A stretch of 64,000 nucleotides of DNA from Macrostomum lignano. Taxonomy: Eukaryota. The position numbers were made by a program, and so were the translations under genes. Within the stretch, counting starts at the first letter, position 1. Each line of letters starts with the position of its first letter. The stretch covers positions 992,001-1,056,000 of the forward strand of contig NIVC01000032.1 of NCBI GenBank assembly GCA_002269645.1, in the 5' to 3' direction. Of the stretch, positions 1 to 64,000 are shown one piece after another. Under the pieces are notes generated by a model that saw nothing but the letters and a program-made list of their open reading frames with translations, had not been told where the DNA came from and did no database searches.

Positions 1-680
1 CAGTTGAATATTGAAATGGAAAAGAAGACTTTAAAAAAATTCAGAAAAAAATCGCAATGTTTTATAACCAAACAAAGCATGTATTGTATAGTGATGCAAG
101 GTGTGTAAACTAACAAGGATCGATAGAGTCTCAGGTTAGCAGAGCAAGGAAGAATTGTAAAAAACGGGACTACAATACTATAGAATGCTTTTCTAGATAC
201 ATTTGACCAGCCGATGACCAAAGCTGCAAGGTTAAAAACCTGCGGGAGTTCACTAATGGATAGGTATAGCAGGTTTTTCCCGTGAGTTGCAATCTAATCA
301 ACTTCATCAGCATCCGCAAGCGCCATTATAGCCTGATATTGCAATCATTTTTGTCTCCATATATGTAAAAAAAGGTTCAACAAAAGTGGGGATTGAAAAG
401 TGCTCACTTTGTCGTTGCATGCATAGGTAAGGGCGATTTTTGTCCAGTAATTTCTAACCTATGCTCACAAACATTCACTGCAAGCGAGACAAATCAGAAC
501 GCAGTTTTAAAACAAAAATGCAGACTGTTATTTTTTGGCAAGACAAATGAAATTGGAAATGTTTTTACCAAATACGAAACCACTACCGAGTGTTATAGTA
601 GAGATTAAAACAAAGCTACGAAATTTGAAAAATATAATCAACCAATGCAATTGCAGTCAGGGCAAAGATGGATTACTGAC

Positions 681-725
681 TGTGTCTAGCCACATGTTGG
701 TGTAAATTATTTGCAATCTTTCGTC
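681..725 (-). CDS. Nicotinic acetylcholine receptor subunit, exon 3 (DERLQIIYTNMWLDT); gene continues left of the window
   Basis: 45-nt phase 0/0 exon, acceptor ttcttgttcag and donor gtcagt; matches alpha7-type exon 3 (DEKNQVLTTNIWLQM) in size and sequence. Alpha vs non-alpha cannot be decided because loop C is outside the window. Confidence 0.9.
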
Positions 726-914
726 CTGAACAAGAAAAGTGAAAATGTGAGCAGTTATTGCGACATTTTGTTGTTATGAGAATTGTGCAAACACCTGTAA
801 AACACACATAAGCTTGGAAAAAGCTTAGAGCACTCCAGTAATGCCTGTATTTGCTAACAACAAGAACTATCAAGTTTATCAATTAGGCTACCCGAGACAG
901 CAAGCAATCAAGCA

Positions 915-1135
915 AAGCAGTGGTCCAGCGCGGCGCTCTGATGTGCCAGTGGCCCAGGCTCGATTCCAAGTGCAGTTACATTAATTTGTGGCTACATTGG
1001 AATCTCTGCTCGTGCAATTAACGCCCAGCTTGAGGCCCAACCCCCCAAGGCACAGTGAAGTGTACATGCCTAACGATAAATAAAGTTAGGGCCGCTGTAC
1101 ACTCCTGTGTGAGTGTGTGCCTGTGCAAATGACTG
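915..1135 (+). mobile_element. tRNA-derived SINE, family 2 (most complete copy in the window)
   Basis: A-box-like tggtccagcgcgg (921-933), B-box-like ggctcgattcc (957-967), body ccccaaggcacag...gtgtacatgcc...agggccgctgtacac found again at ~41160-41370 and 56517-56590, TG-rich tail. Confidence 0.6.
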
Positions 1136-1516
1136 CGTACGTATCAGCGCGCTTGTGTGCCTGCTCAGGGGAGTCGGCGGAATGGGGGCCTCTCGCCGGT
1201 TGTGCGACAATGGTATATTCTTCTGCAGTCGGGATGCATGATATCGGTATAACACGCGAGCGCCGGTAGGCGCGAGTCGTGTTATTCCAATATCATGCAT
1301 CCCGACTGCAGAAAAGTGCATTGACTAGTGTTTCCAAATAGGCTAGTTGTTTATGATCGAGAAAGACAACGCAGTCTCAGTAGAATCTGTCTAGTTCAAT
1401 TTTGTTATGTCATTTATCTCTCTCCCTCGCTGCCTTCTGATTGGCTCTCAGTTCTCGCCTCTTTCCTCGGTTGCGGACTCCACCCCACCCCCTGTCTTAT
1501 CTTACACCCCCTCCAG

Positions 1517-1712
1517 TATATTTGAATAAATATACCCGTTTAGGCCCTGCGCTTCGCTATCGTTTTTTTCCGAAGCCTCTCCAAGGCCAATCTTTAAAAC
1601 CGTACCGTTTCTCCGAGAAGACCGCTCGAGGATATCGATTCCTTCAAGAATTTATGAAGAAACTTAGTGCGAGGGCCGGTCTAAGCAAGGTCTACACTAA
1701 TCACTGTATTAG
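1517..1712 (+). pseudogene. Tyrosine recombinase (Crypton/DUF3504-type) C-terminal domain, penultimate exon (...FMKKLSARAGLSKVYTNHCIR)
   Basis: Acceptor ccccctccag (1516), donor AG|gtaagt (1713); AGLSKVYTNHCIR is the H-x-x-R box typical of Crypton-type YRs; no upstream coding exons found. Confidence 0.8.
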
Positions 1713-1825
1713 GTAAGTAAATTTCGTTTTCCGATATGGTATATAAATAGTATATAAATAGTATATTTATAAATAATAGTTTTAACTAGTTCATGTAAAA
1801 TTACTTTCCTTTGATTCTCCCACAG

Positions 1826-2230
1826 AGTCACTAGAGTGTGCGATCTAGACGCCGCTGGCCATTCGCTGCAAGACATAATGCTTATTACCGGTCAGAAATG
1901 TGAGAAGACGGTCAAAAGGTATTTAACCAGGTGCCGGGACCGCAGTCTGTTCAGGAGTTCCAAGGCAGTGAACTGTGCACTAAGCCGGCATATTCCAAGC
2001 ACAAGCACAATGCCGTCCAATGAGGCGTCTTTCTCTGCTAATGCGAGCGGCTCTATCAGTTCTACTGTCTGCACGCAAGTGATGACGGATCACCAGTTGC
2101 AATGCCACCCCACAATCAATTGACGAGCCGGTTCCTCGGCCAGTTCATATCGAGGCCTGTACGTCCGACCAAGAATATGCGTGTTTGCATTGAGGGCAAC
2201 AACAATTTTATTAACACTGTGTTTGAGTAG
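1826..2230 (+). pseudogene. Tyrosine recombinase last exon (VTRVCDLDAAGHSLQDIMLITGQKCEKTVKRY...), stop at 2123; possible frameshifted tail ...GNNNFINTVFE to 2230
   Basis: Acceptor ctcccacag (1825); AG+A restores the Arg of HxxR; IMLITGQK...KRY aligns with the YR IM..TGH...Y box with the catalytic Tyr present. Confidence 0.75.
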
Positions 2231-3205
2231 GGCGTATCTATCAAAAATACTAATTCTTCGAGAGAAACTATGGCTTTAGACATTTCCCCCTCATTTTCAT
2301 GCTATAAGTAGTTGTTGTTTATAATTTACAATTATAAACCGTATAAATAAAAAATTAATCATCTAATAATTAATATTTGGGTCATCTAAAAACTCGTTAA
2401 ACTAATGTTTTTTTCTATGGACAATAGCACGCATCCCGCGTGCGTGTTAATGGGTAGCGAAATGCTTGTCAATGTCGCTTAAAGTGCACCAGGGTGCACA
2501 CACAGCCTTCTGCCTCTCATAAAAAGGTCTCTTCAGTGCATTTTTTTCTCGACCATATTTTTGCGAACTCTGTTTTGGAAACAAAACTGTATTATGACTG
2601 TTGCTTCATTTGGAAATCGGCAGTTTAGAAAGTCAGATACTGGGACGAATTGAATTCTTTTAAACACTGAACACTGAATTTTGAAGTGAGAACAGCAGCC
2701 TTGGGCGAAATTTGCACGACTTGCGAGTGCACCGGTCCTCCTGCTCCTGGTGCCTTCTCTCGCTCACAAGCAGCATAGCAGCGGTGTTCATCTCTAAAAC
2801 CTTCAACTTCTTCTTTCATTTTCTGCACCACGGCTGCTGCTGCTGCGAGTGAAATCAAGCGATAAGCCTGTGCAGATGGGTGGAATTGGGAAAGAGGGAA
2901 GGGGAGAGGGTGAAAGTAAGAAAACTCATATTGTGGCGAGCTGGTCAGCTTAAACTCAATCGCAATCGCAATATTTTGCCTGGCGCAGGTCTCTAGGTGG
3001 CCTCTATATATGCAAAAATAGAGTAAAGTCTGCAGCTATGCTGGTAACAGTTGCGTACTGTTAAACTGCAGAGAGGCAGATTAAGGAAACTACTTATTAA
3101 AGCAGCTGGAAAATTGATATTGTTTCTTAGTTTTAGATAAGATTTACTGTAGGACATTGTGGCAATATATTTAATTATTTACCCAATTATTAGAAACTTG
3201 TTTAA

Positions 3206-4040
3206 CTGATAAGAGTTGACTGACTGATAAGAGTGACTCACTGATAAGAGTGACTCACTGATAAGAGTTACTGACTGATAAGAGTGACTCACTGATAAGA
3301 GTGACTAACTGATAAGAGTGACTAACTGATAAGAGTGACTCACTGATAAGAGTGACTCACTGATAAGAGTGACTCACTGATAAGAGTGACTAACTGATAA
3401 GAGTGACTAACTGATAAGAGTGACTCACTGATAAGAGTGACTCACTGATAAGAGTGACTCACTGATAAGAGGCACACACTCTTAGCACTCACTGATAAGA
3501 GTGACTCACTGATAAGAGTGACTCACTGATAAGAGTGACTCACTGATAAGAGTGACTCACTGATAAGAGTGACTCACTGATAAGAGTGACTCACTGATAA
3601 GAGTGACTCACTGATAAGAGTGACTCACGGATAAGAGTGACTCACTGATAAGAGTGACTCACGGATAAGAGTGACTAACTGATAAGAGTGACTAACTGAT
3701 AAGAGTGACTCACTGATAAGAGTGACTCACTGATAAGAGTGACTCACTGATAAGAGGCACACACTCTTAGCACTCACTGATAAGAGTGACTCACTGATAA
3801 GAGTGACTCACTGATAAGAGTGACTCACTGATAAGAGTGACTCACTGATAAGAGTGACTCACTGATAAGAGTGACTCACTGATAAGAGTGACTCACGGAT
3901 AAGAGTGACTCACTGATAAGAGTGACTCACGGATAAGAGTGACTAACTGATAAGAGTGACTAACTGATAAGAGTGACTCACTGATAAGAGTGACTCACTG
4001 ATAAGAGTGACTCACTGATAAGAGTGACTGACTGATAAGA
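3206..4040. repeat. 17-bp minisatellite (ctgataagagtgactca)n in nAChR intron 2
   Basis: About 47 units; periodic interruption ggcacacactcttagcactca; unit contains the near-palindrome gagt-g-actc. Confidence 0.97.
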
Positions 4041-4124
4041 GGCACACACTCTTAACAGCTTTGGTTCAGCCATACTAAACAATATTTAATGTCAGTGCAA
4101 ATGAAACACTAAGCCACTTCTTAC

Positions 4125-4273
4125 CACGTCGATAATCTGCTGCAGGGACACCTTAAACCAAACGTACAGCACGTCGGTCTCATTCTCAACCGGCCTCTCC
4201 ATCGGGTTGTGACGTTTTTCGCCCTCGCCTTCGAAGAGCCGCTGCAGCAGTCGCTTCTCATGACGGCCAGCAT
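4125..4273 (-). CDS. Nicotinic acetylcholine receptor subunit, exon 2 ((D)AGRHEKRLLQRLFEGEGEKRHNPMERPVENETDVLYVWFKVSLQQIIDV)
   Basis: 149-nt exon, acceptor aatgcag, donor gtaag; HEKRLL...ERPV.NE...LQQIIDV is the alpha7-group N-terminal signature; phase 1 in, phase 0 out, fitting both neighbours. Confidence 0.93.
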
Positions 4274-5452
4274 CTGCATTCGTTTTCAGGAGTCAGTGCG
4301 TTGGAATCAATGACTACTCAAGTAAAAGTATGGAAAACTACGTTTCGTGGGAACTTTTTGAGGCAGGTTTTACCGAACAAATACACCACGGAGATAGAAG
4401 GTTTCGAATTTCTTCAGCACAAAAAATTGTTAATTGCTTTTGATAGGAGGCAGATCCAGTGTTCCTCTTTTGATATGTTGTGCCTGTCTGAAAGCCCTTT
4501 TGATATTCATAAAGCTTTTTGTTTAGAAAATTAGGATTCTGTGTTAATTGTATATCCAAATTACAATTGTCTAAATAATAAAAATTATTTCGTAGGAGAT
4601 GAAATTATCATCATCATTCACAATATACTAAATCTCTAAGATCTGTCTGTCTGTCTGACCGGTATTCCAGTCTACAGCCTGAATGCCTGAACCGATTTTT
4701 TTCAAACTTGCTTCATTCAATTGCAAATTCTTGTGAGATTGTGTGGGTGTAATTGCATTTAAAAAAATCGAATGGGAAGATGGTTAAATATTCGAAAAAC
4801 GAGTTTTCCCTATGCTTTCAATGGGAGGCTAGAAAAGGTCAAAATATCACCGACTGAATTTCAATTCCAATTAAGATTGCGCCACAACTTTTCTCTGTTC
4901 ACTGTGTACGCCTCAATACTGGCTGCAATACAATAAGGGAGAGGAAAATAATGCTCAGTGGCTGCGTGTGTACATTCTAACCCTGGCTGACTGGCGGACT
5001 GCATAGACAATTGCTATTTATAGATTTCACTCAATTGTGCATTGGCTCTGCCTGCACATAACTGCTTAATGAACTGAGCAGCCTATCACTGCTATGTATT
5101 TGACTGCAGTGCCGAAGAATATATGGCTGATTTTTGCGCCCTCCGATCAGTAGGCGGAATAGCCGCAGTGTAGGCACTAGGACTAGGTTTAGGCTAGGCA
5201 TAAGGTCCAAGGTTCGAGTCCGCCTCCCCAGCGGATAATTAAAATTAAATAAATTCATTCATTAGTAGCTTCTGCCTCGACTATTTTGAACATTTTTGAT
5301 TAATTTATTTTTGCTACTCGCACAAGCCACTAAGCAAATTTGATTTGATTTGTAAAATCCTAAGATCCCATTAATTGTTATTATCTAGGTCTATAGAAGT
5401 AGATTTTTAGTATATAGGACTAAACTGCAGGGGATTAAATTACTAAACTGCA

Positions 5453-5850
5453 GACGATGCTGCTAAACTGCTGAGGTATTGCTAAATGCTGAGTGGTGCA
5501 AAAGATTGCCGATATGTATCGAAAATCGATTAGTGAGCCATAAAATGCTGAGCTTATTTCAACATTGTTGAAAGCATCATTGCAGTAGACGATGCTGCTA
5601 AACTGCTGAGGTATTGCTAAATGCTGAGTGGTGCAAAAGATTGCCGATATGTATCGAAAATAGATTAGTGAGCCATAAAATGCTGAGCTTATTTCAACAT
5701 TGTTGAAAGCATCATTGCAGTAGACGATGCTGCTAAACTGCTGAGGTATTGCTAAATGCTGAGTTGCGCAAGACTGCCAATATGTATCGAAAATTGATTA
5801 GTGCGCCGTCGTAAATGCTGAGAAAATTTTTAAATCATTGAAAAGATCAT
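5453..5850. repeat. 135-bp tandem repeat, ~3 copies
   Basis: gacgatgctgct starts at 5453, 5588 and 5723; third copy diverged. Confidence 0.92.
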
Positions 5851-6544
5851 TGCAGTTTGCTGAGAATACTAAGGGGCCAGCTGAGAGAACTGCAGACTGC
5901 TGCAAAGGGATAAATGAGAATTATTAAGGAAACACTTGCTGACTGCAAATGAATTGACTGCAGACTACTGAGGGGAACTGCAGATTGTTGAAGGGATCAT
6001 TGCAGACTGCAAAGGGGACAAACTGCAAACTGCTGACGTTAGTTAGTTTCTCGAGACTTATGAGCGTATAAGCTGCAAACTGCCGAGGGGATAGCTGCAG
6101 ACTGCTAGGATAATAATGGCAGACTTCTGAGGAGGATATCTAACTGTGAATAATTGTAGCTTGCAGAAGGGACAATTCTGGGTCCCTGAGGGATAAATGA
6201 ATAATAATAATAAAAGTTGTAGAGTGCAAATGAGTTGTATGACTGCATGTCTGTTTTGCGGAATTAGAAGGGATAATTTCAGGTTGTTGTGGGGATAACT
6301 GCCAATTTCTGGGGAGGGTTTAACTTTAAACTTCTGAGGCGATAATAGTAGTCGCCTTTTAGCAGTTTGGGAGTGGTGCTAATCTGGGGAGCGGTGCTAA
6401 TCTAAGGGAGTGGGGCTAATATAAAGGAGTGGGGGGGCTAATCTGGAGGAAGTAGCGGTGCGAATTTTTGCGGAGTGGTGCTAATCTGGGAAGGTGAAAC
6501 TATCTGGGAAGCGGCGGTAATCTGTGGAGCGGTGCTAATCTAGG

Positions 6545-6969
6545 CTGAGTGCTAATCTGGGCTGAGTACTAATCTAGACTGAGTGCTAATCTGGGCTGAG
6601 TGCTAATCTGGGCTGAGTGCTAATCTGGGCTGAGTGCTAATCTGGGCTGAGTGCTAATCTGGGCTGAGTACTAATCTAGACTGAGTGCTAATCTGGGCTG
6701 AGTGCTAATCTGGGCTGAGTGCTAATCTGGGCTGAGTGCTAATCTGGGCTGAGTGCTAATCTGGGCTGAGTGCTAATCTGGGCTGAGTGCTAATCTGGGC
6801 TGAGTACTAATCTAGACTGAGTGCTAATCTGGGCTGAGTGCTAATCTGGGCTGAGTGCTAATCTGGGCTGAGTGCTAATCTGGGCTGAGTGCTAATCTGG
6901 GCTGAGTGCTAATCTGGGCTGAGTGCTAATCTGGGCTGAGTGCTAATCTGGGCTGAGTGCTAATCTGGG
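6545..6969. repeat. 17-bp minisatellite (ctgagtgctaatctggg)n
   Basis: About 25 near-perfect units, with degenerate related units from ~6370 and out to ~7020. Confidence 0.96.
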
Positions 6970-7879
6970 GGAAGTGGGGCTAATCTGGGGGTGTAGGGCT
7001 AATGTGGGAGAATAGTGGTAATCTGATGAGGATTTGAAAATAACGAATAATCATAAAAGAACTAAAAAAGTTTCAAACATTAAGAAATGTAACTTTTTAG
7101 TCTCAGTAAAATTGGTGTACAACTGCTTAGATTTGCTAATGCAGAACTGCGCGGAGATTAGTGAGATATGCTCAGCGACTGTGCAAAACTGCTTATAGAC
7201 AAGCGCTAAACTGCTAAGAAGCCACCCGGAGGGGGGCTAAATGGCTAGTCCTATATCCTAAAAATGAGTTGTCTGTATGTATGTATGTATGTATGTATAT
7301 GGGTATGCGATTGATTTCAGAAAAAACGGCTCAACCGATTTTCTTCAAACTTGCACCATTCGATCAGAAATTTTTCTGGGACGGTACATGCATCTTAGCT
7401 AAGAAATTGCTCAATGTGAAAGGGATTAAATATTCGAAAAACATGCTTTCTTGCAAAGGTCAAGCAAAATTTCGACTTGAAATGCATTGTAAGAATGCTA
7501 GAGAAAAAACTGACTGACTGAATTCCGATTGTGATAAAGATTGCATCACAACCAGTTGAAAACAGTGCCGAAAAAATGCAAACACGACTTGATTTAAATT
7601 GCGTAACCAATATTACTAACTCAAATTGAGACTGATACTGGCTGACTGAGAAATTGATTATGTCATAACTTTTTACTTCAATTGACTTGCAGTAAGAATT
7701 GAATTATAAGGGCCACAATTCATGTTCTCCAATTGAAAAGAGATAGCCAAGATGCGAACAGAATGGAATGCTAATGTAGCGACCTGGGTTCGAATCTTAG
7801 TAGTGCAAAAGGATTTTTTTATCAAAACACCTTAAAAACACAACAAAACTGCTAAACATAATACCTGGTAGAAGCGCAA

Positions 7880-10800
7880 TGTCAAACATAGAAGAGTCAC
7901 CATGTCAAACAAAGAAGAGCCACCATGTCAAACATAAAAGAGCCACCATGTCAGACATTAAAAAGCCACCGTATCAAACATAAAAGAGTTACCATGTAGA
8001 ACATTAAAGAGCCACCATTTCAAACAGTAAAGAGCCACCATGTCAAACATAAAAGAGCCACCATTTCAAACATTAAAAAGCCACCATGTCGAACATAAAA
8101 GAGCCACCATGTAGAATATTAAAGAGCCACCATGAAGAACATTAAAGAGCCACCATGAAGAACATTAAAGAGCCACCATGTCAAACATTTAAGAGCCACC
8201 ATGAAGAACATTAAAGAGCCACCATGTCAAACATTTAAGAGCCACCATGTCAAACATATATGTGACTTTATGTCAAACTTTAAAGAGCCACTATTTCGAA
8301 CATTAAATAACCACTTTGTCAAACATTAGAGAGCCGCCGTGTAAAACATAAAAGAGCCACCAGGTTAAACATTAAAGAGCCACCATGTCAAACAATAAAG
8401 AGCCACCATGTCAAACATATATGTGACTTTATGTCAAACTTTAAAGAGCCACTATTTCGAACATTAAATAGCCACTTTGTCAAACATTAGAGAGCCGCCG
8501 TGTCAAACAAAAAAGAGCCACCAGGTTAAACATTAAAGAGCCACCATGTCAAACAATAAAGAGCCACCATGTCAAACATAGAAGAGCCACCATGTAAAAC
8601 ATAAAAGAGCCACCATGTCAGACATTAAAAACCACCGTGTCAAACATAAAAGAGCCACCAGGTTAAACATTAAAGAGCCACCATGTCAAACAATAAAGAG
8701 CCACCATGTTGAACATAAAAGAGCTACCATGTCAAACATGTAAGAGCTACCGCGTCAAACATTTAAGAGCTACTATGTCAAACATTAAAGAGCCACTATG
8801 TCAAAACATAAAAGTGTCATCATGTCAAACCTAAAAGAGCCACCATGTCAAACATTAAAGAGCCACCATGTCAAACATTAAAGAGCCACCATGTCAAACT
8901 TAAAAGAGCCATTATGTCAAACATTTAAGAGCCACCATGTCAAACATTTAAGAGCCACCAAGTCAAACATTTAAGAGCCACCATGTCAAACATTTAAGAG
9001 CCACCATGTCAAACATATATGTGACTTTATGTCAAACTTTAAAGAGCCACTATTTCGAACATTAAATAGCCACTTTGTCAAACATTAGAGAGCCGCCGTG
9101 TCAAAGATAAAAAGAGCCACCAGGTTAAACATAGAAGAGCCACCATGTCAAACATAAAAGAGCCACCATGTCAGACATTAAAAAGCCACCGTATCAAACA
9201 TAAAAGAGTTACCATGTAGAACATTAAAAAGCCACCGTATCAAACATAAAAGAGTTACCATGTAGAACATTAAAGAGCCACCATTTCAAACAGTAAAGAG
9301 CCGCCATGTCAAACATTTAAGAGCCACCATGTCAAACATTTAGGAGCCACCATCTCAAACATATATGTGACTTTATGTCAAACTTTAAAGAGCCACCATT
9401 TCGAACATTAAATAGCCACTTTGTCAAACATTAGAGAGCCGCCGTGTCAAACAATAAAGAGCCACCATGTCAAACATAGAAGAGCCACCTTGTCAGACAT
9501 TAAAAGCCACCGTGTCAAACATAAAAGAGCCACCAGGTTAAACATGAAAGAGCCACCATTTCAAACAGTAAAGAGCCACCATGTCAAACATAAAAGAGCC
9601 ACCATTTCAAACATTAAAAAGCCACCATGTCGAACATAAAAGAGCCACCATGTAGAATATTAAAGAGCCACCATGAAGAACATTAAAGAGCCACCATGAA
9701 GAACATTAAAGAGCCACCATGTCAAACATTTAAGAGCCACCATGAAGAACATTAAAGAGCCACCATGTCAAACATTTAAGAGCCACCATGTCAAACATAT
9801 ATGTGACTTTATGTCAAACTTTAAAGAGCCACTATTTCGAACATTAAATAACCACTTTGTCAAACATTAGAGAGCCGCCGTGTAAAACATAAAAGAGCCA
9901 CCAGGTTAAACATTAAAGAGCCACCATGTCAAACAATAAAGAGCCACCATGTCAAACATATATGTGACTTTATGTCAAACTTTAAAGAGCCACTATTTCG
10001 AACATTAAATAGCCACTTTGTCAAACATTAGAGAGCCGCCGTGTCAAACAAAAAAGAGCCACCAGGTTAAACATTAAAGAGCCACCATGTCAAACAATAA
10101 AAAGCCACCATGTCAAACATAGAAGAGCCACCATGTAAAACATAAAAGAGCCACCATGTCAGACATTAAAAACCACCGTGTCAAACATAAAAGAGCCACC
10201 AGGTTAAACATTAAAGAGCCACCATGTCAAACAATAAAGAGCCACCATGTTGAACATAAAAGAGCTACCATGTCAAACATGTAAGAGCTACCGCGTCAAA
10301 CATTTAAGAGCTACTATGTCAAACATTAAAGAGCCACTATGTCAAAACATAAAAGTGTCATCATGTCAAACCTAAAAGAGCCACCATGTCAAACATTAAA
10401 GAGCCACCATGTCAAACATTAAAGAGCCACCATGTCAAACTTAAAAGAGCCATTATGTCAAACATTTAAGAGCCACCATGTCAAACATTTAAGAGCCACC
10501 AAGTCAAACATTTAAGAGCCACCATGTCAAACATTTAAGAGCCACCATGTCAAACATATATGTGACTTTATGTCAAACTTTAAAGAGCCACTATTTCGAA
10601 CATTAAATAGCCACTTTGTCAAACATTAGAGAGCCGCCGTGTCAAAGATAAAAAGAGCCACCAGGTTAAACATAGAAGAGCCACCATGTCAAACATAAAA
10701 GAGCCACCATGTCAGACATTAAAAAGCCACCGTATCAAACATAAAAGAGTTACCATGTAGAACATTAAAAAGCCACCGTATCAAACATAAAAGAGTTACC

Positions 10801-12210
10801 ATGTAGAACATTAAAGAGCCACCATTTCAAACAGTAAAGAGCCGCCATGTCAAACATTTAAGAGCCACCATGTCAAACATTTAGGAGCCACCATCTCAAA
10901 CATATATGTGACTTTATGTCAAACTTTAAAGAGCCACCATTTCGAACATTAAATAGCCACTTTGTCAAACATTAGAGAGCCGCCGTGTCAAACAATAAAG
11001 AGCCACCATGTCAAACATAGAAGAGCCACCTTGTCAGACATTAAAAGCCACCGTGTCAAACATAAAAGAGCCACCAGGTTAAACATGAAAGAGCCACCAT
11101 GTCAAACAATAAAGAGCCACCATGTCAAACATAAAAGAGCTACCATGTCAAACATTTAAGAGCTACCATGTCAAACATTTAAGAGCTACCATGTCAAACA
11201 TTAAAGAGCCACTTTGTCTAACATTAAAGAGCCACCATGACAAACATTAAAGAGCCACCATGTCAAACATAAGAGAGCCACCATGTCAAACATTAAAGAG
11301 CCACCATGTCAAACATAAAAGAGCCACCATTTCAAACATAAAAGAGCCATTATGTCAAACATTTAAGAGCCACCATGTCAAACATTTAAGAGCCACCAAG
11401 TCAAACATTTAAGAGCCACCATGTCAAACATTTAAGAGCCACCATGTCAAACATAAAAGAGCCATCATATCAAACATTAAAGAGCCACTTTGTCTAACAT
11501 GAAAGAGCCACCATGTCAAACATTAAAGAGCCACCATGTCAAACATAAAAGAGCCATCATATCAAACATTAAAGAGCCACTTTGTCTAACATTAAAGAGC
11601 CACCATGTCAAACATTAAAGAGCCACCATGTCAAACATAAAAGAGCCACCATGTCAAACAATAAAAAGCCACTTTGTCTAACATTAAAGAGCCACCATGT
11701 CAAACATAGAAGAGCCACCATGTCAAACAATAAAAAGCCACTTTGTCTAACATTAAAGAGCCACCGTATCAAACATAAAAGAGCCACCATGTCAACATAA
11801 AAGAGCCACCATGTCAACATAAAAGAGCCACCATGTCAAACATAAAAGAGCCATCATATCAAACATTAAAGAGCCACTTTGTCTAACATTAAAGAGCCAC
11901 CATGTCAAACATTAAAGAGCCACCATGTCAAACATAAAAGAGCCACCATGTCAAACAATAAAAAGCCACTTTGTCTAACATTAAAGAGCCACCATGTCAA
12001 ACATAGAAGAGCCACCATGTCAAACAATAAAAAGCCACTTTGTCTAACATTAAAGAGCCACCGTATCAAACATAAAAGAGCCACCATGTCAACATAAAAG
12101 AGCCACCATGTCAACATAAAAGAGCCACCATGTCAACATAAAAGAGCCACCATGTCAACATAAAAGAGCCACCATGTCAAACAATAAAGAGCCACCATGT
12201 CAAACATAAA
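7880..12210. repeat. 23-bp satellite (aaagagccaccatgtcaaacatt)n with internal 1541-bp and 297-bp block duplications
   Basis: Continuous array; variant landmarks recur exactly 1541 bp apart (8256/9797, 9421/10962) and 297 bp apart (11582/11879). Confidence 0.97.
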
Positions 12211-12302
12211 AGATAAACAATTTCAAACGTAAAAGTAAGCGAATTTTAAAGGAGCCACTATAATGCTAAGGAAATGGTCGCACTAGCTACTTATTGTCTG
12301 GT

Positions 12303-12410
12303 GGATGCTTGCTATTTGGGGATGCTATCTATCTGGGGGATGCTTGCTCTCTGGAAGATGCTTGCTATCTGGGGGATGCTTGCTATCTGGGGGATGCTTG
12401 CTGTCTTGGG
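12303..12410. repeat. 18-bp minisatellite (ctgggggatgcttgctat)n, ~6 copies
   Basis: Directly visible. Confidence 0.85.
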
Positions 12411-13279
12411 ATGATTTCTTTTTGCATTGCACTTCATTTAAGTATTTTGTCTGTTTTCTTTGTGATTGTGAATGCTTTACGCTCGTATTTGGCTATATTT
12501 TTGTTACTTGTAGAGAGCAGAGATTCTATACAGATGTCCCCCAACGGGGGGCGAATATTGCTAGTAGAATTCTAATTTTCTAAACAAAAATCTTTATGAA
12601 TATCATTAAGTTCGAAAGTCTTAAGACTTCAAACTTAGGACTACGACTTTTTAGAAAAACTAATTCAAGGACAGTCAATCGACAAATACCAATTAAAATT
12701 TCCGGGTTTTAGCGGCAATTTGAATTGATTTAAACATAGATTACGACGTTTTTACACCAGATTATATTTCGGAGCCTTAGAGACAAGTAAAAGTCCAATC
12801 ATCGAGCAATTCCATATAGATCATATATTCATTGATTTATACTATTGAAGGGCATTTATCTATGTTAACTCATAGTCAAACAATGTCCAGGTTAGAATAG
12901 AGACAGCAGAGACAGCAACGTTCACTGGGGAATGAACAATATGTTTATCCTCCTGGCAACTCATTATCTATCACGACTGTTTCTCTCTCCACCAAGTTCA
13001 GTCAAGCGAGGACTTGTGCTTCGATGTGAAATTCTGCGAAGCTCTAGATATTCTGGTCTGCTCGTCATGCATCTTCATCTGTTCCAGCTGGTCGAATGTT
13101 AATGAGATATCTGAACCCAACTCTTCCTTAGCCACTAGTTTTGCACTCTGCTTTTCTTGGTCAAATAATCGTTGACAGAGTCCCAATCACCTGCTTTTAT
13201 TTAGCTTGTCTTCTTCACCAATATCTTCTTCTTTTTGGTTCTCACCGTTTCCACTTAATAAAATAAGTCTAATCTAATC

Positions 13280-14400
13280 CGATCAAGTCTGTCTATCTTA
13301 TCGGATCAAGTCTATCTATCTCACCCCATTAAGTCTGTCATTCTCACACTATTAACTCTGTCTATCTCACCCTATCAAGTGAGTCTATCTCACTCTATCA
13401 AGTCTGTCTATCTCACCCTATTAGGTGAGTCTATCTCACCCTATCAAGTGAGTCTATCTCACCCTATCAAGTGAGTCTATCTCACTCTATCAAGTCTGTC
13501 TATCTCACCCTATCAAGTGAGTCTATCTCACCCTATCAAGTGAGTCTATCTCACCCTATCAAGTGAGTCTATCTCACCCTATCAAGTGAGTCTATCTCAC
13601 CCTATCAAGTCTATCTATCTCACCTTGTCTATCTCACCCTATTAAGTGAGTCTATCTCACCCTATCAAGTGAGTCTATCTCACCCTATCAAGTGAGTCTA
13701 TCTCACCCTATCAGGTGAGTCTATCTCACCCTATCAAGTGAGTCTATCTCACCCTATCAAGTGAGTCTATCCCACCCTATCAAGTGAGTCTATCTCTCTA
13801 TCAAGTGAGTCTATCCCACCCTATCAAGTGAGTCTATCTCACCCTATCAAGTGAGTCTATCTCACTCTATCAAGTCTGTATATCTCACCCTATCAAGTGA
13901 GTCTATCTCACCCTATCAAGTGAGTCTATCTCACCCTATCAAGTGAGTCTATCTCACCCTATCAAGTGAGTCTATCTCACCCTATCAAGTCTATCTATCT
14001 CACCTTGTCTATCTCTCTATCAAGTGAGTCTATCCCACCCTATCAAGTGAGTCTATCTCACCCTATCAAGTGAGTCTATCTCACCCTATCAAGTGAGTCT
14101 ATCCCACCCTATCAAGTGAGTCTATCTCACCCTATCAAGTGAGTCTATCTCACCCTATCAAGTGAGTCTATCTCACCCTATCAAGTGAGTCTATCTCACC
14201 CTATCAAGTGAGTCTATCTCACCCTATCAAGTGAGTCTATCTCACCCTATCAAGTGAGTCTATCTCACCCTATCAAGTGAGTCTATCTCACCCTATCAAG
14301 TGAGTCTATCTCACCCTATCAAGTGAGTCTATCTCACCCTATCAAGTGAGTCTATCTCACCCTATCAAGTGAGTCTATCTCACCCCATCAAGTGCTTTTA
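13280..14400. repeat. 23-bp minisatellite (tcaagtgagtctatctcacccta)n
   Basis: More than 40 units, degenerate at the left edge; internal inverted pair gtgag/ctcac. Confidence 0.96.
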
Positions 14401-15001
14401 TCTCACCCTTATACCATTATTCGAGAGAAGCTCAATCTGCAAAAGTGCACAATTTCGATTCAAATTTTCGAGCTCAAAGTTCTCGCTGCACAGCTATTTT
14501 GAAGCGGCCTTGCCTTTTTTGATTGCGGAATCAGCCGAGGAATCGATAGGCCTCCTATTGCTTTGCATCGATTTCAAAGCTCATATGCACAGGAATGCGA
14601 GTTCGTCGTCAAGAGACGAGAATTCAGAAATTTTCGACCTAGCGAGGAAATAATTATGAGCAGCAGTGAGAACGGGGGCAAGCGGGGAAACGAAGGTGGA
14701 CTGCCGGATTTTCAGCTCGCCAGACTCCCGTTCTGCATCTCGAGCGCCCATGCGACAGCTGCCGGGGGGTTCGCTTGAACAAATCGAAAGCCTGCCGGCC
14801 GGCCGCGGACACACGTGGCCGGGAAACGAAAAGGAAGAGAAAAAAGTGAGAGCGAGTGGAGTGGCTTGGAGAGTTCTGGAGTGCAGCTGGAGGGCAGGCT
14901 CTGATGTTTGTCAACCTCGGAGGTGTGCAGGGCTCCCTCCTGGTCCAAGCCTGCTGGCCTTGGGAGATGAACTCCTGCCTTTGCATTGTCTGCGGCTGGA
15001 C

Positions 15002-15308
<307 letters not shown>

Positions 15309-15352
15309 TCTAAAACTAGCTCAAAAGCAAGATAAAAATGCATTCCACTCAC

Positions 15353-15410
15353 CTGTAGGAGCAGCTGCCCAGATGAGGAAGGCTGCAATGAAGTAATCTG
15401 CTAGATGCAT
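15353..15410 (-). CDS. Nicotinic acetylcholine receptor subunit, exon 1, signal peptide ([20 protein letters not shown])
   Basis: ATG at 15410, hydrophobic 19-aa leader, donor G|gtgagt in phase 1; joins exon 2 in frame (G+AT=Asp) to give ...APTDA-GRHEKRLL. Implies an 11.1-kb intron 1. Confidence 0.8.
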
Positions 15411-16502
15411 TTACAACTGCTGAGGCTTGAACTCGGTTTTCCAGTTAAGTAAGCTTAGTCCTATGAAGCTAGAGAAATCCCCCAGAAAATGAAAAACATT
15501 TTCTCCTATAAAGCTATTGGGGGGAGTATTTTACAGGCTCAGGTATCCCTCAGTCGGTCAATTTTCATTGGAGGCCTTCCTGACTCGTGTCCAACCCGGG
15601 CCAACCAGAAGCCGCTTTGGAGGCTGGCAATACAGGGGAGCAATGTCCTCTCCCGAAATGTGGAGAGGACCTTGCCGTAAGACCTAAAGCAGGGGAGCTC
15701 TAAAATTAGATGTCTGGAACAGCTAGTCGAAATCTATATTTTCACATTTTCTCATTTTGTTTCGTCTTTCAAATTTCCCATGTTTTTTTTACTTCTTAAA
15801 TACAGGACAATAAAATGGTAAAATGGTTTGCCATGGTTTCCAATCCAGATACTTTGTCTTGTTTCATGGACCCTGCATGTCGTCCATTATCGGGTTGTCA
15901 GGCGATTCACAGCCGTGAGGTCCAGCACGGATCGAGTGTACATGGCCTGACTATAATTAGAAGGATTCCATTCTTTTTCTGTTTTCATATTTCTACCAGA
16001 AGCCAGCTGTATTGAGCGACAGGGCAGGGCAGGAGCTGCTGTTGCTGCTGGTGCTGCTGACTCTCCACCCCCGTCATTGTGAGCACTGAATGAGGTGTTA
16101 GTTAGCTAGCTATAAACCGTATAGCCAATGAGAGAGTTGCGGAAATGCAGCCCCGCAGACAAGGTCACCTGTGATACAGAAAGGGCGGATCTGCTGTACA
16201 GGTGGGTGGAGTCTTCTTCTGTTCCAAACCCGTTGCTTTCCTCTGTACCTGAACTCAATGGGAAAAAGAATGCTCTGTGTGTGTGTGTGTGTTGAAGCTT
16301 TGTTTAAAAAGAAAGGAGAGGTACTTCGGTAAATTCTACCTTTTGTTGTCTGTACTGCTTCTGCTTCTGGGGGTAAGCTGGAGGCAGAAGAGGTGAAACA
16401 TGAAACTATGAATTTTTTTCTCTTCTTTCGCTGGCTCAAACAACCTGCTCACAAAATTTAATCCAGTGATTGTTTTAAAAATAGTTCAGTTTTACAGGAG
16501 AG

Positions 16503-16520
16503 ACAGATAGATAGATAGAC

Positions 16521-16591
<71 letters not shown>

Positions 16592-16592
16592 C

Positions 16593-16683
<91 letters not shown>

Positions 16684-16696
16684 CAGATAGATAGAC

Positions 16697-16785
<89 letters not shown>

Positions 16786-16794
16786 CATAGATAC

Positions 16795-16847
<53 letters not shown>

Positions 16848-16860
16848 CAGATAGATAGAC

Positions 16861-16891
<31 letters not shown>

Positions 16892-16904
16892 CAGATAGAT
16901 AGAC

Positions 16905-16949
<45 letters not shown>

Positions 16950-16954
16950 CATAC

Positions 16955-17021
<67 letters not shown>

Positions 17022-17022
17022 C

Positions 17023-17054
<32 letters not shown>

Positions 17055-17110
17055 GTAGGTAGATAGATAGATAGGTAGGTAGATAGATAGATAGATAGAT
17101 AGATACATAC

Positions 17111-17145
<35 letters not shown>

Positions 17146-17154
17146 CATAGATAC

Positions 17155-17193
<39 letters not shown>

Positions 17194-17194
17194 C

Positions 17195-17230
<36 letters not shown>

Positions 17231-17285
17231 GTAGGTAGATAGATAGATAGGTAGGTAGATAGATAGATAGATAGATAGGTAGATA
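16503..17285. repeat. (GATA)n microsatellite, ~780 bp
   Basis: Directly visible, with GACA/CATA/GGTA variants. Confidence 0.98.
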
Positions 17286-17774
17286 AGTGTACCGGTAGTG
17301 AACGAGACTGAAATGGGCTCGGTAAGGCAAGGCCAGTTACGCACAAATTTGGACTTTATCAGTCACCAACAGCAGCTGTTTAAACAGAGCTCAGCAGAGA
17401 TTTTAGCTCACGTGCAGCGCTTTCCAGGTGCTTCAATAAAAATTGATTGTCTTTACATTCAATAGATTATGGCTAGAGGTCTTTTTAAGGCGTCTAGAAA
17501 AGTCGCCATTGACTGTGGGGTTTCAATTCATGATATTCACTTTAGTTAATTTGGATAATAAGATATTGGAATATCCTCGCAGGGTGTGCCAGTCTACATG
17601 CATCAATCCTTCAATAGGAGTGGTGAAGACAGAAGGACAGATTGTCCTCAGAAAAGAAATACACTGTTGATCATAGGTTGACATGATTGATGATGGCGCA
17701 CGCAGGGGGTGCAAAAAAGCAAGAGGCAGATAAGCTCGAAGAATGACAGAAGCTCCACTTTTGCCAAGAGACAA

Positions 17775-18730
17775 AAGACAGGGGCGCCAATCAGGAGACA
17801 GGGCTCCAATCAAGAGACAGGGGCGCCAGCCAAGAGACAGGGGCGCCAATCAAGAGACAGGGGCGCCAATCAAGAGACAGGGGCGCCAATCAAGAGACAG
17901 GGGCGCCAACCAAGAGACAGGGGCGCCCACCAAGAGACAGGGGCGCCAATCAAGAGACAGGGGCGCCAGCCAAGAGACAGGGGCGCCAATCAAGAGACAG
18001 GGGCGCCAATCAAGAGACAGGGGCGCCAATCAAGAGACAGGGCCGCCCACCAAGAGACAGGGGCGGCAATCAAGAGACAGGGGCGCCCACCAAGAGACAG
18101 GGGCGCCCACCAAGAGACAGGGGCGCCAATCAAGAGACAGGGGCGCCAACCAAGAGACAGGGGCGCCCACCAAGAGACAGGGGCGCCAATCAAGAGACAG
18201 GGGCGCCCACAAAGAGACAGGGGCGCCAATCAAGAGACAGGGGCGCCAATCAAGAGACAGGGGCGCCAACCAAGAGACAGGGGCGCCAATCAAGAGACAG
18301 GGGCGCCAATCAAGAGACAGGGGCGCCAATCAAGAGACAGGGGCGCCAATCAAGAGACAGGGGCGCCAATCAAGAGACAGGGGCGCCAATCAAGAGACAG
18401 GGCCGCCCACCAAGAGACAGGGGCGGCAATCAAGAGACAGGGGCGCCCACCAAGAGACAGGGGCGCCCACCAAGAGACAGGGGCGCCAATCAAGAGACAG
18501 GGGCGCCAACCAAGAGACAGGGGCGCCCACCAAGAGACAGGGGCGCCAATCAAGAGACAGGGGCGCCCACAAAGAGACAGGGGCGCCAATCAAGAGACAG
18601 GGGCGCCAATCAAGAGACAGGGGCGCCAACCAAGAGACAGGGGCGCCAATCAAGAGACAGGGGCGCCAATCAAGAGACAGGGGCGCCAATCAAGAGACAG
18701 GGGCGCCAATCAAGAGACAGGGGCGCCCAC
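17775..18730. repeat. 20-bp minisatellite (ggggcgccaatcaagagaca)n
   Basis: About 47 units; a 360-bp variant block is duplicated (identical ORF translations at 17990/18350 and 18030/18390). Confidence 0.97.
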
Positions 18731-19103
18731 GCGGATTTTTGTCAATCTGATTTTAGCAGCAATAAAAAAGCATCTAAACATCAATCTTTACAGACTCGAA
18801 ACCCAATAACAAAAAAAACACAAGTTTATTGACAGCTCAAGGTAAAAAAACAGGAAATCTCTACGACGTTATCAGCTACGCTCATAGATTTAAATGGCAG
18901 GTTTCATTCTAGCGAGAAACCAACCTTGCTCTCAGGAAATGCAGCAGAGGAAAACTTGAAAAAATGTACAGAATTTTATCACTTCTTTTACGTAGGATCG
19001 ATTGTCAGCCTCAACGCATGGATCGATTCAGGCAGCTGGTAAACCAAGCATTTTGGCTTTCATCATGAAAAGCAGCCGTCATGCAAATATTAGTAAACTT
19101 GGG

Positions 19104-19106
<3 letters not shown>

Positions 19107-19150
<44 letters not shown>
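19107..19150. repeat. (CT)n microsatellite
   Basis: Directly visible. Confidence 0.97.
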
Positions 19151-19153
<3 letters not shown>

Positions 19154-19319
19154 ATCTCTGAATGCTTTCACGGTTATTGTGTGCGATAATAGGTGGGCTT
19201 TTGATCTAAATATATACATGAATTTTTTGTACTGACTACTCTGTTTTGCAATGAAATGTATAGTTTTTTGCTAGCTGAAATGTTTAGCTTCAGCGGGGTG
19301 TGTAAGCATTGTTTAAGGG

Positions 19320-20245
19320 TGACCCTGTCACCCTGTCATACTCTCATACTGCCCCTGTCACCCCGTAACCCTGTTATCCTGTCACCTTGTCACCCTGTCA
19401 TACTGTCACCCTATCACCCTGTCACACTGTCATCCTATCACCCTATCAGCCTGTCACCTTGTCTCACCCTATCACCCTGTCACACTGTTATCCTGTCTAT
19501 CAACCTGTCACTCTGTCACCCTGTCACCGTGTCACCCTGTCACCCGGTCACTCTGTCACCCTGTCACCCTGTCACCCTGTCACCATGTCACCCGGTCATT
19601 CTGTCACCCTGTCACTCTATCACCCTGTCACCCTGTAACCCTATCACCGTGTCACCCTGTCATCCTGTCACCCTATCACCCTATCACCCTATCACCCTGT
19701 CATTCTGTCACCCTGTCACTCTATCACCCTGTCACACTGTCATCCTGTCACTCTATCACCCTGTCACACTGTCATCCTGTCACCCTATCACCCTGTCACC
19801 CTGTCTCACCCTATCATCCTGTCACCCTGTCATCCTGTCACCCTATCACCCTGTCACCCTGTCTCATCCTATCACCCTGTCACCCTGTCATCCTGTCACC
19901 CTATCACCCTGTCACCCTGTCTCACCCTATCACCCTGTCACATTGTCATTCTGTCAACCTGTCACTCTATCACCCTGTCACCCTGTCACCCTATCACCCT
20001 GTCACCCTGTCATCCTGTCACCCTATCACCCTGTCACCCTGTCTCACCCTATCACCCTGTCATCCTGTCACCCTATCACCCTGTCACCCTGTCTCACCCT
20101 ATCACCCTGTCACCCTGTCATTCTGTCACCCTATCACCCTATCACCCTGTCACTCTGTCACCCTGTTACCCTGTCACCCTGTCACCCTGTCACCCTGTCA
20201 CCCTGTCACTCTGTCACTCTGTCACCCTATCACCCTGTCACCCGG
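19320..20245. repeat. Degenerate 8-bp repeat (caccctgt)n, G-rich on the minus strand
   Basis: Mix of caccctgt, caccctat and cactctgt units. Confidence 0.95.
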
Positions 20246-20839
20246 TCACTCGAAGCGGCCAGCCCGCCAGCGCCACTCGGCACAGGCTGCACCACTCGTA
20301 CCCAACGGTTTATGCTTAGTCACAAAAGGCCGCAACAGCAAGTCGGAGCCAGCAAGCAGAGGTCTCGACGACGTCCCACCATTGGAAGCGACTCCAGCCG
20401 ACGAGACAAACGGTAAACTTGGAAGCGTTCGAGTCGATTGGGAACTGCCGATATCCAGGTCAACAGGTGTAGTCAGATCCGTGTAATGCCTCGGGACCGA
20501 ATCGTCTTCATTCAAGTTTCTGTAGCCGTAGCCAAAACTGTGAACATTTTCCGGCCACTGAGCCGAGGGCAAATCTTCGCTATTCAATCGCGTTTGACTG
20601 CGCGATGCGGCAACACTGCCGGGACTTTGATAATAGTCATCGAAATCCCACAGATGGTCTTCAATGAGTCTCAGAGATGGTAGTTGAGAAGTTGATTTAG
20701 ATGATGAAGAACGCAATAACCGAATGTTGCTGTCAGTCCAAAACTGGTTTCTGCTCAATTGAGTACTCGTAGAGCTTGTATAAAAACTACCGTAGGTCCC
20801 GTTTGTAGTGACTCGGTCAGTGCCTGGTTGGTGAGCCAT
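20246..20839 (-). CDS. Putative coding exon, 197 aa, Ser-rich, unknown protein
   Basis: Stop-free, non-repetitive frame with protein-like aromatic motifs (FWTDSNIRLL, DHLWDFDDYY); the antisense mirror frame contains stops. No family recognised and splice sites not resolved. Confidence 0.45.
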   Translation of the reverse strand: MAHQPGTDRVTTNGTYGSFYTSSTSTQLSRNQFWTDSNIRLLRSSSSKSTSQLPSLRLIEDHLWDFDDYYQSPGSVAASRSQTRLNSEDLPSAQWPENVHSFGYGYRNLNEDDSVPRHYTDLTTPVDLDIGSSQSTRTLPSLPFVSSAGVASNGGTSSRPLLAGSDLLLRPFVTKHKPLGTSGAACAEWRWRAGRFE

Positions 20840-21111
20840 GCAGAAGTGCTGGATCCGTACCTTCTCAGGGGCTTATTCTCAAGCCTATATTTATATCCAG
20901 TTTAACCTTGCACACTGACTGTTCATAACTACAGTGTGAATTGACAGCCAAGATGAAGAAAGTGAAGTAGAGAATGAATGAATACACCTGAGGCGCCACA
21001 GGGGCAGGGTTTGAGGCAAGGACACCTTGAACTAAAATTTGGAGTAGTGCAAATCTTTTCTCCTATAGCTTGATTCTAGGTAAATCTGCAAGAAATCAGT
21101 AGTCAGATTGG

Positions 21112-21676
21112 TCAACGGAGGATCCAGACTCCCCCTTGACCACTCCCCCACCTGGATCCGCCAGAGATTTTGAATGAGTTGCTCACTCCAGATACAGCGT
21201 TGAGCGGCCTCCTTGAGTACAGTGGGAGGGTAGCAGTCGCCACCCGGCGTTCAAGACTGACTGACTCAAAGCTATTTAATAGATTGTGTGGCCAGATAAT
21301 GCCAAGTGGTGACGAGTTTTCAAAAATACGTTGAGCTTTGCTCAACTGTCTATGCGGGGGAAGGAGGGAGAAAGGTGATGAAGCATTGCTCACTTCAGGT
21401 ATAGCTAACCTAGCACTAATGGGCGATATGACTCCCGTATCTAGATAAACTGCTTCGCTCTGTAGCAGCAGCACTGACCCTCCCACGCTCCATTCTCCAG
21501 AGCTATTAATTGTGCTCAAGCAGTTTCTTTTCTTACAGCTGGTTGCTTTTCTAACGAGACAGCTAAATGAAACTGGACTGCCTCTGCAGAGTAGAGCGTT
21601 TGACAGCCTCACAGCCCGTTGGATGCGGGTTAGAGAGTGAAATAAATTAGCTGCTGCAAATGCAGGTAGAATGTTC
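21112..21676 (-). CDS. Putative coding exon, ~187 aa, unknown protein
   Basis: The 21112-21612 ORF stays open upstream to a candidate acceptor gttctgcag at ~21677; non-repetitive; no family recognised. Confidence 0.35.
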
Positions 21677-21687
21677 TGCAGAACCTT

Positions 21688-21688
21688 G

Positions 21689-21754
<66 letters not shown>

Positions 21755-21755
21755 C

Positions 21756-21799
<44 letters not shown>

Positions 21800-21800
21800 G

Positions 21801-21842
<42 letters not shown>

Positions 21843-21846
21843 CATC

Positions 21847-21891
<45 letters not shown>

Positions 21892-21892
21892 G

Positions 21893-21930
<38 letters not shown>

Positions 21931-22000
21931 CATCTATCTATCTATTTATCTATCTATCTATCCATCTATCTATCTATCCATCTATCTATCTATCTATCTA
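21688..22000. repeat. (TATC)n microsatellite
   Basis: Directly visible; same motif as the 16.5-kb GATA block but on the opposite strand. Confidence 0.98.
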
Positions 22001-22315
22001 GCCAGACTCAAACGATACATTGCTAGGCAAGTCAGTACATAAGTACAAAATGACTGGCAGTCACGATAACCCAGCTGACCCAGCTCAAGTTTCCAGCTGA
22101 AAAATCGAAAATAAACTGGAATCAGGCGACATCATTGCAAAATGGCGAGAATGAGTTGGGAATTTTTAGCAAGCGTCGCCAACGAACTCTAAACTGACAT
22201 CTGCTGCATCCAGGATTCGAATTCCTTCTTACATGCATAGCAAAATTTGATCTGCATTTGGCTGTCAAATTTTGCACTTTAGTTAGAAACTAAAAAGTTT
22301 GTTTAGTTTTGCCAT

Positions 22316-22922
22316 GTTTACCAGTTGGATTCTGCAGTTTGTGGCGCCACATTTACCAGTTGGATTCTGCAGTTTGTGGCGCCACATTTACCAGTTGGAT
22401 TCTACAGTTTGTGGCGCCACATTTACCAGTTGTATTCTTCAGTTTGTGGCGCCACATTTACCAGTTGGATTCCACAGTTTGTGGCGCCACATTTACCAGT
22501 TGGATTCTACAGCTTATGGCGCCATATTTACCAGTTGGATTCCACAGTTTGTGGCGCCACATTTACCAGTTGGATTCTACAGCTTGTGGCGCCACATTTA
22601 CCAGTTGGATTCTATAGTTTGTGGCGCCACATTTACCAGTTGGATTCTACAGTTTGTGGCGCCACATTTACCAGTTGGATTCTACAGTTTGTGGCGCCAC
22701 ATTTACCAGTTGGATTCTACAGTTTGTGGCGCCACATTTACCAGTTGGATTCTACAGTTTGTGGCGCCACATTTACCAGTTGGATTCTACAGTTTGTGGC
22801 GCCACATTTACCAGTTAGATTCTACAGTTTGTGGCGCCACATTTACCAGTTAGATTCTACAGTTTGTGGCGCCACATTTACCAGTTAGATTCTACAGTTT
22901 GTGGCGCCACATTTACCAGTTT
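22316..22922. repeat. 35-bp minisatellite (tttgtggcgccacatttaccagttggattctacag)n, ~17 copies
   Basis: Period from gtggcgccac at 22341 and 22376. Confidence 0.97.
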
Positions 22923-23899
22923 GACTCTTTATATATTTACACTTTGTTTACCAGTGTGTGGTCAATTTCTGTGCAAAATTTAATCTTGAGAAAAGGCGAT
23001 AAGATATAATATTCCCGGAAAGCATATACTGTATGAAATATTCAGTAATTTTTTCACTTACACTTGATCAAGCCTCTTTAAGTAACTCTGCAAGTCTCAT
23101 GTTTCGTCAATGTCGCCGTCCGCTGTTAGGAAATTCAAAAAAAACATATTTCCTCTTGATCCTTTTCCCTGCGATCTGCGGAAAACCCATGCAGGGCCAA
23201 TTCTTATCTCTGTATTCTACAATATTAGGAATGGAGCTAAGCAGCCACTTCAAAAGACTCTATCAGCCTTGTGAGCTTCCCAAGGGGATACTGCGCGGCT
23301 CCTTTACGGCCTGAGAAAGCAGCCTATACAAGGATCGAGGCTACTGGTTTTTTTCCCAGCATTTTTTCTCGGAATTGCATTTCTACAAGGTTGACGACTT
23401 TTTGTATTAGCTGCCGAAAGACAGAACTTTCTGTATCTACATACTTGCAAGTATGTCTTCCAACTGCAGAGCATCCATACATGCATGTTACGAAGCATTG
23501 GAAATTAATTGAATTAATTAATTAATTAAAATGCATGCAATTTAGTAGCCTCTATATTAATTTGCTGTATTCTTCGAAAAACAAATTTTGTGTGTCTATA
23601 CATATTGCTGAAGTTTGACGCCGGCCGTAGTGTACGTGCATGTTGAAATGCTAATTGGCGTTAGCTGGTAGTTAATTACATTTATAGTTAATTCTAAATT
23701 ATACCTACATGAATAATATAGGTAAAATTTTGAAAAATCGGCTAATTTCGATAAAAGTCTGCTTTTTGGCAAGGTGCTTTATAGATTTGAATGAATAGCA
23801 AAATTACCTTGTTGAATTATCAGTTACATGTAACTTATATCTTTAGACTACGGAAAGCTGTGACTTAATGTTGTTGTTGGTAGTTTAATATCTCATGAA

Positions 23900-24204
23900 G
23901 GGGCTGTAGCCTAGTGGTCAGAGCGTCGAACTCACGACTGAAAGGTCAGGGGTTCGATTCTCGACCCACTCGGAACTAATTGTGTCCTTGAGCAAGACAC
24001 TTAACTCTGTATTGCTTCAGTTCACCCAGCTTTAAAATGGATGCCATCTTTAGCTGGGGTAATTGAGGGTGTGCGTGGCGACTGTCAGTCCTTAGACTGA
24101 ACAGCCTTCAGATGTGCCGCACAATAGCTGCGGCTGAGCTGTCGGTTGCACATCTGGCCATTGAGGCAGGTGTAATCAATTATTGTTATTATTATCATTA
24201 TTAT
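23900..24204 (+). mobile_element. tRNA-derived CORE-type SINE, full-length copy
   Basis: A box tagcctagtgg, B box ggttcgattc, MIR/CORE-like tgtgtccttgagcaagacacttaactc...cttcagttcacccagctttaaaatgg, (TTA)n-like tail; second copy at 36441. Confidence 0.85.
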
Positions 24205-24637
24205 ACCGGTAGATATCCATGCACTCTGTGAGGTCTTATGTTACGCCAATACGTGATTGATTAGGCCGACTTATTTTCATCATTCCGGGCATCCGGATAC
24301 AGCAGGGAGGCGTTGACGCCCATTCCGCTAACCCCTGGCAACCACAGGCAGCTGATTGACGCAGTGTGGTTAGCGTGGTTCCCCCTCCGTAGAGTCCAGG
24401 AGGTGGATGGTCGCTCGCCCGGTAGCCCTTAGGTAGTGGACGAGCTGGCAGAGGTTCTCGGGCCTGAAAACGTCGGTGGGCCGAGAGGTACGTAGGTGAT
24501 TGAGTACGTGCGAACTTGTTTGCAACTCTGGAAGTTACACGTACATGTACTCTGTGCCTTGGTTACGCCAGAATTGGACGCGTTACCCACTGAGCTACTC
24601 TCCGGATTTAGTAGGTACAAGAGCATTTTACTAACAG

Positions 24638-24953
24638 GTCCATGCGAACTCAACAGCCAAGCGTCTACGTGTCTGGCATCTACGAATTGGGAGCACGCAC
24701 CCAGCAGATTGTCAAGCTGGCTTCAAAACCGGCATCAACATCTCATCGCCACCGGATGCTGCGCGACGGCCTCTTGCTAGCGCCGCCGTCGGTCTCCAGG
24801 GTCGGTCGAGTCCGCGGCCGTGGCATCTATTGTGCCGACGTCTTTGCCAAGAGCGCCGCCTACTGTCGACGCGAAGCTGCTGGCGGCGTTCGCGGACGGG
24901 ACAATCAGCTGTTTGCGCTGCTAGCGGAGGTGGACACCACGGACGCTCATGAG
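24638..24953 (+). CDS. PARP-family catalytic domain, exon A (...MLRDGLLLAPPSVSRVGRVRGRGIYCADVFAKSAAYC...FALLAEV...)
   Basis: Acceptor ttactaacag (24637); GLLLAPP and GRGIYCADVFAKSAAYC align with PARP1 GLRIAPP and GKGIYFADMVSKSANYC. Donor either AG|gtccgt (24954, intact frame) or AG|gtagga (25001, needs a 1-nt frameshift). Confidence 0.75.
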
Positions 24954-25361
24954 GTCCGTCGGGCAGTCTGATGGACGTCGAGACTGGAGACGAGGTCGAG
25001 GTAGGATTAGCTGGTTGATTGGTCTCAAGGAATTGTGTTCCCAGGAAGTTCTTTAAGCAAGTCTTCTAGGAAAGTGTCTTCAGGGAGTGTCTTAGGAAAG
25101 TGATCTAAATAAGCGTCTCAAGGTATTGTTTTAAGAACTTAGGACGTGTCCTAGGAAGTGTTTCAAGAACTAGGAGCTTTATTGAGAAGAGTCTTAGGAA
25201 AGTGCTTTATGAAGTTTCTTTTAAACCCTCCTATTAAGGAGGTGTCGCAGAAAAAAACGTAAAAAGTGTTTTTTTGAAAGACGTACGGTCGTAAAAACTA
25301 GACAATATATTGGTCTACATTTATATTCGTATATCGATCCAGCATCCATCAAGGCACTCGA

Positions 25362-25678
25362 TCTAGGCACACGATCTAGGCATCGATCTAGACGCACGAT
25401 TTAGGCATCGATCTAGGCACACGATCTAGGCATCGATCTAGGCATCGATCTAGGCATCGATCTAGGCATCGATCTAAGCATCGATCTAGGCACACGATTT
25501 AGGCACACGATCTAGACACATGATCTAGGCACACGATTTAGGCACACGATCTAGACACATGATCTAGGCACACGATTTAGGCACACGATCTAGGCACACG
25601 ACCTAGGCACACGATTTAGGCACACGATCTAGACACATGATCTAGGCACACGATTTAGGCACACGATCTAGGCACATT
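25362..25678. repeat. 12-13-bp minisatellite (gatctaggcacac / gatctaggcatc)n in the PARP intron
   Basis: Directly visible. Confidence 0.93.
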
Positions 25679-25760
25679 TTCATTTGTAAGTTTTCTGTTT
25701 TTAGTATGGATCGAAAAAGCTGTACTACTTGAAGTTTTATTTATTACTTCATACGCGAAG

Positions 25761-26219
25761 GACCCCGACGAAGACGACCAGACCGACGGTGAAAACGAGA
25801 ACCGGCCGGTTGTAAAGGTCGTTGGCCGACAGTCGCCATCAGCAGACGGCGACGTTCAACTGCTGCTCCAGCAGCTCCCAAAGTCCGGCACTGGTGACAA
25901 AGTTGCAGTTGTCGTTCCTCTTGGCGACCTTGGCCGACCAACTCCGCCGTGGGTTCGGCGGTATCGTCGAGGCGCTTTCAGCGGCTGCACCGATTGGCAT
26001 TCGCGCTATTCGGAGTATGTCGTGTCCGACGAATCTCGAATCCGCCTGCGCTATCTGGTGAGGTTTGCGTTCTGGCTGACAGATTCGGAAGATCTGGACG
26101 ATGATGAATTGGAAGCTGCGGACAAAGACATGGGAGATCCGGAGGGCCAGCAAGATGTGAAGAATGATAATGATGAGGAAGAAGATGAAGATGAGGATGC
26201 TGACGATGAAGAAGACTAA
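25761..26219 (+). CDS. PARP-family catalytic domain, last exon (VVKVVGRQSP...VVPLG...YSEYVVSDESRIRLRYLVRF plus acidic tail)
   Basis: Frame open from 25707 to TAA at 26219; YSEYVVSDESRIRLRYLV aligns with PARP1 YNEYIVYDIAQVNLKYLL. The ORF track shows only 26022 onward. Acceptor uncertain (25760 or 25704). Confidence 0.75.
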   Translation, partial: DPDEDDQTDGENENRPVVKVVGRQSPSADGDVQLLLQQLPKSGTGDKVAVVVPLGDLGRPTPPWVRRYRRGAFSGCTDWHSRYSEYVVSDESRIRLRYLVRFAFWLTDSEDLDDDELEAADKDMGDPEGQQDVKNDNDEEEDEDEDADDEED

Positions 26220-27479
26220 GTCTTGATCGGATGAGATTTCGAACGATTTTAATTGGCTTAAAGTGAGTTGTCCCCCCCAGGTGGTAGCCCAGTAGTTAAA
26301 AGATCAGCTGACGAAGAAAATAGTATCGTTCATGCTTTTGTAACTCTAATATAACAGTCGACCATTGTTAGTTTCTTAAGTGTCCAACCCACGCCATCAG
26401 GGCACTTTTTGTTAACACCCATTTAGATATAAATCGAGAGATATATTCATATAGAATTACCAAATAATAATTATAGTTCTATTTTCACTAGGGTCAAAGT
26501 GCACAACTGATGTACAAGGATGCAAAAATTAGGTGCAATTTTAAAATCCGTATTGGATTATGTCGACATTTTTGTTGAGTGTTGCTAAGTAGCTTTATAC
26601 GCTCGTAATTAAAATAACCTTTATAAGCAACGATATGTTTCTATTAAGTTTTATTTAGATGATATTATTAAAGCACGATTTTATCATTTTGCACAATTAC
26701 CAAAATACTCGTATAGCTAGTTCGCTAGAACTGTAGAACTGTAAAACGAGAGACGATCAAGATACTTCGAGCGTTTCTTGGAAAAAAAGACGCTAAGTTA
26801 ACGCGTTTTATTAACAAAGACATTTCGATTAGTTTCAAAAATGCCTTAATTCGCAAGTTTTCGATATTAATTTTAGTCTTTTTTAAATGACTACTAGCTT
26901 AATTTTTTATTTTTATACTATCATATAATATAAGCATAAGCTAGTTAAAGTAGCAACTTTAGGATTCGATTTCTAAATTTACCGGTATATAGCTAACGGA
27001 ACTTTGTTTTTTTAAACGCCATTTCATAATGCTATTTTGATATACAGAGTTGAATAACAATTTGTACTTTAGCTACTCGTATAATGATTGTAGACCGTTG
27101 AATCGGTTTTATTTTTTATTAATTGTTTATTTAATTTATGGAATCACTGTTTTACTGTTTAAAAAGTTTGATATCCAAAAACAAGATGTAAAAATCCTTT
27201 TTTGGTGGAATGCATCCAGATGAAGTTCTCTAATAATGGATAATTATTTCCAATCTAATGAGAAATGGCTACGTACAGTCTTTTATAACAAAAATAATTT
27301 CAATAATACTTTTAATCCTTGTGACTTTACAGTGTCCTTGTAGTTCTGAAATGTTTCATATTTTTTATAAATTATCACAATTTTCTGCATTTTTGAGAAA
27401 AATAAATAAATACACGACTATCTTACTTATATTTAACTATTATTTTCATTACTGCTGTTTGAATGACGTATTTTTCGGA

Positions 27480-27680
27480 CCTACTAAATTTTCTCAAAAT
27501 CTAAGTTTCATAAGACGTAAATTTTACAAGAAACAAGACCTAAATTTTATCACAAAACCTAAACTTCATGAGACCTAAATTTCACAGCACCTAAATTTTA
27601 CAGGACCTAACTTTCACACAAGGCCTAAAACTTCATGAGAACTAAATTTCACAAGACCTACATTTCATACCAGACCTAAA
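27480..27680. repeat. Degenerate ~17-bp repeat (gacctaaatttcacaa-like)
   Basis: Recurring cctaaattt/cacaagac motifs. Confidence 0.6.
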
Positions 27681-28131
27681 TGATAAAAGTCAAGTCAAAA
27701 CTATAAGCACATAACCGTTGCATTCAATGTAAACAATCAAGTAATACTGAATGCCAAGGGGTTACATGCCAATGTATGAATAAATATGTGTTATACGATA
27801 CTAAAGCACTGTGTATACACATGTAGCTAAAATGAATGTTGACCTTGAAACAACTTGCAGGATTGCATATTGTAAATACTTAAAGACCGCAAAGCGTGGG
27901 TATAAACTGTAGCCGAACGCACCAGCCTCCTACACAAGAAACCATGCTCTGCTTAGCATGCCACGGCACTCAGGGAACAATCTATTATGCATATTATATT
28001 ATGCAAAGTTCGATCCGTTTCAAACTGGTTGAACACGTGCCAAACTTTATACAATTATGCTAATTACCTAAATGCTAATTAGGTATGGCTATTGGATACA
28101 TGCATAGGCAATTTTATGCGTTTTTTAGCTG

Positions 28132-29000
28132 AGGCGCCGCAGACACTCATGCAGTTTGGCGCCGCAGACACTCATGCAGTTTGGCGCCGCAGGCACTCAT
28201 TTTGGCGCCGCAGGCACTCATTTTGGCGCCGCAGGCACTCATGCAGTTTGGCGCCGCAGACACTCATTTTGGCGCCACAGGCACTCAGGCACTCATTTTG
28301 GCGCTAGCTACAGGCACTTAGGCACTCATTTTCATAGCGCCACAGGCACTCAGGCACTCATTTTCATGGCGCCACAGGCACTCAGGCACTCATTTTCATA
28401 GCGCCACAGGCACTCAGGCACTCATTTTCATGGCGCCACAGGCACTCAGGCACTCATTTTCATAGCGCCACAGGCACTCAGGCACTCATTTTCATGGCGC
28501 CACAGGCACTCAGGCACTCATTTTCATGGCGCCACAGACACTCAGGCACTCATTTTGGCGCTACAGGCACTCAGGCACTCATTTTGGCGCTACAGGCACT
28601 CAGGCACTCATTTTGACGCCACAGACACTCAGGCACTCATTTTGACGCCACAGACACTCAGGCACTCATTTTGGCGCCACAGACACTCAGGCACTCATTT
28701 TGGCGCTACAGGCACTCAGGCACTCATTTTGGCGCTACAGGCACTCAGGCACTCATTTTGGCGCTACAGGCACTCAGGCACTCATTTTAACGCCACAGAC
28801 ACTCAGGCACTCATTTTCATGGCGCCACAGACACTCAGGCACTCATTTTGGCGCTAGCTACAGGCACTTAGGCACTCATTTTCATGGCGCCACAGGCACT
28901 CAGGCACTCATTAGGACGCCGCAGTCACTCATTTTGACGCCACAGACACTCAGTTACTCATTTTGGCGCTACAGGCACTTAGGCACTCATTTTGGCGCCC
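28132..29000. repeat. 21-32-bp minisatellite (ggcactcaggcactcattttggcgcyaca)n
   Basis: Units grow from ~21 bp to 29-32 bp by duplication of ggcactca. Confidence 0.95.
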
Positions 29001-29277
29001 TAGCTGAAGCAAAATTTCTAGATTTGAACAAGTCAATAGATTAAGGGGCCGGGACACATGCGGATCGACAACAGTGAATTATGATACACAACTGCATGTA
29101 GCTAAATGTGAAATATGTTTTTATGAATACAATTGCATATCATACGAGCGTACAAACATTAAAGTACTTACACCTGAGCTCTACGGCCATGTAAGATGCA
29201 GTAAACAACACGCTAAACTTAATTGCATTTAACTTGACAACAGAAGTACCGCAAAGTATCAGATAGCATCCAGTTTG

Positions 29278-29955
29278 CAGTCTGTCACTCCGTACACTCC
29301 CAGTCTGTTGACCACTCCTTACGCTCCCAGTCTGTCACTCCTTTACGCTCCCATTCTGTCACTTCTTCAGTTCCCAGTCTGTCACTCTCTCAGTTCCCAG
29401 TCTGTCACTGTCCTCAGTTCCCAGTCTGTCACTCTCTCAGTTCCCAGTCTGTCACTCTCTCAGTTCCCAGTCTATCACTCTCTCAGTTCCCAGTCTTTCA
29501 CTCCTTCAGTTTCCAGTCTTTCACTCCCTCAGTTCCCAGTCTATCACTCCCTCAGCTCCCAGTCTTTCACTCCTTCAGTTTCTAGTCTATCACTCTCTCA
29601 GTTCCCAGTCTGTCACTCTCTCAGTTCCCAGTCTGTCACTCTCTCAGTTCCCAGTCTGTCACTCTCTCAGTTCCCAGTCTGTCACTCTCTCAGTTCCCAG
29701 TCTATCACTCTCTCAGTTCCCAGTCTTTCACTCCTTCAGTTTCCAGTCTATCACTCCCTCAGTTCCCAGTCTATCACTCCCTCAGCTCCCAGTCTTTCAC
29801 TCTCTCAGTTCCCAGTCTTTCACTCCTTCAATTTCCAGTCTATCACTCCCTCAGTTCCCAGTCTATCACTCCCTCAGTTCCCAGTCTATCACTCCCTCAG
29901 TTCCCAGTCTATCACTCTCCCAGTCTATCACTCAGCTTCCAGTCTGTCACTTCTC
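29278..29955. repeat. 23-bp minisatellite (cagttcccagtctgtcactctct)n, block 1
   Basis: Directly visible; same family as 30548-31480. Confidence 0.95.
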
Positions 29956-30547
29956 CAGTACTCAGAAGAGTGCTATTGCAATAGGATACAAAGCAGCCTT
30001 AGGATGTATTATATTTGCCCATTAGCTGAAAGCAGCACACATGGAATTGGATATTTAATTTAGCCTGAAATTCTGTACAAGATCTGCAGTGCCTTCAGAC
30101 GAGACGGCAGAAATTTTCTGTGGCAACAAAAATGCATTTAGTTTTTGTGAAAGTGAAGTGAAGCTTGGTTAAGCAATGAAATAAGTTGCATCTGCAGTAG
30201 AGGCTTAGTGCGCAGTTTCAAGCAGTTGCAACTATACAGTTGGTGGTGTAGTTAAATATTCTTTAAAAAAATATTTTTCTGTTTCAATCTGTTGGAGTAT
30301 GCTAGTATGGAGTATGGAATTCCTTACACTGACAACATGCACGTCCTTATGCAGCCTACTGAACTTCCTTAAATGCAGCCAACAAGTTTGCTATCAATGT
30401 ACATGTAAAAATACTTTCTTGTTCTAATGAGTATTAATTCTGCTAGCCCCGTTCTCTAGCATAATGTATTTTTCAAAGTTTATATCGAAAGCCTTTCGAA
30501 TCAAATTTAGATTACCTAGCTAATTTACTTTGCAGAGTAAACAGGCG

Positions 30548-31480
30548 TCCAGTCTGTCACTCCCTCCAGTTCCCAGTCGGTCACTCCCCTCAGTTCCTAG
30601 TCTGTCACTGCCCTCAGTTCCCAGTCTGTCACTTCCCTCAGTTCCCAGTCTGTCACTCTCTCAGTTCCCAGTCTGTCACTCTCTCAGTTCCCAGTCTGTC
30701 ACTCTCTCAGTTCCCAGTCTGTCACTCTCTCAGTTCCTAGTTTGTCACTGCCCTCAGTTCCTAGTCTGTCACTGCCCTCAGTTCCCAGTCTGTCACTATC
30801 TTAGTTCCCAGTCTGTCACTCTCTCAGTTCCCAGTCTGTCACTCTCTCAGTTCCCAGTCTGTCACTCTCTCAGTTCCCAGTCTGTCACTCTCTCAGTTCC
30901 CAGTCTGTCACTCTCTCAATTCCCAGTCTGTCACTCTCTCAGTTCCCAGTCTGTCACTGCCCTCAGTTCCCAGTCTGTCACTGCCCTCAGTTCCCATTCT
31001 GTCACTGTCCTCAGTTCCCAGTCCGTCACTCTCTCAGTTCCCAGTCTGTCACTCTCTCAGTTCCCAGTCTGTCACTGTCCTCAGTTCCCAGTCTGTCACT
31101 CTCTCAATTCCCAGTCTGTCACTCTCTCAATTCCCAGTCTGTCACTCTCTCAATTCCCAGTCTGTCACTCTCTCAGTTCCCAGTCTGTCACTGTCCTCAG
31201 TTCCCAGTCTGTCACTCTCTCAGTACCCAGTCTGTCACTCTCTCAGTACCCAGTCTGTCACTGTCTCAGTTCCCAGTCTGTCACTGTCCTCAGTTCCTAG
31301 TCTGTCACTGCCCTCAGTTCCCAGTCTGTCACTGCCCTCAGTTCCCAGTCTGTCACTCTCTTAGTTCCCAGTCTGTCACTCTCTTAATTCCCAGTCTGTC
31401 ACTGCCCTCAGTTCCCAGTCTGTCACTGTCCTCCGTTCCCAGTCTGTCACTGTCCTCAGTTCCCAGTCTGTCACTGCTTC
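30548..31480. repeat. 23-bp minisatellite (cagttcccagtctgtcactctct)n, block 2
   Basis: Directly visible. Confidence 0.96.
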
Positions 31481-32080
31481 AGTCAGAGCAAACCAAAAAT
31501 TAATAAAACCCGTCAGAGAAGAGTATCTTTCTCACTCCTCACATCTCTATCGCTTGTTATTTATGATGCAAGAGATATTCTGTGCCAGGCTTTACTAATT
31601 CTCTGCTTATATAATTATTACGCAATAACCCAGCATGAGTACTAACTTATTTTAGAGCTTTTCGTCTCTAAACTCGTTCTTATAATTAATTGCATTGTTA
31701 TACAAACATAATTACTCTGTAAATCTATCTATCTGTAACTAGTATAGTATAGGCTATTTATACTTACATAACAAGCGATTCTAGCTAACTGGATAGAGGA
31801 GAGAGCAGAGGAGAGAGGAGAGGAGAGAGTTTGTCACGCACACAGGGCAGAAAGATTCGAGTTTGTGCGGGTTTTTTTTCGACGAACGCGCTCGACAAGC
31901 AACCGTTGGCCCGGCCCAGCGATTCTTGAAAACTCGACTCTTGAAACCCTTTGAATAGCTAATATATAGCTGTGTATAGAAGATCTGCAGAGCCTAGCTG
32001 TCTCTCTCTCTCATTTAATAAAGTGCCGCGTTTGATCCTGATTTCAAGTCGTGAGCCAGAAAATTGTAAGATTAACTGGC

Positions 32081-32107
32081 ATGGACCGATCGACCGTTTG
32101 GGCAGAG
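32081..32107 (+). CDS. ANKS1: ANKS1-like adaptor, candidate first coding exon (MDRSTVWAE)
   Basis: ATG with an in-frame TGA upstream (32039), donor GAG|gtgagt; the join WAE|IDSILASMD resembles the ANKS1 EW.E-I.KIMSSI motif. Confidence 0.7.
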
Positions 32108-32511
32108 GTGAGTTACCACTGAATAGTAAAGTTTTATTTACATTTTTTTTCAAAACACTACACTGAGGCGGAAGGCCTTATAGTTTCAATAGATGGAATG
32201 GCAGCGAAGAGTTTGTGCTGCTTTGCGCGTGTATTTATATATTTACAAACAACGCCAGATTGAGGGGCCAAGGGAGGTGCGAAAAGGTGGCATGGCGTGA
32301 TTGGCTACGCCAAGCCCCCCCCCCGGCTTAGCGAGCCGGCTAGCTTGGCGCGTACCCACCCCACCTCAGCTAGACAGAGGCGGGGGGGTTTCCAGTGCGG
32401 CTGCACTGGTGCTGCCGGTCGCGTAGTCTGGCCGCCACAACACGTATTTTTGTCTAAGGTTTAGTCGGTGCCTTATAGTTCTACAATGCTGTTAGTCCAT
32501 TCTTCTTTCAG

Positions 32512-32815
32512 ATCCCAGTCTATCACTCCCCTCAGCTCCCATCTATCACTCTATCACTCCCTCAGCTCCCATCTATCACTCTGTTTCTCCCTCAGCTCCT
32601 ATATATCACTCTATCACTCCTTCAGCTCCCATCTATCACTCTATCACTCCCTCAGCTCCCATCTATCACTCTATCACTCCCTCAGCTCCCATCTATCACT
32701 CTATCACTCCCTCAGCTCCCATCTATCACTCTATCACTCCCTCAGCTCCCATCTATCACTCTATCACTCCCTCAGTTCCCATCTATCACTCTGTCACTCC
32801 CTCAGCTCCCATCTG
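32512..32815. repeat. 30-bp minisatellite (ctcagctcccatctatcactctatcactcc)n
   Basis: About 10 units, in ANKS1 intron 1. Confidence 0.94.
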
Positions 32816-32819
32816 AGGG

Positions 32820-33252
32820 AGAGTGGGTCACTCCTTCATTTAACAGTGGGTCACTCCTTCATTTAACAGTGGGTCACTCCTTCATTTAACAGTGGGTCAC
32901 TCCCTCATTTAATAGTGGGTCACTCCCTCATTTAACAGTGGGTCACTTCCTCATTTAACAGTGGGTCACTCCTTCATTTAACAGTGGGTCACTCCCTCAT
33001 TTAACAGTGGGCCACTCCTTCATTTAACAGTGGGTCACTCCTTCATTTAACAGTGGGTCACTCCCTCATTTAACAGTGGGTCACTCCCTCATTTAACAGT
33101 GGGTCACTCCCTCATTTAACAGTGGGTCACTCCTTCATTTAACAGTGGGTCACTCCCTCATTTAACAGTGGGTCACTCCCTCATTTAACAGTGGGTCACT
33201 CCCTCATTTAACAGTGGGTCACTCCCTCATTTAACAGTGGGTCACTCCCTCA
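32820..33252. repeat. 23-bp minisatellite (cactccctcatttaacagtgggt)n
   Basis: About 18 units ending ~40 bp before the ANKS1 exon 2 acceptor. Confidence 0.95.
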
Positions 33253-33293
33253 GTCTTATAAAAAACCAGTCGATCTTTTACCAAAATTCACAG

Positions 33294-33638
33294 ATTGACT
33301 CCATCCTGGCATCGATGGACCCAAATCGATCGTCTTGGATTTCACTGCTCCAGCATCAGCAGCAGCACCAGCAGCTCAGCCTTAAACGCCAGTCTGACTT
33401 GTCCATATCAGCCTCCCGAGATGATGCTTCTCCTTTGTCCGAATTTGCTCACTTAAACCCCAGAAATTCTTGTCTCGAGTCCGAGTTTAACAGCAGAGCA
33501 AGCGAAGCTGCTCGAGCATCAGTAGCGGCTGCTCTAATCGACTTTCTGGTCAGCTTGGAAGACTGGGCAACTCTGAACCGGCTTGAAGAGACGGTGCCAG
33601 TGCTGCTAAATTATGGATTTGACTGTGCCAGCTTCATT
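33294..33638 (+). CDS. ANKS1: ANKS1-like exon 2 (linker and start of SAM1)
   Basis: Acceptor aattcacag, donor ATT|gtaagt, phase 0/0; ends ...VLLNYGFDCASFI. Confidence 0.85.
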
Positions 33639-33708
33639 GTAAGTAAATCACTTACTCAGAGGCTTTTAAAAATGCTTTAAATTAATTAGTCTTCTGATTT
33701 TTTTACAG

Positions 33709-33817
33709 AATGACGTAATCACGGAGGAAGATTTACAGGAAATGGGGATCTTGTGTCCCGGCCAACGGAGGCACATCCTGGTCGCTGTGCTCGACTTGCC
33801 GAAAGGGATTCAGACTG
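33709..33817 (+). CDS. ANKS1: ANKS1-like exon 3 (SAM1: NDVITEEDLQEMGILCPGQRRHILVAVLDLP)
   Basis: Acceptor ttttacag, donor G|gtgagg; SAM helix 3-5 motif. Confidence 0.9.
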
Positions 33818-33998
33818 GTGAGGCGTACAAGTATTTATAGTTGACAGACCTGCAGGCTAAACAAAATAACAAGACAGACACAAGGACTATACACACATTT
33901 TCAAACAATGTCCTTAACAGTTTAAGACAGACACTAAGGCAGAAGCAGACAAGCACAAAGACACACAAAAACCAGCACTACTTAATTCTCAACAACAG

Positions 33999-34144
33999 TC
34001 GCAGCTTCCCTGTCCGCATCTGCCACTGTGGAGACATTCCTGCAACGGTTGTGCCTTCAACAGCATCTGGCAGCCGAGTTCAAAGAGCTCCGTCACTGTC
34101 TGGTTGACTGCCTGGCTGGTGTAACGGACAGAGAATTGAATTTG
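33999..34144 (+). CDS. ANKS1: ANKS1-like exon 4 (SAM2 N-terminal part)
   Basis: Phase 1 in, phase 0 out; acceptor caacag, donor TTG|gtaggt; open frame. Confidence 0.85.
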
Positions 34145-34228
34145 GTAGGTTTTTGCAAAAACCTGCACCGTATTTTTCTACTAATTCTTACAGAACCGAC
34201 ACTATAATCTTGTAAATTGCTCCTTCAG

Positions 34229-34618
34229 AAGTATCAAATCCATCAGCTGGGTCACAGGCGTCGTATTCTGCGCTGTTTGAGTCGATTAAGTCTTCGATCG
34301 AGTCCTAATCTGCTGCTATGCCAACAACAACAACAACAACAGCATGGTAACAGAGTGTCTTATAACAATTTTAACTCGTTGGATCGAACAATAGACTCCA
34401 AATATCCAGCATCCAGAATTCAACAGTCGCTACCCCAAGAAACCAACAAGCAGCCGAATCAGATGTTGCAGATTCACCGAAAACGTCAAAAACGAAAAAA
34501 AGAAAGTTCGATGAAACAATTGGATCATCGGAAATCGGCGTTCAAGCCTGAAGTGAAGCCGGGGTGGCCGCATCACCCGCAGGTGCTACTTGGTGGTCGA
34601 GTAGCCTATGCTGTGTCG
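34229..34618 (+). CDS. ANKS1: ANKS1-like exon 5 (SAM2 end LGHRRRIL, Gln-rich linker, start of PTB)
   Basis: Acceptor tccttcag, donor TCG|gtgagt; LGHRRRIL and W.H.P motifs as in ANKS1. Confidence 0.9.
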
Positions 34619-34779
34619 GTGAGTCAGTGCTGTGCTGTGAAGATTCTTAGCGACAATGAGGGGGAGGCTTCCCAAGCATTAATGAATGCACTAAAATTTC
34701 CGGTTGTGATATTTTTAATCGTCGAAGCGTCTCAATACCTAAACGTCACTTTAATGCGTAAACGTCAAAATGCTTAAAT

Positions 34780-35070
34780 GTCGCACCTAAGCGTCACAAT
34801 GGCTAAACTTTACAATGGCTAAACGTCTCAATGCCTAAACGTCACAATGCCTAAACGTCACAATGCCTGAACGTCACAATGCCTAAACGTCACAATGCCT
34901 AAACGTCACAATGCCTAAACTTCATAATACCTAAATGTCAAACCTAAGCGTCGCAATACCTACCGTAAACGTAACAATGCCTAAATGTCACTTTAATACC
35001 TAAAAGTCACAGTGCCTAAACGTTTCAATGCCTAACGCCACAATGCCTAAGCATCACAATGCCTTAAATT
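34780..35070. repeat. 16-bp degenerate minisatellite (aatgcctaaacgtcac)n
   Basis: Directly visible in ANKS1 intron 5. Confidence 0.88.
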
Positions 35071-35298
35071 CACCATCCTTAAACATCAAAATACATAAAG
35101 GTCATGGGGTCAAGCACCTCAATACCTAAACTTAACATCGACGTTAAAATACTTTAGGCATCCGAAATCCTTCCCCTTAGCTTATAAGGTTATCTAAGCT
35201 TTACGCTGCTTAAAATAAGTTTCACATTTTTCAAAAGTTTTTAACCATCCAAAAATGGTTTCATTCCCATTACTCGTTTACTACCATTTCATTCCCAG

Positions 35299-35457
35299 TA
35301 TCTCGGCTTTCGCCCGGTCAAGGACCACACAGACAGAGGCGAGGCCGAGTGTCACATGCGCCATTTTCGATGCAAAAGTGCCGACATATTGAAATTGCCG
35401 CAGATCAGCTTGTCGATCAGCTGCTTGGGCGTGAAGTTTGTCAATCCGGACAACGAG
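35299..35457 (+). CDS. ANKS1: ANKS1-like exon 6 (PTB: YLG...LSISCLGVKFVNPDNE)
   Basis: 159 nt, phase 0/0, canonical splice sites. Confidence 0.92.
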
Positions 35458-35628
35458 GTGAGGGAAGACTTAACGGACTAGATTTCATCGCTAGCAAGGT
35501 TTTTGTAACGAACAGCTTCAGATAGGATGTTTATGGGAATAGCCACCCTGGTATTCGTTAGCTTTATGAAGCTGCTCAACAGAAATCTTCACCAATTATA
35601 CTACTACTAAGAACATCCAACCTTGCAG

Positions 35629-35766
35629 ATGGTAATTACTGAGCACAGAATCACCGACATCTATTTTGTCAGTCAGGACAGCTCGCTCAGATCGAACTTT
35701 GCCTACATCATCAGGGACAGCTCCAGTGGCACTCACTACTGCCACTGCTTTGCCTCCCACTCTGGA
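35629..35766 (+). CDS. ANKS1: ANKS1-like exon 7 (PTB: ITEHRITDI...FAYIIRD...HYCHCF)
   Basis: 138 nt, phase 0/0; FAYI.KD...HYCH.F is the ANKS1 PTB signature. Confidence 0.93.
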
Positions 35767-35859
35767 GTGAGTTTGCCGTTTTCCTAGCTAATAACTTTTA
35801 TTCTCGATGCAGTTTCTGTGGGATATTTTTGTAGCTTTTCAGGTTAGCTGCACAAGCTT

Positions 35860-35945
35860 GTAGCTTCACAAGCTCGTAGCTCCACAAGCTTGCAGCCATA
35901 AGGCTCGTAGCTCCACAAGCTTGCAGCTATGACGCTCGTAGCTCA
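35860..35945. repeat. Short tandem repeat (acaagcttgcagc / gctcgtagctcc), ~3 copies
   Basis: Directly visible in ANKS1 intron 7. Confidence 0.75.
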
Positions 35946-35994
35946 ACTTGACGCTATAAGTTTCTATTACAGAACCGATCATATCCACTTGCAG

Positions 35995-36108
35995 GATGCC
36001 GCCGTCCTGATCGTCAACACCCTGCAGGAGGCCTGCAGCTTGGCTGATCAGCTCATTGAATTCAACAGCAGGCGAACTGACCAAAGACGTCAGCAGTCTG
36101 ATGCATAA
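35995..36108 (+). CDS. ANKS1: ANKS1-like last exon (PTB C-terminal helix, DAAVLIVNTLQEACSLA...)
   Basis: Acceptor ccacttgcag, TAA at 36106-36108. Total model ~475 aa. Confidence 0.88.
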   Translation, partial: DAAVLIVNTLQEACSLADQLIEFNSRRTDQRRQQSDA

Positions 36109-36440
36109 GGGCAGTTGTAAATATTGCAAAACATTTTGGTGAAAATTCAATCCCAAACCAATCTGATCTGTCTCTCGACTAAACTCACTTTCAATATTTA
36201 TAGTCTGCAATAATTGCTACTGTTAGTACTGTGGTAAGATAAACTTGTAACCGAAGCAGATATATAGCTAGCTAGCTTTGAAATGTACCCATAAATACAT
36301 AAAATTTGTGTAACTTGTGCATGTTTTCATTGAACTACGCGCTTTCTGTCGGTGAGATTAAAGAGACAATCGATGGGTCTTTTTGTTATAAAGCATTCGA
36401 GCAACTTGAATGCATATTGAACTGAAGGTGTTGTAAGATA

Positions 36441-36735
36441 TAGTGGTCAGAGCGTCGGACTCACGACTGAGAGGTCGAGGGTTCGATTCCCGATCCCACT
36501 GGAACAATTACACTTAACTCTGCATTGCTTCAGTTCATCCAGCTGTAAAATGGGTGCCAGCATTAGCTGGGGTAATTGAGGGTGTGTGTGGCGACCCCCC
36601 AGTCCTTGGGCTGAACAGCCTTACGCAGCCTTCAGATGCGCCGCGCAAATATAGCTGCGGCTGAGCTGTCGGTTGCACGTTTAATTTGCTCATTAGGGCA
36701 GGTGTAATCAATAAACTAATTACTAAATTATTACA
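36441..36735 (+). mobile_element. tRNA-derived CORE-type SINE, second copy (5'-clipped, short internal deletion)
   Basis: Collinear with 23911-24204; lacks the tgtgtccttgagcaaga segment. Confidence 0.85.
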
Positions 36736-38560
36736 TTTATTTATAACTCAAAACATCATGGAAGAAAATCAATGAAAACAATTTATAAGCTAGCTTTGAA
36801 ACTCGTGATAAATAAGAATACGAGTAAACAACTGCAGCAATACGACATTCGGGATTCTAGGGGCCAGCTATATATTATTCTTGCAGAAAATTCATTAAAT
36901 GCTGCAATTCTGTCCTCACTGCCCATACAGCAATCCGAAGTACGCGCGTACATTAGGCGGACGTCGTTAGCCGTCGATGTATTGTAAAGTGCACTCATCA
37001 TGAAAGGCTGCCTTTGTTGAAATTTTTCAGCTACCATTGTCTCCATGGTCTTAAATGGTACTCTGAGGTAAAATTGGATAATTATAGTGTATACGTTGTT
37101 CGTTCAAACGGCGAGATATCCAGCTGCTTTTTACCAATGCTGGCGCCAAGCTGGGAGTGTGACTTTATAAGGGCTATGGCCCAAAGACGCGCTCTCTGAC
37201 TTATTCCCCCTTCCTGGCCTATACTGTGTGGCTGGCGGGAGAAATATTTTGTTGTTGTTGTTGATGATGGCTTGCCTTCCAGAGTCCTCTCAGTGACACG
37301 AAGCACAGCCGCAGATAGGCAGAAAGATTTCGAGTCGGTATTTTTTATGTTGTCAACCAGATATTTTTTGAAACGGGTCACGCGGAGAGCAGTGTGATCG
37401 CTTGTACTCGTAGATTTGCATTTGGGAGACTCCCGTTGAAACCGATACCGTGACCAGAATCGCTAAGAGTCATTGCAAACTCTAATGCGACTCTGGGACG
37501 CCTCAAATATGACTCTACGGCCCCAGAGTCACTAGAGTCGCGCCAGAATCGTTTCAGAGTTGCAGACAATAAAACGCTTTAAAGTGATTCTGGGGCGACT
37601 CTGATGACTTGTACTGTGACATCTCGTCGCTTTAGAATCATCGGGGCTAATTGAAGTCTTGCAATGCGGCTTCATTTGGATTGGACATACGCTTAGACCA
37701 GTCCACTGACTAACTTCTTCACCAGAATCATATGCTGTCCAAGTTGATGCAGAAACTCAATCAATCTCATTTTCATTTCTAAACCGCTATCGTTTTTGTA
37801 AATCTAGTTAATATTTAAGGAATTCAGTTTACGAAAGAACTTTCGTATTTTGGCTTTGTAAAAGGTCTTGGCCATAGACGTCTTGGCGCTAGAGAACGCA
37901 TTAGAGCAAGTTCGATGAAAATTGGTTGATCCGTTTTTGCTAAAAATCGATTACATACCTAGATAGATACCTACCTGCCGACAGACCATTTTTAGTAAAT
38001 GGATTTAAGGGAGCCATTGAATAGCTGAGGCCCATAAACTCTGCCATAGTGTTCTTTAATTGAGTTTAATTGTAACTTGATTTACAAAAGCAATAATCTC
38101 ATTTTCTAAAATCTGGCGTCGTACTCTGGCTTGGACTCAATGAAACAAAAAACACATAAATGATGCAAACAATTAATAGACAATATTTTCATAGCAGAAG
38201 CTGTTCCAGCCAAACAAATAATTGATTTATTGATTTACGAATGACGCTGTGTAAACAAAAAGATCGATAACGAAGCTTACATGCTACATACATAGGTGAG
38301 GTGCCACGTAAAAATACGTAAGTTACATTTAAAGAGCCAGTTTTGGTTAGAACATGCTTATTAGTCAAAGTTTGAGTTCAATACAAAGATAAATATTTAA
38401 ATGAAACTACATTGAGAAGGATCTCTTGAAGGGTGATAGTGATATTTAAAGATAACGATGTTTCGAATCATCACTTTTGAATAAAAGAATCTTTATTAAA
38501 TGGAAAAATGTTGTCGATTTTAAATGACACCACATTCTGCTTGTGGCTGCTTCCATATTA

Positions 38561-39112
38561 ATAAAGGTCAATATCAACATTAAGTATTAGTTATTTATTT
38601 GAGTTGCCGATGCATTTCGTCCAAATTGGACATCTTCAGGGTCGAAATTTATTTGAACCAAATTATTTAACGCAAACAGTATATATAGTGAGTGGAGAGA
38701 AGTATGAAAATACATGTAATTTTGATGGTTGAAAAACTTGTACATATGAATCGAAAGTAGAAGCATTATTGGTAGGGGAGAGTGCATGTCGGTTTCATTC
38801 GAGTCCAGCTATTAGCAAGGTAAACTAAAATATGACGGCTAGCCCCACCCATCGCGAGTTGATTATTTAACGTAGGCTGTCTCGTTTTAATGTACTGCAG
38901 GGCTTCTAATAGACAGAGCATGTGATCTCTATTGCAAAAATCAATAGCCCTAGTCATCTCGTGTGGGTCAGCGTCACAACTGTTGCAAGTCAACACCTAC
39001 ATCGAATCAATGGTTCAAATAAATTTCGACCCTGAAGATGTCCAATATTGGACGAAATGCATCGGCAACTCAAATAAATAACTATTACTTAATGTTGATA
39101 ATGACCTTTTAT
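38561..39112. mobile_element. MITE/foldback-like element with ~100-bp terminal inverted repeats
   Basis: 38561-38660 is the reverse complement of 39011-39112 with only a few differences; ~350-bp spacer. Confidence 0.8.
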
Positions 39113-39393
39113 TTATCTGCTTCTATATTGCTTTGGGATCGTGTCAGAATTTTCCAGACAAATCGCGTACATTGCAGCCAAGAACAGTTGCAGTAAATGA
39201 GTTGCATTGACATTTAAATACGATTTATTATATTTAAAAATAGTTAATTTGAAACAGAATATTGAGATTATATCTTGAAAATTACTTAGTATTGAATTTT
39301 TAAAAAGAATTTCAAAGACGAGACGAAACCACACGATGGACACCCGGATGAAACTTCACTTCATCCTAACACGAACGTCATCGAGTTGACTTC

Positions 39394-39805
39394 TCAATCG
39401 TCGCATGTCACATGCGCAAACAGGTAGGACATGCTCTCGTTGTTCTGAATCCGTCGAATGGCCTCAGCGATGAGAACCGAGACATCGACAGTTTTAATTT
39501 TGTGGCACTGCATCTTCTGCACCTCGTGCGGTACAGTGTTGGTCACTACCACTTCGTTAATGTCCGACGCTTCAATTTTTGTAGCCGCATCGGCGCTCAA
39601 CAAACCATGCGTTGCCATGACAATGACGCGGAAAGCGCCGCGTTCCTTCAGTTCCGTAGCCGCAGCGGCGAACTGTTCAACATCGTCGATCATGTCGTCA
39701 ATGATGATGGCGATCCGGCCGGAGACATCGCCAACGAGATGCATCGGGCCTTTCTCTTTGGCCATCAGAGGCGGGAAATAGTTCATGCCCTGGTACTGGC
39801 CGGGC
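39394..39805 (-). CDS. PRPSAP: PRPP synthetase-associated protein, last exon
   Basis: [26 protein letters not shown] (PRPSAP-type, lacking the catalytic PRPS DDMADTCGT loop) ...[15 protein letters not shown]; acceptor ttttgtcaag. Confidence 0.93.
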
Positions 39806-39996
39806 CTTGACAAAAACAACACAGAAAAAAACAAACCAATATTAAAGTTTTTGTTATAATCGAATTTGTTATACCTATCAGTAGTGCACTGCAAAACCTT
39901 TCAATTGCACTTTTTATAGAAACTTCTTGGTAGTCACTTCAAAGCATTTCCCTACATCAAAGGATAATATTTTTAAAGTCAAGTTATAAGACTCAC

Positions 39997-40029
39997 CTGG
40001 AATAGCGTGCACTGTCTAGTCGGGAGCGC
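39997..40029 (-). CDS. PRPSAP: PRPSAP 33-nt microexon (RSRLDSARYS)
   Basis: Acceptor tcctattccag, donor AG|gtgagt, phase 2/2, in frame with both neighbours. Confidence 0.75.
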
Positions 40030-41159
40030 CTGGAATAGGATAGATCAAGTTGATGAACTTAACAACCTACATTTATCAGGATAATGGTGTCACAGCAACA
40101 TTAGTATGGTACGAAGGTTGGGCAGATACTCCTCATTAGGCTATTGTCCGAAAGATGCTTCTATGCTTCAATCAATCTGACAGTTGTCACATTCGAAATG
40201 AAAACATTCGCTGCTCAAACTAAGTATTAGTTGGTGAAATAATGGTTTATACCAGCAGAAAGTTTCTTACCATTTTTGAAAACCAGAATGGATGCTGGTT
40301 AAAAGAAAGGCTTGACTTATTACATTTAATTTTTTTACAACAATCTACTATTGTGGTAATTAGTTTTCAACAGTCGGGTAATGCAACCGCAAGCGCGAGT
40401 AGACTATTAAAGATGTGAGTAGAATTGTGAACACTGGTTAGCTGGATGTCTCACTCAAGTACTCTTAGGATGGGACACAATGTTCATCTTTTGAGATGTC
40501 TTGCCTTTTCTTATAGCCCTATTGATATTCATAGAGCTTTTTGTATAGAAAATTAGGATTCTATGTTAATTTTACATTCTACGTACATGTCCTGTGCCTA
40601 AAATCATGAAATAAAAATGGCACAGCACGACTAATAGGTTTTTCGATTCTATATTATCATTCCGTTACACATTTTGTTGCACAGTCATTAGAATAATGAC
40701 AAAAAAGATTAATAAAACCAATGAGTCGAGTTGCGTCATTATTATAATTTTTAGACACACTATACATGTATTAATGTATGTAGAAGAACGAAAAGTCTAT
40801 AAATATCAGTAGATCTATAAGAAAGACAAGACATCAAAAGATTAACATTGGGTCTGCCTCCTATCAATAGCAATTACAAATTTTGTGCTGAAAAATGAAA
40901 ACCTCCAATCTTTGTAGTGTGTTTTCCTGGTAAAACCGGCCTTCTTAAGTTTTCCAAGACTAAAACTTTCTTTAGACACTGACTAAAACCAAGCTGACAG
41001 TCGAGCACAGCCAGCAGACGACGCAAAATAAATGCACATTCGCAACAGGGCCATGGGGCAACCCTGAAGCAAAGCCTTCGGCGACATTCCAACCAGTTCC
41101 GAGGCAAATACGAGCGTAAGAGCGAGCCAGTACTCACAGTGGGTGCACACACTGACCTA

Positions 41160-41370
41160 ACCGTCGGGCATGTACATTCTGAGCCTTGGGGGGTTGAGTC
41201 ATCGTGCTCAACCCTCAACTCTGATTTGTCATTCTTTCGATCTTTGTTGGCGGTTGTACCAAAAAACTGGCCAGTAGGTGGTTTGTCGTTCAATTCCCAC
41301 CTATGAGGGCCAACCCCCAAGTCACAGAGAGTGTACATGCCTGATGATGAAAAGTCAGGGCCTGCATGCA
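41160..41370. mobile_element. Two back-to-back fragments of SINE family 2 in a PRPSAP intron
   Basis: Minus-strand ccccccaaggctcagaatgtacatgcc (~41167-41195) and plus-strand ccaacccccaagtcacagagagtgtacatgcc...agtcagggcc (~41310-41362). Confidence 0.55.
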
Positions 41371-42214
41371 GTATTGGTGCGCTTGTTCTTATTCTTTCTT
41401 TCTTCTTTCGCCTAGGCCCGAGATGAAAAAGTAATTCGCATTTCGAAATAGATTTTAAGTTAAGCGGGGTCAGTTGCGGTTAGTACGCAGCTTATGAATT
41501 CAAATTTTACTAGATCTCGAAGGTTTTTTCAATGAATATTAATTTCGAGCTATCCTACAGTCTTAACAACCGTTATTTCTCGCAAAGTAGTTCCGGAAAC
41601 TGGGGGTTATCGGCAAGATGCTTTCTATCACGCGTGTAGTTGAAAAAACATTTTTATAAAAGAGTTTTCTTTACCGCTGTTGAGGCGGTTCCCACTGTTG
41701 CAGGTCTGGGTAGCTGCAATTTAGTAGTCAGTTTAGAAAATTGCATTCGTAGGGTTGTTAGTCGAATGTTAAATGTTAGGAGATGCGGTGGACGGACACG
41801 TCGTCAAAAACCTTTTCATCAAACAGTCATTTGGTCAACTCATCAAACGGCGGAAAGCAGACATTTAGATAGTAGAATTTTGTACGTCGAATGTGCGTAT
41901 TTTTTCTTAGAAACTTCTTCTTTAAAAACTAAAATTAAAGTTACTTTTCACTTACTTAAGATCACTTGTCTACTTAAGATTAAGATAACTTGTCTACTTT
42001 CCCATTTGACGAAAAGGCTTTTGACAAAATTATGTTCTGGAACCGGAGATAGCACTTAAGAGTGTGATTCTCTATGAATCAATCTCTATTGAAAAGTCAA
42101 TCTTCAGTTTCTTTTAGCAGTCGGAATTTCGACCATGGATCCTGCCCTATACCGATGCATAGTACCGTCAATACTGTCCTGCGATTAGGGCATTGAACTG
42201 GACCCGTTATGGCT

Positions 42215-42655
42215 CAAATCTGGGTCAAGCATCACAATGTACTTTGGGTCAAGCATAGAGATCGACTTTGGGTCAAGCATAGGGATCTATTTTGTGTCAA
42301 GCACAGGGATCTACTTTGGGTCAAGTATAGGGATCTACTTTGGGTCAAGCATAGCGATCTACTTTGGGTCAAGCATAGAGATCTACTTTGGGTCAAGCAA
42401 AGCGATCTACTTTGGGTCAAGCATAGGGATCTACTTTGGGTCAAGTATAGAAATCTATTTTGGGTCAAGCATAGGGATCTTCTTTGGGTCAAGCATAGGG
42501 ATCTACTTTGGGTCAAGCATAGGGATTTACTTTGGGTCAAGCACAGGGATCTATACTTTGGGTCAAGCATAGGGACCTACTTTGGGTCAAGAATAGGGAT
42601 CTACTTTGGGTCAAGCACAGGGATCTACTTTGGGTCAAGCATAGAGATCTACTTT
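42215..42655. repeat. 24-bp minisatellite (gggtcaagcatagggatctacttt)n, same family as 47485-48930
   Basis: Directly visible. Confidence 0.95.
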
Positions 42656-42830
42656 TTCCCAGGAAATTGGCCTCCAAAAAACTACACGATCTTTGAGTTT
42701 AAGGTCCTACTATATTTACAGTGGTCCTTGATGAAACCAAGTAGTTCAGTCGTTTTACTGCTTAGCAAAAGAAGCGGCATAGTCTCTCTAAGAGCTATGC
42801 TATGGAAATTTTAATCTGCAGAATAATCAC

Positions 42831-43675
42831 CTGCTCTTTTCATCTCCAGAGGTTCGCCCGCCTTCGACTGGGACGGCACTGTCGCCGCCGCCAGACAGCT
42901 GCAACGGCGGCGGCGAATTCCTACCATCGGATCGTTCGGATTCCGAGTGCTCTTCGCCGTGAATGACAGCCAATGGCAGGCGGAGCCGTTCGGAATAAGA
43001 CGTAGCTCTCTGCATAGCGGCGGCATTCCTGGCTACTATCACTGCATTCCGATAGTCCGACACGTTACTGGTCACGTACTGGATGAGGAAGGACGATGCG
43101 CGCAAATTATCAACTGGAACATTGTAGAAGCCTTGAATCTCTTTCTTATGCAAGTCGATTGTGATCATACGATTCAAGCCTGTCCGGCAGAATAGCCTAG
43201 CCAATAAATGGCTAACAATTGAGCCTCGTTTGCGCATCTTACTCTGCTTACAGTAGGGCAGATAGGGCATTATAACATTAATAGTTCGAGCGTCAGAAGT
43301 TTTGCATGCGTACATCATCACTAGTAGTTCCATAATGTCGTTATTGACATTCTTAGTGCCAGTCTGTATAATGTAGACATCGCGACTGCGAACTGTTTCG
43401 TTAATCTCTACGCCAGTCTCATTGTTGCTCTTCGGACCGACAGACACGCTGCCCAATGGTACGGATAGATATTTAGCTACTAGCTTAGCAAATTCCGGAT
43501 GAGAATTGCCAGCTATAAGTACCATGCCTTTGCTAGGCAAACTCTGAGCGATGCCCTCATTCATGACTGGCAATTTATTGGCTTTATCTTCTTTGCTGTT
43601 AACAGACTGGTCTTCTGCTTCGCTAAATAAGGGTTCGCGACTGCGCTGACTTGGCGGTGTTGAAGAGTCGGACAT
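42831..43675 (-). CDS. PRPSAP: PRPP synthetase-associated protein, exon 1 (845 nt)
   Basis: MVLIAGNSHPE, ELLVMMYACKTS, PYLPYCKQSKMRKRGSI, DLHKKEIQGFY..PVDNLRAS, IHGE...SDGRNSPP (PRPSAP insert); donor AG|gtgatt. The three exons total 1290 nt = 429 aa plus stop. Confidence 0.95.
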
Positions 43676-43939
43676 GCAAATATTAACAAGAATGCTTTCA
43701 ATATAATTACGCGATTAAATAGAGCCTGGAAACTCCAAGAAACGTTGTAACTGACTGTAAGGCGATTCCTAGAAAACTATTACCAAGCTGATTTTTTAAA
43801 ATGCAATTAACGATGAGTTTTTAGTATAAGATGGATAAGGTTTAATACAGACAGCTAATTCATAAAAGAATTGCAGAAATTGGGTTAAAGTCATTCTTAC
43901 AAATTGACTAGAGGGTTTTTGAAAAAAGGAAAATATTCT

Positions 43940-44970
43940 TAGAAATGGGATTTATAGAAATGAGATTCTTAGAAATGAGCTTCCAAGAAATGAGATTCTT
44001 AGAAATAAGCTTCCAAGAAATGAGATTCCTTGAAATGAGCTTCCAAGCAATGAGATTCTTAGAAAAAGGCTTCCAAGAAGTGGGATTCTTAGAAATGAGC
44101 TTCCAAGAAATGAGATTCTTAGAAATAAGCTTCCAAGAAGTGAGATTCTTAGAAATGAGCTTCTAAGAAATGAGATTCTTAGAAAAAGGCTTCCAAGAAG
44201 TGGGATTCTTAGAAATGAGCTTCCAAGAAATGAGATTCTTAGAAATAAACTTCCAAGAAGTGGGATTCTTAGAAATGAGCTTCCAAGAAATGAGATTCTT
44301 AGAAAGAGGCTTCCAAGAAGTGGGATTCTTAGAAATGAGCTTCTAAGAAATGAGATTCTTAGAAATAAGCTTCCAAGAAGTGAGATTATTTGAAATGAGC
44401 TTCCAAGAAATGAGATTCTTAGAAAAAGGCTTCCAAGAAGTGGGATTCTTAGAAATGAGCTTCCAAGAAATGAGATTCTTAGAAATAAACTTCCAAGAAG
44501 TGGGATTCTTAGAAATGAGCTTCCAAGAAATGAGATTCTTAGAAAAAGGCTTCCAAGAAGTGGGATTCTTAGAAATGAGCTTCCAAGAAATGAGATTCTT
44601 AGAAATAAGCTTCCAAGAAGTGAGATTCTTTGAAATGAGCTTCCAAGAAATGAGATTCTTAGAAAAAGGCTTCCAAGAAGTGGGATTCTTAGAAATGAGC
44701 TTCCAAGAAATGAGATTCTTAGAAAAAGGCTTCCAAGAAGTGGGATTCTTAGAAATGAGCTTCCAAGAAATGAGATTCTTAGAAAAAGGCTTCCAAGAAG
44801 TGGGATTCTTAGAAATGAGCTTCCAAGAAATGAGATTCTTAGAAATAAGCTTCCAAGAAGTGAGATTCTTAGAAATGAGCTTCCAAGAAATGAGATTTTT
44901 TAAAATGAGCTTCCAAGAAATGAGATTCTTAGAAATAAGATTCTTAGAAATAAGATTCTTAGAAATAAGA
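43940..44970. repeat. 30-bp minisatellite (ttccaagaaatgagattcttagaaatgagc)n with alternating 60-bp dimer
   Basis: Directly visible; the 44350 ORF is a translation of this repeat. Confidence 0.96.
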
Positions 44971-45699
44971 AAAATGCTTAGGAATTAGAATCTTATTAAA
45001 AATGAACGTTTTAAAAATGGGATTCCTATAAATGACACATATGATTGGGTAACACTTAACTTTTAGAAAATAAAAAATAAAAGACTAACACATTTCTTGA
45101 ATTTGATCTGTCTAGAAATCGTACTAGAAATTTATTTAAAAATTAAATATAACATCTAGTTAATATAAGTACCACTACTGGAATATTATAGTTATACATT
45201 TATGGAGTAAAATTAATTTTAATTCTATTAAATCCATTAATGGAGTTTAAATAAAACAATTAAACATTAAACATTAAACAACTCCATTTGTAATAGCAGT
45301 AAAATGCTTCATAAATAACTATTGCAAAGTCTTTACATAAAATAAAATATCTTAATTTAGGATTCACAATGTATATATAGAAATGAAAAATGAATAATTG
45401 TAAAAAAGAGGAACTAAAATGAGGAACTAAAGCATCACATCAAATAAACTGCTATAGAACACAACCATATACCACAGAAGGAATTATAAATGGCTTGTAA
45501 CGGAGCAAAAACGTCGCAGTTGGTCATTATTTATGTAGGGAACAATAAAAAGTATACTATAAAATATATATCCTATTTTATTCTTGTGATAATATCATCA
45601 ACAATTGCAAAAAAACTTTACTGATATTGAGAATTTAAACAAAAATAAAGGAAAAATATCTTTTTAAAATCTAGATACCCTTATGGTCGACTTTATAGG

Positions 45700-47125
45700 C
45701 GATAATCTAGGGTGATTCTCAGAGTAGACGATAATCTGGAGCGATTCTCAGAGTAGGCGATAATCTAGGGGGATTCTCAGAGTAGACGATAATCTGGAGC
45801 GATTCTCAGAGTAGGCGATAATCTAGGGGGATTCTCAGAGTAGACGATAATCTGGAGCGATTCTCAGAGTAGGCGATAATCTAGGGGGATTCCCAGAAGA
45901 GGCGATAATCTGGGGGGATTCCCAGAGTAGGCGATAATCTGGGGCGATTCTCAGAGTAGGCGATAATCTAGGAGGATTCTCGGAGTAGGCGATAATCTGG
46001 GGCGATTCCCAGAGTAGGCGATAATCTAGGGGGATTCTCAGAAGAGGCGATAATCTGGGGGGATTCCCAGAGTAGGCGATAATCTGGGGCGATTCTCAGA
46101 GTAGGCGATAATCTAGGAGGATTCTCGGAGTAGGCGATAATCTGGGGCGATTCCCAGAGTAGGCGATAATCTAGGGGGATTCTCAGAGTAGGCGATAATC
46201 TAGGGGGATTCTCGGAGTAGGCGATAATCTAGGGGGATTCTCAGAGTAGGCGATAATCTAGGGGGATTCTCGGAGTAGGCGATAATCTAGGAGGATTCTC
46301 GGAGTAGGCGATAATCTGGGGCGATTCTCAGAGTAGGCGATAATCTAGGAGGATTCTCGGAGTAGGCGACAATCTGGGGCGATTCTCAGAGTAGGCGATA
46401 ATCTAGGGGGATTCCCAGAAGAGGCGATAATCTGGGGGGATTCCCAGAGTAGGCGATAATCTGGGGCGATTCTCAGAGTAGGCGATAATCTAGGAGGATT
46501 CTCGGAGTAGGCGATAATCTGGGGCGATTCCCAGAGTAGGCGATAATCTAGGGGGATTCTCAGAGTAGGCGATAATCTAGGGGGATTCTCGGAGTAGGCG
46601 ATAATCTAGGGGGATTCTCAGAGTAGGCGATAATCTAGGGGGATTCTCGGAGTAGGCGATAATCTAGGAGGATTCTCGGAGTAGGCGATAATCTGGGGCG
46701 ATTCTCAGAGTAGGCGATAATCTAGGAGGATTCTCGGAGTAGGCGACAATCTGGGGCGATTCTCAGAGTAGGCGATAATCTAGGGGGATTCCCAGAAGAG
46801 GCGATAATCTGGGGGGATTCCCAGAGTAGGCGATAATCTAGGGGGATTCCCAGAGTAGGCGATAATCTAGGAGGATACTCGGAGTAGGCGATAATCTGGG
46901 GCGATTCTCAGAGTAGGCGATAATCTAGGGGGATTCCCAGAAGAGGCGATAATCTAGAGGGATTCCCAGAGTAGGCGATAATCTGGGGCGATTCTCATAC
47001 TCGGCGATAATCTGGGGCGATTCTCATACTCGGCGATAATTTGGGGCGATTCTCATACTCGGCGATAATCTGGGGCGATTCTCATACTCGGCGATAATCT
47101 GGGGCAATTCTCATAGGCGATTTTC
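45700..47125. repeat. 28-29-bp minisatellite (gattctcagagtaggcgataatctagggg)n
   Basis: Directly visible; lies just 3' of the copine stop codon. Confidence 0.96.
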
Positions 47126-47173
47126 AAGCTGGGCGACACTACCGCAAAAGTTGCTACCTGGCTAATCTCAAAC

Positions 47174-47443
47174 TCAACCGCTAGCAGGTTTCAGATAGCC
47201 CTGGCGAACAATAGACTTGTACTGGTCGGGTATTTCCATCAGGCAGTGCAGCGCCAGCGACTGGTCGGCATTCTTAGCCTTGGCCGTCACCCGGTGATAG
47301 TCCACAAACTGAAAGTTGTCAAATTTCCGACGAATCAAACTGTCGTCAAATTCGCACATGTCGTGGAACGGACCGTCGCCTACTCCAATTACCACTATGC
47401 TCAGTGGGTGGTCCGAGGCGTCCACGATTGCGTCGATACTGTC
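47174..47443 (-). CDS. Copine/RGLG-type vWA protein, last exon
   Basis: DSIDAIVDASDHPLSIVVIGVGDGPF...FDNFQFV...ALHCLMEIPDQY are copine C-terminal motifs; acceptor aatcgcag, phase 0. Confidence 0.93.
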   Translation of the reverse strand, partial: DSIDAIVDASDHPLSIVVIGVGDGPFHDMCEFDDSLIRRKFDNFQFVDYHRVTAKAKNADQSLALHCLMEIPDQYKSIVRQGYLKPASG

Positions 47444-47484
47444 CTGCGATTGGGGGCATTGGATTGGGTCCGTTATTGGTCAAA

Positions 47485-48930
47485 TCTGGGTCAAGCAGAG
47501 ACCTACTTTGGGTCAAGTTTAGTAAAATCTACTTTGGGTCTAGATTTCAATAGAAATCCACTATGGGTCATTACTTTGAGTCACGCAGAGAGATCTACTT
47601 TAGGTCAAGCTAAGGGTTCTCCTTTGGGTCAAGTATAGAGATCTACTTTGGGTCAAGTATAGAAATCTCCTTTGGGTCAAGCATAGGGATCTATACTGGG
47701 TCAAGCATAGAGTTCTCTTTTGGGTCAAGTATAGAGATCTATACTGGGTCAAGCATAGAGTTCTCTTTTGGGTCAAGTATAGAGATCTACTTTGGGTCAA
47801 GTATAGAAATCTCCTTTAAGTCAAGTATATAAATCTCCTTTAGGTCAAGCAGAGATCTCCTTTGGGTCAAGCATAGGGATCTATACTGGGTCAAGCATAG
47901 AGTTCTCCTTTGGGTCAAGTATAGAGATCTACTTTGGGTCAAGTATAGAAATCTCCTTTGGGTCAAGTATAGAAATCTCCTTTGGGTCAAGCAGAAATCT
48001 CCTTTGGGTCAAGCATAGGGATCTATACTGGGTCAAGCATAGGGATCTATACTGGGTCAAGCATAGGGATCTATACTGGGTCAAGCATAGGGATCTATAC
48101 TGGGTCAAGCATAGGGATCTATACTGGGTCAAGCATAGGGATCTATACTGGGTCAAGCATAGGGATCTATACTGGGTCAAGCATAGGGATCTATACTGGG
48201 TCAAGCATAGGGATCTATACTGGGTCAAGCATAGGGATCTATACTGGGTCAAGCATAGGGATCTATACTGGGTCAAGCATAGGGATCTATACTGGGTCAA
48301 GCATAGGGATCTATACTGGGTCAAGCATAGGGATCTATACTGGGTCAAGCATAGGGATCTATACTGGGTCAAGCATAGAGATCTCCTTTGGGTCAAGCAT
48401 AGGGATCTATACTGGGTCAAGCATAGGGATCTATACTGGGTCAAGCATAGGGATCTATACTGGGTCAAGCATAGGGATCTATACTGGGTCAAGCATAGGG
48501 ATCTATACTGGGTCAAGCATAGGGATCTATACTGGGTCAAGCATAGGGATCTATACTGGGTCAAGCATAGGGATCTATACTGGGTCAAGCATAGGGATCT
48601 ATACTGGGTCAAGCATAGGGATCTATACTGGGTCAAGCATAGGGATCTATACTGGGTCAAGCATAGGGATCTATACTGGGTCAAGCATAGAGATCTATAC
48701 TGGGTCAAGCATAGAGATCTCCTTTGGGTCAAGCATAGGGATCTATACTGGCTCAAGCATAGAGATCTATACTGGGTCAAGCATAGAGATCTCCTTTGGG
48801 TCAAGCATAGGGATCTATACTGGCTCAAGCATAGAGATCTCCTTTGGGTCAAGCATAGGGATCTACTTTGGGTCAAGCATATAAATCTACACCGGATCAA
48901 GCACAGAAATCTACTTTGGGTCAAGCATGA
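47485..48930. repeat. 24-bp minisatellite (gggtcaagcatagggatctatact)n filling copine intron 2
   Basis: About 60 units with a homogeneous core. Confidence 0.97.
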
Positions 48931-48975
48931 TCTACTTTATGTCAAATAGAGATCTAATCTGTGAACATGAAGTAC

Positions 48976-49389
48976 CTGCGGGTTGCCGCTCAACTGCCCG
49001 TCAGTGATAATGACCAGCACGTGATAGTCACCGCCAGACTGACGCACTAGATCAACGCTGCGCCTTATAACGCCAGCCAAGTCGGTGGGCCCGCCCAATG
49101 ACAGACTGCAGGCCAGCTTATTATAGGCGGTTAGCAGTTCGCGCAGATTACGGAATTGCGACCGATTAGCAAACTGGGCGATACCGCACTCGCTAGCCAG
49201 ATTGAACACGGATGAAGTCGGAGCGTCTGTCGACGTTGCGTCGTGGCCAAAGCCGAGACCGTAGATTCCCGCCCCGGGCGGCACAAATGCTGACAGAGTC
49301 TGATCAAGGACGCTGATCACTCTCTGATAGGGATTCCATTGTTTGCTCACTGACGAGCCCAGAATGCCAGACACCGCCGTGGTTGTTAT
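48976..49389 (-). CDS. Copine/RGLG-type vWA protein, middle exon
   Basis: NPYQRVI, GFG, LGGPTDLAGVI, YHVLVIITDGQ; acceptor caccgcacag, donor CAG|gtactt, phase 0/0. Confidence 0.92.
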
Positions 49390-49457
49390 CTGTGCGGTGA
49401 TTAACGGGCGGTCAACAGTTAGTATAGGGAGTATAGACCCTCCCAGATCGCTCTAGA

Positions 49458-50782
49458 GTTGCTGGGCCAGCCTCCCAGATCCCCAATTGCTGGGCCAGCC
49501 TCCCAGATCCCCAATTGCTGGGCCAGCCTCCCAGATCCCCAATTGCTGGGCCAGGCTCCCAGATCCCCAATTGCTGGGCCAGGCTCCCAGATCCCCAATT
49601 GCTGGGCCAGCCTCCCAGATCCCCAATTGCTGGGCCAGCCTCCCGGATCCTCAGTTGCTGGGCCAGCCTCCCAGATCCTCAGTAGCTGGGCCAGCCTCCC
49701 AGATCCCCAATTGCTGGGCCAGCCTCCCAGATCCTCAGTAGCTGGGCCAGCCTCCCAGATCCCCAATTGCTGGGCCAGCCTCCCAGATCCTCAGTTGCTG
49801 GGCCAGCCTCCCGGATCCTCAGTTGCTGGGCCAGCCTCCCGGATCCTCAGTTGCTGGGCCAGCCTCCCAGATCCTCAGTAGCTGGGCCAGCCTCCCGGAT
49901 CCTCAGTTGCTGGGCCAGCCTCCCAGATCCTCAGTAGCTGGGCCAGCCTCCCAGATCCTCAGTTGCTGGGCCAGCCTCTCGGATCCTCAGTAGCTGGGCC
50001 AGCCTCCCGGATCCTCAGTTGCTGGGCCAGCCTCCCAGATCCTCAGTAGCTGGGCCAGCCTCCCGGATCCTCAGTTGCTGGGCCAGCCTCCCAGATCCTC
50101 AGTAGCTGGGCCAGCCTCCCAGATCCCCAATTGCTGGGCCAGCCTCCCAGATCCTCAGTTGCTGGGCCAGCCTCCCGGATCCTCAGTTGCTGGGCCAGCC
50201 TCCCAGATCCCCAATTGCTGGGCCAGCCTCCCGGATCCTCAGTTGCTGGGCCAGCCTCCCGGATCCTCAGTTGCTGGGCCAGCCTCCCGGATCCTCAGTA
50301 GCTGGGCCAGCCTCCCGGATCCTCAGTTGCTGAGCCAGCCTCCTGGATCCTCAGTTGCTGGGCCAGCCTCCCAGATCCCCAATTGCTGGGCCAGCCTCCC
50401 AGATCCTCAGTAGCTGGGCCAGCCTCCCGGATCCTCAGTTGCTGGGCCAGCCTCCCAGATCCTCAGTAGCTGGGCCAGCCTCCCGGATCCTCAGTTGCTG
50501 GGCCAGCCTCCCAGATCCTCAGTAGCTGGGCCAGCCTCCCAGATCCTCAGTTGCTGGGCCAGCCTCCCGGATCCTCAGTAACTGGGCCAGCCTCCCGGAT
50601 CCTCAGTTGCTGGGCCAGCCTCCCGGATCCTCAGTTGCTGAGCCAGCCTCCCAGATCCCCAATTGCTGGGCCAGCCTCCCGGATCCTCAGTTGCTGGGCC
50701 AGCCTCCCGGATCCTCAGTTGCTGGGCCAGCCTCCCAGATCCCCAATTGCTGGGCCAGCCTCCCAGATCCCCAATTGCTGGG
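49458..50782. repeat. 28-bp GC-rich minisatellite (gctgggccagcctcccagatcctcagtt)n
   Basis: Directly visible in copine intron 1. Confidence 0.97.
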
Positions 50783-51149
50783 TCAAGTTCAGCCTCTATT
50801 GATCTTTCACAGTACTGCTCTGGGCCATAGACTATAGAGCCAATAAAAAGCCAAGCTCTGACAAAAAACAATGCAACGCAACGCGTGTTCGCCAAAGTTT
50901 TGACATTTTTTAATCCGTCAATCTAGTTTTCTGTCCTGTCCTGATCTGACCTGTTTCCTGTTTCCGGAAAATCTAAACTGTGTTCTCTTTAGATTAAAAA
51001 ATTTAAGATACTTGGTTGGCCTATTTGAATTATCTGCTATATTTTCCTTAAATATAGCTATATGATTGTTTCCCTTCTCTCTTTTTTCTATCTAAAAATC
51101 GAATTTTTCTCGCGCAACGAACAACACAGGGTGAATTTTCTCTCATGAA

Positions 51150-54100
51150 TTCAACTGAGAATCATCACCTCAGAACTCAACTGAGAATCATCACCTCAGA
51201 ACTCAACTGAGAATCATCACCTCAGAACTCAACTGAGAATCATCACCTCAGAACTCAACTGAGAATCATCACCTCAGAACTCAACTGAGAATCATCACCT
51301 CAGAACTCAACTGAGAATCATCACCTCAGAACTCAACTGAGAATCATCACCTCAGAACTCAACTGAGAATCATCACCTCTGAACTCATCTGAGAATCATC
51401 ACCTCAGAACTCAACTGAGAATCATCACCTCAGAACTCAACTGAGAATCATCACCTCAGAACTCAACTGAGAATCATCACCTCAGAACTCATCTGAGAAT
51501 CATCACCTCAGAACTCAACTGAGAATCATCACCTCAGAACTCAACTGAGAATCGCCACCTCAGAACTCAACTGAGAATCATCACTTCAGAACTCAACTGA
51601 GAATCATCACCTCAGAACTCAACTGAGAATCATCACCTCAGGATTCAACTGAGAATCATCACCTCAGAACTCAACTGAGAATCATCACCTCAGAACTCAA
51701 CTGAGAATCATCACCTCAGAACTCAGCTGAGAATCATCACCCCAGGACTCAACTGAGAATCATCACCTCAGAACTGAACTGAGAATCATCACCTCAGGAT
51801 TCAACTGAGAATCGCCACCTCAGAACTCAACTGAGAATCATCACCCCAGGACTCAACTGAGAATCATCACCTCAGAACTGAACTGAGAATAATCACCTCA
51901 GGATTCAACTGAGAATCATCACCTCAGAACTCAACTGAGAATCATCACCTCAGAACTCAACTGAGAATCATCACCTCAGAACTCAACTGAGAATCATCAC
52001 CTCAGAACTCATCTGAGAATCATCACCTCAGAACTCATCTGAGAATCATCACCTCAGAACTCAACTGAGAATCATCACCTCAGAACTCAACTGAGAATCA
52101 TCACCTCAGAACTCAACTGAGAATCATCACCTCAGAACTCAACTGAGAATCATCACCTCAGAACTCATCTGAGAATCATCACCTCAGAACTCAACTGAGA
52201 ATCATCACCTCAGAACTCAACTGAGAATCATCACCTCAGAACTCAACTGAGAATCATCACCTCAGAACTCAACTGAGAATCATCACCTCAGAACTCATCT
52301 GAGAATCATCACCTCAGAACTCAACTGAGAATCATCACCTCAGAACTCAACTGAGAATCATCACCTCAGAACTCAACTGAGAATCATCACCTCAGAACTC
52401 AACTGAGAATCATCACCTCAGGATTCAACTGAGAATCATCACCTCAGAACTCAACTGAGAATCATCACCTCAGAACTCAACTGAGAATCATCACCTCAGA
52501 ACTCAACTGAGAATCATCACCTCAGAACTCAACTGAGAATCATCACCTCAGGATTCAACTGAGAATCATCACCTCAGAACTCAACTGAGAATCATCACCT
52601 CAGAACTCAACTGAGAATCATCACCTCAGAACTCAACTGAGAATCATCACCTCAGAACTCAACTGAGAATCATCACCTCAGGATTCAACTGAGAATCATC
52701 ACCTCAGGATTCAACTGAGAATCATCACCTCAGAACTCAACTGAGAATCATCACCTCAGAACTCATCTGAGAATCATCACCTCAGAACTCAACTGAGAAT
52801 CGCCACCTCAGAACTCAACTGAGAATCATCACCTCAGGATTCAACTGAGAATCATCACCTCAGAACTCAACTGAGAATCATCACCTTAGAACTCAACTGA
52901 GAATCGCCACCTCAGAACTCAACTGAGAATCATCACCTCAGAACTCAACTGAGAATCATCACCTCAGAACTCAACTGAGAATCATCACCTCAGAACTCAA
53001 CTGAGAATCATCACCTCAGGATTCAACTGAGAATCATCACCCCAGGATTCAACTGAGAATCATCACCCCAGAACTCAACTGAGAATCATCACCTCAGAAC
53101 TCAACTGAGAATCATCACCTCAGAACTCAACTGAGAATCATCACCTCAGGATTCAACTGAGAATCATCACCTCAGAACTCAACTGAGAATCATCACCTCA
53201 GAACTCAACTGAGAATCATCACCTCAGGATTCAACTGAGAATCATCACCTCAGAACTCAACTGAGAATCATCACCTCAGGATTCAACTGAGAATCATCAC
53301 CTCAGAACTCAACTGAGAATCATCACCTCAGAACTCAACTGAGAATCATCACCTCAGAACTCATCTGAGAATCATCACCTCAGAACTCATCTGAGAATCA
53401 TCACCTCAGAACTCAACTGAGAATCATCACCTCAGAACTCAACTGAGAATCATCACCTCAGAACTCAACTGAGAATCATCACCTCAGAACTCAACTGAGA
53501 ATCATCACCTCAGAACTCATCTGAGAATCATCACCTCAGAACTCAACTGAGAATCATCACCTCAGAACTCAACTGAGAATCATCACCTCAGAACTCAACT
53601 GAGAATCATCACCTCAGGATTCAACTGAGAATCATCACCTCAGAACTCAACTGAGAATCATCACCTCAGAACTCAACTGAGAATCATCACCTCAGAACTC
53701 AACTGAGAATCATCACCTCAGAACTGAACTGAGAATAATCACCTCAGGATTCAACTGAGAATCATCACCTCAGAACTCAACTGAGAATCATCACCTCAGA
53801 ACTCATCTGAGAATCATCACCTTAGAACTCAACTGAGAATCGCCACCTCAGAACTCAACTGAGAATCATCACCTCAGGATTCAACTGAGAATCATCACCT
53901 CAGAACTCAACTGAGAATCATCACCTCAGAACTCAACTGAGAATCGCCACCTCAGAACTCAACTGAGAATCATCACCTCAGAACTCAACTGAGAATCATC
54001 ACCTCAGAACTCAACTGAGAATCATCACCTCAGAACTCAACTGAGAATCATCACCTCAGAACTCAACTGAGAATCATCACCTCAGGATTCAACTGAGAAT

Positions 54101-54518
54101 CATCACCCCAGGATTCAACTGAGAATCATCACCCAAGAACTCAGCTGAGAATCATCACCCCAGGACTCAACTGAGAATCATCACCCCAGGACTCAACTGA
54201 GAATCATCACCTCAGGATTCAACTGAGAATCATCACCCCAGGACTCAACTGAGAATCATCACCTCAGAACTCAACTGAGAATCATCACCTCAGGATTCAA
54301 CTGAGAATCATCACCCCAGGATTCAACTGAGAATCATCACCCCAGGATTCAACTGAGAATCATCACCCCAGAACTCAGCTGAGAATCATCACCCCAGGAC
54401 TCAACTGAGAATCATCACCCCAGGACTCAACTGAGAATCATCACCTCAGGATTCAACTGAGAATCATCACCCCAGGACTCAACTGAGAATCATCACCCCA
54501 GGACTCAACTGAGAATCG
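51150..54518. repeat. 26-bp satellite (gagaatcatcacctcagaactcaact)n, ~130 units
   Basis: Directly visible; ends ~20 bp from the copine exon 1 donor. Confidence 0.98.
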
Positions 54519-54541
54519 ATTCAGCAGACTCCAACACTCAC

Positions 54542-55159
54542 CTTATGCAACGGTTTCCCGTGAAAAGTCCGTCTACCCTGCCATTCGTTAGACGCCGAAA
54601 AGTCCACAGCAACAATCATATTAAAGGAGTCCAACTGAGTAGCTTTGCAAGCTTCCACAATCTCCTGGAAGGTGCTAAACCGATCCGTGATGGCTTGAAA
54701 CTGTAAAAAGTCGTCGCAGGTGACGCCCAGAGTGGAGAACAAAGCATTATCTGGACGCAATCGTCTATCACTAATTGTTGATTGATTTCTACGATTAACG
54801 CTTCGATTAGACCGGCTGATTTCAGCCTTCTTCTCCTGTTTATGGTCATAGCTCCAATAGAGCAGTACTAGGCCAACAACTGCCGCTAAATATGTCGCTA
54901 AACTCCACGCTGACGATAATTTCAATACAGCCGCACTAATAGCCGCAATGCAAGCGGCTTGCCAAACTAATTTTATTCTAGTTGAACTGCTATTAAATAA
55001 GTTATTGTCGCTAATATGGCCAAGATTTGGAATGGACACCGTTGATTGTTGTTTTTCTGTAGCTGTTTCGGTAGACAACAGATCAGCATGATCGTCAGGA
55101 GCATTGACAGTTGTCATTATCGGAGCTGATGGATATTTTTGATTAACTGAAACATGCAA
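54542..55159 (-). CDS. Copine/RGLG-type vWA protein, first coding exon with N-terminal hydrophobic segments
   Basis: DRFSTFQEIVEACK...MIVAVDFSASNEWQGRRTFHGKPLHK, donor AAG|gtgagt. Start uncertain (ATG at 55159, the Met of PIMTTV, or an acceptor near 55148). Confidence 0.88.
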
Positions 55160-55459
55160 AAAGTTTTTTTTTCAAAATTAGCTAGTTAGTTTTAGTAATG
55201 ATAACAACAAATTCAATAATTAGTTCCGTAGGATCTCTAATAAACAACAAGACTCCATTATATAGTTATTAACACAGCACCTCTTCAGCAAAAAGAATTG
55301 TTATAGCTATCGCGAAAAAATTCAGGGAATTTCACGCTCTCATAGCTTGGCTATCATGATAATATATCTCTACATCTTTTTGCGTTTAATTTTCCACTAG
55401 GAGCAATAATAAAGATTCAATTTTGACATGGATCTCTATATATCCACATAACCTTCGGA

Positions 55460-55887
55460 GCTTGTCTAGGGTCTGGATATGTGCGCAATGATTCACTGAC
55501 TTCACATAACCATCGGATCTGTCTAGGGTCTGGATCTGTGCGCAATGATTCACTGACTTCACATAACCATCGGATTTGTCTAGGGTCTGGATCTGTGCGC
55601 AATGATTCACTGACTTCACATAACCATCGGATCTGTCTAGGGTCTGGATCTGTGCGCAATGATTCACTGACTTCACATAACCATCGGATTTGTCTAGGGT
55701 CTGGATCTGTGCGCAATGATTCACTGACTTCACATAACCATCGGATCTGTCTAGGGTCTGGATCTGTGCGCAATGATTCACTGACTCCACATAACCATCG
55801 GATCTGTCTAGGGTCTGGATCTGTGCGCAATGATTCACTGACTTCACATAACCATCGGATCTGTCTAGGGTCTGGATCTGTGCGCAA
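55460..55887. repeat. 57-bp minisatellite, ~7.5 copies
   Basis: gtctagggtc recurs at 55464, 55521 and onward. Confidence 0.96.
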
Positions 55888-56516
55888 GGAAACAAGACTG
55901 AGCAGGAAAATCTCTGTCCAATACGTATCTATTTAGAAGCCTGTCATATTCTTAAAGCAGAGGCCAGCAAACACTTTAGCTCCGAACTAGATTGGAGGGA
56001 ATAGAGGAAAAAGAAGATAAAAGAGGTGATAGATGAAGGGAGAGAGAAGAGGGGAGACTGGATAGAACAGAGCTGAGAAGAGACAGAAGCCTTGAGGAGC
56101 TGACTGATCGAAATCCTTAAAAAACTCTCAAACTAGTGCTATTCTACGAGCGTACAATAAAAATTGAAATCAACAAGAAAAGCACTTGAAAACATTTTCA
56201 CGCAAACATGCATTTTAAAATTAAAAAATCCACTTACATTTATTGTTTTCAATTAATTAATAAAACTACCTTTATCCGACAAAGGCTTACAGACAAGATA
56301 GAATGCGGGTAGAGCAATTAAAATCCAATTGGACGGAGTAAAATGACTATAAGATAAAAAGGGTGCACTGTCACAAATACATGATTCTGATTCTAGAAAA
56401 ATAACATACAATACATGACGAGCTTGGTCTAGAGTGAATGTTTTAATATTGTCAAAAAATCAATATTTCGAACTTTTGATAGATAGGTCCCCCATTCCAC
56501 TGACTTCTGAGCACAT

Positions 56517-56590
56517 TGTGTACAGCGGCCCTTTGACTTTTCTAAAATCATACGGCATTTACACCCTCACCCTCTGTGCCTTGGGGTTGA
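56517..56590 (-). mobile_element. Fragment of SINE family 2
   Basis: Reverse complement reads ccccaaggcacag...gtgtaaatgcc...aaagggccgctgtacac, matching 1041-1101. Confidence 0.55.
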
Positions 56591-57390
56591 AAGTATTCGA
56601 AAGAAGCAGACAATAAAAAAATCAGAACTTAAAATTGAAACATAAAAATATGAGGAAAAAATAGAAAAAAATGCTATTAGCAAAACAGGTGACAAGAGTC
56701 GAGTCAACTAAATATGTTGAGTAATATTTATAGTTTTTAATAGTGACAATAAAAATGAAAAACTTTGCTACATCTCGGGAGTTTTTTTATTTTAGCCCAA
56801 GTAACACTTCTTGAACTTGCACTCAAGATTTGTTGAATTAGGAGCTGAAATGGATTAAAATGACAATTTTTGTAGACTCGAGAATCCTGTCTAATCTTAA
56901 GTTGTTTTAATTGACAACAATATCAAGTTTTTTAAAATACATTATTTTTTAACGAGGCGAAACATGAAGCACTTTTATATATGAGATATCAAGGGCAATC
57001 AGACATAAAAGTACAATTGTTAATATCCTACGGACTATATAAAACGTATTTCAGACAACAATAATACGATAATACGAATAATACAATAAGCTATAGAAAA
57101 TGCTACTACACTTTAAAATTTACCAACTTGCCAAAAGTGACTTGTCGAAGTAAAAATTATCTGAAAATAAGTTATAATTAAAATTTGATAATGAAGATTT
57201 TAACTACTTTTAGTAGCTTAACTGCAAAAGCATATACTAAAAATATTTGACACAGCGAAATTAGTAGAAAATAGCAAATCAAACTATTTTAAACAAAGGA
57301 AAGCAATAATTTATCTTCTAGGCATGATGCCAACAATTGGGTAACCTGACCCTCCAGATTGCAAACCTACCGATATGTATAGAAAATGAC

Positions 57391-57549
57391 TTACCACTGA
57401 TCAACAGATGCTTCGGGTATTTCGCAGCCGTCAACAATCAGAGCATGCAGCAGCCCAGTACGCTTGTGCCCGCTAGTGATGGCTTTGATGTAGCAGGCGT
57501 GGCCGCTAATGTTGAAGTGAGTCTCTGTGCCATCGTCAGTGAATTCGCC
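57391..57549 (-). CDS. FAIM: Fas apoptotic inhibitory molecule, last exon (GEFTDDGTETHFNISGHACYIKAITSGHKRTGLLHALIVDGCEIPE...)
   Basis: Close match to the FAIM C-terminus; acceptor acgcacag, TAA at 57391. Confidence 0.95.
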   Translation of the reverse strand, partial: GEFTDDGTETHFNISGHACYIKAITSGHKRTGLLHALIVDGCEIPEASVDQW

Positions 57550-57654
57550 CTGTGCGTGTGTGCATTTTTTGACGATTGAGAGACTTCAGTTATGAACTTT
57601 ATATAAATTTGATTGAAGTAGGATGCAGCGAATGACAGTGGTTATTGAAAAACT

Positions 57655-58450
57655 GAATAGGATCTGAGACATGATAGGACAAGACACTCTTGAAGGATCT
57701 GAGACAGGATAGGACAAGACACTCTTGAAGGATCTGAGACAGGATAGGACAAGACAATCGAGGATCTGAGACAGGATAGGACAAGACACTCTTGAAGGAT
57801 CTGAGACAGGATAGGACAAGACAATCGAGGATCTGAGACAGGATAGGACAAGACACTGATGGATCTGAGACACAGGGGGTGTACAGATACTGAAGGATCT
57901 GAGACACAGGGGGTGTACAGATACTGAGGATCTGAGACACAGGGGGGTGTACAGACACTGAAGGATCTGAGATACAGGGGGTGTACAGATACTGAAGATT
58001 CTTAGACACAGGGGGTGTACAAACACTGAAGGATCTGAGACACAGGGGATGTACAGACACTGAAGCATCTGAGACACAGGAGGTGTACAGATACTGAAGG
58101 ATCTGAGACACAGGGGGTGTACAGATACTGAAGGATCTGAGACACAGGGGGTGTACAGACACTGAAGGATCTGAGACACAGGGGGTGTACAGATACTGAA
58201 GATTCTTAGACACAGGGGGTGTACAGATACTGAAGGATCTGAGACACAGGGGTGTACAGATACTGAAGGATCTGAGACACAGGGAGCGTACAGATACTGA
58301 AGGATCTGAGATACAGGGAGTGTACAGATACTGAAGGATCTGAGACACAGGGAGCGTACAGATACTGAAGGATCTGAGACAAAGGGGGTGTACAGATACT
58401 GAAGGATCTGAGACACAGGGGGTGTACAGACACTGAAGGATCTGAGACAC
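57655..58450. repeat. Two adjoining 34-35-bp minisatellites sharing gatctgagaca, filling FAIM intron 2
   Basis: (gatctgagacaggataggacaagacactcttgaag)n then (gatctgagacacagggggtgtacagatactgaag)n. Confidence 0.95.
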
Positions 58451-58474
58451 AAGGGCAGACCCTCAGCAACTCAC

Positions 58475-58747
58475 GGCAGTCTCCACCCGCTTGCTATTAA
58501 CATAGACATCCAAGGTGTCCTTCTCCAGCACAACTCTGGTCATCTTGCCATCCACTGGACACAGCCAACACTTGAGCACCTTGGACTGGTTCTCCGTGAA
58601 CTTTTCCAATGGTTTACCATTGACGTACAAGCAGTATTCGTAAGCAAAACCGCTGACAGCGTCAATTCGAATGACGCAATGAGTGTCTTTGATTTTGAAT
58701 TCCTCTGAGCCAACCAGTTTAAACATGAACTCCTCGCGGCGAATGCA
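58475..58747 (-). CDS. FAIM: FAIM exon 2
   Basis: MFKLVG, IDAVSGFAYEY.L.VNGK, VVLEKDTLDV; 273 nt, phase 0/0, donor GCC|gtgagt. Confidence 0.96.
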
Positions 58748-58804
58748 CTGGATTGCAATTCACATAGGGCGATGAATCTTTTTCAATTAATTCTAGTGAT
58801 ATCG

Positions 58805-60770
58805 CTCGCAAATATCATCCGAGAATCGCTATAAATCTCACCTGAGAATCGCCCTACTCACCGGAGAATCGCCCCAAATCTAACCTAAAAAGCACCCAAA
58901 ATCTCACTCGAGAATCGCCCTAAATCTCGCCGGAGAATCGCCCCAAATCTCACCTGAGAATTCTCAATAAATCTCACCTGAAAATTTCCCTAAATCTCAC
59001 CCGAGAATCGCCTATAAATCTCGCCGGAGAATCGCCCCAAATCTCACCTGAGAATTCTCAATAAATCTCACCTGAAAATTTCCCTAAATCTCACCCGAGA
59101 ATCGCCTATAAATCTCGCCGGAGAATCGCCCCATATCTCATCTGAGAAACACCCTAAATCTCACCCTAGAATCACCTTAAATCTCACTCGGGAATCACAT
59201 ATTAATCTCACCAGAGAATCACCCCAAATCTCACCTGAGAATCGTCAATAAATCTTACCAGAGAATCCCCTATAAATCTCACCGGAGGATTGCCTTAAAT
59301 CTCACCCTAGAATCACCTGAAATCTCACTCGGGAATCACATATTAATCTCACCAGAGAATCACCCCAAATCTCACCTGAGAATCGTCAATAAATCTTACC
59401 AGAGAATCCCCTATAAATCTCACCGGAGGATTGCCTTAAATCTCACCCTAGAATCACCTTAAATCTCACTCGGGAATCACATATTAATCTCACCAGAGAA
59501 TCACCCCAAATCTCACCTGAGAATCGTAAATAAATCTTACCAGAGAATCCCCTATAAATCTCACCGGAGGATTGCCTTAAATCTCACCCTAGAATCACCT
59601 TAAATCTCACTCGGGAATCACATATTAATCTCACCAGAGAATCACCCCAAATCTCACCTGAGAATCGTCAATAAATCTTACCAGAGAATCCCTTATAAAT
59701 CTCACCGGAGGATTGCCTTAAATCTCACCCTAGAATCACCTTAAATCTCACTCGGGAATCACATATTAATCTCACCAGAGAATCACCCCAAATCTCACCT
59801 GAGAATCGTCAATAAATCTTACCAGAGAATCCCTATAAATCTCACCGGAGGATTGCCTTAAATCTCACCCTAGAATCACCTTAAATCTCACTCGGGAATC
59901 ACATATTAATCTCACCAGAGAATCACCCCAAATCTCACCTGAGAATCGTCAATAAATCTTACCAGAGAATCCCCTATAAATCTCACCGGAGGATTGCCTT
60001 AAATCTCACCCTAGAATCACCTGAAATCTCACTCGGGAATCACATATTAATCTCACCAGAGAATCACCCCAAATCTCACCTGAGAATCGTCAATAAATCT
60101 TACCAGAGAATCCCCTATAAATCTCACCGGAGGATTGCCTTAAATCTCACCCTAGAATCACCTGAAATCTCACTCGGGAATCACATATTAATCTCACCAG
60201 AGAATCACCCCAAATCTCACCTGAGAATAGTCAATAAATCTTACCAGAGAATCTCTTATAAATCTCACCGGAGGATTGCCTTAAATCTCACCCTAGAATC
60301 ACCTTAAATCTCACTCGGGAATCACATATTAATCTCACCAGAGAATCACCCCAAATCTCACCTGAGAATCGTCAATAAATCTTACCAGAGAATCTCTTAT
60401 AAATTTCACCGGAGAATCGCCTTAAATCTCACTCGAGAATCACCTTAAATCTCACTCGGGAATCACCTTAAATCTCACCAGAGAATCACCCCAAATCTCA
60501 CCTGAGAATCGTCAATAAATCTTACCAGAGAATCTCTTATAAATCTTACCGGAGGATTGCCTTAAATCTCACCCTAGAATCACCTTAAATCTCACTCGGG
60601 AATCACATATTAATCTCACCAGAGAATCACCCCAAATCTCACCTGAGAATCGTCAATAAATCTTACCAGAGAATCCCCTATAAATCTCACCGGAGAATCG
60701 CCTTAAATCTCACTCGAGAATCGCCCTAAATCCTACTGGAAAATCGCCCCAAATCTCACCCGAGAATCAA
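58805..60770. repeat. 141-bp higher-order repeat of six ~23-24-bp gagaatc/aaatctcac subunits, filling FAIM intron 1
   Basis: Landmark cacatatt at 59196, 59337 and 59478 (period 141). Confidence 0.95.
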
Positions 60771-60854
60771 AGTTTCAACATAGAATCGCTAGACATAAAA
60801 CTCTAAAAATTATTTTTTTCACAAAAACTACCAAATACATATATTGCTACTCAC

Positions 60855-60968
60855 TCGGCCGTTGATAAAGACTGCCCGCCCACCAGTAGTAGTGCCGTGC
60901 TCAAACTCTACAATGTAGACTCCGTCGCTGAGGGGCACCTCCCATCTGGCCACTTTTTCACTTGGCAT
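60855..60968 (-). CDS. FAIM: FAIM first coding exon (MPSEKVARWEVPLSDGVYIVEFEHGTTTGGRAVFINGR)
   Basis: VA.W.V.LSDGV..EFEHGTT.G.R FAIM signature; donor CGA|gtgagt. Model 181 aa. Confidence 0.95.
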
Positions 60969-61118
60969 GCTTTATCCGGTGAAGGCAGCGTAGGGCAGAA
61001 AAAATCAGAATCACTATTTAGGTAATAAAAGATATAAAATTCACTTCTGGTTTAAAAACTTATTGACAGACCATGGCTGACATCTATAATTAGATATGCA
61101 TACATAAGATCGGAGAGC

Positions 61119-62050
61119 ATGACCAATTATGGGGATGCTTATGACTGCTGTGGTATGACTCTTATGACCAATTATGGGGATGCTTATGACTGCTGTTATA
61201 TGACTATTATGACCAATTATGGGGATGCTTATGACCGTTGCGGTTTGACTCTTATGACCAATTATGGGGATGCTTATGACTGCTGTGGTATGACTCTTAT
61301 GACCAATTATGAGGATGCTTATGACTGCTGTGGTATGACTCTTATGACCAATTATGGGGATGCTTATGACTGCTGTGGTATGACTCTTATGACCAATTAT
61401 GAGGATGCTTATGATTGCTGTGGTATGACACTTATGACCAATTATGGGGATGCTTATGACTGCTGTGGTATGACTCTTATGACCAATTATGGGGATGCTT
61501 ATGACTGCTGTGGTATGACTCTTATGACCAATTATGGGGATGCTTATGACTGCTGTGGTATGACTCTTATGACCAATTATGAGGATGCTTATGACTGCTG
61601 TGGTATGACTCTTATGACCAATTATGGGGATGCTTATGACTGCTGTGGTATGACTCTTATGACCAATTATGGGGATGCTTATGACTGCTGTGGTATGACT
61701 CTTATGACCAATTATGAGGATGCTTATGACTGCTGTGGTATGACTCTTATGACCAATTATGAGGATGCTTATGACCGTTGCGGTTTGACTCTTATGACCA
61801 ATTATGAGGATGCTTATGACTGCTGTGGTATGACTCTTATGACCAATTATGAGGATGCTTATGACCGTTGCGGTTTGACTCTTATGACCAATTATGAGGA
61901 TGCTTATGACCGTTGCGGAATGACTCTAATGACCAATTATGAGGATGCTTATGACTGCTCTGGTATGACTATAATGACCAATTATGGGGATGCCTATGAC
62001 CATTGCGGTATGACTCGTTTGACCAATTATGAGGATGCTTATGACCGCTT
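61119..62050. repeat. 45-bp minisatellite (atgaccaattatggggatgcttatgactgctgtggtatgactctt)n, ~20.5 copies
   Basis: Directly visible; stop-free in one plus-strand frame. Confidence 0.97.
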
Positions 62051-62809
62051 TTGAATTTCTAAAATTAAGGAGCAAAAAACAAAGTCAGAAAGGCATATTA
62101 AATAGGACAGAGAGAAAGAGTTGACACTGTATTTTATTAAAATAAATAGGCGTGACTTTTTTTATAAATCAGATTTCAAATCTGCAAAAATGAAAATATG
62201 GAGACAGGGGATTCAGCTTTAAGGAAAAACGATTATGATTATGATTAATATTAATACCATCCTGTTGTATACAGAAATTAAATACGTTTTACAAAGCGAT
62301 TTAAAACCTTTTTGGCAGCTAATCTTTCGGTCTAGTAGAGGAACAACAAAACTTATCAACAGAAATCAAATAGTGAGACATAAAAAATGTACACTCATAG
62401 CTTCGCAGAGCAATAAAAAATTAATGTACATACAAATCTATTAATCAAACATACTTGTACTCGAGTTAAATTAAATACAGTTCATGCGGTTTTAAATACA
62501 AATTTGAAAACCAGAAATTAAAATAACTAATACAATCCATCCATTAGAAGCCAGTGTTATATTATCAAATTGGCCTCTAAAATACAGATTTACTAGCACT
62601 CAAAACTTAAACTATTATTTAGCAGCATTAGCAGACTGTACTGCGCACAAGCACATGCGAAAGTACACCAGTACAGGGACACTGAAAGTTATTAAACGAA
62701 CCGAATGTAGGTTCAATGAATAGGGAGTTTTGTTATTCTGCGGAGATTTAGGAACACAAGAGGTCAAGGAACAGTAGAGGTTATTGAACAAGAGAGTTTA
62801 AGGAAAATA

Positions 62810-63100
62810 TGAGGTCATTGAACAAGAGAGGTCATTGAACAAGGGTTTAGGGATATGAAAGGTCATTAAACAAGAGAGGTCATTGAACAAGAGAGGTCAT
62901 TGAACAAGAGAGGTCATTGAACAAGAGAGGTCAAGGAACAAGAGAGGTCATTGAACAAGAGAGGTCATTGAACAAGAGAGGTCATAGAACAAGAGAGGTC
63001 ATAGAACAAGAGAGGTCATAGAACAAGAGAGGTCATAGAACAAGAGAGGTCATAGAACAAGAGAGGTCATAGAACAAGAGAGGTCAAGAAACATAAGAGG
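62810..63100. repeat. 17-bp minisatellite (gaacaagagaggtcatt)n
   Basis: Directly visible, with degenerate flanks. Confidence 0.93.
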
Positions 63101-64000
63101 TGATTGAACAAGGGTTTAGGGATATGAAAGGTCATTAAACAAGATTAAAGCATTGAGAAGGTAAGCAGGTTTAACAGTGAGGCTTAACAGTGCGGAACAC
63201 CAGCAAACAAGAGATCATGACAGCAAAACAGTCTTTAGTATATTTAGAAGTTAATATTAAATATTATCAGCAAAACGAAAGTTTATAGTACTAAATTCAT
63301 AAATTGATTTATGACTTTTAACTTTAACTTGACTTTTAACAGGTAGATAAAAAGAAATTACCAGATTATACTTTTGCACAGTAAGACGTGGCACTTTATA
63401 ATCAAATAAATGTATAACTTATTAGCTACTGTTTGCTATACATACTTAATTTAAACAAAGTTCGTTAACAAAATGCATAAATAGGTCTGGGTCTGAGAGA
63501 GAAAAAGAAACAGCACGTCAAAATAATTATAAATATTAATCTTACCACATCAAACTTAAATTTAATTTTTACAAGGATTAAGGAATATGATTATTAACAG
63601 AGTTAAATAGAAAAAACTAAAGTACAAAAATTTGAACAGACAGAAAAGTCACCTGACTAGGCTTATTTAATACTTATCGAGTGTTTAAACTTAGCACACA
63701 AATTAACTTTATCAGCAACAATTGTGCCATACAAAAACAAATCACAGTATTAAATTAATAAACATAACAAAATCTAAATTACTTATATTTATTACAATAT
63801 AAAAATACTGCACGAAATATTATAGTTATTGATCGACATATTAAATTGGCCGATAACTGTACATCAAATTATTAATCAACATATACAGACATGTCAGACA
63901 CTTACAAAAATGAATACACGAAGCTAAATTCGGTGTTTAAGAAAGTAAAGGCAAAATGTGAATAAAAAGAGATTTTGCTTTTTTATTATTTCTTTTTGAA

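What the first reader, a model, noticed from the sequence alone, without database searches (positions are those of the whole stretch)
23411..26219. Divergent PARP catalytic domain lacking the NAD+-binding His-Gly motif but keeping Tyr and the catalytic Glu, with an acidic tail
Seen: GRGIYCADVFAKSAAYC, LLAEV, VPLG and YSEYVV...LRYLV match the PARP1-type signature. No CAYGGN codon pair exists in any frame at 24638-24760; the position equivalent to PARP1 H862 is Lys (ASKPAS). The domain ends in a ~45-aa Asp/Glu tail. An intact frame is possible using a weak donor at 24954; the stronger donor at 25001 needs one extra G in the GGG at 24961-24963. A 40-nt candidate upstream exon (23411-23450; xAERQNFLYLHTCK) has good splice sites and the right phase. 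No WGR, BRCT or zinc-finger exons were found. Established: PARP activity uses the H-Y-E triad. Inference: a pseudo-enzyme, an altered-specificity ART or PAR reader, or a young pseudogene.
Basis: partly seen in the sequence, partly recalled or inferred. Interest (0 to 1): 0.7.

Follow-up and report, generated by a model that had tools for sequence, protein, structure and literature searches.

The report
Degenerate PARP-like gene in a flatworm
An unannotated two-exon stretch of the Macrostomum lignano (free-living flatworm) genome encodes a very divergent PARP-type ADP-ribosyltransferase fold that has lost the His-Gly pair that anchors NAD+, so it is either an enzyme-dead PARP relative or a gene that died very recently; it is a modest curiosity, not a new kind of system.

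Summary
Two + strand ORFs (24615-24968 and 25659-26216) carry a real PARP catalytic-domain match: Pfam PF00644, 59 bits, E 5e-16. An AlphaFold model matches the PARP2/PARP1 ART fold (Foldseek E 6e-14). GIYCAD, KSAAYC, LLAEV, VPLG and SEYVV...LRYLV are all present. The family's near-invariant LLWHGS reads LASKPA (His to Lys, Gly to Pro). No CAYGGN exists on the + strand in 20000-24937.

The window is M. lignano contig NIVC01000032.1, positions 992001-1056000. No annotated protein anywhere resembles this locus; the best real hit among 1.84 billion representatives scores 46 bits.

Both ORFs are open in the homologous frame (chance about 2e-5) and have in-frame codon usage. Lost conserved residues cluster on the His-Gly strand (p = 0.006). 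So it evolved as a coding, non-canonical PARP fold for a long time.

Against a live gene:
- No helical, WGR, BRCT or zinc-finger exons in 64 kb.
- Stops sit directly upstream.
- The only in-frame donors are weak.
- The 40-nt upstream exon adds no homology.

Verdict: a catalytically degenerate PARP-derived gene (0.45) or its fresh pseudogene (0.40). RNA-seq and the copies on the two duplicate contigs would decide. Interest 0.3.

The parts
24615..24953 (+). PARP-like exon A (113 codons as modelled). The stop-to-stop ORF is 24615-24968. Significant PARP homology runs from about 24756 (MLRDGLLLAPP...GRGIYCADVFAKSAAYC...LLAEV).
   Evidence: codon-usage score is positive only in this frame
24726..24731 (+). 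Codons AAA CCG (Lys-Pro) in the columns where 98% of aligned PARPs have His-Gly.
   Evidence: no CAYGGN upstream
24828..24830 (+). Tyr of GIYCAD, the second residue of the H-Y-E triad; retained.
24954..25000 (+). Stretch between the weak in-frame donor (GTCCGT at 24954) and the stronger out-of-frame donor (GTAGGA at 25001). The PARP frame hits TGA at 24969-71. The other frame reads an acidic peptide (DVETGDEVE) like the start of exon B. Either intron, or exon carrying a 1-base indel (real or an assembly error).
   Evidence: genuine M. lignano donors in the same window are GTGATT, GTAAAG and GTGAGT
25348..25676 (.). 13-bp minisatellite inside the putative intron.
25761..26219 (+). PARP-like exon B with the stop TAA at 26217-19. 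Acceptor is gcgaag|G, phase 0. It encodes the acidic loop, VVKVVGRQSP, VVVPLG, YSEYVV, LRYLV and the tail. The stop-to-stop ORF is 25659-26216.
   Evidence: it is the 4th most coding-like ORF of the window; an AAG|G acceptor is used by the PRPSAP gene
26013..26015 (+). Glu of SEYVV, the third residue of the H-Y-E triad; retained.
26076..26216 (+). C-terminal 47-aa Asp/Glu-rich tail.
23411..23450 (+). Its splice sites look good, but it has no homology support and is not needed for the PARP match.
23896..24180 (.). Interspersed repeat upstream of exon A. A 79%-identical copy lies at 36441-36712, and further copies lie in the duplicate loci L002 and L003. No tRNA or Rfam match.
24200..24614 (.). 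GC-rich unclassified block ending in TAG TAG (24609-24614), directly against the first homologous codon. No copy was found in the window or in the two duplicate loci.

Best explanation
This is a lineage-specific, very divergent descendant of a PARP1/2/3-type (clade 1-like) catalytic domain in Macrostomum lignano. It encodes only the C-terminal roughly two-thirds of the ART fold, plus an acidic loop and a 47-aa acidic tail.

The strand that carries the NAD+-anchoring His-Gly has been rewritten to Lys-Pro. Seven of its eight conserved columns are lost. The rest of the fold core (GxGIYxAD, KSxxYC, LLxEV, VPxG, SEY, LRYL) is kept.

Shown: homology, predicted fold, loss of His-Gly, intact reading frames and coding-like composition. 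Inferred: it cannot bind nicotinamide in the canonical way, so it is not a poly- or mono-ADP-ribosyl transferase. It was kept by selection as a non-catalytic ART-fold module (a pseudo-enzyme) at least until very recently. If it is still expressed, it would act by binding rather than catalysis, and the acidic tail suggests basic partners. Whether it is transcribed today is not known.
For: Homology and fold:
- Pfam PARP, 59 bits, E 5e-16.
- PDB sequence hits are only PARP1 and PARP2.
- AF2 model has pLDDT 74 and pTM 0.75, with strand/helix elements where the His-Gly strand and its helix should be.
- Foldseek top 50 are all PARP2/PARP1 ART domains, E 6e-14, TM 0.64.

Not a recent copy:
- The best genuine hit among 1.84 billion representatives is 46 bits, E 2e-7. 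The top hits are scattered over an annelid, a diatom and a nemertean.
- The word-index search found nothing.

Coding signals despite that divergence:
- Both ORFs are open in the homologous frame. Composition-matched shuffles stay open with p = 0.022 and 0.00085.
- Codon-usage log-odds are positive only in the PARP frame: +16 and +20 against -4 to -31.
- Exon B ranks 4th of all ORFs in the window.

Conservation pattern:
- 27 of 47 columns that are at least 80% conserved are kept, against about 26% overall identity.
- Losses cluster on the His-Gly strand: 7 of 8 lost there against 12 of 38 elsewhere, Fisher p = 0.0055.
- His-Gly to Lys-Pro needs at least 4 base changes, so it is not a single lesion.

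Gene structure:
- Phase-0 donor and phase-0 acceptor give a loop length like the family's (28 against 27 residues).
- The AAG|G acceptor type is used by a real gene in this window.
Against: - No protein from this locus, or from any duplicate copy of it, is in GenBank's RNA-based M. lignano annotation or in UniRef. This is weak evidence, because that annotation dropped transcripts that overlap repeats (PMC5730564).
- The first third or so of the ART domain, the helical domain and the WGR domain are absent from 64 kb in six frames.
- Two stop codons sit directly before the first homologous codon.
- The only in-frame donors (GTCCGT, GTGGAC) are unlike the real donors seen here. The good donor needs a frameshift.
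- No AATAAA lies within 390 nt of the stop.
- The AF2 model was guided by a PARP alignment, so the fold match is partly circular.
Confidence: 0.45

Rival explanations
1. It is a young pseudogene or gene relic. A once-functional divergent PARP-like gene has recently been disabled. It lost its 5' exons to insertions and picked up a 1-base frameshift before its true donor at 25001. It is no longer expressed as a protein.
For: - Unannotated in two gene sets.
- TAG TAG directly upstream of the homology, next to inserted or unclassified DNA and an interspersed repeat.
- No N-terminal ART, helical or WGR exons in 64 kb.
- The strong donor GTAGGA is out of frame by one base, and the 47 nt before it read as an acidic peptide in the other frame, matching the start of exon B.
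- It lies in a stretch of at least 36 kb that is minisatellite-rich and has no recognised or coding-like gene.
Against: - There is no stop or frameshift inside the roughly 800 nt of homologous coding sequence, which limits neutral decay to about 1-2% divergence (inference).
- The duplicate copies of this region differ by 5-12%, so death would have to be much more recent than the duplication.
- Codon bias is intact.
- The frameshift could be a homopolymer error of the assembly.
Confidence: 0.4
2. It is an active ADP-ribosyltransferase with an unusual NAD+ site. Lys would replace His as the ribose or phosphate contact, while Tyr and the catalytic Glu work as usual.
For: Tyr, Ser-x-x-Tyr and Glu are retained, and the fold is predicted.
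Against: - Gly to Pro removes the backbone NH that hydrogen-bonds the nicotinamide carboxamide in all PARP-ligand structures (established knowledge).
- The whole strand and the following conserved Asn and Ile are lost.
- The N-terminal part of the domain is missing.
- The one clade-1 precedent with His replaced and Glu kept is plant PARP3 (PMC2964712). A paper title reports it inactive in Arabidopsis (PMC6701155, seen but not read).
Confidence: 0.07
3. It is the 3' end of a complete, canonical PARP gene. The exons carrying His-Gly and the regulatory domains would lie outside the window or be mis-assembled.
For: M. lignano introns can be long and full of repeats. An AG|ATT phase-0 acceptor at 24707/24708 coincides with the 9-residue gap in the alignment.
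Against: - The Lys-Pro strand is downstream of that acceptor, contiguous and in frame with the conserved helix. An upstream exon could therefore not supply His-Gly at the right place.
- No PARP exon appears in the 24.6 kb upstream.
- No annotated M. lignano PARP shares this 3' end.
Confidence: 0.05
4. The resemblance to PARP is chance similarity in GC-rich ORFs.
For: None beyond the low overall identity of about 26%.
Against: - Pfam E 5e-16.
- 96 of 96 PARP queries hit exon A, and over 80 alignments (E up to 5) fall on exon B, in order and on one strand.
- Profile hits have E 2e-16 and 5e-8 and cover consecutive profile positions 396-458 and 460-537.
Confidence: 0.01

Closest known systems
Human PARP1 / PARP2 catalytic (ART) domain, Pfam PF00644
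   Same: These are the best sequence matches among solved structures and the best structural matches. Shared motifs are GLxxAPP, GxGIYxAD, KSxxYC, LLxEV, VPxG and xEYxV...LRYL, including the Tyr and the catalytic Glu.
   Different: His-Gly is replaced by Lys-Pro. There is a deletion of about 9 residues before that strand. The N-terminal third of the domain, the helical (PRD) domain and the WGR domain were not found. An acidic loop and a 47-aa acidic tail are added. Identity is only about 22-30%.
Land-plant clade-1D PARPs (plant PARP3; C-V-E triad)
   Same: The only described clade-1 PARPs with the triad His replaced while the Glu is kept (PMC2964712). A paper title reports Arabidopsis PARP3 as inactive (PMC6701155; not read).
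   Different: The plant proteins keep WGR, PRD and ART domains, are expressed and are conserved across land plants. They have Cys rather than Lys and also lose the Tyr. The flatworm locus is an orphan with no detectable orthologue.
Catalytically inactive animal PARPs (PARP9 Q-Y-T; PARP13/ZAP)
   Same: PARP-fold proteins that have lost NAD+-site residues and act without catalysis. The PARP9 triad and its inactivity are in PMC2964712. PARP13 is from my own knowledge.
   Different: They belong to clade 3, carry macro or zinc-finger/WWE domains, and have lost the Glu. The flatworm sequence is clade-1-like and keeps the Glu.
Large spiralian PARPs (Capitella teleta X1Z9Z7; Tubulanus polymorphus XP_074658150.1, 'tankyrase-like')
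   Same: These are the best animal hits (46 bits). They share GLLIAPP and FAKSAAYC with the flatworm GLLLAPP and FAKSAAYC.
   Different: They keep LLFHGS or LLWHGS. The Tubulanus protein is a long multidomain protein (2412 aa), while the Capitella entry is a 208-aa fragment. The E-value of only about 2e-7 cannot show orthology.

Membership tests
PARP catalytic domain (Pfam PF00644 / ARTD fold) | Sequence match above the curated threshold | tested here: met
   59.1-59.2 bits against a cut-off of 26.7, E 5e-16
PARP catalytic domain (Pfam PF00644 / ARTD fold) | Full-length domain (profile positions 1-199) | tested here: not met
   Only profile positions 60-199 align. The local profile aligns only from ORF residue 48. 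No further exon was found in 64 kb.
PARP catalytic domain (Pfam PF00644 / ARTD fold) | ART three-dimensional fold | tested here: met
   AF2 pLDDT 74, pTM 0.75. Foldseek finds PARP2/PARP1 at E 6e-14, TM 0.64. This is a model built from a PARP alignment, not an experimental structure.
Active H-Y-E PARPs | Triad His followed by Gly (the nicotinamide anchor) | tested here: not met
   Lys-Pro sits in the His-Gly columns. No CAYGGN on the + strand in 20000-24937.
Active H-Y-E PARPs | Triad Tyr, and the Ser/Tyr of KSxxY | tested here: met
   GIYCAD and KSAAYC are present
Active H-Y-E PARPs | Catalytic Glu | tested here: met
   SEYVV, codon 26013-26015
Active H-Y-E PARPs | NAD+ binding and ADP-ribosyl transfer | not testable with these tools
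   Needs recombinant protein and an assay
Clade 1 PARPs (PARP1/2/3 type) | WGR and helical (PRD) domains upstream of the catalytic domain | tested here: not met
   No Pfam domain in + strand frames of 20250-24860. No tblastn hit and no profile hit for positions 1-395 anywhere in the window.
PARP-fold pseudo-enzymes | Loss of NAD+-site residues with the fold core retained | tested here: met
   7 of 8 conserved columns are lost on the His-Gly strand against 12 of 38 elsewhere, p = 0.0055
PARP-fold pseudo-enzymes | Expressed and under purifying selection | tested here: inconclusive
   Open frames (p about 2e-5 jointly) and in-frame codon bias argue for past selection. There is no annotation, no RNA data, and the duplicate copies are out of reach.
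Pseudogene | Disabling lesions (stops, frameshifts) in the homologous frame | tested here: inconclusive
   None inside the aligned exons. Stops flank ORF A at 24609-14 and 24969-71, and the best donor is out of frame by one base.
Pseudogene | A recognisable, closely similar parent gene | tested here: not met
   The best genuine hit in 1.84 billion representatives is 46 bits. Nothing was found through the word index.

The most novel reading that the evidence does not exclude
A live, flatworm-specific, stand-alone PARP-fold pseudo-enzyme with a K-P/Y/E site in place of H-G/Y/E, no regulatory domains and a polyacidic tail. It would be expressed (possibly SL-trans-spliced at the acceptor just before the ATG at 24642) and would act as a non-catalytic binder or decoy, for example for basic chromatin proteins or for partners of the real PARPs. 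No orthologue is detectable in any other sequenced organism.
Probability: 0.3. Interest if true: 0.45.

Novelty: new variant of a known kind. Interest (0 to 1): 0.3.

Why it matters
If expressed, this would add an animal clade-1-type example to the short list of PARP-fold proteins that gave up NAD+ binding but kept the fold. It would show which parts of the ART fold can be selected for non-catalytic use. It would sit in a regeneration model organism where RNAi and transgenesis are available.

If it is a pseudogene, it only illustrates gene turnover in a repeat-rich, recently duplicated genome. Either way it flags a coding-like locus missing from the public M. lignano annotation.

Tried and rejected
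- Word-index protein search with the spliced model: no hit.
- Exhaustive phmmer: the two top hits (P0001, P0007) are translated tandem repeats matching 17 residues many times over, so they are spurious.
- Search for upstream PARP exons with Pfam on three frames of 20250-24860, tblastn with 96 PARP proteins and a 543-position WGR/helical/ART profile on all six frames: nothing.
- A weak minus-strand tblastn hit at 20922-21047 lacks every motif on inspection, so it is noise.
- A second 'LLEV' strand read from 25716-25760 is supported by only 6 of 84 alignments and adds about 4 score units, so I treat it as chance.
- A tRNA origin for the elements upstream of exon A: ARAGORN and Rfam are both negative.
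- Reaching the duplicate copies of the locus through the three PRPSAP copies: the 10-kb flanks stop 3.1 kb (L003) and 5.2 kb (L002) short.
- A SAM-domain reading of the ORFs at 33237-34777: no Pfam hit.
- Looking for a hidden His-Gly strand in the other two frames of 24700-24760: none found.
- Literature search for Macrostomum PARPs: nothing relevant.
Full report
**Origin of the window.** The 282-aa minus-strand ORF at 42827-43675 is 100% identical to GenBank protein BOX15_Mlig001204g2 of Macrostomum lignano. The contig that encodes it, GCA_002269645.1 NIVC01000032.1, contains window 29394-53657 exactly. The window is therefore positions 992001-1056000 of that contig, on the + strand. It is very rich in minisatellites, with 53 Tandem Repeats Finder rows. 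The only recognised genes are a PRPSAP-like gene (39397-43657, minus strand) and a copine gene.

**The observation.**
- On the + strand, one frame of 24615-24968 reads VQEHFTNRSMRTQQPSVYVSGIYELGARTQQIVKLASKPASTSHRHRMLRDGLLLAPPSVSRVGRVRGRGIYCADVFAKSAAYCRRE...LFALLAEVDTTDAHEVRRAV*.
- One frame of 25659-26216 reads ...DPDEDDQTDGENENRPVVKVVGRQSP...AVVVPLG...YSEYVVSDESRIRLRYLVRFAFW, followed by a 47-aa Asp/Glu-rich tail and TAA.
- Joined at GAG|GTCCGT (24953/24954) and gcgaag|G (25760/25761), both phase 0, the product passes Pfam PARP PF00644 at 59 bits (cut-off 26.7), E 5.6e-16.
- Its only matches among solved structures are PARP1 and PARP2, at E about 2e-8.
- Ninety-six PARP proteins hit exon A by tblastn, and over 80 alignments (E up to 5) fall on exon B. 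Nothing else in the 64 kb is hit on either strand.
- A profile built from 31 long PARP homologues hits the two ORFs at consecutive profile positions 396-458 and 460-537, with E 2e-16 and 5e-8.

The resemblance is real.

**The NAD+ site.**
- In two MAFFT alignments (45 and 47 homologues) the family's LLWHGS block aligns with LASKPA. His, present in 98% of homologues, becomes Lys. Gly, also 98%, becomes Pro.
- CAYGGN occurs only at 24938 and 26129 on the + strand of 20000-26300. Both are out of frame and downstream, so no exon in the 4.6 kb upstream could supply His-Gly.
- Tyr (GIYCAD), Lys-Ser-x-x-Tyr and Glu (SEY) are retained.
- Of 47 columns that are at least 80% conserved, 27 are kept. Seven of the eight between LLWHGS and the following Asn and Ile are lost, against 12 of 38 elsewhere (Fisher p = 0.0055).
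- Caveat: Pfam, the local profile and 82 of 96 tblastn alignments begin only after this strand. 'Lys at the H862 position' therefore depends on the ungapped 10-residue register to the conserved GLxxAPP helix. The absence of His-Gly does not depend on it.
- By established PARP structural knowledge, the Gly backbone NH and carbonyl hold the nicotinamide carboxamide. A Pro there removes the NH. I infer that canonical NAD+ binding is lost.

**Fold.** AlphaFold2 with the 48-sequence alignment gave pLDDT 74 and pTM 0.75. It placed a strand at IVKLASK and a helix after it. Foldseek returned only PARP2/PARP1 ART domains in the top 50, with E 6e-14 and TM about 0.64. The alignment guided the model, so this is supporting evidence, not independent proof.

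**Relatives.**
- The word-index search found nothing.
- The exhaustive phmmer search of 1.84 billion representatives gave 98 hits. The two best are translated tandem repeats and are spurious.
- The best genuine hit is 46 bits, E 2e-7.
- The top genuine hits come from an annelid, a diatom, a nemertean and an alveolate.
- So there is no orthologue, no parent gene and no annotated product of a duplicate copy in any public protein set, including GenBank's and UniRef's M. lignano proteins.

**Is it coding?**
- Composition-matched shuffles leave the two frames open with p = 0.022 (118 codons) and 0.00085 (152 codons).
- Codon-usage log-odds, trained on the PRPSAP and copine exons of this window, are +16 and +20 in the PARP frame and negative in all five other frames.
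- Exon B is the fourth most coding-like ORF of the window, behind three of the four training exons.
- A sequence only about 26% identical to every relative cannot have reached that divergence neutrally and still kept these frames. For most of its history it was a selected coding sequence.

**Gene structure and doubts.**
- Real donors in this window are GTGATT, GTAAAG and GTGAGT. Real acceptors include caag|G.
- The in-frame PARP donors are GTCCGT (24954) and GTGGAC (24930), both poor.
- GTAGGA at 25001 is better but is one base out of frame. The 47 nt before it read as an acidic peptide in that other frame, like the start of exon B.
- That fits either a real 1-base lesion or a homopolymer error in this long-read assembly.
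- The loop length with the 24953 donor (28 residues) matches the family (27).
TAG TAG at 24609-14 then stops it, against a 400-bp unclassified block.
- An interspersed repeat lies at 23896-24180.
- An in-frame ATG at 24642 follows the 24637 acceptor.
- A phase-0 CAG|ATT at 24707/24708 coincides with the 9-residue alignment gap.
- No helical, WGR, BRCT or zinc-finger sequence exists in the window.
- No AATAAA lies within 390 nt of the stop.

**Annotation.** The GenBank annotation of this assembly derives from RNA-seq. It was filtered to remove non-coding transcripts and transcripts that overlap repeats (PMC5730564). Absence of this locus is therefore only weak evidence of silence, because its intron holds a minisatellite and its 5' flank holds repeats.

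**Duplicate copies.** The assembly holds three copies of the PRPSAP region, and the flanks I could fetch are 88-96% identical. The loci fetched stop 3.1 kb and 5.2 kb short of where the PARP-like exons should be. The dN/dS test could not be run.

**Comparison with known cases.** Within the PARP1 clade, only land-plant clade-1D proteins are described as having replaced the triad His (by Cys) while keeping the Glu (PMC2964712). A paper title reports Arabidopsis PARP3 as inactive. PARP9 (Q-Y-T) is inactive. The flatworm sequence fails two membership tests for active H-Y-E PARPs: no His-Gly, and no full-length domain or regulatory domains. It passes those for the PARP fold.

**Verdict.** It is best described as a degenerate PARP-fold coding sequence. 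It is either a live pseudo-enzyme (0.45) or a very young pseudogene (0.40). An active unusual ART (0.07) and a canonical gene with missing exons (0.05) are unlikely. Novelty is a new variant of a known kind. Interest is 0.3.

Noticed in passing
window 1-64000: The window is M. lignano contig NIVC01000032.1:992001-1056000. A large share of it is minisatellite arrays with periods of 4-141 bp, some over 4 kb long (for example 7879-12235 and 51142-54517). They generate many long spurious ORFs.
   Followed up: partly
window 23896-24180 and 36441-36712; L002 20935-21238; L003 17487-17789: An interspersed repeat of about 290 bp, with copies 79-83% identical. By eye it starts like a tRNA, but ARAGORN and Rfam do not support that.
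   Followed up: partly
window 29271-39400 versus L002 (NIVC01000056.1) and L003 (NIVC01001341.1): Three duplicate copies of the PRPSAP region exist in the assembly. Their flanks are 88-96% identical, and the tandem-repeat arrays differ in length between copies.
   Followed up: partly
window 33189-33677 and 34208-34777 (+): Two non-repeat ORFs of 147 and 186 aa. They lie in sequence about 93% identical between the three copies, are not annotated and have no Pfam hit. Their coding status is unknown.
   Followed up: partly
window 26160-26216; proteins P0001 and P0007: The top database hits to residues 186-202 of the query (RRGAFSGCTDWHSRY) are proteins made of translated tandem repeats from other genomes. 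I judge this a chance match multiplied by repetition.
   Followed up: yes
window 39397-43657 (-): The annotated PRPSAP protein (P0099) is marked 'partial' and starts at PPSQRS. The genomic ORF has an upstream in-frame ATG (MSDSSTPPSQRS, 43675), so the true start is probably six codons earlier.
   Followed up: no
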